This document shows, piece by piece, positions 1 through 64,000 of a stretch of DNA of 64,000 nucleotides. Numbering within the stretch: position 1 is the stretch's first letter; each line of letters opens with the position of its first letter. The notes beneath the pieces are model-generated. The model had not been told where the DNA came from. It was given only the letters and a program-made list of their open reading frames with translations, and did not search any database. The translations under genes and the position numbers were made by a program. This DNA is from an uncultured Verrucomicrobiae bacterium (GTDB lineage Bacteria; Verrucomicrobiota; Verrucomicrobiia; Limisphaerales; Palsa-1400): NCBI GenBank assembly GCA_963764165.1, contig CAVXRD010000002.1, positions 3,360,001-3,424,000 of the forward strand, written 5' to 3'.

Positions 1-92
1 AGCGACGGCAGAGACGCCTCGGCGGGGCGCCCCCGCCTCGAAACTCTCGGCTTTTGGTTGACGCGGATGCGTGGACGCACTTTTCTTAAGGC

Positions 93-1022
93 ATGACAAC
101 GGCGTTGGATTCCACGCGGCGGCAATTCCTAAAAACGACAGCCATGGCGGCAGCCGCGCTGCCTCCTCTCCTCGATGCCTCCGGCGAACCAGCGCCCCCG
201 CCCGCCCGCAAGCGCAAGATCAAGAAGGGCATCATGCTGGGTGCGGTGCCGGGAGCCATGTCGGTGTTGGGTAAATTCAAGCTTGTCAAGGCCGCGGGCT
301 TTGAGGGCGTGGAAGTCAATTCGGGTGATTATCGCGACGAAATTCTCCGCGCGCGCGACGCGACAGGTTTGGAAATTGCGACGGTGGTGGACTCCGTTCA
401 CTGGAATAAAAGCCTTGCTGACAACTCGCTGGAAGTTCGGGCCGCCGGTTTGGATGGGCTCCGCACCGCCTTGCAGGATGCCAAAGCCTATGGCGCGTCC
501 TCAGTGCTGCTCGTCCCGGCGGTGGTCAATGAGCAGGTGTCATATGACGCCGCTTATTCGCGCTCGGTGGAAGAGATTTCCAAAGTCAAACAAACGGCCG
601 AGGATTTGGGAGTAAAAATCGGCATCGAAAATGTCTGGAATCAATTCCTGCTGAGCCCAATGGAAGCCGTCCGTTACGTGGATCAATTTCACAGCTCCGC
701 CATGCGATGGCATTTTGACGTGGGCAACGTGATCAATTACGGCTGGCCGGAGCAGTGGATTCGCATCCTCGGCGTTCGCATCCACAAGTTGCACATCAAG
801 GAATTCAGCCGGAAAAAGAGGAACGACGAAGGTTTGTGGAAAGGCTTCCATGTGGAGTACATGGAAGGCGACAACAATTGGCCGGAAGTCATGAAGGCCC
901 TTGATGAAATCGGCTACGAAGGCTGGGGCACGGCCGAACCCGCCTACTGGCCTGACGGAGTGGAACTGCCGGCGCGGCTGGACCAAATCTCCCGCAAATT
1001 GGACCAAATATTCAATCTTTAG
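93..1022 (+). CDS. Tat-exported sugar phosphate isomerase/epimerase (xylose isomerase-like TIM barrel)
   Basis: Twin-arginine signal TRRQFLK; motifs GIENVWN, FDVGN, HIKEF typical of the AP_endonuc_2 epimerase fold. Confidence 0.85.
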   Translation: MTTALDSTRRQFLKTTAMAAAALPPLLDASGEPAPPPARKRKIKKGIMLGAVPGAMSVLGKFKLVKAAGFEGVEVNSGDYRDEILRARDATGLEIATVVDSVHWNKSLADNSLEVRAAGLDGLRTALQDAKAYGASSVLLVPAVVNEQVSYDAAYSRSVEEISKVKQTAEDLGVKIGIENVWNQFLLSPMEAVRYVDQFHSSAMRWHFDVGNVINYGWPEQWIRILGVRIHKLHIKEFSRKKRNDEGLWKGFHVEYMEGDNNWPEVMKALDEIGYEGWGTAEPAYWPDGVELPARLDQISRKLDQIFNL

Positions 1023-1269
1023 GGAATGAGCGCATCTTATTGCGCCAGAGAAATTCACACAAAGATGAGCATTTCGTATTGAATGCCGCGGGGCTTTTGG
1101 CTAGAACAAACCCGATGACCTCCGTTGGCATCGTGCGAATGGGCCAAAAAAACAGGGGTTGGCGTAGCGGAATAAAGATAGGGATCCACAAAGCCTGGGT
1201 TACTCTTGATTTCCGGCACGAAGGTTGTCACCACACAAAAACTTCTGGTCGGCGGATGCAAAACCGCTC

Positions 1270-2523
1270 ATGAAAAATGGAATCCCCGAACGACGCGTCG
1301 TCATAACCGGCATGGGTGTGGTTTCGCCCTGCGGCACCAGCCTCGGCACATTTTGGGCTAATATTCGCGGCGGCATCAGCTCGGCCGCTCCGGTCACCCG
1401 CTTTGACGTTTCAAAAATGCCCGTCAAAATCGCGGCTGAAGTCAAAGGCTTCAATGCCGCGGATTTTATCGCCACCAAAAAGCCGGGACGCCTTGACCGC
1501 TCGATTCAATATGGCGTCGCGGCCGCTGGAATGGCGGTAAAAGATTCCCATCTTGACCTTCGCAGCCTTGACCCCGATCGCGTCGGCGTGGTGGAAGGCA
1601 CGACCATCAGCGGGGCGGAAAGCATTATCAAGGCGCGTGACAGCTTTGCCTCCCTTGGCGGCAACTACCGCGCGCTTCATCCCTACAACGTGGTGGCGGG
1701 TTATTGCGGCGAAGGCAGCAGCACGATCAGCCTCCACCTGGGAATTCGCGGGCACGCGGTGACCTATTGCTCCGGTTGCGCCTCCGGAAACGACGCCATC
1801 GGCTACGCCTGCCGCATGATTCAATGCGACGATGTTGACGTCGCCGTTGCGGGCGGCGCGGAAGAGTCCATGGAGATGCTGCACGCTGGATTCTGCCGCG
1901 TTCGCGCCATGACGGAACATGACGGCAAACCCGGTGAGGCCATGAGGCCATTTGACCGTTCGCGTGATGGATTTGTTCTCGGAGAAGGATCGGCGTTTTT
2001 CATTCTTGAGGAATTGTCCCATGCCCTTGGCCGGCGCGCCCACATTTACGCGGAGGTGATTGGGCATGGCCGGAGTTGCGAAGCCTATCATGCCACAGAT
2101 CCGCACCCGGATGGACTCGGCTATGTCAAGGCGCTCGAGAAGGCGATTCGCAGCGCCCGGATTCATCCGAGCGAGGTCGACTACATTAATGCCCACGGCT
2201 CCGCCACGCCGCTCAATGATTCCATTGAAACCAAGGCGATCAAAACAGTGTTCCGCGAACACGCCAAACGCCTCGCCATCAGCGCGACCAAGCCGGTGAC
2301 GGGCCATTTGATGGGAGCTTCGGGAGCCATTGAAACGATGGTTTGCGCGCTGGCGCTGCTTCATCAGGAAATCCCGCCCACGATCAATTTGAACGATCCC
2401 GATCCCGCCTGCGATCTGGATTACGTCAGCGGGGATGCCCGGGCTTTTCCCCTGCGCATTGGTGTTAATTTGAACGCGGGCTTCGGCGGGCGCTACGCCT
2501 GCCTGGTGCTCAGAAAATTCTGA
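1270..2523 (+). CDS. fabF: Beta-ketoacyl-ACP synthase II family (FabF-like) ketosynthase
   Basis: RRVVITGMG start; catalytic Cys (SGCASG), His (NAHGSAT) and His (TGHLMGA); RPFDRSRDGFVLGEG; C-terminal GFGG. ATG at 1270 chosen. Probably a paralog, not the housekeeping copy. Confidence 0.85.
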   Translation: MKNGIPERRVVITGMGVVSPCGTSLGTFWANIRGGISSAAPVTRFDVSKMPVKIAAEVKGFNAADFIATKKPGRLDRSIQYGVAAAGMAVKDSHLDLRSLDPDRVGVVEGTTISGAESIIKARDSFASLGGNYRALHPYNVVAGYCGEGSSTISLHLGIRGHAVTYCSGCASGNDAIGYACRMIQCDDVDVAVAGGAEESMEMLHAGFCRVRAMTEHDGKPGEAMRPFDRSRDGFVLGEGSAFFILEELSHALGRRAHIYAEVIGHGRSCEAYHATDPHPDGLGYVKALEKAIRSARIHPSEVDYINAHGSATPLNDSIETKAIKTVFREHAKRLAISATKPVTGHLMGASGAIETMVCALALLHQEIPPTINLNDPDPACDLDYVSGDARAFPLRIGVNLNAGFGGRYACLVLRKF

Positions 2524-2528
2524 CGGCG

Positions 2529-4727
2529 ATGACCACGCTTGAAATCATTCAGATGACAGCGCTGGCGGCGACGGCCTTCAACGTTCTGCTGACAGTGCTT
2601 GTCCTTTCGCGCGATATGCGGTCAAACCTGCACCGGGCTTACCTCGGCTGGGGCGTATCGGTGACGCTTTGGAATTTGGGCGTCTACTATTTAAGCCGCC
2701 ACATTTTGGAACAAGAGGCGATGCGATGGGCCAAGGTGCTGCAATTGGGCGTGATCTTCATGCCGGTGACACTGTTTCATCTTTGTTTGATCATCGCGCA
2801 AGCGCAGCGGCAATCGGTGAAATGGGGAATGAGGCTTTTGTATTTGGTTCATTCGGGCTTCGCTGCCGCCCTCTTCTCGAATCATTTCATCGCCGGGGTC
2901 CGCTGGCTCGAAGTGGGTTGGTGGTCCAAAAGCGGAACAGGCTTTAATATCTTCAGTTATATCTACGTTTTCGAGACGGCGGGGTTGGTGACGCTGCTCT
3001 ATCGCAAACAAAAATCGGTGCCGCCCATCCAGCGCACGCGGCTTCGCGCGCTGCTCGTCGCCATCGTTGGCCTGTGGATTTTTGGGACAAATGACTTGAT
3101 GCCGATTCTCGGCCATGAAACCTATCCGTTCACCCATATTAAATTCTACCCGCTGGGGAGTTTGGCGGCGGTTTTTTATGTGGTCATCATCGGTTACAGC
3201 GTGCTGCAGCATCGCCTGCTGGACATCCACCTGACGCTGAGCCGGTTCGCGGCCCAGATGGTCCGCATGCTCTTCATGATGCTGGTGGGATTCCTCCTGC
3301 TGCTGCTGGTCTTGTGCTTCGCGCCGGATCAATTCACCAAATTCTCCTTCGGCGCGGACATGGCGGTGCTGATGGCCAGCGCGCTGGTGGCTTCGGTGTT
3401 CTTCCCGCAATTTTTCGGCAAGGGCAGCGACAAATTGGAGCGGCAGATTTTGGGTGACCGCTTTGAATACCATACGCAGGTGCAGAACCTCATCCAGATG
3501 ATGCGCACCTTCCCCGAGCCGCAATACTTGATGCAGGAATTGCAGGACCTGCTGGCCGGCACGATGAAAATGCGGAGCTACCAGATCATTCTACTTGATG
3601 AAACCACGCGCGGATTCAAGCTCTTCCATTGCCATCCGGCGGGCATGGCTTCCAGCCTCCCGGAATTGCAGGTGGATTCGCCCGTCATCCGATATTTCCA
3701 GCGCACGCGGGCCAAATGGCTCTCGTGCAACCTCGTCTACGAAACGGACCAGGAATCCCTTTTGCAGCGGGAGGCGCGGCTGCAGGTAAAAGAGTTCGAG
3801 CCGGAGTTCTGCTTTCCGTTCATGATGGCCGACGACCTCATCGGATTCATGATGCTCGGCCGCAAGGCGAGCGGCGAGCTTTTCACCCTCTACGATTTGC
3901 AATTATTGACAGAGCTGTCCTCGGGGCTTGGGCTGGTGCTGAACCAGATCCGCCTCCGCCAGCAATTGCAAGTGGTGCATGAGCAGGATTTGCTGGGGCG
4001 CATGTCGCGCGGCCTGGCGCACGATTTGAACAACTTGCTGACGCCCGTCCAGACGCTCCTGCAGCTTTGCCGCGACTCGCACATCAACCAGGAGACAATC
4101 GACGAGCTGCTGCCCATGTGCCTGCGAAACCTGGAGACGGTTCGTTCCTACGTCAACGAAGCGCTGTTCTTTTCGCGCTCCGCCAAATTGCAGGGTCATC
4201 CCGGGCTGCTCGACCAGATGGCGCGCGAATCCATCACGCTGGTTGAGCCGCAGGCGCAATCCAAGGGCGTCTCCGTCAGCTATGAAGGGCCGTCGGACAT
4301 CGAAATCGAAATGGATTCGGTGCTCATCAAGCGGCTCATTTGCAATTTGCTTTCAAACTCCATCGACGCCTCTCCGACGGGCGCGCAAGTGGAATTGCGG
4401 CTGACGCTGCTGCCCAAGACGGAGGTGCTGCGCGCATGGTATCGCCTGCGGGTGATCGATCACGGCGAAGGGATCAGCGCCGAGAATTTGCAGCGCGTTT
4501 TCACTCCCTATTTCACGACGAAGAACACCGGGGATGGAAAACGGGGATTTGGACTTGGACTGGCCATAGCGCATAAAATTGTCCATCTCCATGGAGGCAA
4601 TTTGAGCATCACCAGCAAGGAGAAAGAAGGCACGACCGTCCAGATCGATTTGCCCAGCCGGTTAAACCATGGCGCCGGCGCGGCAGTTGGCAGTGGAGCG
4701 CAGCGTTACCACGCGGTTTCGGCATGA
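2529..4727 (+). CDS. Membrane sensor histidine kinase (N-terminal multi-TM/7TM region, GAF-like domain, HisKA, HATPase)
   Basis: Many hydrophobic N-terminal segments; GAF-like segment (CFPFMMADDLIGFMMLG); H-box AHDLNN, N-box NLLSNSIDA, DHGEG, FTTK, GFGLGL. Confidence 0.9.
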   Translation: MTTLEIIQMTALAATAFNVLLTVLVLSRDMRSNLHRAYLGWGVSVTLWNLGVYYLSRHILEQEAMRWAKVLQLGVIFMPVTLFHLCLIIAQAQRQSVKWGMRLLYLVHSGFAAALFSNHFIAGVRWLEVGWWSKSGTGFNIFSYIYVFETAGLVTLLYRKQKSVPPIQRTRLRALLVAIVGLWIFGTNDLMPILGHETYPFTHIKFYPLGSLAAVFYVVIIGYSVLQHRLLDIHLTLSRFAAQMVRMLFMMLVGFLLLLLVLCFAPDQFTKFSFGADMAVLMASALVASVFFPQFFGKGSDKLERQILGDRFEYHTQVQNLIQMMRTFPEPQYLMQELQDLLAGTMKMRSYQIILLDETTRGFKLFHCHPAGMASSLPELQVDSPVIRYFQRTRAKWLSCNLVYETDQESLLQREARLQVKEFEPEFCFPFMMADDLIGFMMLGRKASGELFTLYDLQLLTELSSGLGLVLNQIRLRQQLQVVHEQDLLGRMSRGLAHDLNNLLTPVQTLLQLCRDSHINQETIDELLPMCLRNLETVRSYVNEALFFSRSAKLQGHPGLLDQMARESITLVEPQAQSKGVSVSYEGPSDIEIEMDSVLIKRLICNLLSNSIDASPTGAQVELRLTLLPKTEVLRAWYRLRVIDHGEGISAENLQRVFTPYFTTKNTGDGKRGFGLGLAIAHKIVHLHGGNLSITSKEKEGTTVQIDLPSRLNHGAGAAVGSGAQRYHAVSA

Positions 4728-6788
4728 GAACACTGCTCGTCATCGGTCCAGACACGGGACTCGGGGCGGCGGTGCGCGTTGCGCTTGATTCGACTCGTTA
4801 CCGGGTCATCGAGCAGGAGGATATTTCCGAGGAAACACTCCAGCTGACGGGCGGCTCTTCTTTCGATGTTTGTATATTTGACGCGGATTTGACCAACGTC
4901 GGGCCCATCCGCAAGGTGGAGCAACTGCGCCAATGGCTTCCCCATTGCCCCGTCATTCTTTACGCGGCGCAATCGCATTGGGCGTGGGAGGAAGACGCCT
5001 ATCTTCTCGGTGTCCGCCACATTTTGTCCAAGCCGGTGCGCGGCCGTTTGCTCCATGCGCTGCTGGATCGCATGTGGGATGCGCCCATCGTCGAGGAAGC
5101 GGCGCTGCTGCCCATGCCGGCCCCCCGTCCGCGCCAGGAGGAACAACAGCGCGCAGCCGATAGTTCGGCGGCCCCGGCGCGCATGCTGGAGCTGTTGCGC
5201 GACGCCTCCACCATTCTTTGCCACAGCCTCAGCGCGGAACCGCTGTTGAAGGAATTTCTCCTCGTGCTGCGCGAAATTCTCAGCCTCAACCGCGCCGCGA
5301 TTTTCCTGCGCGCGCCGCTGCACGCGGGCGAGACCGATCTCGTCCTGGGCAACTCCCAGCGGCTCACCTCGGCCTGCGCGCTGGGGCTCGCGCAGGGAAT
5401 CCTTGAGCATTTTGAATTGTCGCTCGGCGCGGGCATTGGCGCTTTTGCGTTCCGCTCCGGCCGCGTCCTGCGCCGCGACAGTGCGGAGGCGGAGCGCGAT
5501 CCGCGCATCGCCCGCGAATTCGACGCCCTCGGCGTTCGCGTGGCCATTCCGATGCTCGCCCGCGGCACGCTCATTGGAATCGCGATGCTTGACGAACGCA
5601 TCACCGGCGAGCCGATGAGCAACGACGAGCTGGCCCTCATTTTCCATCTCCTCGAGCAATTGGGCCTCGCCGTCAAAAACATCTGGTGGCACGAGCAGGT
5701 CACAGCCCGGCACGAAATGATGTTTGACATTCTTCACCACATCCGCGCGGGCTGCATTGTGGTGGGGCCGGAGTTGAACATTCTCCACGCCAACGAGACG
5801 GCCAAAAACTTTTTCCTCCGCCCGCATCGAACCGCCAAGACGTTCGATTTCAATGACCTTCCGCAAATCATCGGCGGCAAGGTTTTCACGGTTTTGAAAA
5901 CGGGCCAGCCGGTCATGGATTATAAATACCATTCGGCGACCTCGCTCGGACAGCGTTTTCAAATTTCCATCACGCCGTTCCTCAAAAAAAATTCGCCCGC
6001 GCCCACCGCCGCGCTCGTGGTGGTGGAGGACTGCACATCAGGCGACCGGTTGCGGCAGTTGGAAATTGAGACGGCCAATCTTCGCCTTGTCCAGCAGATG
6101 GCCGACCGGCTCGCGCACGAAATCGGCAATGCCGTTGTGCCCATTTCCACGCATCAGCAGCTTCTGCGGGATCGCATCAGCGACCCGGAATTTCAAATTT
6201 CATTGGGGTTCGCGATGGAGGAAGGCGTCAAGCGTGTCAGCCGCTTGGTGGATCAAATGCGCTTTCTTGCCCGCGACCGGATGGGTAAGATGGAGACTGT
6301 GCCCGTCAAACAAATCATCGAAGAGGCCTTTCGCGAGGCTCGCGCGTATCACCCCTCGAACACCGTGATTCTGCAGGTACGAGGCCACGGGCGAGGGCTT
6401 GAACGTGACCGGCGACCGTCAGAGCTTGCAGCACGCGTTCGCTGAGGTCGTTCTCAACGCGCTGCAGGCCAGCGATGGGTCGTGCCAGGTTCACGTCCGC
6501 ACGCGCGCGGAAACCGATTCCGCCGGGGCGCGCTGGGCCGAGGTTGAGGTGCAGGACAGCGGCGCGGGCTTTACGCCGGAAGCAGCCGCGAAGGCGATCG
6601 AGCCATTTTTCACGACACGAAAAGTCGGGCTTGGATTGGGGTTGGCGGTGACAAATAAAATTATCCAAATCCACGCCGGCAAAATGGAAATTCCGCCGCC
6701 GAAAGCCAATTCGCCCGGAATCGTTCGGATTTCTCTGCCGCTGGATCAGGCAGATCCTGCGCTTCCGGCCAAGTCCACCGGACGCTAA
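4724..6788 (+). pseudogene. Hybrid histidine kinase (REC-GAF-PAS-HisKA-HATPase) split by a one-base insertion frameshift near 6376
   Basis: ORF 4724-6445 carries REC, GAF and H-box AHEIGN. ORF 6399-6788 carries the N/G1/F/G2 boxes (NALQA, DSGAG, FFTT, GLGLGL). Removing one G from ctgcaGGtac joins them as ILQ-YEATGEGLNVTGDR. Confidence 0.8.
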
Positions 6789-6802
6789 AACGCAGAATTT
6801 GC

Positions 6803-6897
6803 ACAGGATGAACAGGATTTACAGGATAAAGAATGATATCGCCTTCGAAGCGAAAGCATTGCCGGGGATTGTTTTCACTCCGGCTGTTCATCCTGTC
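6803..6897. repeat. Degenerate periodic inverted-repeat element (ACAGGAT x3)
   Basis: acaggatga/acaggattt/acaggataa at 6803-6829 and a partial inverted arm ttcatcctgtc at 6887-6897. Confidence 0.6.
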
Positions 6898-6949
6898 TCA
6901 ATTCCTCTCTGTTCGGCTCTTTCATCTGCATGGTTGCGGTAAAGCTGGC

Positions 6950-9900
6950 ATGACAAAACCCACGCACCATCCGAAATTGGATTTCATCACGTCGAAGCCA
7001 AACCCAACGGCGGGCTGGGCGCGGCGCGATTTCCTAAAAGCCACCGGCGTTGCCCTCAGCGCGCTTGCCTTCCAGCCTTGGCGCGTGATGGCCGGGCCGT
7101 TTGAACGGAAGGATTTTGACCAGCTCGTTCCCGCTGATAAAAAACTTTCCCCAGAATGGGTGAAATCGCTTTTCGCGCGCGGCGAGCCGGAGGTGATTCG
7201 GCACAATTTGAAATTAGTCGGGATGCCGGTCGGCGGGATTGGCGCGGGGCAGCTCTATCTCGGCGGCGACGGGCGGCTGTGGCATTGGGACATTTTCAAC
7301 CAGATCCTCGGGGCGGGCGCGGAACATTACGCCAAACCGATGACGGCATCGTCGCCGCTGACCCAAAAATTCTCTTTGAGCATTGGCGATAAAACTTGCT
7401 CGCTCGACAGCACCGGATTTTCTGATGTTCGTTTTCGCGGCGAATATCCAATTGGCATCGTTGAATACGCGGACCCGGCCATTCCGCTCGCGGTGAAATT
7501 GGAGGCGTTTTCACCGTTCATTCCGTTGAACACGGATGACTCAAGCCTGCCCGCCACAGTGATGCAATTCACAGTTCGAAATGCGTCGAGCAACAAGGTG
7601 AAGGCGGTTTTGACCGGTGAGTTGGAGAACGGTGTTTGCCTGCAAAATCGCTGGCTGGACGGACTGCTGCACACCCGGGTCGCGCATGAGTCCGGATTGA
7701 CGATGATGCTGTATTCCGCCGAGCCGGCGCCCGCGAATCCTTCGAGAAAACCGGACCTTGTTTTTGAGGATTGGAACAAGGACACCTACGAGGGTTGGAC
7801 GGTGGAGGGCACGGCGTTTGGCCACGGCCCTGTCAAAAAGAAGGATATTCCGAGCTACCAAGGGGACGTCGGCGGCGACACAGAACGCGTCGCCAACTCA
7901 CACGCTTCCGCCCCCGCTGACACCGTCGAAACACGTGACAATGCGCTGGGCAAATTGACGAGCCGGGAATTTGTCATCGACCGGAGGTTCGTCCATTTCT
8001 GGATCGGCGGCGGACGCGCGCGGCCAAATTCGCAATTGGGATTGGCGCTAGTCATCGATGGCAAAACCGTCCTTAAAGCGTCCGGGCATGACAGCAACGA
8101 AATGTCGCAGCAGCATTTTGACCTCCGTCCTCTCGCGGGGAAAACCGCCCATTTTGAAATTATAGATGACGCCACGGGCGGCTGGGGGCACACGGGTGTC
8201 GGCAAAATTACTTTCAGCGACAACCCTCCGCAATCTGGCCCGATGCCCGAACTGCCGGACTTCGGCACAATGGCGCTCTCGTTGCTCGGCGCGCCAGCCG
8301 ACGACAGCAGCGCAGACGCAACAGAACCCTTCGAGAAGGGATTGTCCGGTTCACTTGGCCGCAAGCTCACCCTCGTGCCCGGAGCCTCGGCGGTCGTGAC
8401 ATTTCTCATCACCTGGCATTTTCCAAATTTGTCCCTGCCCGGGCCGCTCAAGAAGGCGGGCCAGTATTACGGCACGAAGTTTCCCTCGGCGGATGCGGTC
8501 GCCAAATATGTCTCCTCAAATTTCACCCGGCTCGCGGGCCAGACGAAATTGTGGCGCGACACCTGGTACGATTCCACGCTGCCCTACTGGTTTCTCGATC
8601 GCACGTTTCAGAACACTTCCATTCTCGCGACTTCCACGACGCATCGATTGGCCAATGGCCGCTACTACGGATGGGAGGGCGTGGGCTGCTGCGATGGAAC
8701 GTGCGGGCACGTTTATCACTACGCCCACGCGACGGCGCGATTGTTTCCCGACCTGGAGCGCGGCACGCGCGAGCACATTGATTTCGGCGCCTCGATTCAG
8801 CCCGACGGCGCTATTTTCTTTCGCGGCGAGTTCAACGATTTCCCGGCCGTCGACGGCCAGTCTGGCACGATCCTTCGCGCGCTGCGCGAGCATCAAATGT
8901 CGGCTGACTCGCATTTCATCGAGCGCACGTGGCCGAAAATAAAATTGGCGACGCAATGGCTGATCGCCAAGGACGCCAACAACGACGGCATCATCGAGGG
9001 CAATCAGCACAATACGCTTGACACGGATTGGTTTGGGCCGGTGGCGTGGCTGAGTGGATTGTATCTGGCCGCGCTGGAGGGCGCTGCGGCGATGGCGGAT
9101 GAAATCGGCGACTCCGCCTTTGCCGCGCAATGCCGGAGCATCCTGTCCGCCGGACGAAAAAATATCGTCAGCCGTCTGTATAACGGAGAATATTTCATCA
9201 ACCGCGTCGATCCAAAGCATTTGGATGCCATCAATTCCGGCACCGGCTGCGAAATCGACCAGGTCTTCGGGCAGAGCTGGGCCTTTCAAGTGGGCTTGCC
9301 GCGGGTGTTTCCGAAAAAGGAAACGGTTTCCGCGCTCAAGTCGATTTGGCGCTGCAATTTTACGCCGGACGCCGGGCACTATCGCGACACTTACAAATCA
9401 GGCCGCTGGTACGCGATGGCTGGCGAGGCCGGGCTGCTGATGTGCACGTTTCCCCAGAGCGATTGGGATTATGCGCAGGCCAGGGGAAAAGGGGGAGTCG
9501 AATGGGCTGCGGGCTATTTCAACGAATGCATGAACGGCTTCGAGTACCAAGCCGCCGGCCACATGATTTGGGAGGGGTTGACGCTTGAAGGTCTCGCCGT
9601 GACACGCGCTGTCCATGACCGTTACAACGCCTCGCGAAGAAATCCGTGGAATGAAATCGAGTGCGGCGATCATTACGCGCGCAGCATGGCCAGCTACGGA
9701 GTGTATCTCGCCGCGTGCGGCTTTGAATATCACGGGCCGAAGCAGCACATCGGTTTCGCTCCGCGCCTCACGCCGGAAAATTTCAAGTGCGCTTTCACCA
9801 GTGCGGAAGGTTGGGGAGCTTTTTCTCAAACCATCGAGAAAGCGGATTGCAGAGCGGAAATCCTCGTGCAGTGGGGAACGGTGAAACTCAAGACAATTGC

Positions 9901-10486
9901 GCTTTCGCTGCCGCCTCACGTGAACAATCATCTTGACGTCACTTTGCTTGAGCCATTGCCTCATGCCAGGATGCGGCGCGACGGCGAACGAGTCGTCATC
10001 ACCCTCGAAAAAGCGGTCGAAATCCACGCTGGGCAATCGTTAAAAATTCAATTCGGTCACAAAAAGAAAAACGATATGAAATCCAATGACACAGCCATCA
10101 TTGAAGCGTTCGTTGCGGCCATCAACAAGCATGACCCGGCGGCGATCGCGAGCCTGATGACAGACGATCACACATTTATCGATTCGGCCGGGACGCCCCA
10201 TGTTGGGCGCGACACCATGACCCAGGGATGGAAGGGCTACTTTGCGATGTTCCCCGATTACGAGATACACGTCGAACGCGTGCTGGCCGACAAATCGGTC
10301 GTGGCCGTTTTCGGCTCGGCCGCCGGGACCTACAACGGCAAACGCGGATTGGTCTCTGACAACCGAATTGCCATGCCCGCCGCCTGGCGCGCGTTGATTG
10401 AAAATGGAAAAGTAAAACTGTGGCAAGTTTACGCGGACTGGACGGACGGCTGGAAAATCATCGAGAAAGACAAGGCATCAAGCTGA
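6950..10486 (+). CDS. Tat-exported GH116-like glycoside hydrolase with an in-frame C-terminal SnoaL/NTF2-like domain
   Basis: Tat motif ARRDFLK; GMPVGGIGAG, AFSPFIP, WEGVGCC, NPWNEIECGDHYARSMA; the last ~136 aa (MKSND...WQVYAD) look like a SnoaL-like domain. Confidence 0.8.
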   Translation: MTKPTHHPKLDFITSKPNPTAGWARRDFLKATGVALSALAFQPWRVMAGPFERKDFDQLVPADKKLSPEWVKSLFARGEPEVIRHNLKLVGMPVGGIGAGQLYLGGDGRLWHWDIFNQILGAGAEHYAKPMTASSPLTQKFSLSIGDKTCSLDSTGFSDVRFRGEYPIGIVEYADPAIPLAVKLEAFSPFIPLNTDDSSLPATVMQFTVRNASSNKVKAVLTGELENGVCLQNRWLDGLLHTRVAHESGLTMMLYSAEPAPANPSRKPDLVFEDWNKDTYEGWTVEGTAFGHGPVKKKDIPSYQGDVGGDTERVANSHASAPADTVETRDNALGKLTSREFVIDRRFVHFWIGGGRARPNSQLGLALVIDGKTVLKASGHDSNEMSQQHFDLRPLAGKTAHFEIIDDATGGWGHTGVGKITFSDNPPQSGPMPELPDFGTMALSLLGAPADDSSADATEPFEKGLSGSLGRKLTLVPGASAVVTFLITWHFPNLSLPGPLKKAGQYYGTKFPSADAVAKYVSSNFTRLAGQTKLWRDTWYDSTLPYWFLDRTFQNTSILATSTTHRLANGRYYGWEGVGCCDGTCGHVYHYAHATARLFPDLERGTREHIDFGASIQPDGAIFFRGEFNDFPAVDGQSGTILRALREHQMSADSHFIERTWPKIKLATQWLIAKDANNDGIIEGNQHNTLDTDWFGPVAWLSGLYLAALEGAAAMADEIGDSAFAAQCRSILSAGRKNIVSRLYNGEYFINRVDPKHLDAINSGTGCEIDQVFGQSWAFQVGLPRVFPKKETVSALKSIWRCNFTPDAGHYRDTYKSGRWYAMAGEAGLLMCTFPQSDWDYAQARGKGGVEWAAGYFNECMNGFEYQAAGHMIWEGLTLEGLAVTRAVHDRYNASRRNPWNEIECGDHYARSMASYGVYLAACGFEYHGPKQHIGFAPRLTPENFKCAFTSAEGWGAFSQTIEKADCRAEILVQWGTVKLKTIALSLPPHVNNHLDVTLLEPLPHARMRRDGERVVITLEKAVEIHAGQSLKIQFGHKKKNDMKSNDTAIIEAFVAAINKHDPAAIASLMTDDHTFIDSAGTPHVGRDTMTQGWKGYFAMFPDYEIHVERVLADKSVVAVFGSAAGTYNGKRGLVSDNRIAMPAAWRALIENGKVKLWQVYADWTDGWKIIEKDKASS

Positions 10487-10665
10487 GCCGCTTGGGTGGC
10501 GAATATCGTTTGGACGCCGGGGCGGCATCTTCCGAGTGCGCGCAACGCGGATGCGGCTTGCGAGGCTTTGATTTCCGAGAGCGGCGTCCACAAAACACCG
10601 CGGCTCTGGCGCTGCCGGGATGAGGCGCAGCGCGCGCCCCGCCGAGCTTTCCCGCGCCGGCCAGA

Positions 10666-11727
10666 CTACTTGACTGGCGCCGCCATGGCGCCCGCGGCCG
10701 GCAGGTTGTAGGCGGGGTCGAGAATTTTCACGTCGGCGTCGGATTTAATTTTTCTCAAGTAGTCAGGGAGCACCTTTTCAGCGGCTTGCTCGATAAGATA
10801 ACCGCGGATGTCAGGCTCGGCTTTGGCATAATCGACCGTGCTGGCGGGGGTTTTCTCGAGGAGCTTGATGATATGGTAGCCAAACTTCGTTTCAACCAGA
10901 TCGCTGATTTGGTTGGTTTTCATGGAAAATGCGGCTGCCTCAAACTCCGGCACCATCTGGCCGCGGGTGAAATCATATTCGCCCCCCTTGCTCTTGGAGC
11001 CAGGGTCATCCGAATATTTCATGACCAGCGCCGCGAAATCCTCGCCCTTTTGCGCCCGGGCTTCGATCTCCTTGGCCAATTTCAATTTGTCCTTTTTCAC
11101 ATCCGGCGGAAGGGGCTGCTGGGTCGCCGGATCCAAGGTGCCGATCAGGATGTGGGCGGCTTTGACATGCTCCGCAATTTTAAATTTCTCCGGGTAATCC
11201 GCGTAGAATTTCTTGACGTCCTCGTCCGGTATCACGATGCCATTGGTGGTGTCATGCACGAGCACGCGGCGGCATACCTGCTCCTCAAACATTTTGTTGA
11301 CCACCTGGTCGTAAGTCATGCCGGTGGCTTTGATCTCCAGGTCAAACGCCTCCTGGCTGCCGGCCCGCTGGCGCGCGTCGGCGATGTCGTCGTCCACCTT
11401 TTTCTTGATGGCGGCCTTGTCGCTCTCGCCGGCCTTCTTGATCAGAATATTGTTGACGATGATATGGTCCAGCAGCTTCGCGCGGACGGTCGGCTTGTCC
11501 GCCTCGGGAATGGAGCGGCCCGCCGAGGCGACATTGGCGTTATAATTGACAAACGCCTCGTCCACCTGGCTGCGCTTGACCTCGAAACCTTTGCCGGTGG
11601 CAAGGACAGGATCGGTGAACAGGGCTGCATCGTTCGTCGGCGCGGCTTGAACCGAGGCGGGAAATTGCAGCAGCGCGGAAAGAAGAAGCGCCGGAACAGC
11701 CGGCGATTTGAATAAACGGATCATCAT
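10666..11727 (-). CDS. Parvulin-type peptidyl-prolyl isomerase (PrsA/SurA-like foldase)
   Basis: Signal peptide; AAHILI, DFAALVMKYSDDPGS, MVPEFEAAAF, TKFGYHII rotamase motifs. Confidence 0.9.
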   Translation of the reverse strand: MMIRLFKSPAVPALLLSALLQFPASVQAAPTNDAALFTDPVLATGKGFEVKRSQVDEAFVNYNANVASAGRSIPEADKPTVRAKLLDHIIVNNILIKKAGESDKAAIKKKVDDDIADARQRAGSQEAFDLEIKATGMTYDQVVNKMFEEQVCRRVLVHDTTNGIVIPDEDVKKFYADYPEKFKIAEHVKAAHILIGTLDPATQQPLPPDVKKDKLKLAKEIEARAQKGEDFAALVMKYSDDPGSKSKGGEYDFTRGQMVPEFEAAAFSMKTNQISDLVETKFGYHIIKLLEKTPASTVDYAKAEPDIRGYLIEQAAEKVLPDYLRKIKSDADVKILDPAYNLPAAGAMAAPVK

Positions 11728-11760
11728 ATTCTATAGGTTCTTTGCAAAGTTAAGCTTGAA

Positions 11761-13356
11761 TTAAAGTTTTACCACCCGGACATTGCCGATGTCAGGATCC
11801 TTCTGGACTTCCTCCACCAGGGCAGCGGGCGGAACGCTGTCCAGGTTCAGCACAGTCAGGGCGCGGCCGCCGGCTTTGTCGCGGCCGAGGCTCATGCTGG
11901 CGATGTTTACATTATGCTTGCCCATCACAGTTCCAATGTATCCCACGATGCCCGGACGGTCGCGGTTCGTCATTAAAAATAAAACCCCTTCCGGAACAAT
12001 CTCCACCGGCTGCCCGTTGAGCCGGACAATGCGCGGCTGGTTCTTCGCGCCGAACACACTGCCTCCGGCGGAAGTGCGCTCGGCCCCGGAATACACCGCC
12101 ACATGCAGCCATTCGTTGAAATCCGTCTCTTCGCTCGACTTGATTTCCTTCACGTCAATTCCCAGCGCGGCGGCCATGGCCAAGACGTTGACTTGGTTGA
12201 CCTCCTTGCCGCCGGCCAGTTCGAGAAAACCCTTCAAGACGGCGCGGGTGATCGGATCGGCCGGCCATTGCTGGGCCTTGCCGCCGTAGGTAATCTCGAT
12301 GCGGTCGTTGCGGCGCGGCGCAAGCTGTGCGGTGATGCGGCCTAATTTTTCCCCGAGCGTCACAAATGGCTTGATGGCCGCGAACGTCTGGGCATCGAGA
12401 TTCGGCAAGTTGACGGCGTTGCGAACAGCGCCGCTGATGAGAAAATCCGTAATGGCCTCGGCCACTTCAATGCCGACGTTTTCCTGCGCCTCCTCCGTGC
12501 TGGCGCCGAGGTGCGGCGTCATGACGACTTGCGGGAGAGCGCGAAGATCGAAATCAGCGGCGGGCGGCTCGGTCTCGTAGACGTCCAGCGCGGCCCCGCC
12601 AATTTTGCCTTCCTGAATTGCGGTGAACAAATCCGCTTCGTTGATGATGCCGCCGCGGGCGCAATTCAAAATGCGCGCTCCCTTCTTCATTTTCGCAAAG
12701 GCGGCGGCGTTGACCATCCCTTTGGTTTCCTCCGTCATAGGCATGTGAACCGTGATGAAATCGGCGACCGCGTAAACTTCCTCGACATGCTCCTTGAGAT
12801 CGACTTGCAGTGCTTTGGCGCGGGCGAGAGAAAGATAAGGATCGTAAGCAACCACTTTCATGCCGAAGGCGAGCGCGCGCTTGGCGACTTCGCCGCCGAT
12901 GCGGCCCATGCCGAGAATGCCGAGCGTTTTGTTGAGGAGTTCGGTGCCTTGAAATTCCTTGCGGCTCCATTTGCCTTCCTTCATGGACATGTGGGCCTGC
13001 GGAATCTTCCGCGCCACCGCCATCAGCATGGAAAAGGTCAGCTCGGCAGTGGAAATCGTGTTTCCGCCCGGCGTGTTCATGACCACGATGCCGCGCTGGG
13101 TGGCGGCTTCGACATCCACATTGTCCACCCCGACGCCCGCGCGGCCGACGACGCGCAAGTGGGGAGCGGCCTCGATGACGGCTTTGGAAATCTTGGTTTC
13201 GGAGCGCACGACCATGGCGTGGACATCCTTGACCATCGCCAAAAGCTCCGACTCGGGAGTCTTTTGCTTCAGCACCGTCACGTTAAATTCAGACCGCTGC
13301 TGCAACATCGCAATGCCCTTAGGCGAAATCGGATCACAAACCAATACGTTCATCAT
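11761..13356 (-). CDS. serA: D-3-phosphoglycerate dehydrogenase
   Basis: VGRAGVGVDNVD, GMGRIG, ARGG, TPHLGAST; C-terminal ACT domain (DRPGIVG...NIASMSLGR); start moved to MMNVLVCD. Confidence 0.95.
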   Translation of the reverse strand: MMNVLVCDPISPKGIAMLQQRSEFNVTVLKQKTPESELLAMVKDVHAMVVRSETKISKAVIEAAPHLRVVGRAGVGVDNVDVEAATQRGIVVMNTPGGNTISTAELTFSMLMAVARKIPQAHMSMKEGKWSRKEFQGTELLNKTLGILGMGRIGGEVAKRALAFGMKVVAYDPYLSLARAKALQVDLKEHVEEVYAVADFITVHMPMTEETKGMVNAAAFAKMKKGARILNCARGGIINEADLFTAIQEGKIGGAALDVYETEPPAADFDLRALPQVVMTPHLGASTEEAQENVGIEVAEAITDFLISGAVRNAVNLPNLDAQTFAAIKPFVTLGEKLGRITAQLAPRRNDRIEITYGGKAQQWPADPITRAVLKGFLELAGGKEVNQVNVLAMAAALGIDVKEIKSSEETDFNEWLHVAVYSGAERTSAGGSVFGAKNQPRIVRLNGQPVEIVPEGVLFLMTNRDRPGIVGYIGTVMGKHNVNIASMSLGRDKAGGRALTVLNLDSVPPAALVEEVQKDPDIGNVRVVKL

Positions 13357-13609
13357 AAATTGGTTTGCCAATCTATGCCGCGGGTTCAGCGGGGTCAATA
13401 AAATCGCCGCAGCGAAAAGGCGCGAAAGGCAGGGACGCCTCTGGGAAGCGGAACTTCCGCCCGAGGCGTCCGGTGACGCGGGATCAATGCCAAAGCGTTC
13501 GAGTGAACACCTCAATCCAGACGCCTCGTTTATCGCGCCGAAGCTTTAGCGAAGGCTGGACCGAGGCGTTACCCCAAAAGCGACAACGACAATTTGCCGG
13601 AACGGTCTT

Positions 13610-13679
13610 AACAGAAGGAAAAGAAGCGAACGAAGCCGCCATGAGCCGCCCTCCTTCGTTTGCTTTGTTTCCTTCTGTT
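13610..13679. repeat. Periodic inverted-repeat element (26-bp arms)
   Basis: aacagaaggaaaagaagcgaacgaag (13610-13635) versus the reverse complement of 13654-13679; 23/26 match. Confidence 0.8.
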
Positions 13680-13767
13680 GGTTCTTCATTGGATGTGCAT
13701 GTAATCTCCAAAAACCCGTTAGGCTTCTTGGTGTTCATTTGCTTGGCGCAATCCATTTCAGTGGCCG

Positions 13768-14829
13768 CTAATTATCCAACTTCAATTTCGGACGGTGCCA
13801 GAGGTATTTGCCCTCGACAGATTTTTGCGGGGTCACACCCATCATGCGCCGCGCTTCGCCGATGACGTAATCCCACTGCAATGCCGGGCCTGGGTCGACT
13901 TTGTTCGTTTGCACGTGATAGTGGCCAAGGATGCCGTGGTAATTGGCGTAAGCCTCCGGCGAAAGGGTGTGGGTCATCAGTGCGCCGTCGGCCTCGCGCG
14001 GATAATCGCAGGTGAGGTTTGGGAATACGGTGCAGAGCGTGGCGGTCAATTTCACCAGCGCGTGATATTGCTGGGGGGTGAAATCGTATTGGCTCATCTC
14101 GCGCCCCTGCACCGTGCCCACGACCATGTCGCGGCGGGCCGGGCGGCCGACAAAATTCGCGGTGCGTTCCGGATTGGGTCCGGCGGCTTCCGGAATAGTG
14201 ATGACGGTGCGGCCGTCGTCCTCTTTTTTATACCACTTGGATAGCGGGCTTCTTTCGGTGGAACTGTAGGAACCCATGTTGGCGATTTCAATGCCGACCG
14301 AACGCGAATTGGCGATGGTGGCCTGGCGGGCGCGTTCTTTCAGGTCAAGCGTCTGATAAAGCGTGCCGTCGAGGTCGAGCATGAAGTGGACGCTTAGATC
14401 GCGATTGTCCTGCAAAACCTTGAAGCAGGTGCGGGAGATGCCGGCCACGTCAAAATGAATGACGAATTGGTCGACGTTGGATTGCAGCGTCGGCAAATCC
14501 CAGCCGCCGCCGCGGATGCGCTCGATTGTCGCGGCATCGAAATTCCGGTTGCGCATGTCGTAACGATTGGGGGAACGCGGGGAGTCCAAGTTGGTTTGCG
14601 AGTCTTTGAAGCTGGCGTTGGTGAAGGGGCCAAAGCGGCGTTCAACGCGATAAGCATCGTAGCCACCTGGATCCATCCAAAGCACGACAGGTGTGCCGGT
14701 GTGGAAAAATTGCCCTGCCACGACAATCTCGTCGCCCGAGCGTTTCTCCAGGGTTCCCGGAGTGTGGCACAAACAGCCGGTCATCAAAACCGGCGCCAGC
14801 AGGAAAAGACAAAAGCGTTTCAGCAGCAT
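13768..14829 (-). CDS. Lipoprotein N-acetylmuramoyl-L-alanine amidase (Amidase_2 family)
   Basis: Lipobox-like LMTGC; VIHFD, SVHFMLD, SVGIEIAN, GHYHVQTNKVDPG zinc-amidase motifs. Confidence 0.85.
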   Translation of the reverse strand: MLLKRFCLFLLAPVLMTGCLCHTPGTLEKRSGDEIVVAGQFFHTGTPVVLWMDPGGYDAYRVERRFGPFTNASFKDSQTNLDSPRSPNRYDMRNRNFDAATIERIRGGGWDLPTLQSNVDQFVIHFDVAGISRTCFKVLQDNRDLSVHFMLDLDGTLYQTLDLKERARQATIANSRSVGIEIANMGSYSSTERSPLSKWYKKEDDGRTVITIPEAAGPNPERTANFVGRPARRDMVVGTVQGREMSQYDFTPQQYHALVKLTATLCTVFPNLTCDYPREADGALMTHTLSPEAYANYHGILGHYHVQTNKVDPGPALQWDYVIGEARRMMGVTPQKSVEGKYLWHRPKLKLDN

Positions 14830-15077
14830 CCAGTTATTTGCAAGGATGGCGCACGCGGGTCAAGCGCGGAATGGGAGTGAGGCAAAATTCGGGCGCCGGA
14901 CAAAATCAGCCCGCCAGAGGCGGGACGCCTTTGCCACCGCCGATGACCCCAGCGGCATGAAGAAATTCGTCACACTCCCGGGTGGAAGCGGGATTTTTTG
15001 CGTCTTGATATGATTCTCCAAATGCGGGAGATTTATGCCCCGTTCAATGTCTGCGTTTTGATGATCACATTTTTATT

Positions 15078-15317
15078 ATGAGCGATCCTGTTGTTTGCCA
15101 GAAGTTTCCCATGGTGCAAAACGTGGAACCCGGCGATTATTGGTGGTGTTCCTGCGGGAAGTCCGCCACCCAGCCGTTTTGCGATGGGTCGCACAAAGGA
15201 TCCTCGTTTGCGCCGGTCAAAGTGACGATTGATGCGGCCAGGACCGCCGCCTGGTGCGCCTGCAAGCATTCGCAGAACAAGCCCTTTTGCGACGGCAGCC
15301 ACAGCCGTTTGCCGTAG
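15078..15317 (+). CDS. CDGSH iron-sulfur protein with two CDGSH motifs (MiNT/CISD3-like)
   Basis: CSCGKSATQPFCDGSH and CACKHSQNKPFCDGSH. Confidence 0.95.
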   Translation: MSDPVVCQKFPMVQNVEPGDYWWCSCGKSATQPFCDGSHKGSSFAPVKVTIDAARTAAWCACKHSQNKPFCDGSHSRLP

Positions 15318-15320
15318 CTC

Positions 15321-16151
15321 ATGACGCACGATATGCGACCGGCATTCGGCAGAGCGAGGCTCCTGCCGAGCCATCTTGACACACGAGGCATGGCTCGGCG
15401 GAAGCCTTGCCCTGCCGCGCCTCCGGCGTGCGGTTACCCATCCGCGTTCACGCTGATTGAGCTGCTCGTTGTCATCGCGATCATCGCCATTCTTGCCGCG
15501 CTTTTGCTGCCCGCCCTGGCGCGGTCCAAAGAGGAAGCCAAGCGCGCCCAATGCTCGAGCAACCAGCACCAAATCTCGCTCGGCTGGATCATGTATGCCG
15601 ACGATAGCGGCGACTGGTATCCGTGGATGCGCGGCTGGGCCGCCGCCGGAGGGCAGAAAGGCACCTACAATCTTGATAGCTACGTGGAAGAGTCCTTTGG
15701 GGTGACGACCCTTCCGGCGAATCGCCCGCTCAATCGATATGTCCCCAGCATTTCGGCCTGGCAATGCCCCTCCGACAAGGGAGACGCCAATTACGGCGCA
15801 GTTAATTGCTTCCTGGGATACGGCAACAGCTATTGCCCGGAGCACGTTTTCGATGTTTGGCGGGTGGCGCACATCACGGCGGACCTGGACGATAGCTGGG
15901 ATAACGGCGCGGTGCCGATCAAGGGCCGGGAGATCGCCAAAAGCCCTGTCAATAAAATTATTCAAGGTGACTGGGAGTGGGAAAACCAGAGCTACAATAT
16001 CACCACCAATGCGGGCTGGCATAACTTCAAGGGGCAGCGGCGGTATAACATGCTCTTTGGCGATGGGCACGTGGCATTTTATTTATTTCCAACCAATACG
16101 CCATCTTTCCAGGACGGCCCGGCGCCAACATCCACGTTTATTTATTGGTGA
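15321..16151 (+). CDS. Prepilin-type N-terminal cleavage/methylation protein with H-X9-DG motif (DUF1559-like)
   Basis: [30 protein letters not shown]-terminal H...NMLFGDGHV; start codon uncertain (15321, 15333 or 15390). Confidence 0.9.
15347..15417. repeat. GTAG/GCAG-type REP doublet inside the 5' end of the prepilin-like CDS
   Basis: Arms cggcagagcgaggctcctgccgagcca (15347-15373) and tggctcggcggaagccttgccctgccg (15391-15417); nearly identical to the intergenic copy at 46301. Confidence 0.85.
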
Positions 16152-16167
16152 TGCTTGCGGGGCGGTT

Positions 16168-17298
16168 TCACTCCCGTTTCTTAATCAGGAAGAGAAACTC
16201 CTTGTTCGGCGCCTCCGCCTCTTGAACCCATTCGTTGGTCCAGCGCATGCCCGCCATGACGTTTCGCCGATAATCGATTTCCACCGTTTCCCGAACCGTC
16301 CCGACTTTCCGGAAAACGTCATTCAATTCTTCAGCCGTGGCGCGTCCGCCGGAGCTGTAGGAAAGCACGATGTGCCGGGCGCGGGCATTCCGCAGCAGGC
16401 GCTCTACCGCTTCCACGGCGACGAACCGCCCCGCCTCGTTTTTTCGGAAATCCTCGAAGGGCGAGCCGGCGGCCAAATCAGAACTGTCGGCGCGCCGGTT
16501 TGCTTTTCCGAACACCGCTGGCTTGTCATTCAAGCAAACCGTTTTCCACAGGTGATAATACGCCGCGTAGCGCACCCGGCTGGCCGGCATCTTTTTGTTG
16601 TTCGAACCGTAGGGAGGATCGAAATAGGCGAGATCGGCCTCAACTTCCGGGAGCAGCGAAAAAATATCTGATTGATAAACCGCGCTCCCTTCCGCGGGCG
16701 GAATGAAATTCGGAAGCCCCAATTGGATCTCACGGAAAGACCGCGGAGACCAGCGGCTCAAATACGAGGCGTGATGCCCCACCGTGCTGTCGACCGCGTC
16801 CAGCGCCAGGATCAGACTTGTCAAGAGAACGCACTTCTCGACCTCCGAGAGCGGCATCCGCTCCATTTCTTCGCGCATGGAGTCGAGGCGGCGCGTGTTG
16901 TGGATTTGCCATGGTCGTTTCGCGTCGGCGGGCCGCGGCGATTCATTTTGCGAAGATGCGCCGCCGTAATGTTCCGTAAACCAGCCATCGCGCCCCGGCA
17001 GCGCGTTGAGATGTCTGATCATGGGAGCGTAATGTTCGGCCGGACGCGCGTTGAGCAGATAGCAAGTCCCGAAAACCTTCGACCACACGGCAACATCATT
17101 CGCCACCACGGAATAACCCGCCCGCGCCAGCGCCTGGGCGACGCGGGTTGTCCCAGAAAAGCCGTCCAGGACAGTTTTAGGTTTGACCTTTGCGACCAGT
17201 TGAAGAATCGCCGGGAGCAATCGCAGCTTTGAGCCGGCATACTTGATGCCTTCGGTGACGGGCGCGGCGCCATTAAAATTGCCAGCAAATGTTTGCAT
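16168..17298 (-). CDS. N6-adenine DNA methyltransferase (D12/Dam-FokI-like), orphan
   Basis: YAGSK, LDGFSGT (SAM binding), YFDPPY (catalytic), LSYS; start moved to MQTFAG. Confidence 0.85.
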   Translation of the reverse strand: MQTFAGNFNGAAPVTEGIKYAGSKLRLLPAILQLVAKVKPKTVLDGFSGTTRVAQALARAGYSVVANDVAVWSKVFGTCYLLNARPAEHYAPMIRHLNALPGRDGWFTEHYGGASSQNESPRPADAKRPWQIHNTRRLDSMREEMERMPLSEVEKCVLLTSLILALDAVDSTVGHHASYLSRWSPRSFREIQLGLPNFIPPAEGSAVYQSDIFSLLPEVEADLAYFDPPYGSNNKKMPASRVRYAAYYHLWKTVCLNDKPAVFGKANRRADSSDLAAGSPFEDFRKNEAGRFVAVEAVERLLRNARARHIVLSYSSGGRATAEELNDVFRKVGTVRETVEIDYRRNVMAGMRWTNEWVQEAEAPNKEFLFLIKKRE

Positions 17299-17324
17299 CC
17301 TGGCCCCCGCCGCGCTGCTCCAAA

Positions 17325-18221
17325 CTAACTTACCATCCAATTCATGATCGCCTTCTGGCAATGCAAGCGGTTGCCAGCCTGATCGAAAATGGTTTCGGCG
17401 TTGGCCTCGAAGGTGGCCTCGTCGATTTCCTTGCCGCGGTAGGCAGGAAGGCAGTGCATCACCAGCGCGCCGGGATTGGCGAGCTTGACGAGAGTCTCGT
17501 TCAATTGATAGCCAGCCAGGTCGCGAATTCTTTCGGCCGACTCCGTTTCCTTGCCCATTGAAACCCAGACATCCGTATACAAGAGATCCGCCCCTCGCGC
17601 GGCGCCGCGCACATCTTCGGTGCAAATGATTTTCCCGCCGGACCGTTTTACAAGCTCGGGCGATGGCTGGAATTTTTTCGGGGCGGCGATGCGCAATTCA
17701 AAATCCAGCGCCGCTGCCGCAAAAATCCAGGAGGCCGCCACATTGCACGCGCCATCGCCAATGAACACAACGCGCTTGCCCGTGATGGGGCCGCGTTTTT
17801 CCTGGTAGGTGAAAATATCTGTTAAAATCTGGCACGGATGCTCCTGGTCGGTCAGCGCGTTGATCGTCGGGAGACGGGAGAATTGGGCGAACTCCTCGAC
17901 ATCAAATTGCGCGTAGGTGCGGATGACCGCGCCGTGAATCATCTTGCCGAGGACGCGTGCGGTGTCCTTGATCGGCTCGCCGCGGCCGAGCTGCACCTCG
18001 ATATTGCTCAGGAACATGACCTCGCCGCCCAGCTCGCGAATGCCGACTTCAAACGAGACGCGCGTGCGGGTGGACGACTTCGAGAAGAGCAGAGCCCAAA
18101 TTTTTCCCTTCAGCGGGAATGACGTGTGGCGGCCGCGCTCCTTTTTCATGGGAGCCGAGGCGGCAAGGATTTCCTCCATGTCCCGCCGCGTCATTTTTTC
18201 GAGGCTTAATACGTTTTTCAT
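17325..18221 (-). CDS. argF: Ornithine carbamoyltransferase
   Basis: STRTRVSF, HPCQ, TDVWVSMG, HCLP. Confidence 0.95.
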   Translation of the reverse strand: MKNVLSLEKMTRRDMEEILAASAPMKKERGRHTSFPLKGKIWALLFSKSSTRTRVSFEVGIRELGGEVMFLSNIEVQLGRGEPIKDTARVLGKMIHGAVIRTYAQFDVEEFAQFSRLPTINALTDQEHPCQILTDIFTYQEKRGPITGKRVVFIGDGACNVAASWIFAAAALDFELRIAAPKKFQPSPELVKRSGGKIICTEDVRGAARGADLLYTDVWVSMGKETESAERIRDLAGYQLNETLVKLANPGALVMHCLPAYRGKEIDEATFEANAETIFDQAGNRLHCQKAIMNWMVS

Positions 18222-19516
18222 GGCGACAATTTTGTTGCGACCGATTCAATCAGCCGGACAGCTTCCACTGCTTCGGCATGAGACAAATTCAATGGCGGCA
18301 GGAAACGGATGACGCGCGTTCCCGCCGGAACAGCCAGCACGCCCGCTTCATGCAGCAAGTTGACGAACTGGATCGCCGCCGCTTTTTCGCTTCCGGCAAA
18401 GGCGGGGATCTTTTCCGCCAGCTCAATGCCAATCATTAGACCAAGCCCGCGCACCTGGCTCACGATATTTGGGAGCTTGGCGGCGATGCGATGGAATTCC
18501 GCGACAATAAAATCACCCATCCCGCGTGCGTTCGCAGCCAGGCCATCGCGCTCGATGACTTCAAACACCTTCAATGCCACCGCGCAAGCCAGCGGGCCGC
18601 CGCCATAGGTGCTGCCGTGGGAGCCGGGCCCCAGCAAATCCGCAAACGGCGCCCTTGCCCAAAACGCGCCAATCGGAAAACCGCCGCCCAGCGCTTTCGC
18701 CATGGAAATGCCGTCCGGCAGAAAGCTTTCGGCCTCCGGCGAAGGCGCGCCTTCGAGAATGCGCTGGTAGCTTTGAAACCGGCCGGTCCGAAAATGGCCG
18801 CATTGCACCGAATCCATCAACAGCAGCAATTTCCTTTCGTTGCACAGCTTGCGCAGGCCCAAAAGATATTCGGGCGTGGCGGGCGTGACGCCGCCTTCGC
18901 CCTGCACGCCTTCAATCAAAATCGCCGCCGTGGAAGGGGAGATCGCGTTGCGCGCCGCTTCCAAATCATTGTAGGGAATGTGGCGGAATCCCGGCACCAT
19001 CGGTTCAAAACCCTTCTTGACCTTCGCCTGGCCGGTCGCCGAAATTCCCGCCAGCGTGCGGCCGTGAAAGGAGTTTTCCGCGGTGAGAATTTCGAAGCGG
19101 CCTTCGTCGTGGCCAAATTTCCGGGCCAATTTGAAAAGCCCTTCCGCCGCTTCGCCGCCGCTGTTGCAGAAAAAAACTTTTCCAGGGCCGATGCTGGCGA
19201 CCAGCTTTTCGGCGAGCAAACCTTGCGGGCGCTGGTAATAGAGATTGGAAATGTGCGATAGCTTTCCCGATTGCTCGATCAACGCGGCGGTAATATCCGG
19301 CGAAGCATGGCCGAGGGCGCACACCGCAATGCCGCCGCCGAGATCAAGGTAGCTCTTGCCGTTGACATCCCACACACGCGAGCCTTCGCCGCGCTCGAGC
19401 GCGATATCGAACCGCCCATAGGACGGAATGACGTTCTTGCGAAACCGATCCTGGATGGATTGGAATTCGTTTCTGACGACGGCGGCGGAGGGAGGGGGTG
19501 ATAGGATTTCTCTCAT
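18218..19516 (-). CDS. argD: Acetylornithine aminotransferase
   Basis: Class III PLP aminotransferase (SFHGRT, EGVQGEGG, AKALGGG); lies between argB and argF. Confidence 0.9.
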   Translation of the reverse strand: MREILSPPPSAAVVRNEFQSIQDRFRKNVIPSYGRFDIALERGEGSRVWDVNGKSYLDLGGGIAVCALGHASPDITAALIEQSGKLSHISNLYYQRPQGLLAEKLVASIGPGKVFFCNSGGEAAEGLFKLARKFGHDEGRFEILTAENSFHGRTLAGISATGQAKVKKGFEPMVPGFRHIPYNDLEAARNAISPSTAAILIEGVQGEGGVTPATPEYLLGLRKLCNERKLLLLMDSVQCGHFRTGRFQSYQRILEGAPSPEAESFLPDGISMAKALGGGFPIGAFWARAPFADLLGPGSHGSTYGGGPLACAVALKVFEVIERDGLAANARGMGDFIVAEFHRIAAKLPNIVSQVRGLGLMIGIELAEKIPAFAGSEKAAAIQFVNLLHEAGVLAVPAGTRVIRFLPPLNLSHAEAVEAVRLIESVATKLSP

Positions 19517-19683
19517 TTTTCAGATCGCGCGAAAGGGGCCCGTGGCTGCGGAACCGGGCTGCGGCAAAGCCACCAGCGCCGTGTCCGCGCCAGTTGCTTT
19601 GAGCAAATTGAATGCTTCACCGATTAACATAAAAAGCAATGATGCTATATTGTCGATTGCCATTCAATCCCAGCCGCCAAAAA

Positions 19684-20559
19684 TTACGCGACCAATTCCG
19701 TGCCGATTCCTTCGTCGGTAAGAATCTCCAGCAGCACCGCGTGAGGCACGCGTCCATCGACGAGCGACACTTTTTCCACACCCGCCTCCAAGGCGGCCAG
19801 GGCGGCGTCGATTTTGGGGATCATCCCCTTGTCAATAACACCGGATTTTTTCAGCGCCCGTGCCTCGGTTGCCGGAAGGCGCGAGATGAGTGTCGCGGGA
19901 TCTTTGGGATCGCGCATCACGCCGGGGACGTCGCTCATGAAAATCAGCCGGGGCGCGTTCAAATCGATGGCAAGGCGGGCGGCCGCGGTGTCGGCATTGC
20001 AATTGTAAAGCTCGCCGTTTTCGCCGCGCGCGGTCGGGCTGGTCACCGGCATGGTGGCGTTGCGAAGGCATTCAAGAATGGGCGCGATGTTGGCGGAAAC
20101 GGCTTCGCCGAGAAATCCCGCATCGAGCTTCTTTCCCTCGGGTGTGTCAATTAGAAGTTTGCGGGCCGCGAAAATGTCCGAGCCGGAAAAGCCTTTTGCC
20201 TTCCCGCCCAGCGCCGCGATGGCGGCCACGACTTCCGGATTGATCTCGCGCGAGAGGACGCGTTCGACCACTTGCATGGTGGGTTCGTCCGTCACGCGCA
20301 GGCCCTGGATGAAACTGGCTTTGAGGCCGGATTCCTCCATGGCCCGCGTGATAGCTTTGCCGCCACCGTGAACGACGACCGGGCGAATGCCCACCGCTTC
20401 AAGAAAAACCAAATCACGCGCCACCCCGGTGCGCACGTCGGGATCCGGCGAATCCATGAAGCTGCCGCCGTACTTGATGACAAAAATCTTGCCGCGAAAG
20501 CGCTGCAGATAAGGCAGCGCTTCCAGGAGCACGCTCGCTTTGGAAATTAAATCCCGCAC
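19684..20559 (-). CDS. argB: Acetylglutamate kinase
   Basis: VIKYGGS, VVHGGG, GLRVTD, NCNAD, GMIPKI. Confidence 0.95.
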   Translation of the reverse strand: MRDLISKASVLLEALPYLQRFRGKIFVIKYGGSFMDSPDPDVRTGVARDLVFLEAVGIRPVVVHGGGKAITRAMEESGLKASFIQGLRVTDEPTMQVVERVLSREINPEVVAAIAALGGKAKGFSGSDIFAARKLLIDTPEGKKLDAGFLGEAVSANIAPILECLRNATMPVTSPTARGENGELYNCNADTAAARLAIDLNAPRLIFMSDVPGVMRDPKDPATLISRLPATEARALKKSGVIDKGMIPKIDAALAALEAGVEKVSLVDGRVPHAVLLEILTDEGIGTELVA

Positions 20560-20686
20560 GTAATAGTTTCAGATACGTCAACCCACGAGGTTTGCAACTT
20601 AAATTCTGGCGAAACCTTCCGTTGCCTCATGATCGGAATGCTGGCATCGTTTGCTGCGGCCTGTTGCTGACGCCACGACTCTAATT

Positions 20687-22015
20687 ATGAATGCGAACGA
20701 AAATTCCAACATGCCGCGCCGCGCGTTTGTCCGCGGCCTGGCCGCCATCGGATTGCTGCCGCTTCTCGAGACCCAAGCCAAAGCGGGCGATCTCGCTGGC
20801 GTGCCCGTCACGGAGATCCCGAAAAAATGGCCAGATGCGGACAGCTCGCATTACTGGCCGTGGATCCGCGGTCAATTTACGATTCCCTCCGACCAAGCTT
20901 ACTTCAACACCGGCACGCTCGGCGCCAGCCCGCGCCCGGTCACGGAAGCGATGGTTGACAGCGTGCGCAACACGGAAAAAACCATCGCCGATTACGATTA
21001 TCGCGCTGAGCATGCGGAATACATCGCCGGTTACCGCTCGCAACTCGATTTGCGCGGAAAAGCGGGCGGCATTATGAACGCTTCCGCCGCCGAGATCGGC
21101 CTGGTGCAGAACGCCACGGTGGCCTTGAATCTCGTTGCGCACGGCCTCGATTTGAAAGCGGGCGACGAAGTGCTGCTCACCGACCAGGAACATCCGGGCG
21201 CGTCGGGCGTTTGGGATTTGCGGGCGAAACACGATGGAATCGTGGTGAAGAAATTGCCGATCACGATTCCCGCCACGGACCCGCAAGCCATCGTCAAAAC
21301 ATTCGCTGATGCCATTGGCCCGAAGACGAAAGTCATCGCCGTGCCGCACGTCACCAGCCGTTATGGAATCGTGCTGCCGGTGAAGGAGCTTTGCGATTTG
21401 GCCAGGGCGCATTCGATTTTCACTTTGATTGACGGCGCGCAAGCCCTTGGCATGTGGCGGGTGAATGTCAAACAAATAGGCTGCGACGCCTACGCCGCCA
21501 GCCCGCACAAATGGCTGCTTGCGCCTCCTGGAAACGGCCTGCTCTTTGTCCGCGAGGATCGCGTCAAGGATGTGTGGGCGACGTTGGCCAGCGGGCATTG
21601 GAACGATTACGATGCGGCAACCGGCACATTCCGCCTGACGCAGTACGGCACCGCCAGCCCCTCGCTTCTCGTGGGACTGGACGCCGCGATGGATTTTTAT
21701 TTGCGCATTGGTCCTGAACGCGTCGAAAAGCGCAGCCTCGAACTGGCCAACCGGCTGCGCGCGGGATTGCAGCAAATCCAAGGAGTGGAAATCGCCTCGC
21801 CCGTTCACCCAGCGCTGGCGGGGGCGATTGTGACTTACGGAATTGACGGCGTTACGGGCCTGGATTTGCAGGACAAACTTTGGGCGCGCAAGCACAAGCG
21901 CATTCGCGTCCGCGGGCAGGGCGGCAAGCTCGTGCGCCAATCGGTGCATTACTACAACAGCCCGGAGGAAATCGACGACACCCTCGAAATGGTGCGGGCA
22001 TTGGCGGTTAAGTAA
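20687..22015 (+). CDS. Tat-exported class V PLP enzyme (isopenicillin N epimerase/cysteine desulfurase-like)
   Basis: PRRAFVR Tat motif; YFNTGTLG, DQEHP, DGAQ, SPHKW (PLP lysine). Confidence 0.85.
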   Translation: MNANENSNMPRRAFVRGLAAIGLLPLLETQAKAGDLAGVPVTEIPKKWPDADSSHYWPWIRGQFTIPSDQAYFNTGTLGASPRPVTEAMVDSVRNTEKTIADYDYRAEHAEYIAGYRSQLDLRGKAGGIMNASAAEIGLVQNATVALNLVAHGLDLKAGDEVLLTDQEHPGASGVWDLRAKHDGIVVKKLPITIPATDPQAIVKTFADAIGPKTKVIAVPHVTSRYGIVLPVKELCDLARAHSIFTLIDGAQALGMWRVNVKQIGCDAYAASPHKWLLAPPGNGLLFVREDRVKDVWATLASGHWNDYDAATGTFRLTQYGTASPSLLVGLDAAMDFYLRIGPERVEKRSLELANRLRAGLQQIQGVEIASPVHPALAGAIVTYGIDGVTGLDLQDKLWARKHKRIRVRGQGGKLVRQSVHYYNSPEEIDDTLEMVRALAVK

Positions 22016-22146
22016 AGTAAACGGCGCTTGCCGTTTTCGCTGAAAAATGCAGCCTGATTGCAAGTATTGACGAGACAGCCCGTATAGGGTGAGCGGGAAA
22101 GCGCGTTGCGCTTGACTAAGTCTCATGAACTCATGCTTGAAACAAT

Positions 22147-22500
22147 ATGAAAACGATTGCGAAATATTCCGCTCTCACCGCCGCCGGTGGCATCCTGCTC
22201 CTGGCGGGCTGCATCGATCACTCCGAGACTGTCACATATAAGGAGCCGGAGCGAATGAAGATCGAATTCCAAAACGAGAAAGCCGGCCGCGTCTTCTACG
22301 AGGCGCTGAGTAAAATGCCTTATTCCGGCGGCACTGAATCACGCACCGAGGTGTCAATCCCGGTGGTCTTCGAACATAAATACGTCGTCAAGACAGGCGA
22401 CAACGCCAAGTTTAACGAAGCCGTCAAACGCTGCGATACCAACAAGGACGGCGTCATCACCGAGGGTGAAGCCGACATTTTTGCAAGCCAGTTTCATTGA
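22147..22500 (+). CDS. Small lipoprotein with a C-terminal EF-hand-like loop
   Basis: Lipobox LLAGC; DTNKDGVITEGE loop. Confidence 0.75.
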   Translation: MKTIAKYSALTAAGGILLLAGCIDHSETVTYKEPERMKIEFQNEKAGRVFYEALSKMPYSGGTESRTEVSIPVVFEHKYVVKTGDNAKFNEAVKRCDTNKDGVITEGEADIFASQFH

Positions 22501-22516
22501 CAGCGTGAGCGCGAAG

Positions 22517-23863
22517 CTATTTGGCGAGGTCAATGCAAACCAATCTGCCTTCGCCGCGCAAGTAGAGTTTTTTGTGCGCTAGAATTGGGGCGGCCCAGCT
22601 TGGGTAGTGCAATTGCGGCAATTGGCAATGGCAGATTTCCTCGGGCTTGGCCGGGCTTGGCTTGAACAATCCGAGAATGCCGCCCTCGCCGAGCGTGATT
22701 AATTTTCCGTCGGCGAGGATGCTCGAGCCGCGCCCGTAAACAGTCGGTGTCAGAGTGCTGTGCGCGGGCCAGCTTTCGTCGACATCCCACATAAGTTTGC
22801 CTGTCTTGAATTCGACGCACCGCATGCGGGCGTCAGGTTCATTGCGACCGCTGCACGCATACAAATAGCCATCCAGGCAAATCGGCGTCGTCCAATGCAA
22901 TTCCATCGCGGTGCCTCGCCAAATCTCCTCGACGGCTTTGCCATCGGGTTTCACTCTCAGAAGCACCGAGCCAATTTTGTAGTAGGCGCCCGAGATAAAA
23001 ATCATGTCATCCACCACGATTGGGGACATCGCATTGACGGATTCGTTGACGGTGGAGCGAAACCAGAAACTGAAATTCACCGCCCCGGTTTTCGGATCCA
23101 CCGAAACAAGTCCCTGGCGCGTCAAACATAAAATCTGCCGCTGCCCGTGAATGGTGGCGGCCACCGGCGTCGAATAACTCGCCTGCTTGTCCCATGCCTT
23201 CCACTGCACTCTCGGTTCGCCTCGCACTCCGGTCATCACCACGCCATCCCAATTGCTCTGGCCCACGCTTTGCCACAGCGTTTTGCCGCTGGCGGGATCA
23301 AACGCCGCCAATCCGGAATTGGGCTGGCCGCCGACCATTACAATAAGCCGGCCATCTTCGAGAACCGGTGAAGTTCCGACACCGAAAAACGCCTCCGGCA
23401 CGTGAAACTCAGGACCGGTGTCGCGTTCCCAGACCTTGTGGCCGCCCGCCAAATCGAGGCAGAGCAATTTTCCCTCCGCGCCAAATGTGAAACAGAAATT
23501 GGAAGTGAGAAGCGGCGAGGATCGTGGCCCGTTGTTGTAGCCGTAGGGATCCGTAAAATGACTCGAATAGCGATAATTCCAAATCATTTTGCCGGAATCG
23601 GCGTCGAGGCACTCGACAATCTCCTCCTCTTCCAGGCGGTGATGCACAACCAGCCGCGAGCCAAGAACCGACGGCGCGCCGTAGCCCGTGCCGAGTGGCT
23701 TGTCCCAAACAACCTTCGGCCCACTCTCGGGCCAGCGATCCACTAAGCCTGTTTCGTCGGAAATTCCATTTGCGTGCGGCCCGAGAAATTGGGCCCAATC
23801 GTCGGAAGCAGAGGCAACACAATTAATGAATAAGAGAAAAGAAAGGGCGGCAAGCCGCGCCAT
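22517..23863 (-). CDS. PQQ-like beta-propeller repeat protein (BamB-like family)
   Basis: Signal peptide; DWAQFLGP; repeated CLDxxxGKxxW units; SYSTP, WAAP. Confidence 0.85.
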   Translation of the reverse strand: MARLAALSFLLFINCVASASDDWAQFLGPHANGISDETGLVDRWPESGPKVVWDKPLGTGYGAPSVLGSRLVVHHRLEEEEIVECLDADSGKMIWNYRYSSHFTDPYGYNNGPRSSPLLTSNFCFTFGAEGKLLCLDLAGGHKVWERDTGPEFHVPEAFFGVGTSPVLEDGRLIVMVGGQPNSGLAAFDPASGKTLWQSVGQSNWDGVVMTGVRGEPRVQWKAWDKQASYSTPVAATIHGQRQILCLTRQGLVSVDPKTGAVNFSFWFRSTVNESVNAMSPIVVDDMIFISGAYYKIGSVLLRVKPDGKAVEEIWRGTAMELHWTTPICLDGYLYACSGRNEPDARMRCVEFKTGKLMWDVDESWPAHSTLTPTVYGRGSSILADGKLITLGEGGILGLFKPSPAKPEEICHCQLPQLHYPSWAAPILAHKKLYLRGEGRLVCIDLAK

Positions 23864-24227
23864 TCGCTCCGGGTGAACTTCTGATTGGGCGCGCCTATGG
23901 AACATCGAGGCAGCCATGAGACGCCCAAAATTTCCTCCAGGCGAGCCAAAACCGACGCGGAATCCGGCCGGAGCTACGGCTGTGTCGAAGACCAGCCGCG
24001 CTTGAATGCGCGCGCACCGGGCTTTTCATCATCACTCTCCCAAATGAGATGTTCATCGAATCACCCTGCGGACAAAATTACATCCAATCGTGTTCGAACT
24101 TGTGTTTTATCCCGCAAATCCTGCTCGACCTATCCGAATGACTTTTGGTTTCTCCCTCCGCGCTTGGGCGCGAGGCGAGTTTAATTTCAACTTGGAACGC
24201 GCCGCGCGGGCAGGTTATGTTCGCACC

Positions 24228-25037
24228 GTGGTCATTGACTTTGTGAAGATGGACGGCGCGGGCAACGATTTCATCATGATCGACAATCGTTCGCGCCAAA
24301 TTCAGTTGCAGCCCGAGCAGGTCGTGCGCTTGTGCGACCGGCACAAGGGAATCGGCGCCGATGGCATTATCATTTTAATTCCCTGCGATTCCGGCAAGGC
24401 GGATTGGGCCTGGGATTTTTACAACAGCGACGGCAGCTCGGCGGAAATGTGCGGCAATGGCTCCCGCTGTTTCGCGCGCTTCATCCAGCGCCTCACCGGC
24501 GTCAGCGGAAAAATCACCTTTGAAACGCGGGCCGGCATCATCACCGCCAACATCCATGGGGAGACCGTCACGGTTTACTTGACTCCGCCGCGCGATTTGA
24601 ATTTGCGCCAGAAAGTCCCGCTGAGCGTGGGTCCCAGCGAAATCCATTCGCTAAACACCGGCGTTCCGCACGCGGTCATGTATGTCCCCGACGCCGACAA
24701 GGCGATGGTGCAGCCGCTCGGCTCGGAAATCCGGCATCACCTGCATTTCGCGCCGCGCGGGACGAATGTGAATTTTGTCCAGCTGCTGGGCCCCGGCCAG
24801 ATCCGCGTGCGCACTTACGAGCGCGGCGTGGAAGGGGAAACGCTCGCCTGCGGCACTGGCGTAACCGCCTCGGCCCTGATCACCGCGGAACTGCGCGGGT
24901 TCGCCTCGCCGGTCAAGGTGCGGGTGCAAAGCGGAGACTCGCTGGAAATTAGTTTTGACAAAAAGGATGGGCAATTCAGCAATGTAGGCTTGTGCGGTCC
25001 GGCGGAATTTGCGTTCGAGGGAAGGGTTGAAGCCTGA
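24228..25037 (+). CDS. dapF: Diaminopimelate epimerase
   Basis: KMDGAGNDF, GIGADG, EMCGNG, TNVNF, ERGVEGETLACGTG; GTG start at 24228. Confidence 0.95.
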   Translation: MVIDFVKMDGAGNDFIMIDNRSRQIQLQPEQVVRLCDRHKGIGADGIIILIPCDSGKADWAWDFYNSDGSSAEMCGNGSRCFARFIQRLTGVSGKITFETRAGIITANIHGETVTVYLTPPRDLNLRQKVPLSVGPSEIHSLNTGVPHAVMYVPDADKAMVQPLGSEIRHHLHFAPRGTNVNFVQLLGPGQIRVRTYERGVEGETLACGTGVTASALITAELRGFASPVKVRVQSGDSLEISFDKKDGQFSNVGLCGPAEFAFEGRVEA

Positions 25038-26296
25038 TGGATCGCCAGTCGAGCCCGTACGCGGTGCTGCGTAACTGGGATTTTCTGTTCTATCTGACGG
25101 GGCGTTTCGTCGCGTCATTTGGGCAGCAAATGCTGACGGTGGCGGTCGGCTGGGAGCTTTACGAGCGAACGCACTCCACCCTCAAGCTCGGCCTGGTCGG
25201 ATTGACCGCCTTCATCCCGATGGTGCTGATGACGATCCCGGCGGGACACGTCGCCGACACGCGGGAGCGAAAAAAAGTCATCGTGTGGATGCAAGCCGTG
25301 ATGGCTTGCACATCTCTTGGCCTGGCGTGGGTTTCGTGGCAGCAGGCTCCCATTATCTGGATTTACGTATTCCTTTCCATTGCTGGCGTTGCGCGAACTT
25401 TTTTGTGGTCGTCCAGCGCTTCCTTTCTGCCGCAACTGGTCGGGCGCGCCGAATTTCCATTGGCGGTAACCTGGTCATCAAGCACGTTTCAGTTTTCGTC
25501 CGTGACGGGCCCCGCGGCTGGCGGAGCCATCATCGCGCTGACGCACAAGGCGCTGGACGTTTATATCTTCACATCCATCGCCGCGGTGATTTGCCTCATC
25601 ATGATCGGGTTGGTGAAAACCCACAGCAAACCGCCTCCGAGAGAGCCAATTTCCCTCGATATGCTGCTGGGCGGATTTCATTTTGTCTTCAGCCACCGAA
25701 TCATTCTGGCCGCAATCACGCTGGATTTGTTCGCGGTGCTGTTCGGCGGCGCGACCGCTCTGTTGCCGGTGTATGCGAAGGAGAAAGATTTGCTCGGCGT
25801 CGGGCCGCAGGGATTGGGATTGCTGCAGGCGGCGCTGCCGGTTGGCTCGATGATATGCGCGATGATCATGGCGCACCGCGCGCCGATGCAGAAGGCGGGC
25901 CGGTCGCTTATGTGGGCGGTCATCGTGTTTGGTTTGGCCACCATTGGATTTGGTTTCTCCCGCTCGTTCCCCCTTTCGCTGGTCATGCTCTTCATTTGCG
26001 GATTTGCCGACAACATCAGCGTCATCGTCCGCCACACGCTCGTGCAACTCCTCACGCCGGATGCGATGCGCGGGCGAGTATCCTCGGTTAACAACCTGTT
26101 TATCGGGACATCGAATGAATTGGGAGGATTCGAGTCCGGCGCGGTGGCGAGCCGATTCGGGCCGGTGTTCTCGGTGGTGTCCGGCGGAATCGCGACCATC
26201 GTCGTAGTTTTGGCGGTAATGGGATTTTGGCCCGAACTGGCGCGATTCGGCCAACTCGTCCAACCGCAGGACGAGAAAGCTGGATTGGGCAAATAG
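25037..26296 (+). CDS. MFS transporter (macrolide/EntS-like efflux family)
   Basis: About 12 TM segments; GHVADTRERK motif A; TPDAMRGRV; start overlaps the dapF stop. Confidence 0.9.
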   Translation: MDRQSSPYAVLRNWDFLFYLTGRFVASFGQQMLTVAVGWELYERTHSTLKLGLVGLTAFIPMVLMTIPAGHVADTRERKKVIVWMQAVMACTSLGLAWVSWQQAPIIWIYVFLSIAGVARTFLWSSSASFLPQLVGRAEFPLAVTWSSSTFQFSSVTGPAAGGAIIALTHKALDVYIFTSIAAVICLIMIGLVKTHSKPPPREPISLDMLLGGFHFVFSHRIILAAITLDLFAVLFGGATALLPVYAKEKDLLGVGPQGLGLLQAALPVGSMICAMIMAHRAPMQKAGRSLMWAVIVFGLATIGFGFSRSFPLSLVMLFICGFADNISVIVRHTLVQLLTPDAMRGRVSSVNNLFIGTSNELGGFESGAVASRFGPVFSVVSGGIATIVVVLAVMGFWPELARFGQLVQPQDEKAGLGK

Positions 26297-26394
26297 TCAC
26301 GCCGGGCAGTGCAGACGCGGGAAAATATTGCAAACCGCCGAAGCGCCGCCAGATTCTCCCATCCGCCGGAACTCTCCGGCTCGATAGCAGCGCT

Positions 26395-26946
26395 CTACTT
26401 CCACTTGATATTGCAACCCATGCTCGGGGTTTGCTTTTCGGAAATTGGTTTGCCTGCCAGAAGCGCGTCGGTGGCCGCGCGAAGATCCTTGCCGGTGACG
26501 GGTGCGCCGTTGCCGGGGCGGGCGTCGTCGAATTGGCCGCGGTAAACGAGCTTTTGGCTGGCGTCGAACAGATAGATATCCGGGGTGCAGGCAGCTTGAT
26601 AAGCCTTGGCCACTTCCTGCGTTTCGTCGTAAAGATACGGGAAGATGTAACCGGCGGCCTTCGATTCCAGCGCCATTTTCGCCGGGCTGTCGTCGGGATA
26701 ATTCACCGCGTCGTTGGCGCTGATGGCGACCACCGCGACGCCGCGCGATTGGTAATCCCTGACATATTGCGACAGACCCGCCCGAATGTGTTTCACGTAC
26801 GGGCAATGGTTGCAAATGAAGAAAACCGCCAGCGCCTTGGCGGATTTGAAATCAGAGAGCGAATAAACCTTGCCGGCCGGATCCGGCAGCCGGAATTCCG
26901 GAGCCGTCGTCCCGAGCGGCAACATGGTGGATGGTGTCAATGCCAT
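26395..26946 (-). CDS. Thioredoxin-fold AhpC/TSA-like protein
   Basis: ICNHCPYV, AACTPD, YRGQFDD, SMGCNIKWK. Confidence 0.9.
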   Translation of the reverse strand: MALTPSTMLPLGTTAPEFRLPDPAGKVYSLSDFKSAKALAVFFICNHCPYVKHIRAGLSQYVRDYQSRGVAVVAISANDAVNYPDDSPAKMALESKAAGYIFPYLYDETQEVAKAYQAACTPDIYLFDASQKLVYRGQFDDARPGNGAPVTGKDLRAATDALLAGKPISEKQTPSMGCNIKWK

Positions 26947-27176
26947 GCCGGAAATGTAATGCGAGATGACCGGCTTTCAAACCAAAAGGGCCAAGGGCTG
27001 GCCACAGATTGACTCAACCGGAACCTTTGATCTTGAACAGGAGGGAGACCGAGAGCGCAGGGAAAGAATGCATTTCTTCTTCCCGACGCTGCTTTTTCAT
27101 CTCCGCGTCCTCGGCCTTCCTCCAGATGCGTCCGCCGTGGCTCGACTCCTTTCCGACCTTGCGCTATGTTTACACG

Positions 27177-27743
27177 GTGCGAGTGGCATTCAAAGAATGG
27201 GCGGTGGTGGTGGACGCGCTGCTGCGCGGCGAGCAGATCGTCATTTTGCGCAAGGGCGGCATCCGCGAAGGGCGCGGCGGGTTTCAAGTGGAACACCCGG
27301 AGTTCCTGCTTTTCCCCACCCTGTTCCATCAGCAGCGCGCTTCCGTCATTGAAAGCGCGCAGAAACGCTACGATGCCATCGCCCCCCATTTTCCACCGCC
27401 GGATTTATTGCGCATCGAGGGGTTTGCCCGTGTCGTTGGAGCGCGTCTGGTGGAATCATTGGCGGCGGCGCAGGAATTGCGCGGCCAGCACATCTGGCGC
27501 GGCGAGGTGATTGCGGACCGGTTTGATTGGGGCGGGGAAAAGCAAATCCACGCCATGGCGGTGCGCGTTTTTCGATTTGACACGCCCTGGACGCTTCCGA
27601 TGCGCCCCGCTTACGGCGGGTGCAAGTCGTGGATTGAGCTGGATGTGGAAATTCCCACGGGGCACTCCACGCCAGTTCTTTCGGACGAAGCGTTTGAACA
27701 AAAATTGGCTCCGTTTCAAAAAGCATTGGAACCAGCCGCATGA
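27177..27743 (+). CDS. DUF1802 family protein
   Basis: AFKEWAVVV...LRKGGIRE, FLLFPT, GGCKSW; GTG start at 27177. Confidence 0.8.
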   Translation: MRVAFKEWAVVVDALLRGEQIVILRKGGIREGRGGFQVEHPEFLLFPTLFHQQRASVIESAQKRYDAIAPHFPPPDLLRIEGFARVVGARLVESLAAAQELRGQHIWRGEVIADRFDWGGEKQIHAMAVRVFRFDTPWTLPMRPAYGGCKSWIELDVEIPTGHSTPVLSDEAFEQKLAPFQKALEPAA

Positions 27744-28330
27744 ATGCCAACACACTCATTCTCGCTTCCGCTTCGCCCCGCCGAAAAGAATTGCTCGAAG
27801 GCTTGGGATTGGAATTTCAAGTCATTCCCACCGGCGTCGAAGAATCGCAGGGCGAACATCTGACCGCCACGGAAACCGCCCAGCTCAACGCCTACCGCAA
27901 AGCCCGCGCCATCGCGAAAAAATATCCCGACGCCGTCGTGCTGGGAGTGGATACCGTAGTGGCGCTCGGCAGCCGGATGTTTGGCAAACCTGCGACTTTG
28001 AAGGACGCCGAGGAAATGATCTTCACATTGCAAGGGACGACGCATCGCGTCGTCAGCGGCGTTTGCCTGGTCCATCTGCGGATGCATCGGCAGAAAATGT
28101 TTTTTGACGAAACCGTCGTCACCTTCCGCGCGCTGACGCGCGAGCAAATTCGCTCCTACATTTCCGAAGTCAATCCGCTGGACAAAGCGGGCGGCTACGG
28201 CATCCAGGAAAAGGGGGATGAGCTGGTGCAAATCATTTCCGGCTCGTTTACCAATGTCGTCGGCATGCCGATGGAACGCCTTGTGCCGGAGCTGGCGGAA
28301 TTCGACATTCACGCGCCCCTGCGTACCTGA
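27740..28330 (+). CDS. maf: Maf family nucleotide pyrophosphatase
   Basis: LILASASPRRKELL, DTVV, GKP, DKAGGYGIQ, NVVGMP. Confidence 0.92.
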   Translation: MNANTLILASASPRRKELLEGLGLEFQVIPTGVEESQGEHLTATETAQLNAYRKARAIAKKYPDAVVLGVDTVVALGSRMFGKPATLKDAEEMIFTLQGTTHRVVSGVCLVHLRMHRQKMFFDETVVTFRALTREQIRSYISEVNPLDKAGGYGIQEKGDELVQIISGSFTNVVGMPMERLVPELAEFDIHAPLRT

Positions 28331-28366
28331 GAACAGCATGACTCCCGCGAGGAAAACCATCCATTC

Positions 28367-28488
28367 CGGCAGGGCGAGACCCGGTCGAGCCCTGATTTTT
28401 TCTCCGCATCCGCGTGAAGCAAATTCGGCATCGAAGAACGCATGATCATCCAAAAAACAGCCACGGCTCGACGGAGTCTCGACCTGCC
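28367..28488. repeat. GTAG/GCAG-type REP doublet
   Basis: cggcagggcgagacccggtcgagcc ... ggctcgacggagtctcgacctgcc. Confidence 0.8.
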
Positions 28489-28504
28489 CCAAAAGGGTTG
28501 AACC

Positions 28505-29305
28505 ATGCGGAAATACTGGCACGTCGTCAAAATCGGCTTTGAAAGCACCCTGGTCTACCGGGTGAATTTTCTTTTTCGCGCCGGCTTCAGCTTGATTCCG
28601 CTGCTGGCCACGATTTACCTCTGGCAAACCATCTACGCCGGGCAAAGCACCCAGGTCGGCAATTACAGCCTGGCGGGAATGATTTCGTATTATCTGCTGG
28701 TGACAATTGTTGACACATTGACGGCGGTGAGCGAGGACGATTGGCAGATCGCGGCCGACATCAAGGATGGCAACATCAGCCAGTTTCTGCTCAAGCCCAT
28801 TGATTACTTGACATACCGCATTTGCCTTTTTTTCTCCGGCAAAATTATTTTCACCGCGGTCTCGATGATTCCCGTCGGGATTTTTATTTATTGCCTGCGC
28901 AAATATCTGGTGGCTCCCGCGGGGATGGTGTCGATGATTTGTTTCATCGCGACGACGATTCTGGCCGCGCTGCTGCAGTTCTTCATGTCCTATACCATGG
29001 CGCTGCTCGCCTTCTGGCTCCTTGAGGTTTCCACCGTGATATTCATCGCATTTGCGTTCGAGTATCTCGCGGGCGGGCATGTGTTCCCGTTGAATATTCT
29101 GCCGCCTCTCATGGAGCAAATTTTGAATTGCACGCCATTTCCGTATCTTTTGTTTTTTCCGGTGAGCATTTACCTGGGGCAGGTTCATGGCGCGGATTTG
29201 TGGCGCGGAATGCTGATTCAAGCGGCATGGGTTCTTTTTTTCTACGGTCTGGCGCGCTGTGTCTGGTCGCGCGGCATCCGCAAGTATTCCGCAGCCGGAG
29301 GGTAA
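28505..29305 (+). CDS. ABC-2 family permease (DUF990-like)
   Basis: About 6 TM; LVYRVNF, IKDGNISQFLLKP, FPLNILP. Confidence 0.85.
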   Translation: MRKYWHVVKIGFESTLVYRVNFLFRAGFSLIPLLATIYLWQTIYAGQSTQVGNYSLAGMISYYLLVTIVDTLTAVSEDDWQIAADIKDGNISQFLLKPIDYLTYRICLFFSGKIIFTAVSMIPVGIFIYCLRKYLVAPAGMVSMICFIATTILAALLQFFMSYTMALLAFWLLEVSTVIFIAFAFEYLAGGHVFPLNILPPLMEQILNCTPFPYLLFFPVSIYLGQVHGADLWRGMLIQAAWVLFFYGLARCVWSRGIRKYSAAGG

Positions 29306-29308
29306 AGC

Positions 29309-30133
29309 ATGACCAACGCAACTGCCAAACAGACTTCGTGGTGGCGGCGTTACGCTGCGATTTACGCGGCGTTATGGCGCAATTCGGTGGCGCGTGAAAT
29401 GGGGTTCAAAAGCAATTTCCTGATGTGGATCATCGTCGAATTGCTCTGGTTTGGCCTTCAGCTTTCATTCATCGGCGTAATTTACCTGCACACCGATCAC
29501 ATCGCGACCTGGTCCAAATGGCAGGTCGTGCTGCTGGTTGGAGCGAGTCATTTCATCCAGCAAATTTTCCAGGCCGTTTTTCTCTCAAACTGTGTGCAGT
29601 TCTCGGATCTGGTTCGCACCGGGCGGCTGGATTTCATGCTTCTGCTGCCGATGAACCCGCGCTTTCTCGTTTCGCTGCGGGTGGTGGATTTGGGAGGATT
29701 CGTCAACGCGGCCTCCGCGCTGGGCGTCATGATTTATGCGGCAGCGCAGCTTCATTTGATTCCGAGCGCGGCGCGCGTTCTCGGATTTTTCCTGCTGTGC
29801 CTCGCCGGCATTCTCATTCACTACTCGCTGATGTTCATGCTCACGAGCATCGCTTTTTGGACGGTTCGGGCGCAGGGAATCGTCTGGGGATACTACAGTT
29901 TTTTCAACATCGCGCGGCTGCCGGACGCGGCGTTCAAAGGAGCATTCAAAGCATTCTTCACCTTCGCCATTCCCATGCTGCTGGTGGCAAATGTTCCCGC
30001 GAAATTGCTGCTGAACGAAATTGCCTCCCCCAAGCCGATGCTGCTGCTGGCGGGGATGGGAGCGGGCTGCTTTGCGCTTTCGGAACTTTTCTGGCGCTGC
30101 TCGCTTCGCAAGTACACCAGCGCGAGCGCGTGA
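29309..30133 (+). CDS. ABC-2 family permease (DUF990-like), second subunit
   Basis: About 6 TM; VRTGRLDFMLLLP, FTFAIP, LRKYTSAS. Confidence 0.85.
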   Translation: MTNATAKQTSWWRRYAAIYAALWRNSVAREMGFKSNFLMWIIVELLWFGLQLSFIGVIYLHTDHIATWSKWQVVLLVGASHFIQQIFQAVFLSNCVQFSDLVRTGRLDFMLLLPMNPRFLVSLRVVDLGGFVNAASALGVMIYAAAQLHLIPSAARVLGFFLLCLAGILIHYSLMFMLTSIAFWTVRAQGIVWGYYSFFNIARLPDAAFKGAFKAFFTFAIPMLLVANVPAKLLLNEIASPKPMLLLAGMGAGCFALSELFWRCSLRKYTSASA

Positions 30134-30333
30134 GGCGCCCACGTTTGGTTCTTCGCTGTTTTGGAGGAGCGCGGATTTGCGCTGTGTTCCTCTGCGCATT
30201 GGTCTTCTCCGCGCGAAAGCTCCTTTCCATCTGAGGCATCAACGATCTGCGCGGTGATCCCATTTAACAAGGCAGCTTTTGCAAACCACGTTCCAAGGCG
30301 GGTTCACCACTCGCCTTTTTCAGCTTTGATTTG

Positions 30334-30362
30334 ATCCGTGTTAGTCTGCGTCCATCTGCGGC
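30334..30362. repeat. Solo arm of the CACAGAT periodic repeat family
   Basis: Reverse complement gccgcagatggacgcagactaacacggat aligns with the left arm at 62349. Confidence 0.65.
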
Positions 30363-30426
30363 TTGGTCCGTCTGCGAGTCCGTTTTGAATTGATCTTCAC
30401 GGCGGGCGGCCTACGCTGATAGGCGC

Positions 30427-31131
30427 ATGTTTGAGCCGAGTGAATTGTTTGATCTCTCCAAGACCGAGCACGCCGCGCTTTTCGCAGATTGCAAGTTTGC
30501 CTGGGACGCCTTGGCGAAAATCGGCCCGTATCTTCAAGAATTTGCGGCGCATAAACTTTTAAACCGCTGCGTGGGCCGCGCCTTTATCGGCGAGAAAGTC
30601 TCCATCGGCGAAGGCACGGTGCTCGAGGATGGCGTTATGATTATCGGCCCGGCAGTCATTGGTCGAAATTGCCAGATTCGGCACAATGCCTACATCCGGC
30701 AAAATGTCATCGTTGGCGATGATTGCGTCGTGGGCAACGCAACGGAATTGAAGAACGCCGTCCTATTCAACAAAGCCCAGGCGCCGCATTTCAATTATAT
30801 CGGCGACTCAATTCTGGGATTCAAAGCGCACCTCGGCGCGGGCGTGAAGATCTCCAATTTCAAACTATTCCCGGGCAACATCACGGTGGAGATCGACGGC
30901 CAGCCGTTCGACACCGGATTGCGAAAATTCGGCGCGATGGTTGGCGACAATTGCGAAGTGGGCTGCAACGCCGTGCTGAGCCCCGGCAGTGTTCTGGGGC
31001 GCGGCTCAGTGGTTTATCCGAACGTGACGTGGCGCGGAGTTTTGGAGGAGCGCATGATTGTCAAGAACAAGGCCGAACAGGAGATCGCGCCCCTGCGCGC
31101 GCGCGGGCCGGTGGCCGGAGAGAAGTCATGA
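30427..31131 (+). CDS. Hexapeptide-repeat (left-handed beta-helix) acyltransferase, GlmU C-terminal-like
   Basis: Hexapeptide repeats; APHFNYIGDSILG, GLRKFGA; no nucleotidyltransferase domain. Confidence 0.85.
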   Translation: MFEPSELFDLSKTEHAALFADCKFAWDALAKIGPYLQEFAAHKLLNRCVGRAFIGEKVSIGEGTVLEDGVMIIGPAVIGRNCQIRHNAYIRQNVIVGDDCVVGNATELKNAVLFNKAQAPHFNYIGDSILGFKAHLGAGVKISNFKLFPGNITVEIDGQPFDTGLRKFGAMVGDNCEVGCNAVLSPGSVLGRGSVVYPNVTWRGVLEERMIVKNKAEQEIAPLRARGPVAGEKS

Positions 31132-33212
31132 TCAGCCTGGTGGAGCCGGAGCCGGCGGGCGCTTCGCCCGGATTGGCAACCCAGGTGGAGGAAATTTTTT
31201 CGCCCACCGGGATTCTCTCCAAATCGCGCAATTTCGAATACCGCCCGCAGCAGCAGGAAATGGCCGTGGCGGTGGCCCGCGCGCTGGAGGCGGGGGACAA
31301 TCTCATCGTGGAAGCCGGAACGGGCGTCGGCAAGAGCCTGGCCTATTTGATTCCATCGATTCTCTTCGCGGTGGCGAAACGCAAGAAAGCCATCATCTCC
31401 ACCCACACCATCAATTTGCAGGAGCAGCTCATCCAAAAAGATTTGCCGATGCTCGCGCAAATTCTGCCGGTGAAATTTCAGTTTACGATGCTCAAGGGCC
31501 GGCATAATTACCTTTGCACACGCCGCCTGGCAAAAGTGCGGCATCAAGCCGATAACCTTTTCACCTCGCCGGACATGGCGGAATTGCAGCGCATCGAGGA
31601 GTGGGCCCAAAAAACGGAGGACGGCAGCCTTTCCGATTTTGATGTCGAGCCGCCGCCCAACGTCTGGCAGCAGGTTTGTTCCGAGCGCGGATTGTGCAGC
31701 CCGCGCCAATGCGGCCACACCTCCGATTTTGTGAAGATCGGAGGGCAGGTCTGTTTTTACCAGCGCGCCCGCAGCGACATGCTGGCGGCGGATGTTCTGG
31801 TGCTCAATCACACGCTGTTCTTTACATTGCTCGGCAGCCAGGAAGAGGAGCCCAGGGGCGGCATCCTGCTCAAAAATGATTTCGCGGTTTTCGACGAAGC
31901 GCACACCGTCGAGCGGGTCGCCTCCGGGCACATCGGCCTCAGCGTGACCCACGCGCAACTCCGCTACAGCCTCCAGCGGCTGTGGCATCCGAAGACCAAG
32001 AAAGGTTTGCTGACAGTCCTGCGCAGGGGAAAGGAGCAGCTCGTGCAGGATGCGCTGGACGCTTCCGAGAAATTCTTCGACTCGGTCGAAATGGCTTGCG
32101 ACAAAATGGCCGCCGAACGCGAAACGCCGCGTTCAGCCCGGTTCTGGTCCGAGATGCGCATCCGCCAATGCGACATGGTCAAAGATGATCTGACGCTTCA
32201 CCTGATTCGCGTGCGGGAGGAAGTCAGCGCGCTCATCAAAACCGTCGATGACAAGGACACCGCCCAGGAGCTGGCGGACTTCAATCGCCGTCTGGAAGAG
32301 TTGCGCGGCGCCATCGCGGTTTTCTTAAGCCAGGGCGCGCCGGAGCACGTCTATTGGGTCGAGCGGGCGGGAAAATCGCAGCGCAACATCGCCCTGCACG
32401 CGGCGCCAATCAACGTGGCGGATTATTTGCGCGAGCGGCTGTTCGGCGCCGAAACTTCGGTGGTGATGACAAGCGCGACACTGGCCGTTTCATTGACGCC
32501 CGAAAATCCCAAGCTCGTAAAATCGTCCTCCAAGGCGCCGCCGCTGATGTATTTCGCGCGGCAGGTCGGCGGGGAAGATTCCAGCCTTGTGCAAGCCGGC
32601 TCGCCGTTCGATTACGAGCGGCAAATGAAAATTTACGTCGCCGCCAAAATGCCCGATCCGCGCGAGCCCGCTTACCAGCCGAACCTGATTCGATGGATCG
32701 AGCATTTTATTCGCTTGACACACGGAAAAGCGTTTGTGCTCTTCACTAATTACAAGCTGATGCTGGAGGTTGGGCAGCAGATGGAGCCATTCTTCGACGA
32801 GCTGGGCGTCGAATGTTTCATTCAAGGCACCGGCACGCCGCGTTCGGTGATGCTCGAGAAATTCAAATCCGACATCAATTCAGTTTTGTTTGGGGCCGAT
32901 AGTTTTTGGCAGGGGGTGGATGTGCCGGGCGAATCGCTTTCCAATGTGATCATCACGCGCCTGCCATTCGCTGTTCCGGACCATCCGCTGATCGAGGCGC
33001 GCATGGAAGCCATCGAAGCGCGGGGCGGCAATGCGTTTCGCGAATTCTCCCTGCCGGAGGCAATCTTGAAATTCCGCCAGGGCATCGGGCGGTTGATCCG
33101 GGCCAGAAGCGATTCGGGCATCGTGGCGATTCTGGACAACCGCATTATCACCAAGCAGTACGGCCAGGCATTTTTGGGCTCGATCCCGAAGTGCCCGTTC
33201 GAGGTGGTGTAA
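31128..33212 (+). CDS. dinG: DinG/YoaA family Fe-S ATP-dependent helicase
   Basis: EYRPQQ, EAGTGVGKS, KGRHNYLC, Cys cluster, DEAH, TSATL, FWQGVD, QGIGRLIR; ATGA overlap with the upstream gene. Confidence 0.9.
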   Translation: MISLVEPEPAGASPGLATQVEEIFSPTGILSKSRNFEYRPQQQEMAVAVARALEAGDNLIVEAGTGVGKSLAYLIPSILFAVAKRKKAIISTHTINLQEQLIQKDLPMLAQILPVKFQFTMLKGRHNYLCTRRLAKVRHQADNLFTSPDMAELQRIEEWAQKTEDGSLSDFDVEPPPNVWQQVCSERGLCSPRQCGHTSDFVKIGGQVCFYQRARSDMLAADVLVLNHTLFFTLLGSQEEEPRGGILLKNDFAVFDEAHTVERVASGHIGLSVTHAQLRYSLQRLWHPKTKKGLLTVLRRGKEQLVQDALDASEKFFDSVEMACDKMAAERETPRSARFWSEMRIRQCDMVKDDLTLHLIRVREEVSALIKTVDDKDTAQELADFNRRLEELRGAIAVFLSQGAPEHVYWVERAGKSQRNIALHAAPINVADYLRERLFGAETSVVMTSATLAVSLTPENPKLVKSSSKAPPLMYFARQVGGEDSSLVQAGSPFDYERQMKIYVAAKMPDPREPAYQPNLIRWIEHFIRLTHGKAFVLFTNYKLMLEVGQQMEPFFDELGVECFIQGTGTPRSVMLEKFKSDINSVLFGADSFWQGVDVPGESLSNVIITRLPFAVPDHPLIEARMEAIEARGGNAFREFSLPEAILKFRQGIGRLIRARSDSGIVAILDNRIITKQYGQAFLGSIPKCPFEVV

Positions 33213-33260
33213 AACAAAATGTCGGCTTGCCAAACGGCGATTTTGAATCAATCTATCGGC

Positions 33261-33665
33261 ATGGCAGAGCTAGTGAATTTGGTTCATCGCGGCGCGGCAT
33301 CGATCACGCCCAACGTCCTCAAGAGCATCCATAAAAAGCTGCCGTTCCTGAAACTGAAGTTTACGGAGTTTGACGATCCCGCCTACCCCCACCTGACGGA
33401 CCAATTGGAATTTCTCGCCGACGTCGTGGAAGACTTCGCGGAAGGTGTGGAGGATGATTTTCCGTATGCCACAGCGGCGGCGGCGGTTTTCGCGCTGCTG
33501 TATGCGTATCGCCAGCTTGATCTCATTCCCAACGGCATCGCGGAGCAGGGGCTGGCGGATGATTCCGCCGTCGTGCGCGCGGTATTGACCGAGCACGAAA
33601 AAGTGTTCGAGGCTTATGCCGAAAGGCACAAAATGGCATGGGACGAGATCACAGTGGATCCGTAG
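33261..33665 (+). CDS. DUF1232/YkvA-like protein
   Basis: ALLY...LDLIPN...GLADD motif. Confidence 0.7.
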   Translation: MAELVNLVHRGAASITPNVLKSIHKKLPFLKLKFTEFDDPAYPHLTDQLEFLADVVEDFAEGVEDDFPYATAAAAVFALLYAYRQLDLIPNGIAEQGLADDSAVVRAVLTEHEKVFEAYAERHKMAWDEITVDP

Positions 33666-33672
33666 CCTTCTT

Positions 33673-33800
33673 GGCAGGGCGAGACTGTGTCGATCCCGGC
33701 ATGGATTTTTCGGAATTCAGCCAGTCAAGGGGGCGCTCGAATTAATTCGGCTTGGCGATGCCTATATATGAGTCACGGCTCGACGGAGTCTCGCCCTACC
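33673..33800. repeat. GTAG-type REP doublet overlapping the stop codon of the downstream minus-strand gene
   Basis: ggcagggcgagactgtgtcgatcc ... ggctcgacggagtctcgccctacc. Confidence 0.8.
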
Positions 33801-34902
33801 GAGTAGCGGCCAGTGACACAATGAGGACGCCGACCATGAACAGCACCAAAACGCCGATTAATATCCACGATTTTGGGCACGCGAAATTAAGCGTCCAGCC
33901 AATGCCGAACCGCTTTTCGACAATTGCCGCAGGATCGTTCGGGTTGTAGTAAATCATTCCCATTTTCCAGCAGGCATCCGGCGTCCTATCTCCCACCGGC
34001 GCGTCATCCGGCGCGGCTTCATTTGTCTTATCCATTCTCCAGCCACCCTGGCCCATCCGGTATCCAATTCCCAGGACGGCTGCGACGATGATGACTTCGA
34101 CGGGGATGATCAGCCAAAATTCTGGAATCGGCGCATTCAAATTCCGACGGAGGGCCGTGATCCCTATCGTGCCCATCAGCAGCGCAATCCAGTATCCCAT
34201 CGCGAGGAGGAAAAACAAAACCGCCCGCACAAATTTTCCCTCGCGAGCGCCTGCCTTGCCATTGCTGTGGATGCGCCGCACTCCATTGCCAACGGCGTAA
34301 GAAATTCCGCAAATGAGCATACAAACCCAAAGGCCGATCATTGGAAGATAAAAGATGGAGACCCATGATTTGGCTGACCAGCCATCCGGCTTGCCTTCCA
34401 CTCCCCAATGAATGGGAACACGCGCCGGAATCTGATCCCACCTCAGCCCAAGAGCGACGGCAACCGCCAGCAAAATCAAAAATGGCCCCGCCTGCCCAAG
34501 CCATCCCCCAGGAAGCGAAACCGTGCGCGGCGCAAGACCCGCTTCGCGAACTGCGGTCGGTTCAATCCGGAATGCCATAACCCTGCGACGAGACAAAATG
34601 AAGGCGGTAAAAAATCCCACCAACTCCACGGCAACGGGGCAAAGAATCCCCGCCAGAATCCACGACTCGGAAAGAAAGAAAAAAGCGAGCGGCAACAATC
34701 CTAATGCAGCAAAAATAAGGATGATCCGCGAGTAACCGCGAAGAATCTCCGCCCCTTCCGGTGTGCCGCGAAAATCTGGTTTCACCGTAACCGAGAAAAA
34801 CAAGTCCGGCCGGGTCAGCCGGGGCGTCATCCAAGTGGAAATGACAATGCACGCCCATGGAAAGAGGGCTGAAAAAATCAAAAAACAATTCGCGTTTTTC
34901 AT
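33796..34902 (-). CDS. Membrane protein with DUF1648 and DUF5808-like domains
   Basis: IPARVPIHWGVEGKPDGW; WKMGMIYYNPNDPAAIVEKRFGIGWTLNFA. Confidence 0.85.
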   Translation of the reverse strand: MKNANCFLIFSALFPWACIVISTWMTPRLTRPDLFFSVTVKPDFRGTPEGAEILRGYSRIILIFAALGLLPLAFFFLSESWILAGILCPVAVELVGFFTAFILSRRRVMAFRIEPTAVREAGLAPRTVSLPGGWLGQAGPFLILLAVAVALGLRWDQIPARVPIHWGVEGKPDGWSAKSWVSIFYLPMIGLWVCMLICGISYAVGNGVRRIHSNGKAGAREGKFVRAVLFFLLAMGYWIALLMGTIGITALRRNLNAPIPEFWLIIPVEVIIVAAVLGIGYRMGQGGWRMDKTNEAAPDDAPVGDRTPDACWKMGMIYYNPNDPAAIVEKRFGIGWTLNFACPKSWILIGVLVLFMVGVLIVSLAATR

Positions 34903-35327
34903 GTTGTTCCTTTCCGAAAATTTTTCAACTGGCTGGCCAGGTCCATCAATTGTTTGGCGACCAAATCCTTATCCACGCCATCAGCAATGGCCCGCGCGGC
35001 CAATTCCTGCAGGCGCTGCGCAAAATCTTCGTGTTGCTCCGGCGTGGCGCTTTGCGCCTCACGCGCCCGCACTGTCGCTCCATGGTGGCGCTGCAAATCA
35101 AGCCAGCCTTCCTCCGCCAGCAGCCGGTAGGACTCCGCCGCTGTATTATGATTGACACCCAAGTCCAGCGCCAATTGCCGCACCGTCGGGAGTTTATCGC
35201 CCGGTTTGAATGCGCCCGCCACCAGCAGCGCGCGCAGTCCGTCGAGTATCTGCCGGTAAACCGGCGTGGGGCTTCGGAGATCGATCCGCAGCACCGGCAT
35301 TTCGTTTGCGTCGGCTTTGTGTTCCAT
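34899..35327 (-). CDS. GntR (YtrA subfamily) transcriptional regulator
   Basis: PVYRQI...GDKLPTVRQLALDLGVNHNT; short C-terminal domain. Confidence 0.9.
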   Translation of the reverse strand: MEHKADANEMPVLRIDLRSPTPVYRQILDGLRALLVAGAFKPGDKLPTVRQLALDLGVNHNTAAESYRLLAEEGWLDLQRHHGATVRAREAQSATPEQHEDFAQRLQELAARAIADGVDKDLVAKQLMDLASQLKNFRKGTT

Positions 35328-35356
35328 AAGCGTCAACTCAGGCCTTTGACGTTTTT

Positions 35357-35499
35357 CCCTCTCTCGCCGCCTGCGGGGAGAGAGCCGGAGAGAGGGGAAC
35401 CCGCAAGGCTTTCCAGACTCGCTGTGTTGAATTCCTCGGCATTCGTTTCGCGCAATTCGGCTCCCCTCTCCCTAACCCTTTCCCCGCAAGCGGGGCGAG
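35357..35499. repeat. Palindromic CCCTCTC/GAGAGGG repeat element
   Basis: ccctctctcgccgcctgcggggagagagccggagagagggg ... cccctctccctaaccctttccccgcaagcggggcgag; related copy at 59084. Confidence 0.75.
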
Positions 35500-35562
35500 T
35501 CGATAAGACAAAACTTCACACGTGCTAATAATTATTAATTTGACGCTTATGGCCATGTGCAC

Positions 35563-36918
35563 CTAGCGCACGGCTGAAATCCATTGTGCGATATCGTCCA
35601 CCACCGCTTTTTCGACGAAGCCCGGTTGATCATATTCCTGCGGCGTGCTTTTGCCATCGCCCGTCACGAATAAATGATTCAAATGGGGATACCATTTGAA
35701 CGTCACATTCGGCATCGCTGACAGGCCGGATTTCCAGTCGTCGTAATTGCCATGCGTGACCTGATAATCGCGCCCTCCCTGCAAGATCAGCATCGGCAGT
35801 TTCACCGTTTTGGCGGCGGCAACGGGATCGTGCGCCCGCAGATCAAGCCAATAGGCTGGCGGAGCGCCCAGCAATATTGTTGACCTTTCGACATCGGTGT
35901 CCGTGAGCATTTTGATGCGCGCCCTCAGAGTTTCCATCTCGCGCACTTTCGCTTCTCCCTCTGCGCTCTCTGGGGAAAGGGAAGTCAAATAGCGCGTCTG
36001 CTCAACAATGATATCCTCAAGGGGCCGGGTGGCGCCCGCCATCATGATAAGTCCCGCCAATTGCGAATCGCCCAAACCGATGCGCGGCGCGACCGTCGCC
36101 CCCAAACTGTGGCCAAGGACGAATACACGCTTGGGATCAATGCCCGCGACTGCGCGCAATTGCTCCGCCGCCGCCAGCGCGTCATCGATTGTCTCCTCCT
36201 TCACGGTGATATGGCGCGGAGGTTCAGCCATGTATTTCGCGCCATAAACTTTCGTGCGCTTGTCATAGCGCAGGACAGCGATTCCGCGGCTCGCCAGGCC
36301 CCAGGCCAGATCGCGAAAAACTTTGATCCCGCCAACCGATTCATCACGGTCATTTGGGCCGGACCCATGCACTAAAACCACGGCGGGGCATGGCTTCGAG
36401 GTGCTTTCGGCGGGCATGGCCAACGTTCCGGGCAAAGCCCATTCGCCAGAGCCCACCGAAAATTCTCTTTCGCGGAACGCGTTGGTGCGGACATAGGGCG
36501 GCGGGCCTTCGGGATCCACATTGGCATCTGCAGTGGACGGCACGAAAAAGAGGCCGCTGACACGTCCTTCGCTGTTGAGAACGACCTTGGCATCCAGCTT
36601 GGCGCGCTCGAATTCGCAGGTGACAAATGCGATGTCGTATCCGGCGGTCTTGGTCATTCGCGCATGGATTCGCTTTTGATATGCGCCCACCTGGCCTTGC
36701 ACTGATTCCCAAATTGTTTTCAATTTCGCCTCGGGCATGGCCGCTTTCATCGTCCCGTCGCACTGTGCCACTGCGGCGGCGAAATCCTTTCTTGCCATCA
36801 AATCGACAAAGTGTTCGCCAAGGGCTCTGGCATCCGGCGCGGCCGGACAGGATTGAACCGGCGCCATCACCATCGTGAAAACCGCCGCGGCCAAGAGGAG
36901 AAATCCATGTTTCATCAT
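35563..36918 (-). CDS. Secreted alpha/beta hydrolase with an N-terminal DUF3887-like domain
   Basis: Signal peptide; VHGSGPNDRD, GHSLG nucleophile elbow, GRDYQV, LNHLF. Confidence 0.85.
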   Translation of the reverse strand: MMKHGFLLLAAAVFTMVMAPVQSCPAAPDARALGEHFVDLMARKDFAAAVAQCDGTMKAAMPEAKLKTIWESVQGQVGAYQKRIHARMTKTAGYDIAFVTCEFERAKLDAKVVLNSEGRVSGLFFVPSTADANVDPEGPPPYVRTNAFREREFSVGSGEWALPGTLAMPAESTSKPCPAVVLVHGSGPNDRDESVGGIKVFRDLAWGLASRGIAVLRYDKRTKVYGAKYMAEPPRHITVKEETIDDALAAAEQLRAVAGIDPKRVFVLGHSLGATVAPRIGLGDSQLAGLIMMAGATRPLEDIIVEQTRYLTSLSPESAEGEAKVREMETLRARIKMLTDTDVERSTILLGAPPAYWLDLRAHDPVAAAKTVKLPMLILQGGRDYQVTHGNYDDWKSGLSAMPNVTFKWYPHLNHLFVTGDGKSTPQEYDQPGFVEKAVVDDIAQWISAVR

Positions 36919-36930
36919 GATATTGTCGTT

Positions 36931-36968
36931 TGTATGCATACAATAGACAATTGTGAGCAGAGTGTCAA
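36931..36968 (-). promoter_or_regulatory. Sigma70-type promoter with an overlapping palindromic operator (probable GntR site)
   Basis: Minus strand TTGACA-17 nt-TATTGT; palindrome TGTATGCATACA (36931-36942) overlaps the -10 box. Confidence 0.65.
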
Positions 36969-37028
36969 ATCGCGGGTGGCGAGAGATGAGCGGCTTTCAA
37001 TTCGCGCTCAATTTCTTCCACCGCAATG

Positions 37029-38096
37029 TCACCAATAACAGCCATTTTCCACCTGTCTGAATCCTCCCGGCGTCTCCTGCGTTGATGGACGCACCCACCA
37101 CTCGTTGTACAAGCCAGCCCCCACGCCGTAATCGTCCCAGCGCTTCCCCTTGATTCCAAATAATAATTGAGTGCTGCCGCCCAAGTGGATTCCCTTTTTC
37201 CCCAGCCGTTTCACATGGGCGGCCAACGGCAGCCCGTAGGCGCCGGCACCGATTATGGCGACATCAAAATGGATCCGGTCAACCGCGGACTTCATCGAGT
37301 CCAATGCATCAAACCATGTCTCAATTCCGGGTGGAGGAGGCGTGCCTGCGATGGTCTGAACTGCCTGCAACGTTTTGAGTTCGAACTCAGGAAGCATTTT
37401 TGGGTTCCGAAACAGCTTTCGCCTGTGGGCCATGTATTGGGACTCAATCGTGGCGCCGAATGGATGGATCACCAGCACCACTTTTCCTTCCAGCGCCGCT
37501 GACCATGGCTCCGCATGCGTGACAGGGAAAAAATCGTCGATTGGAATTCGAGAGGGATTGCGCATCCCCGCTGCCAGGTATTTTTCCTTGTTGAGCCACG
37601 ATGCCAGCACATCGATTTCTTTGATGTCATCGATCATCAGGCGGCAAAAGCGCTCCACCAACCGCACATTCAACGGGAAAAATCCCGAGTCATACACGAT
37701 TCGCCTGAACGTATTGAACTCCCACCAAAAATAGGGAAGCTCGCCTCGAAGAAAGCCCGCCGACCTCTTTAAGAAATTCCCGTGGCTGCGCAGATAATAC
37801 GGAAGGATCGTATCGATTTCGGTGTTGCCAAAGCGCGCCGCCATGAATGGCTTCTGATCCAGCAGCCGCGTGCGAATCAAATCTGAAGCTGACTCCCCCA
37901 AATAACAGGCGGATCGCTTCGCCTCGGGCGAGTTCCAATCCCAAGGGCCGTCTCCATCGTCAGTCCCGACAAACTTTTTTCGAATCCGCCTCAAAACCTG
38001 GTAGAACGGACGCCTGAAGAACCATGAGGCTTGCAGCGGAATCGTCTGCGCCGAGACAGCGTTTCGAGAGGGAGTGGCGTTTTTATTCGCGTCCAT
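37029..38096 (-). CDS. Hypothetical protein, possible GT-D-fold (DUF1792-like) glycan-modifying enzyme
   Basis: FMAARFGNTE, VLVIHPF, DVAIIGAGAYGLPLAAHVKRLGKKGIHLGG. Confidence 0.5.
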   Translation of the reverse strand: MDANKNATPSRNAVSAQTIPLQASWFFRRPFYQVLRRIRKKFVGTDDGDGPWDWNSPEAKRSACYLGESASDLIRTRLLDQKPFMAARFGNTEIDTILPYYLRSHGNFLKRSAGFLRGELPYFWWEFNTFRRIVYDSGFFPLNVRLVERFCRLMIDDIKEIDVLASWLNKEKYLAAGMRNPSRIPIDDFFPVTHAEPWSAALEGKVVLVIHPFGATIESQYMAHRRKLFRNPKMLPEFELKTLQAVQTIAGTPPPPGIETWFDALDSMKSAVDRIHFDVAIIGAGAYGLPLAAHVKRLGKKGIHLGGSTQLLFGIKGKRWDDYGVGAGLYNEWWVRPSTQETPGGFRQVENGCYW

Positions 38097-38451
38097 TATT
38101 GCAAATTGCAAATCGCTTTCCGCGGCGGAAAGCAAAAAAAATCAAGGAATCCGCGCGATGCTTGCTGCGGATTCAACCGGGGCTTGGGGTCGTGAGTCCG
38201 CTGCCAGTCCACCCATTCTAATTTCGCCGCCCCTGTTGCCGAATCTTGCAGGCGGCCTTCGGATCCAGGAGTGATGCTGAGGCGAATTCAGCCAAATGGA
38301 AAGAAGTAAAGAGAGTGGGCGTTTCAAAAAAAAGCTGCCGAGTCCGATCAAACCGGGCCATTCATTGACTTCACCGGAATTGATTGGGACAAGGCAAAAA
38401 CTGTTTATTGACAAGATTCCCAGTGGGGCTGCACCATCGGCTTCTCGTGTT

Positions 38452-38700
38452 ATGAAAAAAAGCAAATGGCCGGACTTCATTGTTACCGTAGCCTTTCGTT
38501 TCATCGGGGGCGCGATCTTGGGATGCGGTGTGGGTCTTCTTTTCGGATTCAAGTTCATATTGCGGGCCTTCGCGCGCAACCATTTGAGCTGGCCGGTCGT
38601 CTTGTTGGGACTTTTCGCCTTGATCGGGGGAATCGTCGCGGCTTGCAATACACCTTATTGGCAAACGCCCTGGTACAAGGGTGTCGACGGGGACAAATAA
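38452..38700 (+). CDS. Small two-TM membrane protein
   Basis: 82-aa ORF with two hydrophobic segments and a TPYWQTPWYK tail. Confidence 0.55.
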   Translation: MKKSKWPDFIVTVAFRFIGGAILGCGVGLLFGFKFILRAFARNHLSWPVVLLGLFALIGGIVAACNTPYWQTPWYKGVDGDK

Positions 38701-39562
38701 AGCGCCAATCTTCCCGGCCTGCACTGAACGAGCGGTTCAACCAAACACTCGACATCCCTCCCAATGCTGGGCTAATTGTTCCCCCGCATGTCGTTGCAAA
38801 AGTTGCGGTTACTGTTCTGGCTCATGTTGCTTGCCGCCTCATGCTCCACAGGCGCTCGCGCCGAAACAGTGGAGGGGCAATTGCGAACTCTTACCAACCA
38901 TGTCCCGCGAATCGTGCGGCGCCTTAAGGCGAACGGGCGTCTTGAAAGCGCAACCCGCTTGAGCCTCGCGCTGGGGCTGCCGGTGCGCGACCCCAAAGGG
39001 CTGCGCCAGTTGGTGGACGCGGTTTCTGACCCGGCGAATCCCAGCTACCGTCACTACCTGGGAACGGATGAATTCACGCGGCAATTCGGTCCGACGCTGG
39101 AGGAATACGAGAGCCTGAAGTCGTTTGCGAGAGCGAACCATCTAACCATTGCGGGGACTCATCCGAACCGAATGGTAATGGATGTCGACGGATATGCCGG
39201 AGATATCGAGAAGGCATTTCATGTCACGCTCCGCACCTACCAGCATCCGATCAAGGGGCGGACGTTTTACTCGCCCGACGCCGAGCCTTCCCTCCCCGCC
39301 GAAATTCCGTTGGAGGATATCGAAGGCTTGGACAATTACATTCTACCGCAGCCGCAAGGAAGACACGCGCGACTATCGGCAAATAGCGTGTCCGATGCTT
39401 TCACTGGTTCTGGAATCTATGGATATTTCATGGCGTTTGACCTCCGTGCGGCGTATTTGCCCGGGGTAGCACTGCAAGGTTCCGGACAAGAGGTGGGGTT
39501 GCTCGAGTTTGACGGCTATTATCCGGGAGACATTAGCATATACGAACAATCCAACCACATTA

Positions 39563-40663
39563 TTGATCTCTGCATAATATAGTGACACATTATTGTTTTT
39601 ATGCTAATTTTTGGGTATGGGAAATCCTAAAGGCGTAAAACGCGATTTGGCGCAGTTTGCACAACTGGAACGGCGGCGCATGAAAGCCGTCAAACTTTTC
39701 GACCGAGGCTTGAGCCAGGCCGAGGTCGCCCGCCAAGTTGGCGTCCACCGGCAATCGGTCAGCCGCTGGCATAAGGCTTGGCAGGACCATGGCGCGCCCT
39801 CTCTCAAAAAGGCTGGGCGAGCCGGGCGCAAGCCCCGCCTGACCGACGAGAACTTCCGCCAGTTGGAACGGGCCCTCAAACAGGGACCCGAAGCCCATGA
39901 CTTTGGCACCCAGCTTTGGACCACCCGGCGGGTGGCCGCCGTTATCCAACGGTTGACGGGCGTCCAATACCACGAGGACCATGTTTGCCGGCTTCTGCAA
40001 AAGCTGGGTTGGAGCTGCCAGCGGCCCACCACCCAGGCTCGGCAGCGCCATGAGCGGGAGATCACCCGCTGGCGCAAAGTGCGCTGGCCGCAGCTTAAAA
40101 AAAAGCCCTCCGCGAGAGGCGAATCGTGGTTTTCATCGACGAGAGCGGATTGAGCCAGAAGCCGCACCGGGTTCGCACTTGGGCGCCGCGCGGCCAGACC
40201 CCGGTATTGCAGTTCGACTTCAACTGGAAAAAGCTTTCGATCATCGCCGGGGTGACGGTCTGGAACTTTTACTTCCGGCTTTACCCCGGCACCATCAAAG
40301 GCCCGCAGGTGATCGAATTCTTGAAACATCTGCAACGCCACATCCCGGGCAAGCTTCTGGTCATTTGGGACGGTGGTCCCATCCACCGCAGCCGGCTGGT
40401 GCGGGACTATGTGGATCAACTGAAAGGCAAAATCTGGGTGGAACGACTGCCTGCCTATGCGCCCGAACTCAATCCCACCGAGTATGTCTGGGGTTACTTC
40501 AAGCAGCACGAGTTGCCCAATCTTTGCGCGGCCGACCTGGCGAAGTTGAGTCATTGCGGGCGCAAGGCCCTGAGCCGGATGCGGCGCAGACCCAAATTGG
40601 TCACTGCCTTCTGGAAGCAAGCCGAGCTTTGGTGATATTGTCACTATATTATACAGAGATCAA
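39563..40663 (+). mobile_element. Complete IS630-family insertion sequence (1101 bp)
   Basis: 25-bp terminal IRs (ttgatctctgCataatatagtgaca / tgtcactatattatAcagagatcaa, 24/25); TA duplicated at 39561-62 and 40664-65. Confidence 0.95.
39617..40635 (+). CDS. IS630 transposase (HTH ORF plus DDE ORF joined by a -1 frameshift)
   Basis: HTH ORF to 40153; DDE ORF (FIDESG, IWDGG, PELNPTE) to 40635; slippery A8G run at 40097-40105. Confidence 0.92.
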
Positions 40664-43121
40664 TAGAAGCGTGCCGTTGAAAAATGTGCTAGTGACAGGA
40701 GCATACGCTACACCCGAAACAAATAACGCCGAAGTGGCTGGCGATATTGAATTTGCCATGGCCATTGCGCCGGCACTGGATCGCATCACTGTATACGAGG
40801 GAGGATCCAATACACATGGCAGCAGCCTCCTAAATCGGATGGCCACGGATAATTCAGCGCGCCAACTCAGCTCATCGTGGGATTACGGCTTCAATAACAC
40901 TGATGAAAATATTCTTTTGGAATTTGCTGCGCAGGGTCAGACGTTTTTTCAAGCCTCGGGCGACCGGGGTGCTTACGATTGGTCGGACTTGCAGGAACAC
41001 GAAGGGCATCCATCCGACAGCCCCGCGTTGACCAGCGTGGGCGGAACTTCGTTGGCGACTGCCGGGCGCGGCGGCGGTTGGAAATCGGAGAAGTCTTGGG
41101 GGGAGATAGACAATGCCGACGGCAACTATTGCTCATCGGGTGGCGGCGTCAGCGATATTTACGCATTGCCTGAGTGGCAGACCGGCCTTGATCTCGGTGA
41201 AAGCGGCGGTTCGACGAACATGCGAAACTTTCCCGATGTTTCCATAATTGCCTCGGGCCTTTGGTTTGTCTGGAACAAGGGTGCAAAGGATGAGTATTTC
41301 TCCGGCACCAGCGCCGGCGCGCCGATCTGGGCGGGCATTGCCGCATTGATTAACGAACAAGCGGAACGAGTTAAGATGCCGCCCGTCGGCTTTCTAAATC
41401 CTGCCCTCTACAAGTTAGGAAAGTCCGCGATGCATAGCCCGTATTATCATGACATCGTCACCGGGAACAACACGAATCCTGATAGCCCAAATCAGTATTA
41501 CGCGGTGCCCGGTTACGATCTTTGCACAGGGTGGGGAACTCCAAAAGGCAGCAATCTCATTAACACTCTGGTCACAATGTCGTTTCCCAAACCCAGCATT
41601 AGAATTGTCGAGCCGCTGGCGGGCTTGAGCGTCGGCACAAATATCTTAAGCGTGAGCGGAACCACAAAAAGCCGGACTGCGATCGGCACCATTTTTTTCC
41701 AGCTTAACTCCAATCATTTTGGCGCGCCGTTTACCACCAACCTTTGGACAAACTGGACTACGAATGTCACGCTTCAACCTGGCACCAACACGATTCGCGC
41801 TTTCGCAATGGATTCCAGCAGCAATGTCTCAGATGAAGTTGCTCTGCAATTGCGATACGTGGATTTGCAGCCAATCGATCTCGAGATTGCTCCGCAGAAT
41901 TTTGGCGGAATCACATCCAGCTTCAACGGCACAAATCTGGAGGTGGGTCTTGCTTACACCATTCGAGCCCTTCCCGCCAAAGGGAATGTCTTTTCGAATT
42001 GGACGGGATCGATATTGTCGACGAACAATCCCCTGCATTTTGTCATGCAATCGAACATGGTGTTGCAGGCGAATTTTGCCTCGAACTACTACCTTGGAGC
42101 GCAGGGCGCTTACAGCGGTTTGTTCTGCGTCTCCAACGAAATCTCTTATGAATCCTCCGGCATGCTTAGCGGACTGAAGATTGGACCGCAGGGCTCATTC
42201 ACAGCCAGGGTTTTAACCAAAAGCGAATCATACGCAGTGGCGGGCCGATTTGATATTTCCGGAAACGCCACCAACCGCATCGCGCGAGCCGCAAGCCAAG
42301 GCGGGCCGGTCACAATGGCGCTCTCGCTCAAATGGACGACAAATCCGCCGCAGGTCACAGGCGTTATCACATGCTCCAACCAAAACTGGACGGCGAACCT
42401 GCTGGCGCTGCGGGCCGCCCAGTGGCCGGCTTCCGCCGAATTCACGATGCTGCTTGCACCGTTAACAAATGATCCCAGCGCGGTGCCGCCGGGTTATGGA
42501 TACGCTTTAATGACGAATCATCTGGGCCGTTTCACCTTAAACGGCGCGCTGGCTGACGGTTCTACGTTCAGCGAATCTGTGGCGGTCTCCCAGGAAGGGT
42601 TGCTGCCAATTTTCGCCACAGCTCATCCCTACCAAGGCTTCTTGATGGGCTGGCTTGATTTGGGCCCCAAATCGCTCCTTAGTTCAGGTCTGACCTGGAT
42701 CAAAAGCCCGTCCCACGCGACTAAATTGTACACCGACGGATTCATGACCAGCGTTGCCGCCATAATATCCGTTTGGACGAATCCGCCCGCCCACGAAGCG
42801 GCCCTGCCGATGCCGCTCAACCTCGATGTCGTCGGCGGCGATCTGACGGCCAACCTTAGCCTTGGCATTGACTTCAATGCGGAGAACTCGTTCCTCACCA
42901 ATTTCATTTCTCCCGGTTACGAAAGCAGTTCGTTGGACGGCGCCGTGAATGCCAAGACAGGACTCGTTACCTTTGCCATCACGAACAAAGGCCCTGCCAG
43001 CACCATGGGGGGCGCCGGCGCATTCTTGCAAAACACTTCCTTTGGCGGCGGCTTTTTCCTTGGGAAGACGAACGTCGGATCGTTTATCCTGTCTCCCAGC
43101 TCTCCTAATCCCTAGCGAACG

Positions 43122-43976
43122 ATGAATGGGCCGCCAAAACGCTCAATTTCGAAGGTGTCGCGCAATGCCGTCAAACTTATGCTGATTTGCGCTGCGGCTA
43201 TTTATCTCATCATCTGTGTCCTCATTACGATTTTCCAGCGCTCGCTGATGTATTATCCTTCCGTCGCAACCACGCCGCAAGTGGATCAAAGCGCACGGAG
43301 CGCCTCGCTGGATCGGTGGACGAATGCGGCGGGCCAGATCATTGGAATGAAGCGGCCGTCGCCCGCGCAGCCGGCTGCTGGCTCGGTTTTGATTTTGTAC
43401 GGCAACGGAAGCACTGCCGTCGGCTCGGGACGGTATGCAGATGACCTGCAAAGGGTATCCGCGTTCGACGTTTACATTCTTGAATATCCAGGCTACCAGG
43501 ATCGGCCCGGCCAGCCGACGCAAAGCAATCTCTTCAAGGCTGCGGACGAGGCGGTGCAGGCGCTTCCCACCAACAAACCCATCTACCTTATCGGGGAATC
43601 GCTCGGCAGCGGCGTAGCATCGTATCTGGCGGGAACCTATTCCAATAGGATTTCCGGCCTGCTCCTGATTTCGCCCTTTAACACCATGGTGGACGCAGCA
43701 CAAAGCCACTATCCTTTTCTGCCGGTGGCACTTTTGGTCGCGGATCGTTACCCATCAGAGAAGTATCTGCGGAACTACCAAGGCAAAGTGGGAATCATAC
43801 TTGACGAACGCGATGGTGTCGTTATGCCGAAGCTAACCCGCCGTTTGTTCAACAATTATGCGGGGCCTAAAAAGCTATGGGAAGTCCCCGGCGGCGGACA
43901 CTGCCAATTGCCCTACAACACGCCTGTGTTCTGGAAGGAAGTCTTCGTTTTTTGGGGCGTCACGGAAAATCATTAA
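43122..43976 (+). CDS. Membrane-anchored alpha/beta hydrolase
   Basis: N-terminal TM; FQRSLMYYP, YPGY, GESLG, GGGH. Confidence 0.85.
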   Translation: MNGPPKRSISKVSRNAVKLMLICAAAIYLIICVLITIFQRSLMYYPSVATTPQVDQSARSASLDRWTNAAGQIIGMKRPSPAQPAAGSVLILYGNGSTAVGSGRYADDLQRVSAFDVYILEYPGYQDRPGQPTQSNLFKAADEAVQALPTNKPIYLIGESLGSGVASYLAGTYSNRISGLLLISPFNTMVDAAQSHYPFLPVALLVADRYPSEKYLRNYQGKVGIILDERDGVVMPKLTRRLFNNYAGPKKLWEVPGGGHCQLPYNTPVFWKEVFVFWGVTENH

Positions 43977-43983
43977 GGCGTGA

Positions 43984-44429
43984 CTATCCAGTCTGCAATG
44001 GCTTGACCTCGTGACGTTCAAGTTCCATCACCTTGCCATTTAGCCGCTCGAATACCGCCCTCGCCTTCTGGCAATCCTCGTCCGCTCCCTTTACCATGAC
44101 CTGTCCAAGATGATCATTGAAGAACACGGAGCCCGCCGCAATGGAGGCCCCGCGACGGGCCAAGTATTCGCGCAACGCGGCTTGAACGACGCTTGCTGAG
44201 TTAAAATGAGAGGACGTATTTTTTCCCCTAGCTTCTTCGATTCTCTCTTCGAGGCGCGTCCCTCTCTACAGCTTGTTCCCAAAGGCCTTCGCATTCACCC
44301 GCCATACGTAATAATGAACTTCGAGCTTACTGGCTGCCGTCGCTCGATTTGTCGATCGGAGCCGGAAATGCACCCTGGCAGAGCCAACGCCAACGTTATC
44401 ACCACCACAAATCTGGTTTGCATTCGCAT
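43984..44429 (-). pseudogene. Probable decayed lipoprotein gene (one frameshift plus an in-frame TAG)
   Basis: Lipobox LALPGC in one frame; continues in another frame as ...VWRVNAKAFGNKL*RG...LREYLARRG...SVFFNDHLGQVMVK. Confidence 0.4.
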
Positions 44430-44452
44430 CACCTCAACTGAATCGTTGCGTT

Positions 44453-45568
44453 TTAGTCCACAGGCTTGCCACTGAACAAGCCTTCGCTGGTCAATGTTTG
44501 CGGCCCATCCGCATTGCACAAGGCGAATTTTCCCGGATAGAGCGCGACTCCTGCATACTCGCCCTTTGCGTTGAGGATATAGAAATTCACGTTGAAATTC
44601 GGCTGCCCGCGGCTGTTCCGCAGGCGCTTTTCAACTGTGTTGGCTGCGATGCGTTTGAGCGCCAGCATTCCCGCGTCTTTTGGCGGCATCCCCTGCCGCA
44701 TCGATTCGACGATCAAGAACGACGACAATCCGAACAGATTCGCCTCGCCGCGCCCGGTCGAACCGGCCGCGCCCACCGTGCCATCGACATAAAGCCCGGC
44801 GCCGAGAATCGGCGAGTCCCCCACTCTGCCGGGAATTTTGAAGGCGAGGCCGCTCGTGGTTGTCACGCCGCAGATTTCTCCCTTGGCGTTGACGCCGTTG
44901 CAATTGATCGTGCCGAAGATGTGCTCGTGATCGAGCAACCCTTCGAGCGCCATCCTTTGCTGCACGCGAAGGCCCGCTTCCGAGCGGGTTTTGGGATCGG
45001 GATAATGCTCGGGATCCGTCCGGCGCTTCCATTCCAGCCAAAGCTCGCGGGACTTGTCGGTGTTCAAATCCTTCTCGATTTTGAAGCCCATGTTGCGCGC
45101 AAACGTCTGCGCCCCTTTGCCGACGAGCAGGTGATTATCCGTTTCCATCATCACTTTTTTGGCGACGAGGGCCGGCGTGCGAACGCCCTCAAGACAAGCC
45201 ACGCCACCGGCGCGTTTCGTTGGCCCGTGCATGACGCAGGCGTCCAGTTGCACCACGCCATCGGCATTCGGCAATCCGCCGTAACCAACGCTGTTGTCCT
45301 CGGGATCCAACTCCACGATCGTCACCCCCGCAATGACGGCGTCGAGCACATCGGCGCCCTCGGTGATCATCTTGTACGCGCGCGCGACGCACGTCATGCC
45401 ATCGGTGTCCTTGGATCGATTTCCATTGGAGGCGGCGATGACCAGCGGCTTGATCGCGCCCGGGATCAAAACCTGCGGCGCATCAGAAAAAGCCTTCAAC
45501 GAACTGGAAGCCAGCGCGCCAAGGCCCGCCGTGGCCACAAATTTTCTGCGAGAGAGTTTTTTCTTCAT
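44453..45568 (-). CDS. Tat-exported N(4)-(beta-N-acetylglucosaminyl)-L-asparaginase (Ntn hydrolase)
   Basis: SRRKFV Tat motif; SVGYGGLPN, FGTI (nucleophile Thr), TTTSG, GRVGDSP, TGRGE. Confidence 0.9.
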   Translation of the reverse strand: MKKKLSRRKFVATAGLGALASSSLKAFSDAPQVLIPGAIKPLVIAASNGNRSKDTDGMTCVARAYKMITEGADVLDAVIAGVTIVELDPEDNSVGYGGLPNADGVVQLDACVMHGPTKRAGGVACLEGVRTPALVAKKVMMETDNHLLVGKGAQTFARNMGFKIEKDLNTDKSRELWLEWKRRTDPEHYPDPKTRSEAGLRVQQRMALEGLLDHEHIFGTINCNGVNAKGEICGVTTTSGLAFKIPGRVGDSPILGAGLYVDGTVGAAGSTGRGEANLFGLSSFLIVESMRQGMPPKDAGMLALKRIAANTVEKRLRNSRGQPNFNVNFYILNAKGEYAGVALYPGKFALCNADGPQTLTSEGLFSGKPVD

Positions 45569-45681
45569 GCGGTTTTCCGCAAAATTTAATAGCGGACTTC
45601 GCCCTCCGACAAGCCGAAAGAACGCAGCGGGACCAGCGGCGGTGTGGTTAGAAGTGGGTGCGCGACACCGTGCCTGCGTCT

Positions 45682-45776
45682 GAGCGCGGAGGCGGCGAAG
45701 ACCAGCCGCGGCGCTTGCGCTGCCAAGCGCGCCGGTCAATGTCACGTTGCTGCGGCTGGTCTTCGACACCGCGCTC
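45682..45776. repeat. Inverted-repeat doublet (CGAAGACCAGCCGC family)
   Basis: gagcgcgg...cgaagaccagccgcgg and ttgctgcggctggtcttcgacaccgcgctc; solo arm at 23970-24000. Confidence 0.75.
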
Positions 45777-45892
45777 CGCCCAAAAGTCCGCGCCTCTCAG
45801 CTGCTTTCAATGACGGCTTGTCGCGCAAAATTCACAATCTCGGGGTTGCATTTGACTGGGAGCCGCATTAAAACATGGCAAAATAAATTCTT

Positions 45893-46294
45893 ATGCAAAT
45901 AAACGCCTACCTTAATTTTGATGGAAATTGCGCGGACGCCTTCAAATTTTACGAAAAGTGCCTCGTTGGAAAAATCGTCTTTACGATGACCTATAAAGAT
46001 TCGCCGATGGCCGCCCAGATGCCGCCGGAAATGGGCTCCAAGATTCTCCACGCCACGCTGGAAGTCGCGGGCGGCAATTTGATGGGGGCCGATTGCCCTC
46101 CTGGCCGATATGAAAAGCCACAAGGCCTCTGGGTTTCCATTGGTTTGGCCGATGCCGTCAAGGGCGAATCCCTTTACAAGGAGCTGGCGGAAGGCGGGAC
46201 GGTTGTCATGCCGTTCCAAAAAACATTCTGGGCCGCCGGTTTCGGAATGGCCATTGACCGCTTCGGAATTCCGTGGATGGTCAATTGCCAATAA
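45893..46294 (+). CDS. VOC/PhnB-like protein
   Basis: YLNFDGNCADAFKFY, ILHATL, KTFWAAGFGMAIDRFGIPWMVN. Confidence 0.9.
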   Translation: MQINAYLNFDGNCADAFKFYEKCLVGKIVFTMTYKDSPMAAQMPPEMGSKILHATLEVAGGNLMGADCPPGRYEKPQGLWVSIGLADAVKGESLYKELAEGGTVVMPFQKTFWAAGFGMAIDRFGIPWMVNCQ

Positions 46295-46300
46295 TTCCGG

Positions 46301-46371
46301 TTCGGCAGGGCGAGGCCCCTGCCGAGCCATCTTCGGACAGGGGAACGGCTCGTCGGGAGCCTCGCCCTACC
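46301..46371. repeat. GTAG/GCAG-type REP doublet between convergent genes
   Basis: ttcggcagggcgaggcccctgccgagcc ... ggctcgtcgggagcctcgccctacc. Confidence 0.85.
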
Positions 46372-46401
46372 AAGCCATAAGAATTGCCGGGGCTCCGTGG
46401 C

Positions 46402-47781
46402 CTAATTATTCCCCTGCGCGGTGGCTAATTCGCGGCGCGAGAATAGAATAATCCCCGCCAGGCAAAAAAAGCCGCCCAAAATGACGATGATTTGCAGCGC
46501 GGCGCGGCCTAATTGGCTCCACGTAATGCTTCGGCCGGAACTGAGGGACTCGATTGGCGAAAAATCCTGCACCATCCGCAGGATTTTAAGAACCCCCTGA
46601 AATATCGGCACCGCTGCGTAGTCAACAATCGAGTGCCCATAGGCGCTCTTGCTCGAGTCGAAACCAACAATGGTGCCCTGCTCCACCACCGTCGCCACCG
46701 TCCCGCTGGATAGCCCGATGAACAGCACCGCCAGCGACACAAAGGCCGCCACCGGGAAAGAAAGAAAACTCGCCGCCGCCAGGCCGATCGACGCCAGCAG
46801 CGCGAGCCAGCAAAAAATGATGCACAGCCCGCGGATGAAATTGATGCCGAAACCGCTTTCGGGATAGAGCAGTTCCATTCCATCTTCGAGCGGGAAGATC
46901 AAGTCCGTCTCGTTCGGATTCCCCATTTCGATCCAGAGGCGCCCCTTATCGTCAAGCATATTCTCCGGCAGGGTGAATTCCTGGAACGAATCCGGCGGAA
47001 ACGTCTCCGCCAGTTCCATCTGGCGCGGCGAACCGGGTGGGCCGACGCGCCAAAGGGTGGTGTATTGAGTTTCGGGATTCATGTCGCCGGTGTGGAATTT
47101 GATCCGCAACTGCAGTTTCTTGCCCTTGACTTTATCTTGAATGCGGTGAAGATCGACGCCCCAGCGCTTTACCATTCGCGACCCCAGCACCGTATAGTTT
47201 GTCTCGAGGCGCGCGGTGATTTGTCTTCGAACTTCGCTCAGATCGAAATCGCTCATTGCCGAAGTATCCTTGATGTTCTTCTTGATGATCGCGTCGACGT
47301 CCTTGCTGAAGTCCGGTTTGGGTTCCTTGGCGGAAGCGCGGGAGACAAAAATGTCCTCACGCAGATATTTTTGCTGCTCAGGGGAAAGCTGGCTGGCGCG
47401 GAATTGCAAAATGCCGTAAATCGCAATCCCCGCCAAAGCGAGCAAAACCGCGTCCAGCGACAGGAGGCCGAGCCATTTTCCCATCCAGATTTGCCAGCGG
47501 GCGATGGGTTTGACGACGACCATTTGGATCTGGCATTCCTCGACGTCGCGGGCGAGCGTGCCGCAGGAGAGCCACAAGGTTGCAAATCCAAGCAGGGTGG
47601 CGGTCGCGCTGAGTGTGTAAGTCAGAAGAATCTGCACCATGCCCTGCGCCGTGCCGTCATCCTTCAGCAGAAGCGGCAATCCCAGAACGGCCCCGGCCAG
47701 AAGCGCGCAAAGAATCCAAAAAAGCTTGTAGCGAAAGGCGGCCTTCCAAGTCAGGCCGGCAATGGTCGCAATCTTGTTCAT
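46402..47781 (-). CDS. ABC-2-type permease with a large extracytoplasmic domain
   Basis: IAGLTWKAAFR, KPIARWQIWMGKWLG; TM clusters at both ends; FSRRELA C-terminus. Confidence 0.85.
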   Translation of the reverse strand: MNKIATIAGLTWKAAFRYKLFWILCALLAGAVLGLPLLLKDDGTAQGMVQILLTYTLSATATLLGFATLWLSCGTLARDVEECQIQMVVVKPIARWQIWMGKWLGLLSLDAVLLALAGIAIYGILQFRASQLSPEQQKYLREDIFVSRASAKEPKPDFSKDVDAIIKKNIKDTSAMSDFDLSEVRRQITARLETNYTVLGSRMVKRWGVDLHRIQDKVKGKKLQLRIKFHTGDMNPETQYTTLWRVGPPGSPRQMELAETFPPDSFQEFTLPENMLDDKGRLWIEMGNPNETDLIFPLEDGMELLYPESGFGINFIRGLCIIFCWLALLASIGLAAASFLSFPVAAFVSLAVLFIGLSSGTVATVVEQGTIVGFDSSKSAYGHSIVDYAAVPIFQGVLKILRMVQDFSPIESLSSGRSITWSQLGRAALQIIVILGGFFCLAGIILFSRRELATAQGNN

Positions 47782-49013
47782 TTACTGCCCGGCTTGCCCA
47801 AGAGGGAGGAAAGTTTTTCGTTCGCCTTGCTCAATTCCGCCGGCGTGGGCGCGGGAGCGGGTGCGTCTTCGGCGGGCGCGGGCGGCGGAGCAGCAGGCGC
47901 GGGCACGGGCGCCGACGCTTTGGAAAGCGAGGCGAGTTTTCCTTCGTTAATCTTCGGCGCGGGCGCGGCGGCAACGGGAGCTGGCTCTTCCGGTTTCGGG
48001 GCGCTGACAGTCAATCGCTCCAGCAATTGGTCGCCCTTGGCCCCGGCTTCAGCGTCACCGCGCAGATAAGCAGCCACACGGCTGCCCGAAGTTGCGCCGG
48101 AAGTTTCCGACATCGTTTCCTTGGCTTTTCGGACGACATCGAGAAAATAGCTTTCGAGATTTTGCGTCGGATTATCGATTTGCACCTTGTCGGCTTCAAC
48201 GTCCTTGCGGATCAAATTCAGGATCGTCTGCATGTGATCGCGCGGTATCGCTGGCATTGTGATGCGGACGGAATCGGGCTTGGCCAGCAGTTCGCGCAAA
48301 GGCCCTTGCGCGTGAATGCGTCCGCCGTAATAAATCACCACGCGGTCACAGACATCCTCAACATCGGCGAGCAAATGGCTGCTGAGAATGACCGTCTTGC
48401 CGCGGCGGGCGAGGGCGAGAATCAAATCCTTCACTTCGCGGCAGCCAATCGGATCAAGGCCGGCCGTCGGTTCATCCAAAATGACCAAATCGGGATCGTT
48501 GATGAGCGCCTGGGCCAGGCCGATGCGCCGCTGCATGCCCTTGGAAAATTCCCCGACCACGCGCGTGCGAACCTGGCTCAAGCCCACCATTTCCAGCAGT
48601 TGCTCGTTGCGCTCCTTGCGTTTGTCAGCGGGCAGGTCGAACAAGTTGCCGAAAAAATCGAGCGTCTCGTGCGAATCAAGAAAACGATAGAGATAAGACT
48701 CTTCCGGAAGATAACCGATGTGCGCCTTGCTGGGAACGTGCCGGGGCGAATGGCCAAAAACCTCGATGTGGCCGCGCGTCGGCCGCAGCAGGCCGAGCAG
48801 CATTTTCACGGTGGTCGATTTGCCGGAGCCGTTCGGCCCCAGCAACCCAAAGACCTCACCCTTCTTGACTTCGAAATCAACGTTGTCGACTGCCTTGGCC
48901 TTGGGACGGCCCCAGAAATCCGTGTAGATTTTGGTCAGGCCGCGAACGGAAATGACCGTCTGGCCGGATTTGCCGCTGGGCGGCGCTGTCAAAGAGTCAA
49001 CGACAGCGCTCAT
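47778..49013 (-). CDS. ABC transporter ATP-binding protein with a Pro/Ala-rich C-terminal tail
   Basis: GPNGSGKST, FSKGM signature, ILDEPT, SSHLL. Confidence 0.95.
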   Translation of the reverse strand: MSAVVDSLTAPPSGKSGQTVISVRGLTKIYTDFWGRPKAKAVDNVDFEVKKGEVFGLLGPNGSGKSTTVKMLLGLLRPTRGHIEVFGHSPRHVPSKAHIGYLPEESYLYRFLDSHETLDFFGNLFDLPADKRKERNEQLLEMVGLSQVRTRVVGEFSKGMQRRIGLAQALINDPDLVILDEPTAGLDPIGCREVKDLILALARRGKTVILSSHLLADVEDVCDRVVIYYGGRIHAQGPLRELLAKPDSVRITMPAIPRDHMQTILNLIRKDVEADKVQIDNPTQNLESYFLDVVRKAKETMSETSGATSGSRVAAYLRGDAEAGAKGDQLLERLTVSAPKPEEPAPVAAAPAPKINEGKLASLSKASAPVPAPAAPPPAPAEDAPAPAPTPAELSKANEKLSSLLGKPGSK

Positions 49014-51100
49014 GCGGCGGCAGCGGCGGGCCGCAGGGCGGCTTTCGGCGCGTTAGAGGGCGTGGGCGGCGCGGGCGGAGCCGGCAGCGCAGGCGCGAGA
49101 TGCGGCTCCAATTCCTCACCCTGGCGGACGAGGCGGGCGCTGTTGAAAACCACCAGCAGCGAACCCACCACGTGCAAAACAGCGGCGATAATAGGGTCGA
49201 TGATCTTGAGCGCAGCCATAATCAGACCGCCAATCACGAACATAATGCCGATTAGGAAATTCTGATTGATGACAGAACGGGTCTGGCGCGAAAGGCGCAC
49301 CAGGAACGGGAGCCGGCGCAGATCGTTGTTCATCAGCGCAATGGTCGCGCTATGAACCGCGACCTCGCTGCCCGCCGCGCCCATCGCGATGCCCAGATCG
49401 CCTGCGGCCAGCGCCGGAGCGTCGTTGACACCATCGCCGACAACGGCGACGCGGTAGCCTTTGGCCTTCATCGCACGGACAAATTCCACTTTGTTCTGCG
49501 GCAAGCATTCGCCGAGAACTTCCGGGCAGCCGATTTCCTTGGCCACGCGCGATGCCACCGGCTGGCGGTCGCCGGAGACCATCGCAATCCGGCGGACGCC
49601 CGTCGTTTTCAAATCCGCCAGCGCTTCGCGGGCTTCAGCGCGGGTTTGGTCTTCCAACCCGACCCAGCCAATGCACTGATTATTGCGCGCGACGAAAATC
49701 AGACTGAAACCTTCCGTCTCATTCAAATCGACAGACTTGAGGAAATCATCACGGACGCCGTGGTCTTTGAGCCATTGGGCGCGTCCTACAAAAACCAGCG
49801 CGCCATCGATGCTGGCGGCCACGCCGCGCCCGGCGGTTTCCGCGAAATCCTTCGGTTCAGCCAGCGTAACGCCCGCTTCGCCGGCCAATTGGGCCAGAGC
49901 CTTGGCGGTCGGATGGTTGCTGTATTTCTCGGCGGAAGCCGCGATGCGGAGCAAGTCCGCCGGGGCCGTCCCGCCCAGCGGAGCGAGGCGGCTGACGGCC
50001 AGCTTGCCGGTCGTCAACGTGCCGGTTTTGTCAAATACAAAAGCATTGATGCGGGCGGCGAGTTCAATATCGCCCACGTTTTTGATGAGGATGCCAAGGC
50101 GGGCGGCGGCGGAAAGCGCCGCGACCATTGCGCTGGGCGTGGCCAGAATGAAGGCGCATGGGCAGCTCACGATGAAGACCGCAATCACGCGGCTCAGATC
50201 GTTGGTAAACGCCCAAACCAAAGCGCCGATCACCAGCACGAGCGGCGTATAGAAGCCCATGTATTGATCGATGATGCGCATGATCGGCAGGCGCGTTCTT
50301 TCCGCGGCAAGGATCAAATCGCGCACTTTTCCGAGCGTCGTGTCTTCGCCGGCGCGGGTGACTTTGATTTCGAGCACGCCGGTCAAATTCTGTGTGCCCG
50401 CAAAAACTTCGTCTCCGATTTTCTTGTCCACGGGCAAAGATTCACCGGTGATGTTGGCCTGGTTCAATGAACCCTGGCCGCTGACAATCGTGCCATCAGC
50501 CGCAACGTTATCGCCGGGGCGGACACGGATGACATCGCCCACTGAGAGCAGGCGAGTCTCCACTTCCTCTTCCGTGGCGCCCTTCACCCGGCGGGCTTTG
50601 GGTGGCGTCAATTTGATGAGCGATTCAATCGAAGCGCGCGCGCCTTCTGCCGTGCGTGTTTCAATAATCTGCCCGAGAAGCATGAAGAAAGCGATCAAGC
50701 CCGCTTCCTGAAATCCATTCACTTGGCGGACAAAGGTGCTGCCACCGAAATCGGAGGCCGCCGCGCCAAACGCCGCCAAAACCGCCAGCGAAACCAGTTC
50801 GTTTGTCGTCAGCAATCCCTTGCGCAAATCCTCCACCGAAGCCCAAATAATGGGCGCGCCCAAAATGATGGCGCCGAACATCGCGCTGGCCGCCGCAATG
50901 GGATTGCCAGCGTCCAGAATCCAGTTCATCACAAACGAATTCAAAACCAAAACGACGCCCACCAGCGTCCACGCCATGGAAAGCGCGACGTGCGAATGGT
51001 CGTGGCCGTCGTGGCCGTGATCGTGGTGATGGTCGTGGCCGCAACCACACGCGTCATCGAGCGCATCGTTTTCGCGGCTTAATAGTGAGGTCACTCGCAT
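49010..51100 (-). CDS. Heavy-metal-type (P1B) P-type ATPase with a His-rich N-terminus
   Basis: TGES, SCPC, DKTGT, SNHP, GDGVNDAP; N-terminal CGCGHDHHHDHGHDGHDHSH. Confidence 0.92.
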   Translation of the reverse strand: MRVTSLLSRENDALDDACGCGHDHHHDHGHDGHDHSHVALSMAWTLVGVVLVLNSFVMNWILDAGNPIAAASAMFGAIILGAPIIWASVEDLRKGLLTTNELVSLAVLAAFGAAASDFGGSTFVRQVNGFQEAGLIAFFMLLGQIIETRTAEGARASIESLIKLTPPKARRVKGATEEEVETRLLSVGDVIRVRPGDNVAADGTIVSGQGSLNQANITGESLPVDKKIGDEVFAGTQNLTGVLEIKVTRAGEDTTLGKVRDLILAAERTRLPIMRIIDQYMGFYTPLVLVIGALVWAFTNDLSRVIAVFIVSCPCAFILATPSAMVAALSAAARLGILIKNVGDIELAARINAFVFDKTGTLTTGKLAVSRLAPLGGTAPADLLRIAASAEKYSNHPTAKALAQLAGEAGVTLAEPKDFAETAGRGVAASIDGALVFVGRAQWLKDHGVRDDFLKSVDLNETEGFSLIFVARNNQCIGWVGLEDQTRAEAREALADLKTTGVRRIAMVSGDRQPVASRVAKEIGCPEVLGECLPQNKVEFVRAMKAKGYRVAVVGDGVNDAPALAAGDLGIAMGAAGSEVAVHSATIALMNNDLRRLPFLVRLSRQTRSVINQNFLIGIMFVIGGLIMAALKIIDPIIAAVLHVVGSLLVVFNSARLVRQGEELEPHLAPALPAPPAPPTPSNAPKAALRPAAAAA

Positions 51101-51103
51101 AGG

Positions 51104-52174
51104 CTAAGGATTTGGAATGGAAACAGGCGTCGGCGCCTCCAGTTCCCGGCTTAAATTAAAGCGAACTTCCTTCGAATTCGGCGGGATCGTGATTTTGTCC
51201 ACCGCGTTCGTGTAGACGTTGGCAAGAACAGACATTTGTTTGATGCGCTTGAAAAGCTCCGGGTCCCGCTGGTATTGGGCCAGCAGCTTCTTGAAAGCGT
51301 CAGCTTGGGCGGCCATGGAATCGACCCGGTATTTCCGTATCGCATCGGCCACGCGGATGCGGGTATCGGCTTCGCCCTTGGCGTGAGCGATAACGTTCGT
51401 GGCATACGTCTGCGCGTCTTCGACTAATTTCTGGCGCAATTGCATCGCTTTGGTGACCTCATTAAACAGCGGCTTGAGATACATCGGCGCCGATGCGCCC
51501 CAATCCACATAATCCACCGTAAGGCCAAGTTTCTCGTCGTCAACCACCTGATTTACTTGGCGTTGAATGCGTTCGCGGAAAGCATCGCGGTTGGTGGTGA
51601 GAATGGCGTCCACCGTGAATTCGCTGGCGGCGCTCAAGAGGGCGTTATTCAGCGTATTGGTCAAAAACGCCGTCGCGTCGACAAAGCCGAATTGGAAAAC
51701 CGTCGGGTCGGTGATGTGATATTTCGCATCGACCCAGAGATGTATAATATTAGTGTCCGCCGTGATGGCGTAGGTCCAAGATGCCGGATTGAGCTTCTGC
51801 ATGGCCGGCGGCTCGGCCTGGCCGATGCTGCGCTCGTAGGCGGTCTGATACCAGCCAACGGCTGATTCTGCGTTCGTCAGCGAGGTGATTTTCAGGGTGA
51901 CGATTGAATCAATCGGCGCTGGAAAGGCCCAATGAGCGCCCGGCCCCAGCAGTTTTCCGCCATCGACCGGTTTCCCCATCCGCAGGCGAATGGCCGCTTC
52001 CGAAGGGCCGACTGTGAAAAATCCTGAGCCGAGAAAAACCAGCACCAGCGCCACCATGATCACTTGGACAATGATGAAGCTGCTGCGCATCGCCTCCGCC
52101 AGCGCCAGCGAACCGGCGTCTTCCGGCGGCGGAGTCTGCTCCGGGGGCAGTGCGTTGGGATCGAGGTCGCTCAT
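51104..52174 (-). CDS. hflK: SPFH protein, HflK-like
   Basis: Single TM, GPGAHWAFPAPID band-7 start, C-terminal coiled coil (AKGEA...LLAQYQRDP); ATGA overlap with hflC. Confidence 0.75.
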   Translation of the reverse strand: MSDLDPNALPPEQTPPPEDAGSLALAEAMRSSFIIVQVIMVALVLVFLGSGFFTVGPSEAAIRLRMGKPVDGGKLLGPGAHWAFPAPIDSIVTLKITSLTNAESAVGWYQTAYERSIGQAEPPAMQKLNPASWTYAITADTNIIHLWVDAKYHITDPTVFQFGFVDATAFLTNTLNNALLSAASEFTVDAILTTNRDAFRERIQRQVNQVVDDEKLGLTVDYVDWGASAPMYLKPLFNEVTKAMQLRQKLVEDAQTYATNVIAHAKGEADTRIRVADAIRKYRVDSMAAQADAFKKLLAQYQRDPELFKRIKQMSVLANVYTNAVDKITIPPNSKEVRFNLSRELEAPTPVSIPNP

Positions 52175-53088
52175 TTGTCTTTCTTGCTCGGTTCCTCCAT
52201 CTTCAGCCACTGCAACGGCGAGGTGCTGAGGTCGAGAACCAGCGTCGTCTTCTTTTTCAAAAATTGCTCGAGCGCGTCCATCTGCATGTTGAAGGCCGCC
52301 AATTCCGGATTCTCCTGCATGATTTGCAGCGACTTCATCATTTCGGCTTCGCCTTCCCCGCGAATCTTGAACGCTTCGGCCTCGGCGTCATACAAAAGTT
52401 TGGCGGCCTGGCCATCGGCTTCCGCCCGGATGCGGGTGGCATCCAATTCACCCTGCGACGTCACGTTGGTGATATAATAGACCCGCTCCGATTTCATGCG
52501 GTCGAAAACTTCCGCCGTCACGCTTTCCGGGAGGCCGATCTTTTGAATTTGCACAAACTTGATTTCGACGCCGAAGTTGTTGGTCGCGTTGTGGACGCGG
52601 TTTTGGACATCGTCCAGGATTTCCTTTTCGATGCTGGCGAACTTCATTTCACCCGGGGTGGCGGAAATGAAATCTGAGAAAACGTGGCGGCCCGCCACGG
52701 CGTTCTTGGAACTGCGAACGATTTCCGTCAAGGTTTTTTCCGCTTCTGGAATCGAGCCGTCCGCAACTTTCACGAAGAAATTCGTCGGATCATTGATGCG
52801 GTAGCCGACATAGACTGAAAGCAGGATAATGCTCTGGTCGTGGAGTTTGATTTCTTCGAATTTTCCCTTGGCTTCAAAATTCTGGATGCGCTGGTCGAGC
52901 TTGAAAACGCGCTCGATGGGCGAGGGCAGGCGGAAGCCGGGGCCGGGAGTGGATTTGACGCGGGCAAGGCGTCCGAACCGGGTGACGACCGCCACTTCGG
53001 ACGGGCGCACCTGGTAGACGAACAGCATCAGGCCAAAGACAATCAACAAGACGAAGGCTACTGCCAATGTAAGGGGCTTGCGTTTCAT
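52171..53088 (-). CDS. hflC: SPFH protein, HflC-like
   Basis: VVTRFG, PGxxFRLPSPI, VFDRMKSER, IRGEGEAE. Confidence 0.85.
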   Translation of the reverse strand: MKRKPLTLAVAFVLLIVFGLMLFVYQVRPSEVAVVTRFGRLARVKSTPGPGFRLPSPIERVFKLDQRIQNFEAKGKFEEIKLHDQSIILLSVYVGYRINDPTNFFVKVADGSIPEAEKTLTEIVRSSKNAVAGRHVFSDFISATPGEMKFASIEKEILDDVQNRVHNATNNFGVEIKFVQIQKIGLPESVTAEVFDRMKSERVYYITNVTSQGELDATRIRAEADGQAAKLLYDAEAEAFKIRGEGEAEMMKSLQIMQENPELAAFNMQMDALEQFLKKKTTLVLDLSTSPLQWLKMEEPSKKDK

Positions 53089-53089
53089 A

Positions 53090-54961
53090 TCATTTCGAAG
53101 TCGGCTTAGTCAGGTTCCCGATTAAGTCATCGCGGATTTTGTCCTCAAGATTGAAGATCGGGATGTTCGGCGCATTGGTGGTGGCGATAATGTATTTGCG
53201 CGAGTCGGCGCTGTTTTCAACCAGCGCCCTCAAATAAGCCTGCTGTTCGTAAATTCCTTTCGGGCCTGGCGAGGCGGCGTAGGCTTTTTGCTGGCTGGCA
53301 AAAAGAATGGCCCGGGCGGCGGAGTTGGTGGCCGCCCCGTGCAAATCAGCCTGGGCGCTGGCAACCTTCTGGAAGCTTTCGCCTGTGGCAGTGGCGTTGG
53401 TGGCAATGGCATGCGCCCGCGCCTGCAAAATCTTCGACTCGCGCTTTTCCGAGGCGCCGACCACTTGCTCAAAGACGTCGGCCACCTTCGACGGCGGGTG
53501 AACATCCTCCAAACCCACGAAAAGAATTCGCGCCCCAAGCTGCTTCGCATCCGCCTCGGATTGGATATTTTGCTGCAAGGTGCTTTCGGCGTCAGCCCGG
53601 CCGCGGGACATCAAATCGTCAAAATTCGCGCTGGAAAGGTAACGGACAACCGCGCGTTCGGCGATGTTCGTCAAAAGTGTCACCGGATCTTCGTTGGTGT
53701 AGGCCCAACTGGACAGATTGGTAATCTGGTATTGAACCGGAATGCTGACGGAAACGAGGCTGACCGGCGGGCTCTTCTCCTCAATTTGCGCGGCGGAGGG
53801 GGCGTCGGCATTCAACTCGACGCTCGCCACCAAATAATTCTCTTCCTTGGCGTGCTTGACGGTCCAAGTAACGGTGTCGTTTGGATCCGGCTCCGCGCCA
53901 ACGAGGAAAGTCTGGATGCGGTCGGTGTGATAAACCGTCGTTTGGCCAATCGGCCACGGGGGTTTCACATGGAGCCCCGGCCCAATCAAGCCTGTTTCGC
54001 CCATCGGCTTGCCGAAACATTCCAGCAACGCCTCATCGCCCGGGTCAATCACCACAAAGCATGTTGAAAGCACCAAAATGGCAAATTGCGCCAGCAGCAG
54101 CCAACCCAACGCGCTTTCCAAAAAACGGTAGAACCAAGTATCAGAAACTTTGAAGCCAAATTGATAGTCCAACGCGTGCGCTGCCGTCGTGATGATCGCC
54201 TCCGGCTGGCCCAGCAAACCGACCAGACGGCTCTCGTAAAGCAGCCGCGTTTCGCGGCCTTCCACGCGGACGCGGTATCCTTCCAGCACGAGCGCTAGCA
54301 ACGTTTCGACCGCCGCAATCCCGGAAATCACACAGAAAACCCGCGCCACGATAATATCGATTCGGGCGACGCCCGACAAATACGCCGCGATCGCCCCAAT
54401 CACGATCAGGCACGAATACGCGCTCAACAGCATGTAGGCCGAGCTGGGGCGCAAGAGCTTGATGCCTTTGAGACGGGCCAGTCCGCTCGAATACTTGCCC
54501 AGCAGGAACAGAATCATCCCCATCAACCCGAGGAAGGACATCGCCAGCGTCGCCCGTTCTTTGATAAGAGGTGGAACGCCCGGCAGCTTCTGCCACGCCA
54601 GCCATGCGCCCAGCGCTTCAAGGACAAAGAGAATCGCCGCGAAGCTCGGAATGATGAAGCGCTCGAATTGTTCGCGGGAGCGCCGGGCAGGGAACGTGTC
54701 GCCGCCAGCGGTGGAAAAAAGCGACTCGCTGCCGCGGGACTTGCTCAGTTCCTCCATCTCCATTTTCTCGAACTCTTCCCGCTCAAGCAGGCCGATGTGG
54801 AAAAAGTTGAGGAGCGCCACCAGAAGCCCAAAGCCGGTCAAAATCGCCGCCATGGTGGCAGCGCCCGAGCTCAGGTAGCTGGAAATCAGCAGCAGGGCCA
54901 AAGTTGCGCCCAGCAGCACCACCAGGTTCATCAACGATGTCTTTTTTGTATTTTGGTCCAT
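53090..54961 (-). CDS. HflK-like SPFH protein fused to an N-terminal multi-TM domain
   Basis: About 7 hydrophobic segments precede PGDEALLECFG...GPGLHVKPPWP and DVHPPSKVADVFEQVV. Confidence 0.8.
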   Translation of the reverse strand: MDQNTKKTSLMNLVVLLGATLALLLISSYLSSGAATMAAILTGFGLLVALLNFFHIGLLEREEFEKMEMEELSKSRGSESLFSTAGGDTFPARRSREQFERFIIPSFAAILFVLEALGAWLAWQKLPGVPPLIKERATLAMSFLGLMGMILFLLGKYSSGLARLKGIKLLRPSSAYMLLSAYSCLIVIGAIAAYLSGVARIDIIVARVFCVISGIAAVETLLALVLEGYRVRVEGRETRLLYESRLVGLLGQPEAIITTAAHALDYQFGFKVSDTWFYRFLESALGWLLLAQFAILVLSTCFVVIDPGDEALLECFGKPMGETGLIGPGLHVKPPWPIGQTTVYHTDRIQTFLVGAEPDPNDTVTWTVKHAKEENYLVASVELNADAPSAAQIEEKSPPVSLVSVSIPVQYQITNLSSWAYTNEDPVTLLTNIAERAVVRYLSSANFDDLMSRGRADAESTLQQNIQSEADAKQLGARILFVGLEDVHPPSKVADVFEQVVGASEKRESKILQARAHAIATNATATGESFQKVASAQADLHGAATNSAARAILFASQQKAYAASPGPKGIYEQQAYLRALVENSADSRKYIIATTNAPNIPIFNLEDKIRDDLIGNLTKPTSK

Positions 54962-54998
54962 TGCAAATTAGACTGCCCGGCCTCGATTTAGTTCCAAC

Positions 54999-55961
54999 TC
55001 AGTTCAACTCCCGGTCCTCAAACAACATTAGGGCCATCGCGAGGGTGGCGCCGATATAAGCGCACGCATACCCGAACGCTTTGGCCAGATAGCTCAACGG
55101 TATTGTATTCTTACCTTCCAAGGCGTCCGCAAGCCAGAATAATTGCCAGTTCGGAGTCACCGCGTAAAGAATAGAAGCCCACCAGGAACCCGCTTTCGCG
55201 CGTTCGCCCCAGAAATAATCGGACATCAATCCCAGCAAAAACAGCGCTGAAATGATGGCCAGCGTCGGAATCACGTCCAGCCGGGTCGAGCAAGCCAGCG
55301 CCAGCGCCGCCAAGATCAGCAACGCCATCAACAGCAGCGCGGAAGCCGGAATGACCCGCCAATCGATGCCTTCGTAGCTCTCACCCATCCGAATCGCCTC
55401 GCGCGGAATGAACTGCAAAACCGCAAAAGCCACCACCGCCATGATCACCACCCCAAAAACCGCATCCGAAACAAACGGGCGGCGCAGAAAGTAATTGCTG
55501 AATGCCGCCAATACATATGCCAGCGCAATGGACCCAGTGAACACGCCCAAGCCCGGATAATCGACATCCCCGTAAGCATCAAAGGCCATGCGTGTGGCCA
55601 TCAGCGCGCCAATCATGTTGACAAAGGCGAGGAGGGTAAGGGCCATGGCCAGGCCGGCATACTTGCCAAACAGAAACTTGCTGCGGCTGACGGGCTTGGC
55701 CATGACCGCCAAGGCCGTTCCGCTGCGAATTTCCCGCGCCACAGAAGCCGAAGCGCTCAAGACCGCGCCGAACAAACCCGCCAGGAACATCACCGCCAAG
55801 GCGGTGTTTTTGACCAGCTTGGGCTCATCGCCAAATCCGAAATAATTGACGCAAGCCAGAGCGACCTCAAACAAAGTCGAGAGCGTCATTAGCAGCAGGT
55901 AGACCGGCTGCCGAATCAGCTCCATGAAGGCGTTCCCAGCTATGGTTATAAATTGGCGCAT
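54999..55961 (-). CDS. ABC-2-type permease
   Basis: IAGNAFMELIRQP, REIRSGT...KPVSRSKFLFGKY, FEDREL; start moved to MRQFITI. Confidence 0.85.
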   Translation of the reverse strand: MRQFITIAGNAFMELIRQPVYLLLMTLSTLFEVALACVNYFGFGDEPKLVKNTALAVMFLAGLFGAVLSASASVAREIRSGTALAVMAKPVSRSKFLFGKYAGLAMALTLLAFVNMIGALMATRMAFDAYGDVDYPGLGVFTGSIALAYVLAAFSNYFLRRPFVSDAVFGVVIMAVVAFAVLQFIPREAIRMGESYEGIDWRVIPASALLLMALLILAALALACSTRLDVIPTLAIISALFLLGLMSDYFWGERAKAGSWWASILYAVTPNWQLFWLADALEGKNTIPLSYLAKAFGYACAYIGATLAMALMLFEDRELN

Positions 55962-56232
55962 GTTGCTTGGGCAGGCAAGACTGCCGGAAGCTGGGCCAAG
56001 CTTAAAGAAAAATCCCCTTTTTGCAATGTGTCCTTTCGGCGCACAGGGGGGCAGGGCGTGTCGCACTCTTGGTCGGAGGACTGGTTCTTCCGCTCCGCTG
56101 GGAGCGAAATCAAAGATTCCGGGTCTGCGGCGCTTCAGGGCCAAGCCGGCATGAAGAATTTTGTCGCGCACCCTCTGGCTGCCTCATTGGATGAGGCGGC
56201 CTTGTGAGCGGCGGTGATCTCCGGTATTATCA

Positions 56233-57594
56233 ATGCACATGAATCGGACGGCAAAATTTCGGCTGACGGCGCTTGGGATCGCCGCCGCCTTGCTGGGCGT
56301 GCTGATCGCGCTGGCCAGCTTTCTGTCGCAGCGCCAGTCCGGCCTGCTCCGCCGGCAACTGGCCCAGGTCGATTCCGAAAGCGCCAGCATCTCCGAACAT
56401 TTCAAGGATTCGCTGCGCGAGGTCAACACGATCCGCCTCCGTTACATCATGGATGGCGATCCGGCGGCGTGGGAGCAATTTCAGAAATCCAGCCATGACT
56501 TGAGCGATTGGTTGAACAGTCAAACCCCTTCCCTGACCACATCCCGCGAGAAGGAATTGTTGCGCGACGTGAAAACCGCCTATTTCGATTACCTGGATGT
56601 CTCGCGGCAGATGTACCAAATCTCGCAAACGAACCGCCAGCCGGCCGATATCCTCAACGAATTCACCAACTCGCGCGCCCAATCACAGCATCTGTTCGAT
56701 CTCGGCCAATCGCTGGCCCGCGCGCATTCCGAATCGCGCAATCTAGTTCTGGCCCAGGCCAGCACGACGCTCAACCAGTTGCGGCAGTCCGTGCTGGCGC
56801 TGGTGGGATTGCTTTACCTCTTTGGCATTGCATTGGCGGCGCTGGCCTACCGTGATCTTGTCGTGCCGCTTCGGGCGAAATTGGTGGAAACGCAATCGCT
56901 GGCGGAACGCCACGAAAAACTGGCCTCGCTGGGCATGCTGGCGGCGGGGGTGGCCCATGAAATCCGCAATCCGCTCACCGCGATCAAAGCCGCCGTTTTC
57001 ATCCAGCAAAAGAAATTCACTCCCGGGTCGCAGGAAGCCGCCGACTCCGCCTTGGTGCAGCGCGAGATTTCCCGTCTGGAGCGCATCGTAACCGAGTTTC
57101 TGCAATTCGCGCGCCCATCAGAACCGGAACTTGCCAGCATGCAAAGCGACCAGCCGCTGAGGGAAGTTCAGTCTCTCCTCGGCCCAAGCCTGGCTCGCCA
57201 GAACATTCGCCTTTTGGTGGAGGATTCCTCGCCGATGCCCGTCAAGGTGGACGGCGAACAGATGAAACAAGTCCTCATCAATCTCGTTCAAAACGCCGCC
57301 GACAGCATCGGGCATGACGGCGCGATCACGCTGCGCGCGCGGCCGGACCGCATCCCGCTCGGAAACGGCGAGACGGATGTGGTGGTGTTGGAAGTCGCGG
57401 ACACCGGGCAAGGCATTGCGCCAGACGTGGAAAAGCGGTTGTTTGATCCGTTCTTCACCACCAAGCCGGAAGGGACGGGTCTTGGACTTTCCATCGCCGC
57501 CTGCATTATTCAAAAGCACGGCGGCGCGCTGCAGTACCAAACCCGCGTCAATCACGGCACCACCTTCGGCGTCATTCTCCCGCGCGCCGCCTGA
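56233..57594 (+). CDS. Two-TM sensor histidine kinase
   Basis: TM-helical periplasmic domain-TM; AHEIRNPL, NLVQNA, DTGQG, FFTTK, GTGLGL. Confidence 0.92.
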   Translation: MHMNRTAKFRLTALGIAAALLGVLIALASFLSQRQSGLLRRQLAQVDSESASISEHFKDSLREVNTIRLRYIMDGDPAAWEQFQKSSHDLSDWLNSQTPSLTTSREKELLRDVKTAYFDYLDVSRQMYQISQTNRQPADILNEFTNSRAQSQHLFDLGQSLARAHSESRNLVLAQASTTLNQLRQSVLALVGLLYLFGIALAALAYRDLVVPLRAKLVETQSLAERHEKLASLGMLAAGVAHEIRNPLTAIKAAVFIQQKKFTPGSQEAADSALVQREISRLERIVTEFLQFARPSEPELASMQSDQPLREVQSLLGPSLARQNIRLLVEDSSPMPVKVDGEQMKQVLINLVQNAADSIGHDGAITLRARPDRIPLGNGETDVVVLEVADTGQGIAPDVEKRLFDPFFTTKPEGTGLGLSIAACIIQKHGGALQYQTRVNHGTTFGVILPRAA

Positions 57595-57604
57595 TTTTGG
57601 CCAC

Positions 57605-59032
57605 ATGAGCACGGGGGCAAAAATATTGTTGATAGAAGATGACCCGGGCATCAGCGACACCTTGCGGCGTTTGCTGGCCGAGGAAGGGCACGAGGTGGCC
57701 GTTGAACGCCGCGGCGACGAAGGATTGGCTCGCGCGGGACGCGATATCTTCAATCTCGTCATTACGGATTTGCGTCTGCCGGGTTTGTCGGGTCTCGATT
57801 TAGTGCGTCAGCTTCATGCCGCCCAGCCGCGTCTCCCGATTATTTTGACGACCGCCTACGGCACGACAGAGACGGCCATCGAAGCCACCAAATTCGGCGC
57901 GTATGATTACTTGCTGAAGCCGTTTGATTTCCCGCAATTGATCGAACTCGTTCGCAAAGCCGCCGATAGCAATCGCCTGATGTCCGAACCGGTCACGCTC
58001 GGCGCTGGCGGAGCAAACGACGCGCTCGTTGGCCAGAGCGCGGCAATGCAGGCAATTTACAAGGAAATCGGGCGCGTCGCGTCGCGGCCGGTGCCGGTCT
58101 TGATTCGCGGCGAAACGGGCACAGGCAAGGAATTGATCGCCCGCGCGATTTATCAGCATAGCGATCGCTCGGGCGCGCCGTTCATCGCGGTCAATTGCGC
58201 CGCGATTCCCGAGACGCTGCTGGAGAGCGAATTGTTCGGCCACGAAAAAGGCGCCTTCACCGGCGCGCAGGCGCGGCGCATCGGGAGATTCGAGCAGGCC
58301 CATCGCGGCACCATTTTGCTGGATGAAATCGGCGACATGACCCCGGCCACGCAAGTCAAGCTGGTGCGTTTTTTGCAGGAGCGCCGCTTGCAGCGGCTCG
58401 GCGGGCGGGAGGATATTCCTCTTGACGTTCGCGTGCTGGCGGCGACCCATCGCGATTTGGAAACGGCCATCGCGCAAAAGGAATTTCGCGAGGATCTGTA
58501 TTACCGGCTGAATGTCGTTGCCATCAACCTGCCGCCGCTGCGCCAGCGCCGCGAGGATATTGGCGATTTGACGCGCTACTTCCTGCGCAAGCACGGCCCG
58601 AGCCTTGGCCACGCCGAGCCAAGCATCCAATCCGAGGCGATTGAATTTCTCGAGGCGGAACCGTGGCCGGGAAATGTGCGGCAGCTTGAAAACGTCGTCC
58701 GCAAAGCGCTGCTGCTGGCGCAAAATTACACAATCAACGCCGGCCATGTCCGCACTGTGCTTGACAAGCCGCCCGCCCCGGATTTTTCGCCAAAGCGCGC
58801 CTTCGGCGATTACATCGGCGAGCTGCTGGCGTCGGCAAAACGGGGGGAATTGTCGGACGCGCACGCCCGCGCCCTCGGGGCGGCGGAGCGGGAGTTGTTC
58901 ACCCGCGCCATCGCGGAAGCCGGGGGCAACCAGGCGAAAGCCGCCCGCTGGCTTGGCGTCACCCGCGTGACGATGAAAGCGAAATTGGTGCAGTTTGGCC
59001 TGTTCGAAAGTCCGGAGAAATTGGAGGGGTAG
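57605..59032 (+). CDS. Sigma54-dependent NtrC-family response regulator
   Basis: REC (IEDD, TDLRLP), GETGTGKE, GAFTGA, WPGNVRQL, Fis-type HTH. Confidence 0.95.
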   Translation: MSTGAKILLIEDDPGISDTLRRLLAEEGHEVAVERRGDEGLARAGRDIFNLVITDLRLPGLSGLDLVRQLHAAQPRLPIILTTAYGTTETAIEATKFGAYDYLLKPFDFPQLIELVRKAADSNRLMSEPVTLGAGGANDALVGQSAAMQAIYKEIGRVASRPVPVLIRGETGTGKELIARAIYQHSDRSGAPFIAVNCAAIPETLLESELFGHEKGAFTGAQARRIGRFEQAHRGTILLDEIGDMTPATQVKLVRFLQERRLQRLGGREDIPLDVRVLAATHRDLETAIAQKEFREDLYYRLNVVAINLPPLRQRREDIGDLTRYFLRKHGPSLGHAEPSIQSEAIEFLEAEPWPGNVRQLENVVRKALLLAQNYTINAGHVRTVLDKPPAPDFSPKRAFGDYIGELLASAKRGELSDAHARALGAAERELFTRAIAEAGGNQAKAARWLGVTRVTMKAKLVQFGLFESPEKLEG

Positions 59033-59083
59033 GAATGCTGCGGCATAAGCGTTGACTTGGAAACAGGCATCGCACTCGAGGAT

Positions 59084-59224
59084 TCTCTTTTTCCCCGCCC
59101 CGCCGGCGGGGAGTGGGTTAGGGAGGGGAACCGGGAAAACAATATGAATTCCCGATAATGGCAACCGGGAAGGGCTCGCGAGAATGGATCCCATCTCTCC
59201 TTCTCTCTCCGGGAGGGGCGAGAG
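59084..59224. repeat. Degenerate CCCTCTC/GAGAGGG palindromic repeat element
   Basis: tccccgccccgccggcggggagtgggttagggaggggaacc ... tctctccttctctctccgggaggggcgagag; resembles 35357-35499. Confidence 0.6.
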
Positions 59225-59368
59225 CAATCACTATTGGCATGCCGGGTGTTCTTCGATTCTACAGCTTTGCCAAAAACTGACATGCGCCCCACCAGGAGTC
59301 TGGCTCGCCGAAGTTGGGGGTTCGCGCCATTCCTTGCCATTATGGCGAACCGTCCCTGGCTCGTTGGG

Positions 59369-60190
59369 CTATTTCTTGTCGTCTTTGGGTTTGTCCGCCA
59401 CTGCGGCAGCCGGCTTGTCTGATTCCGGTTTTGCTTCGAGGGCCTGCTTTTCGCCTTTCAAGATGTCTTCCGCTGGAATCAAAATCGCGGTCATATACTC
59501 GCGGGCGTTGGCGGCGCTCGATTCCTCGCCGTTCACCGCGCGCATGACGAACATCCCAACGACATTTCCGTTCAGCGCGAAGGCCGGCGACCCAAGCGCC
59601 GTCGTGCTCTGGCTGCTGTCCGGAATGTAAAACGTGCGCGGCTTCTGGATGACGGCGGCGATGCGCTCGGCGGAAACCGAATAGGCGCGGCCCGCGGCGC
59701 GATTGAGGCGGTTCAGTGTCACCACCTGCTCAAGCACTTTTAGCGGCGATGATTTTGTCAAATCAATGGCCGCCATGGGCGCCGCCGGCTTGGTCTTGGG
59801 CCGGACGTAGGCGAGGTCCAAATCCTTGTCGCGCAGGACAATTTCCGCGGGCAATTCCGTCCCGTCATCAAGGAGAATCTTGATGTCCGAAACCTCGATT
59901 TCGGTCTTGCCGAATTTTTCGTTGATGCGGCGGTAAAGCTCCGTGGGATCCACCGAGGAAAGCGCAACCACAGCCAGGCCGGAAGGGTCAATCACAGTTC
60001 CCGTGATGTCCTGCTTGCTTTCACGCGCGCCGTTGCGGCCGTCGGAGACTTTCATGACGGCTTGCACCGTAACGACGGCGTGCTGGTTTTTTTGAAAAAT
60101 ATCTCCGCCCTTGTCGGACAATTCGTCCGCGCCGCACGCAGCCGCCACCAAGGTCGTTCCCAGCAAAAGCATGTTCAATTTCGATTTCAT
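59369..60190 (-). CDS. Exported trypsin-like (S1) domain protein, probably catalytically inactive
   Basis: TGTVIDPSG, DKDLDLA, GSPAFALNGNVVG align to HtrA motifs, but the His and Ser positions are substituted. Confidence 0.7.
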   Translation of the reverse strand: MKSKLNMLLLGTTLVAAACGADELSDKGGDIFQKNQHAVVTVQAVMKVSDGRNGARESKQDITGTVIDPSGLAVVALSSVDPTELYRRINEKFGKTEIEVSDIKILLDDGTELPAEIVLRDKDLDLAYVRPKTKPAAPMAAIDLTKSSPLKVLEQVVTLNRLNRAAGRAYSVSAERIAAVIQKPRTFYIPDSSQSTTALGSPAFALNGNVVGMFVMRAVNGEESSAANAREYMTAILIPAEDILKGEKQALEAKPESDKPAAAVADKPKDDKK

Positions 60191-60209
60191 AGTTCTTCAG
60201 TTTCTAAAT

Positions 60210-62279
60210 TTAATGTTTCCACTCCGGCTCAAATTCCAAATAAGCGCTGCGCACCCCGCGCATGACTTTCATCTCGACTGCCGATTTGTGGCTTGCGGCA
60301 ATTTTCTCCATCACCTGCCGCAGCGAATCCACGTCTCCCACTGGCTGCTTGTCCACTTCCACCACCAAATCGCCGACATACAAATTGGCCAGCTCGGCCC
60401 AGCTTCCGGGTTTCACCTCTTCAATCAATGCGCCCTGCTGGCTTTTGTCCCATTGCTCCTCGGCGGAATCAAAGAAAGAAACGTTGCGGGCGGTAAATTC
60501 AAATTCGTCGTTGCGATATTTTTTCATTTCGCGGCGCAAGCGCGGCGAACGCTCCAATTCCACGTTGATCTTCATGGGCTTTTGGTCGCGGAGGATTGAA
60601 AGCTCCACCGTTTTGCCAACGTCGTACTGGCGAATCAATGTGGTCAATTCGTCTTCGTGCTCCTGGCCGGAGGCGGTGAGTTTTTCGCCGTCGACAGAGA
60701 GAATAAAATCGCCCGCTTTCAATCCCGCTTTGTCGGCGGTGCTGTCCGCGTAAACGCGGGTGATGTAAAATCCCTTGAGGCTCGGCGTGCCCAATTGCTG
60801 CGCTATTTCGCGGGTGATGACGCGCGTCTCCACCGGCAGCCACGCCTTCGTGACTTCGAGCCCTGGGTCTTTTTCGTCCTGGATGCCGACGCGCACCACC
60901 GCGAGGTATCGGGCCGCGCGCCGCACAAATGTCGCGATCACCGGCACCGGCTCGGGTTTTCCGGCTGACAATTTTTGTGTGAGCGCTTCCAGATCCTCGA
61001 CGGATTTCACGGGGCTGCCATTGACTTCGATCAGCACATCGCCGCGTTCCAGGGAAGGCTTCGCTTCTCCCGCTGGTCCGCCAGGGCGGACACTGCTAAC
61101 CAGAACGCCATCGGTATTTGTTCGTTTCATTTCCATGGCCAGGAGAAACGAAAAATCACGCGCCGTGATTCCCCAGCGTTTCAATTCGCGCTGTTTGGGA
61201 AAAATTTCGCCGCGCTCCCTGGGCGTCATGGAGACGTCCATCTTTTTCCCTTCGCGTTCAATGACGGCCGGAACCGGTTTGCCAATGGGGAGGCTGGACA
61301 CCCGTCCCATGAAATCGGGCATTTGCTCGTCAAAATGAACATCCACCGCTTTGCCATCGAGGCTTGTCAAAATATCGCCCGCCTTGATTCCCGCCTTGGC
61401 GGCTGGAGAATCCTCCCACACGCCGCCGATGAGAATGCCTTTTTTATCATGTTCCTCCTTGAACAGCGCCTGCGGCTCAATCCCGAGCCAGCTTCGCTGC
61501 ACCTTGCCTTTGGCCATTAATTCCCTCGCCACCGCTTTCGCGATGTTGCCCGGAATCGCGCCGGACAAACCGTAGCTGATTTCGTTGATGCCAATGATTT
61601 CGCCGCGGAGATTCACCAGCGGGCCGCCGGAGTTTCCGCCGTAAATCGCGGCATCGTGGCCGATCCAGCGGACAAGTCCGCCGACATCTTCGCCGTCAAG
61701 TTGAAATCGGTTGCCTTCTCCCCAAAAGCGGGGCAGCACCATTTCCGTATTGCTGATGATGCCGAGTGTGACTGATTGCGAAAGCGCCATTGGGCTGCCC
61801 ATGGCCAGGACGGAGTCGCCGACGCGCAGCGTGGCGGAATCGCCGAAACTGGCCGGAGTGAACTCGCGCGGCTTTTCCGGCTTCAATTTAATGACGGAAA
61901 TATCGGTCAACGGATCGGTGCCGATCAATTCCGCTTCAATCTCCTCGCGATTCCACAAGGTGCAAAACATGCGGCTGGCGTGGCCCGCCACATGATGGTT
62001 GGTGATGATGTAGCCGTCCTTGGTGATGATCGCGCCGCTGCCGACTTCCTGCATTTTGACTTCGCGCCCTTCACGGTATTCGGTCGAGACAACGCGGATG
62101 CGGACGAGCGCCTTGCGGACTTTGTCGTTGGCGACATCGATTTGCGCGCGCATGGAGGCAAGAGGCTCCCTGGCCGCAAAACTCGGAGTGGCCGGAGGAA
62201 GCATGGCCAAACCAGCCAGCAGCATCATCGCCGCGCGCCTGGAAAAAACCTCCGGAGCCTTTCTGAAGACAGAACGCAT
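60210..62279 (-). CDS. HtrA/DegP-like serine protease with four PDZ domains
   Basis: TNHHV, DPLTDISV, GGNSGGP triad; four GxxI...P/TAxxAG..GD units. Confidence 0.92.
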   Translation of the reverse strand: MRSVFRKAPEVFSRRAAMMLLAGLAMLPPATPSFAAREPLASMRAQIDVANDKVRKALVRIRVVSTEYREGREVKMQEVGSGAIITKDGYIITNHHVAGHASRMFCTLWNREEIEAELIGTDPLTDISVIKLKPEKPREFTPASFGDSATLRVGDSVLAMGSPMALSQSVTLGIISNTEMVLPRFWGEGNRFQLDGEDVGGLVRWIGHDAAIYGGNSGGPLVNLRGEIIGINEISYGLSGAIPGNIAKAVARELMAKGKVQRSWLGIEPQALFKEEHDKKGILIGGVWEDSPAAKAGIKAGDILTSLDGKAVDVHFDEQMPDFMGRVSSLPIGKPVPAVIEREGKKMDVSMTPRERGEIFPKQRELKRWGITARDFSFLLAMEMKRTNTDGVLVSSVRPGGPAGEAKPSLERGDVLIEVNGSPVKSVEDLEALTQKLSAGKPEPVPVIATFVRRAARYLAVVRVGIQDEKDPGLEVTKAWLPVETRVITREIAQQLGTPSLKGFYITRVYADSTADKAGLKAGDFILSVDGEKLTASGQEHEDELTTLIRQYDVGKTVELSILRDQKPMKINVELERSPRLRREMKKYRNDEFEFTARNVSFFDSAEEQWDKSQQGALIEEVKPGSWAELANLYVGDLVVEVDKQPVGDVDSLRQVMEKIAASHKSAVEMKVMRGVRSAYLEFEPEWKH

Positions 62280-62348
62280 GACTATGTTCTACCTTCAAAT
62301 CCCCATTCTTCAACCCCTAAAACCACAGATTCCCAGAAGGGATGGAGA

Positions 62349-62495
62349 GCCACAGATGAACACAGATCAACACAGATAAAAAATTTCCGCGCGCGATTTG
62401 GCCGGAACGTGCGCCGGTCGCACGCAACAAGCGGTCATGATCCGTCAAACAAACGTCTTGTCAGTCATCTGTGTTGATCGGTCCCAATCTGTGGC
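62349..62495. repeat. Periodic (CACAGAT, 10-nt period) inverted-repeat element
   Basis: gccacagatgaacacagatcaacacagat (62349-62377) versus the reverse complement of 62467-62495; 24/29 match. Confidence 0.85.
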
Positions 62496-62507
62496 CGCAC
62501 TCAGAGT

Positions 62508-63371
62508 TCAGCGTTCTCCGGATCCGCCGCCCTTGGGATCCCATGGCGACCACCAAAGCAGGGTGCGGCCGGAGGCGTAAGGAGTGTTTGCCTGGAGAGC
62601 GAAAAGTTTTGCCGTCAGAAAATCCACATGCCCATCAAAGGCGACGATGTTGCCGCCATCCTTGCTGTGCAGCCGGCCGATGCCTTCGGTGCCGTAGGGA
62701 GGAGCATCGGGATAATTTGAGCTGTCGTTCCACTCTCCAGCGCCTTCACCCACACCTTCCGTCCCGTTGGAATTGAGGTATTCGTCAGGCTCCCACAGAA
62801 GGTAGCAGAGAGGCGTCCAAATCGTGCTGACCTTGGGAGTTGTGGCCGAGTCTGCATCGTTAACGACGACGCCGTTCATCACGTAGGTGCTCAGCATATT
62901 GTTGCGCTGGTTTTTCAAGTAGTCCTGGCTGTTGGCAATGTCGGTAGGACACAGGAACGACTTGGCATTTTTCATATACGGATAATAAAGGCCATTGTAG
63001 GACGTGGCCTCGCTTTCGTTTTTGAACGGGACGTTGCGCGGGTCAGGTATTCCCGTCCCGTTGCCGCCTCCCGCTGTGGCGTTGGGATTATACAGCCAAC
63101 CCGCAGGCGAGCCGACGGTGCCGCCATCCCAGCCGGGCTGAGCCATGTAGTCCCGGCTGTCGTCCGAATACATGCGTTGAGTGATGCCAAGCTGTTTCAG
63201 ATTTCCGGTGCATTGCGTCCTCTGGGCGTTGGCTTTTGCGCTGGCTAGCGCGGGCAGGAGCAAGGCGGCCAAAATGGCGATGATGGCGATGACGACCAGC
63301 AGCTCAATCAATGTAAAACCTGCGCAGTCGGCATTTGTCCGACTTGCCTTGCCAGGATATTTCGAATTCAT
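62508..63371 (-). CDS. Prepilin-type N-terminal cleavage/methylation protein with H-X9-DG motif
   Basis: [47 protein letters not shown]. Confidence 0.9.
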
Positions 63372-63572
63372 GCGCTTAACCTTATTTGCTCCGCGCGGTG
63401 TGAATAGGCGGTTTGACGCTCGGCTGCATTCTGCTGTACAGGCGTACAGGAATCCCTGCGCATCGCGCGGATGTCATTTGTTTTCGGGAGTATGGAGCCT
63501 GGAGCCGTTTCTGTCTACTCCTAAATCCTGTAGTTCATAGATCCATTTCCGTCGCTTTCATCCAACGCGGCG

Positions 63573-64000
63573 TCATCGAACTCTTAGGTGCTCTCGCAAT
63601 GCTTTACCAGTATGCGACTGGGCGCATGTGGCGACGGTTTCCGGCGTGCCAGCGACGAGCAGACGGCCGCCTTGATGTCCGCCTTCAGGGCCCAGGTCGA
63701 GGACCCAATCCGCGCATTTGATGACGTCGAGGTTGTGTTCGATCACCAGCACAGAGTGGCCCGCCTCGACAAGGCGCTGGAGGCAATCGAGCAGGCGTTG
63801 GATGTCGGCGAAGTGCAGGCCAGTCGTGGGTTCGTCGAGAATGTAGAGGTTGTGGCGGCCGCGCCGCATCTTGCCCAGCTCGGCGGCGAGCTTCACGCGC
63901 TGGGCTTCGCCGCCGGAAAGAATTGTCGCCGCGTGGCCAAGTTCCAAATACCCCAGACCGAGTTCGTGGAGGACTTCGAGCTTTCGCACAATCTGCCGCT
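63573..64000 (-). CDS. uvrA: Excinuclease ABC subunit A, C-terminal part (runs off the window)
   Basis: [51 protein letters not shown]. Confidence 0.9.

Follow-up and report, generated by a model that had tools for sequence, protein, structure and literature searches.

A three-subunit HflK/HflC-like gene set co-encoded with a P1B-type ATPase in a Verrucomicrobiae bacterium: a putative cage for a metal pump

In the literature surveyed, FtsH is the sole client known from structures of bacterial HflK/C-type cages. A seven-gene operon of an uncultured Verrucomicrobiae bacterium, in which three SPFH genes (K1, C and K2) stand together with genes for a P1B-type ATPase and an ABC system, raises the question of what such a cage would house. 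The operon lies in a 64,000-nucleotide stretch (the window) of contig CAVXRD010000002.1 (order Limisphaerales, hereafter the order). The initial annotation proposed a dedicated three-subunit cage whose client is the ATPase and/or the ABC complex rather than a protease. The analyses described here point to the P1B pump as a second candidate client: K1, K2 and C are regarded, with moderate confidence, as a putative HflK/C-like cage at the inner-membrane surface facing the periplasm, with the co-encoded P1B metal pump as its main partner, the ABC genes being separable and loosely coupled.

Table 1. Features of the operon and its upstream region, in window coordinates
Feature	Position	Strand	Description
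Candidate sigma70-like promoter	55999-56026	-	TTGCAA-N16-TAAGCT, upstream of permA
permA	54999-55961	-	320 aa; ABC-2-type permease, ABC module gene 1; PF12679 31 bits, over cut-off
K1	53090-54961	-	623 aa; HflK-type SPFH, N-terminal multi-helix membrane domain; Band_7 at residues 304-518
K1 predicted CDF-fold (cation diffusion facilitator) six-helix domain	54257-54961	-	residues ~1-235; without TM2/TM5 metal site
C	52171-53088	-	305 aa; HflC-type SPFH, single membrane anchor; Band_7 84.6 bits
K2	51104-52174	-	356 aa; HflK-type SPFH, single membrane anchor; Band_7 54.8 bits
P1B-type ATPase	49010-51100	-	696 aa; Pfam E1-E2_ATPase and Hydrolase; TIGR01525 over cut-off
ABC ATPase	47778-49013	-	411 aa; PF00005 (ABC_tran) 114 bits; Walker A/B and H-loop intact; conserved C-terminal extension
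permB	46402-47781	-	459 aa; ABC-2-type permease; PF12679 25.2 bits, under cut-off; predicted extracytoplasmic beta-sandwich insert

All seven open reading frames were found at the positions initially annotated, in frame and with zero internal stops (Table 1). From permA to permB the intergenic distances are 37, 1, -4, 3, -4 and -4 nt, all three overlaps being ATGA; ORF coordinates and Pfam matches (ABC2_membrane_2 in both permeases, Band_7 over cut-off in K1, C and K2) thus confirm the gene order and coupling that had been described, and the reported absence of ftsH and hflX from the window also holds, with zero matches found there. The operon is not a chance arrangement, because the gene order is conserved in relatives. 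The promoter pattern occurs in 9 of 21 upstream regions of the order as compared with a mean of 0.09 in 1000 shuffles, a test that is partly circular because the pattern was derived from those same upstream sequences. Divergent two-component genes adjoining the operon are not conserved as neighbors in relatives.

The operon consists of two nested modules, a core of K1-C-K2-P1B and the ABC genes, and the flanking ABC genes are a separable add-on to the core. The gene-neighborhood survey called for by the initial annotation found K1-C-K2-P1B together in 20/20 loci of the order and 34/40 loci of the phylum, and the same four-gene order occurs in Burkholderia, Paraburkholderia, Rhizobium, Klebsiella and Pseudomonas records. 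A C ortholog is present in 120/121 genomes of the order, where near-universal presence is single-copy. At one locus (L093), the trio is present with zero pump genes within 19.5 kb. In three further loci of the phylum, and in a fourth fusion at locus L220, the pump is fused to a K subunit; these fusions serve as an analogy more than as a direct ancestor, because in the SPFH tree the K subunits fused to pumps are placed near canonical HflK and not with K1, and the fused pumps are only a sister group in the ATPase tree. As to other neighbors, metal ABC and copper-chaperone genes adjoin the P. sprentiae locus, and several Pseudomonas loci have a cyclopropane-synthase-family gene after the operon.

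The trio has the features of SPFH3 (HflK/HflC-type) proteins, i.e., Band_7 after a membrane anchor, then a coiled coil, with K and C types in one operon, and the nearest solved relatives of K1 are E. coli HflK structures (7vhp, 7wi3 and 9cz2; E 2e-10). K1 and K2 score 85.9 and 122.8 against TIGR01933 (hflK; cut-off 159.4) and C scores 116.2 against TIGR01932 (hflC; cut-off 134.4), all being under the cut-offs; some K2 orthologs within the order narrowly exceed that for hflK. In a quick SPFH tree, in which the K and C clades each have an SH-aLRT of 99, K1 joins proteobacterial K1 (SH-aLRT 97) and K2 joins proteobacterial K2 (93), and a single clade with E. coli HflK and HflC was not seen. The phylogenetic separation from canonical HflK/C that was at issue in the initial annotation is seen for K1 and K2, which form their own groups, and for C, which lies inside the HflC clade (99) but outside the canonical C group (87). 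Conserved residues of K1 include W366, H370 and H488-P-P. The W-x3/4-H motif is found in 53/56 PVC K1, 23/23 proteobacterial K1 and 2/3 pump-fused K, versus 1/9 canonical-like K, 0/2 CDF-fused K and 2/59 K2; likewise, H-P/A-P is found in 50/56, 23/23 and 3/3, versus 0/9, 0/2 and 3/59, respectively.

These features might nonetheless be those of a diverged HflK/C cage that binds FtsH and governs turnover of the pump and the permeases; in that case the operon would reflect common regulation of a zinc protease and its zinc supply. The trio is the genome's only HflK/C-like set, which is one half of a refuting condition named in the initial annotation, the other half being co-purification with FtsH but not with the ATPase; failure of the trio to co-occur with the P1B gene elsewhere, also named there, was not seen. 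By a strict hflK search, 92 of the 121 genomes of the order are also without a separate strong hflK, and PA2437-39 of P. aeruginosa are annotated as FtsH modulators (PMC9431628; PMC11761036). The absence of ftsH, initially taken as an argument against a protease client, is uninformative, because ftsH never adjoins hflKC at the loci examined, even canonical hflKC, and because two FtsH genes of the genome score over cut-off. However, canonical-like hflKC pairs coexist with the trio in some genomes, and P. aeruginosa has both; there, hflKC deletion raised pyocyanin and cut swimming, whereas trio deletion did neither (PMC13086221). Moreover, long inserts are present in the hairpin region of K1 and K2 where E. 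coli HflK is short, and an FtsH cage would leave the CDF-fold domain and the pump fusions unexplained. At the position of Arg141 of E. coli HflK, a candidate FtsH-contacting residue, K1 and K2 of the window have Gln and Thr, and Arg is found in 5/16 other PVC K1/K2 rows; Arg is missing in 4/6 PVC canonical-like K. The contacting Arg has been given as Arg191 (PMC12048511); residue 191 of the E. coli HflK sequence is Ala. Overall, a cage serving FtsH in this manner is unlikely. That the trio is dedicated to a P-type ATPase is supported by the cross-phylum synteny, the ATPase-SPFH fusions, the clade of linked ATPases (see below) and the separate canonical-like hflK in 29/121 genomes of the order, and the conserved operon, together with the predicted CDF-fold domain of K1 (see below), suggests that the scaffold likely houses the P1B pump and not FtsH protease alone.

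The ATPase scores 528.6 bits against TIGR01525 (cut-off 346.25) and has the DKTGT, HP and TM4 Cys-Pro motifs of P1B-type pumps. It also has a TM6 His, CPC and a His-rich N-terminus, and no TM5 Lys or Tyr-Asn. In 54 orthologs compared, the catalytic Asp is kept and the TM6 His is found in 50, as well as in proteobacterial linked pumps; the TM5 ligand is absent in 54/54, and a strict metal assignment is weakened because CPC is degraded in 10/54. P1B-2 pumps (ZntA/CadA) are characterized by CPC plus TM5 Lys and TM6 Asp; here CPC is present, but Val/Ile occupies the Lys position in 54/54 and His/Gln the Asp position, and the ATPase branches separately from ZntA. Similarly, P1B-1 pumps (CopA) have TM5 Tyr-Asn and TM6 Met; here His replaces Met, Tyr-Asn is absent and the branch is separate from CopA. 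The P1B-6 motif between TM5 and TM6, N-X18-H-N-X-(S/T) (PMC13460109), is not found in the window ATPase, which reads HVVGS and has no TM5 Asn. Asn follows the TM6 His in 18/54 orthologs, and proteobacterial clade members read HNLST or HNVGT as compared with HVVGS of the window; therefore, the clade is only P1B-6-like. In a tree constructed without PA2435 and without any P1B-6 reference, the ATPase clades with trio-linked ATPases of Pseudomonas, Burkholderia and Rhizobium (support 100/100); the 15 unfused linked pumps have support of 100/100, and linked pumps are split from unlinked paralogs of the same genomes in 18/18 rows (94/93).

The SPFH-linked ATPase clade is likely HmtA-type, and P. aeruginosa PA2439-PA2435 (PaFlo5-7 and HmtA) is the apparent ortholog of the four-gene core, the putative HmtA orthology being drawn from synteny and related records: the same ATPase clade and the position behind a K-C-K trio are seen in Pseudomonas syringae-group records and at a Pseudomonadaceae locus (L234). 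The initial view of the system as undescribed is not supported, since this core appears to be the PaFlo5-7/hmtA locus, for which expression and deletion data exist, though no scaffold-pump link has been described. In the P. aeruginosa literature, the trio has been taken as FtsH modulators or as unknown, and HmtA as a lone importer. A literature search, with most subscription papers out of reach, found nothing that connects a P1B ATPase with an SPFH cage and no description of the operon in Verrucomicrobiota.

Several lines of evidence connect the P. aeruginosa locus with zinc. In a znuA mutant, PA2437-PA2439 are up 9-14-fold and hmtA 5.6-fold (PMC4542158), proteins of the locus are raised under zinc depletion (PMC11761036), and Zur shifts the PA2439 promoter; hmtA mRNA is not repressed by zinc (PMC8531726). 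The claim that HmtA is an importer is based on overexpression and needs confirmation (PMC10393844). Zinc control is not transferable to the order, because a shared operator palindrome is absent upstream of the operon across the order (best candidate, 3/21 upstream regions).

The N-terminal domain of K1 is predicted to have a CDF fold without the metal site. The domain model (pLDDT 89) matches SLC30A10 with Z 14.9 (rmsd 3.0, 177 aligned) and ZnT3 with Z 14.2 (rmsd 4.0, 196 aligned), the best non-CDF value being 9.7; these Z values are close to the caution level for helical bundles, ~13, but are backed by Foldseek, in which the top rows are YiiP/ZnT (best E 4e-3), and by weak matches of the domain profile to two true CDF transporters. 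With hhalign, the PVC K1 profile reached 55.7% against two CDF domains, the proteobacterial K1 domains were negative (0.07%), and the domain is common to Pseudomonas relatives (96%). Site-A His/Asp are not conserved at the aligned TM5 positions, the TM2/TM5 site is absent, and neither Pfam Cation_efflux nor ZT_dimer, the C-terminal dimer domain, is found in K1. ESM Atlas gave only 0.82 matches, a lead at most, and complex prediction for the domain with the ATPase scored 0.00, which is counted neither way. Intact CDF-K fusions occur at two other loci.

The preferred reading, a cage with the P1B pump as its main partner, builds on the gene block and its conservation, the pump clade, the pump-SPFH and CDF-SPFH fusions elsewhere and the independence of the ABC module. 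In the cage, subunits of K type and C type would alternate by analogy with E. coli HflK/C structures, and K1 and K2 would therefore share the K positions. The CDF-fold domain, its metal site lost, might serve as a membrane adaptor to which the pump docks within the caged patch, which would be a new use of this fold, and the W-x3-H insert and HPP motif of K1 would point into the lumen, as possible binding sites for metal or the pump. The P. aeruginosa data suggest that the task would be to supply and allocate a divalent metal that is scarce, most likely zinc, and not to detoxify. Transport might be import, as reported for HmtA, or delivery to periplasmic clients, both of which fit.

The ABC module comprises four genes: permA, ABC ATPase, permB and one for a helical protein, an eighth gene located after permB in relatives and 107 kb away in this genome. 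A P1B gene near the displaced helical gene was rejected as a system member, as it encodes the FixI-type pump of a cbb3 oxidase cluster. permA is directly before K1 in 20/20 loci of the order and directly before the ABC ATPase gene in three trio-free four-gene operons. Conversely, proteobacterial loci and two other genomes carry the core without the ABC module. As each module occurs without the other, the initial suggestion that the ABC complex is a cage client is unsupported.

The same findings bear on the idea that all eight proteins constitute one machine, in which the pump feeds metal into a caged periplasmic space and the ABC proteins with the helical partner perform NosDFY-like, ATP-driven metal loading of periplasmic clients. 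In NosDFY, ATP is used for loading metal onto periplasmic clients, and NosD has a beta-helix fold. The helical protein is present in 113/115 K1-domain genomes, its gene is within 12 kb of C in 82/118 genomes of the order, and the nested arrangement permA-[K1-C-K2-P1B]-ABC-permB-helical is seen again outside the order, with all seven genes present at 3/40 loci of the phylum. On the other hand, 68/181 genomes with the helical protein are without the K1 domain, and the operon breaks between the pump and ABC ATPase genes in several genomes. The only PDB sequence match of permB is NosY, weak and family-level (E 8.4e-4, first 121 columns); Foldseek with the permB model (pLDDT 84.6) found no clear relative, and the insert weakly matches jelly-roll domains. 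In the helical protein, no NosD match and no Pfam family were found, weak TPR being seen in 5/27; its profile gave nothing meaningful against the PDB and no match to TPR proteins of two paralogous ABC clusters, and ESM Atlas returned unnamed clusters, one auto-named "IRE family" without a common Pfam. NosDFY-like membership would call for a nos cluster pairing a NosY-family permease with the beta-helix protein NosD, of which only the weak NosY match is seen. None of the best 25 matches shown for the ABC ATPase, whose conservation was assessed across 34 rows, reached an NCBIfam equivalog cut-off. A paralogous ABC-2/TPR cluster in the same genome adjoins ZIP and CobW genes, a setting that would suit a single metal machine. 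Taken together, such a machine is distinctly improbable. Similarly doubtful is an organelle-like metal machine, in which the three-subunit cage would enclose a patch of membrane and periplasm, dock the pump via the CDF-fold pseudo-transporter and store metal on lumen-facing His, and the ABC-2/helical module would pass metal to periplasmic clients; if true, several Verrucomicrobiota lineages would have this machine as a core housekeeping system, and HmtA would be recast as a caged pump.

It is very unlikely that the ATPase clade has drifted from metal transport and that the module serves membrane or envelope organization with a non-metal substrate: the degraded CPC, the missing TM5 ligand, the lost K1 metal site, the near-universal single-copy presence with a plain promoter and the cyclopropane-synthase-family neighbor would fit, but the TM6 His and catalytic Asp are kept, His-rich N-termini are common, metal-related genes adjoin the P. 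sprentiae locus, and the P. aeruginosa locus is induced by zinc starvation and bound by Zur (PMC4542158; PMC11761036; PMC8531726).

If the P1B pump is a caged client, the odd behavior of HmtA may reflect assay without its scaffold. With a second candidate client, a tractable Pseudomonas counterpart and an existing trio deletion strain, other SPFH cage clients are directly testable.

Among known systems, the E. coli HflK/HflC-FtsH cage (SPFH3), in which 24 alternating subunits bind FtsH, shares with the trio the SPFH domain and coiled coil after one anchor and K-type and C-type subunits in adjacent genes. Unlike it, the trio has two K-type genes, the CDF-fold domain of K1 and hairpin inserts, is under the hflK/hflC cut-offs and forms a separate lineage, coexisting with canonical pairs, without the hfq-hflX context. 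CDF/ZnT transporters (YiiP, ZnT3 and SLC30A10) have the six-helix membrane fold predicted for K1 residues 1-235, which in K1 is joined to an SPFH subunit and has no TM2/TM5 His/Asp site, ZT_dimer or Pfam match. ABC-2-type NosY/GldF-like systems have the same permease family with a large extracytoplasmic partner, whereas here two distinct permeases, the jelly-roll insert of permB and a helical partner without a Pfam family are present, and no equivalog cut-off is reached. The best functional precedent is provided by mycobacterial PacL-Ctp effluxosomes, in which a co-encoded membrane scaffold stabilizes and clusters its own P1B ATPase (PMC13460109); PacL differs in being small, single-pass and of the DUF1490 family and in acting from the cytoplasmic side, in efflux, with neither an SPFH cage nor a CDF-fold domain or ABC module. 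The P. aeruginosa PA2439-PA2434 locus (PaFlo5/6/7, PA14_33070/33080/33110; HmtA, PA2435) has the same K-C-K SPFH order followed by the P1B ATPase, and Pseudomonas relatives share the K1 N-terminal domain, the W-x3-H and HPP motifs and the pump clade with the window. Locus L234 is laid out in the same way except for a small gene in between, and its pump is 38% identical to the window ATPase. In contrast to the window operon, the P. aeruginosa locus is without permA, the ABC ATPase, permB and the helical protein, and the core is patchy in Pseudomonadaceae (17/201 genomes) whereas it is near-universal in the window's order (120/121).

An ORF check reproduced the lengths given in the initial annotation for the seven minus-strand genes of the operon, and their junctions of 37, 1, -4, 3, -4 and -4 nt. 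Family scans identified two ABC-2-type permeases (permA and permB), three Band_7 proteins of the SPFH type (K1, C and K2, together the trio), a P1B ATPase exceeding the TIGR01525 cut-off (the pump) and an ABC ATPase. The genome (7.0 Mb, 97% complete) contains nine Band_7 matches; the best matches to the hflK model genome-wide are K2, K1 and C, none of which reaches the model's cut-off. The names of homologues indicate Verrucomicrobiota.

Features of the window, of the genome and of fetched loci (L numbers; G numbers are genomes)
Feature	Location	Remarks
K1		SPFH protein, 623 aa
C		SPFH protein, 305 aa
K2		SPFH protein, 356 aa
Two-ORF insertion	window 39604-40644	Helix-turn-helix ORF 39611-40153, DDE-like ORF 40126-40635; IS630-like; immediately upstream of a gene encoding a sedolisin-like secreted protein; element copy also in L099
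Histidine kinase and sigma54 response regulator	window 56233-59032	Divergent from the operon; not a conserved operon neighbour in relatives
Tandem trypsin-like proteases	window 59369-62279	One with four PDZ domains
Helical-protein gene of this genome	C2:3297484-3298990	About 107 kb from the operon, opposite strand
The same helical-protein gene, in its fetched locus	L098 9485-10990	Directly upstream of FixI-type pump and cbb3 oxidase genes, a neighbourhood that is probably incidental
Paralogous ABC ATPase/ABC-2 permease/TPR-protein clusters of this genome	L099 6130-9420; L100 8076-10459	L099 cluster runs into a ZIP transporter gene; CobW-type GTPase and MacB-like ABC close by
Split pump gene (G409)	L042 5351-7448	Two pieces; frameshift or assembly error
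Two diverged trio-pump copies (G177)	L081, L082	LPC and IPC instead of CPC; helical protein absent from G177
C subunit, Pseudomonadaceae	L234 5827-6861	His-rich N-terminal stretch, possibly a cytoplasmic metal-binding tail
Variant module	L075 5688-11203; L031 6427-15116	CDF-K fusion, then C and K, with PpiC-type rotamase
Aquibium variant module		ZntA-type pump and copper-chaperone genes downstream; on a conjugative plasmid
ABC-permB-helical block (G341)	L270 8455-15335	Followed by a canonical-like hflK-hflC pair; trio and pump on another contig

The association of the trio with the pump is widely conserved. An ortholog of C was found in 120 of the 121 genomes of the order Limisphaerales, and permA-K1-C-K2-P1B occurs in all 20 order loci sampled (strong matches chosen for long contigs; L042, with its split pump gene, counted in), with the ABC ATPase in 16 and permB in 15. 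A further 40 loci were drawn from other families of the phylum. Of these, 34 contain the trio and the pump; in three the pump is fused to a K subunit upstream of C and K2 (a fourth such fusion was found in L220), and in three no pump was seen (one contig end, one CDF-K fusion and one unexplained). Seventeen of these 40 loci carry the ABC ATPase, and three carry all seven genes. The order K1-C-K2-P1B, the core, also occurs without an ABC module of the window type in named Burkholderia, Paraburkholderia, Rhizobium, Klebsiella and Pseudomonas records; its K2 was detected in 17 of 201 Pseudomonadaceae genomes.

Across 54 pump orthologs the catalytic Asp and the HP motif are invariant and CPC is intact in 44. 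At the TM5 position of the ZntA Lys they carry Val or Ile; the TM6 position, Asp in ZntA and Met in CopA, is His in 50 of 54. A careful tree was built from 36 rows of the 69-row set used for a quick tree (6 near-duplicate or KdpB rows omitted from that set). In it a branch (94/93, not starred) has the 18 SPFH-linked pumps on one side, and the 15 of them that are unfused, PVC and proteobacterial together, share a branch at 100/100. Linked pumps are separated from ZntA and CopA, and from the unlinked paralogs that their own genomes carry. Support in the quick tree is 82 for the whole set of 35 linked rows and 100 for the 32 without a fusion; thus, the trio has a pump lineage of its own.

The initial annotation took the missing ftsH as a sign of a non-protease client. 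Neither ftsH nor hflX was indeed found in the 64-kb window; the genome holds two FtsH genes over the cut-off and one hflX elsewhere. The argument nevertheless carries no information, because ftsH was likewise not found in any of 67 loci (L031-L097), three canonical hflKC loci among them, or in the E. coli hfl region. That the trio is an FtsH cage regulating its neighbours is unlikely, though the foremost alternative. A second, strongly scoring hflK lies elsewhere in 29 of the 121 order genomes, as a plain K-C pair in the 9 fetched loci holding both genes, and this coexistence argues for a separate job for the trio. The remaining 92 genomes, this one included, show the trio only, which counsels caution over a separate, non-FtsH job. 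Residues at the FtsH-contacting Arg of HflK are mixed: this Arg is given as Arg191 (PMC12048511), where the E. coli HflK sequence has Ala, and at Arg141 the K subunits of the window have Gln and Thr, while 5 of 16 other PVC K1/K2 rows carry Arg and 4 of 6 PVC canonical-like K do not.

A conserved gene encoding a protein of about 500 aa with a membrane anchor, the helical protein, follows permB in 28 of 29 fetched permB-bearing loci; here it lies away from the operon, and in the same-genus genome it sits on another contig. A search of the 121 order genomes found it in 119. No more than 12 kb separate it from C in 82 of 118 genomes; in most of the others the assembly is fragmented and the two genes are on different contigs. 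In a sample of 301 genomes of the phylum, from which two K1-domain matches were removed as true CDF (cation diffusion facilitator) transporters, 181 have the helical protein and 115 the K1 domain; 113 of these 115 have the helical protein, and 68 of the 181 lack K1 (as related genomes are not independent, these are plain counts). Such co-occurrence would suit a single metal-loading machine of all eight proteins, a rather improbable reading. In 20 loci selected for a helical protein lying away from the trio, no SPFH or pump genes were found, and three hold a free-standing permA-ABC-permB-helical operon. Since both modules occur separately and either can exist alone, the operon is best read as a K1-C-K2-P1B cassette, the core, nested within an ABC module, with permA on one side and the ABC ATPase on the other.

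The model of K1 residues 1-302 (pLDDT 89) consists of six helices in the membrane, two short ones and the anchor. The model's fold matches SLC30A10 (Z 14.9) and ZnT3 (14.2), with the next non-CDF row at 9.7; Foldseek ranked YiiP and ZnT at the top, with no E < 0.001. The domain profile also matches true CDFs, and the His/Asp of the CDF metal site are not conserved in K1. Proteobacterial K1 shares this N-terminal domain with PVC K1 (hhalign 96%), and an intact CDF domain is fused to a K subunit in two loci. W366, H370 and H488-P-P of the SPFH part show almost no variation. When the C-terminal part was searched by pattern, not locked to position, this motif pair tracked the pump clade: K1 of PVC and proteobacterial origin and pump-fused K have it, and it is absent from canonical-like K, CDF-fused K and K2. 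The SPFH tree places pump-fused K subunits near canonical HflK (92, 89), away from K1, which cautions against over-reading the pattern.

On balance, we lean towards a model in which K1, K2 and C would build an HflK/C-like cage holding the pump, with the dead CDF domain of K1 as an adaptor; the caged pump would help to provide a divalent metal that is scarce, likely zinc. That a cage assembles, what it holds, and which substrate moves in which direction are inferences here. A non-metal role for the trio-pump module seems quite improbable. A plain promoter candidate upstream of the operon, the lack of a shared operator found there in the order and the presence of the operon in nearly all genomes of the order fit a housekeeping function better than a resistance island.

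An apparent counterpart of the four-gene core has already been seen in Pseudomonas aeruginosa and left unexplained. PA2437-PA2439 correspond to PA14_33110/33080/33070 (PMC9431628), named PaFlo5-7, reported as one operon and as conserved in P. syringae and P. knackmussii; the triple mutant reportedly forms about 20% less biofilm and is attenuated in Galleria virulence (PMC13086221). The word ATPase does not occur in the available part of that paper, and the available part of an SPFH survey mentions neither ATPases nor Verrucomicrobia (PMC2636767). The cluster is reported to be induced together with hmtA (PA2435) in a znuA mutant (PMC4542158) and, at the protein level, upon zinc depletion (PMC11761036); Zur binds the PA2439 promoter, but zinc does not repress hmtA mRNA (PMC8531726). 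Reviews describe HmtA as an importer of Zn and Cu, a role deduced from overexpression and in need of confirmation (PMC10393844, PMC8456098). E. coli HflK/C is described as a 24-subunit alternating cage (PMC12048511, PMC13220708), and a scaffold that serves a P1B pump has its precedent in the PacL-Ctp effluxosomes (PMC13460109).
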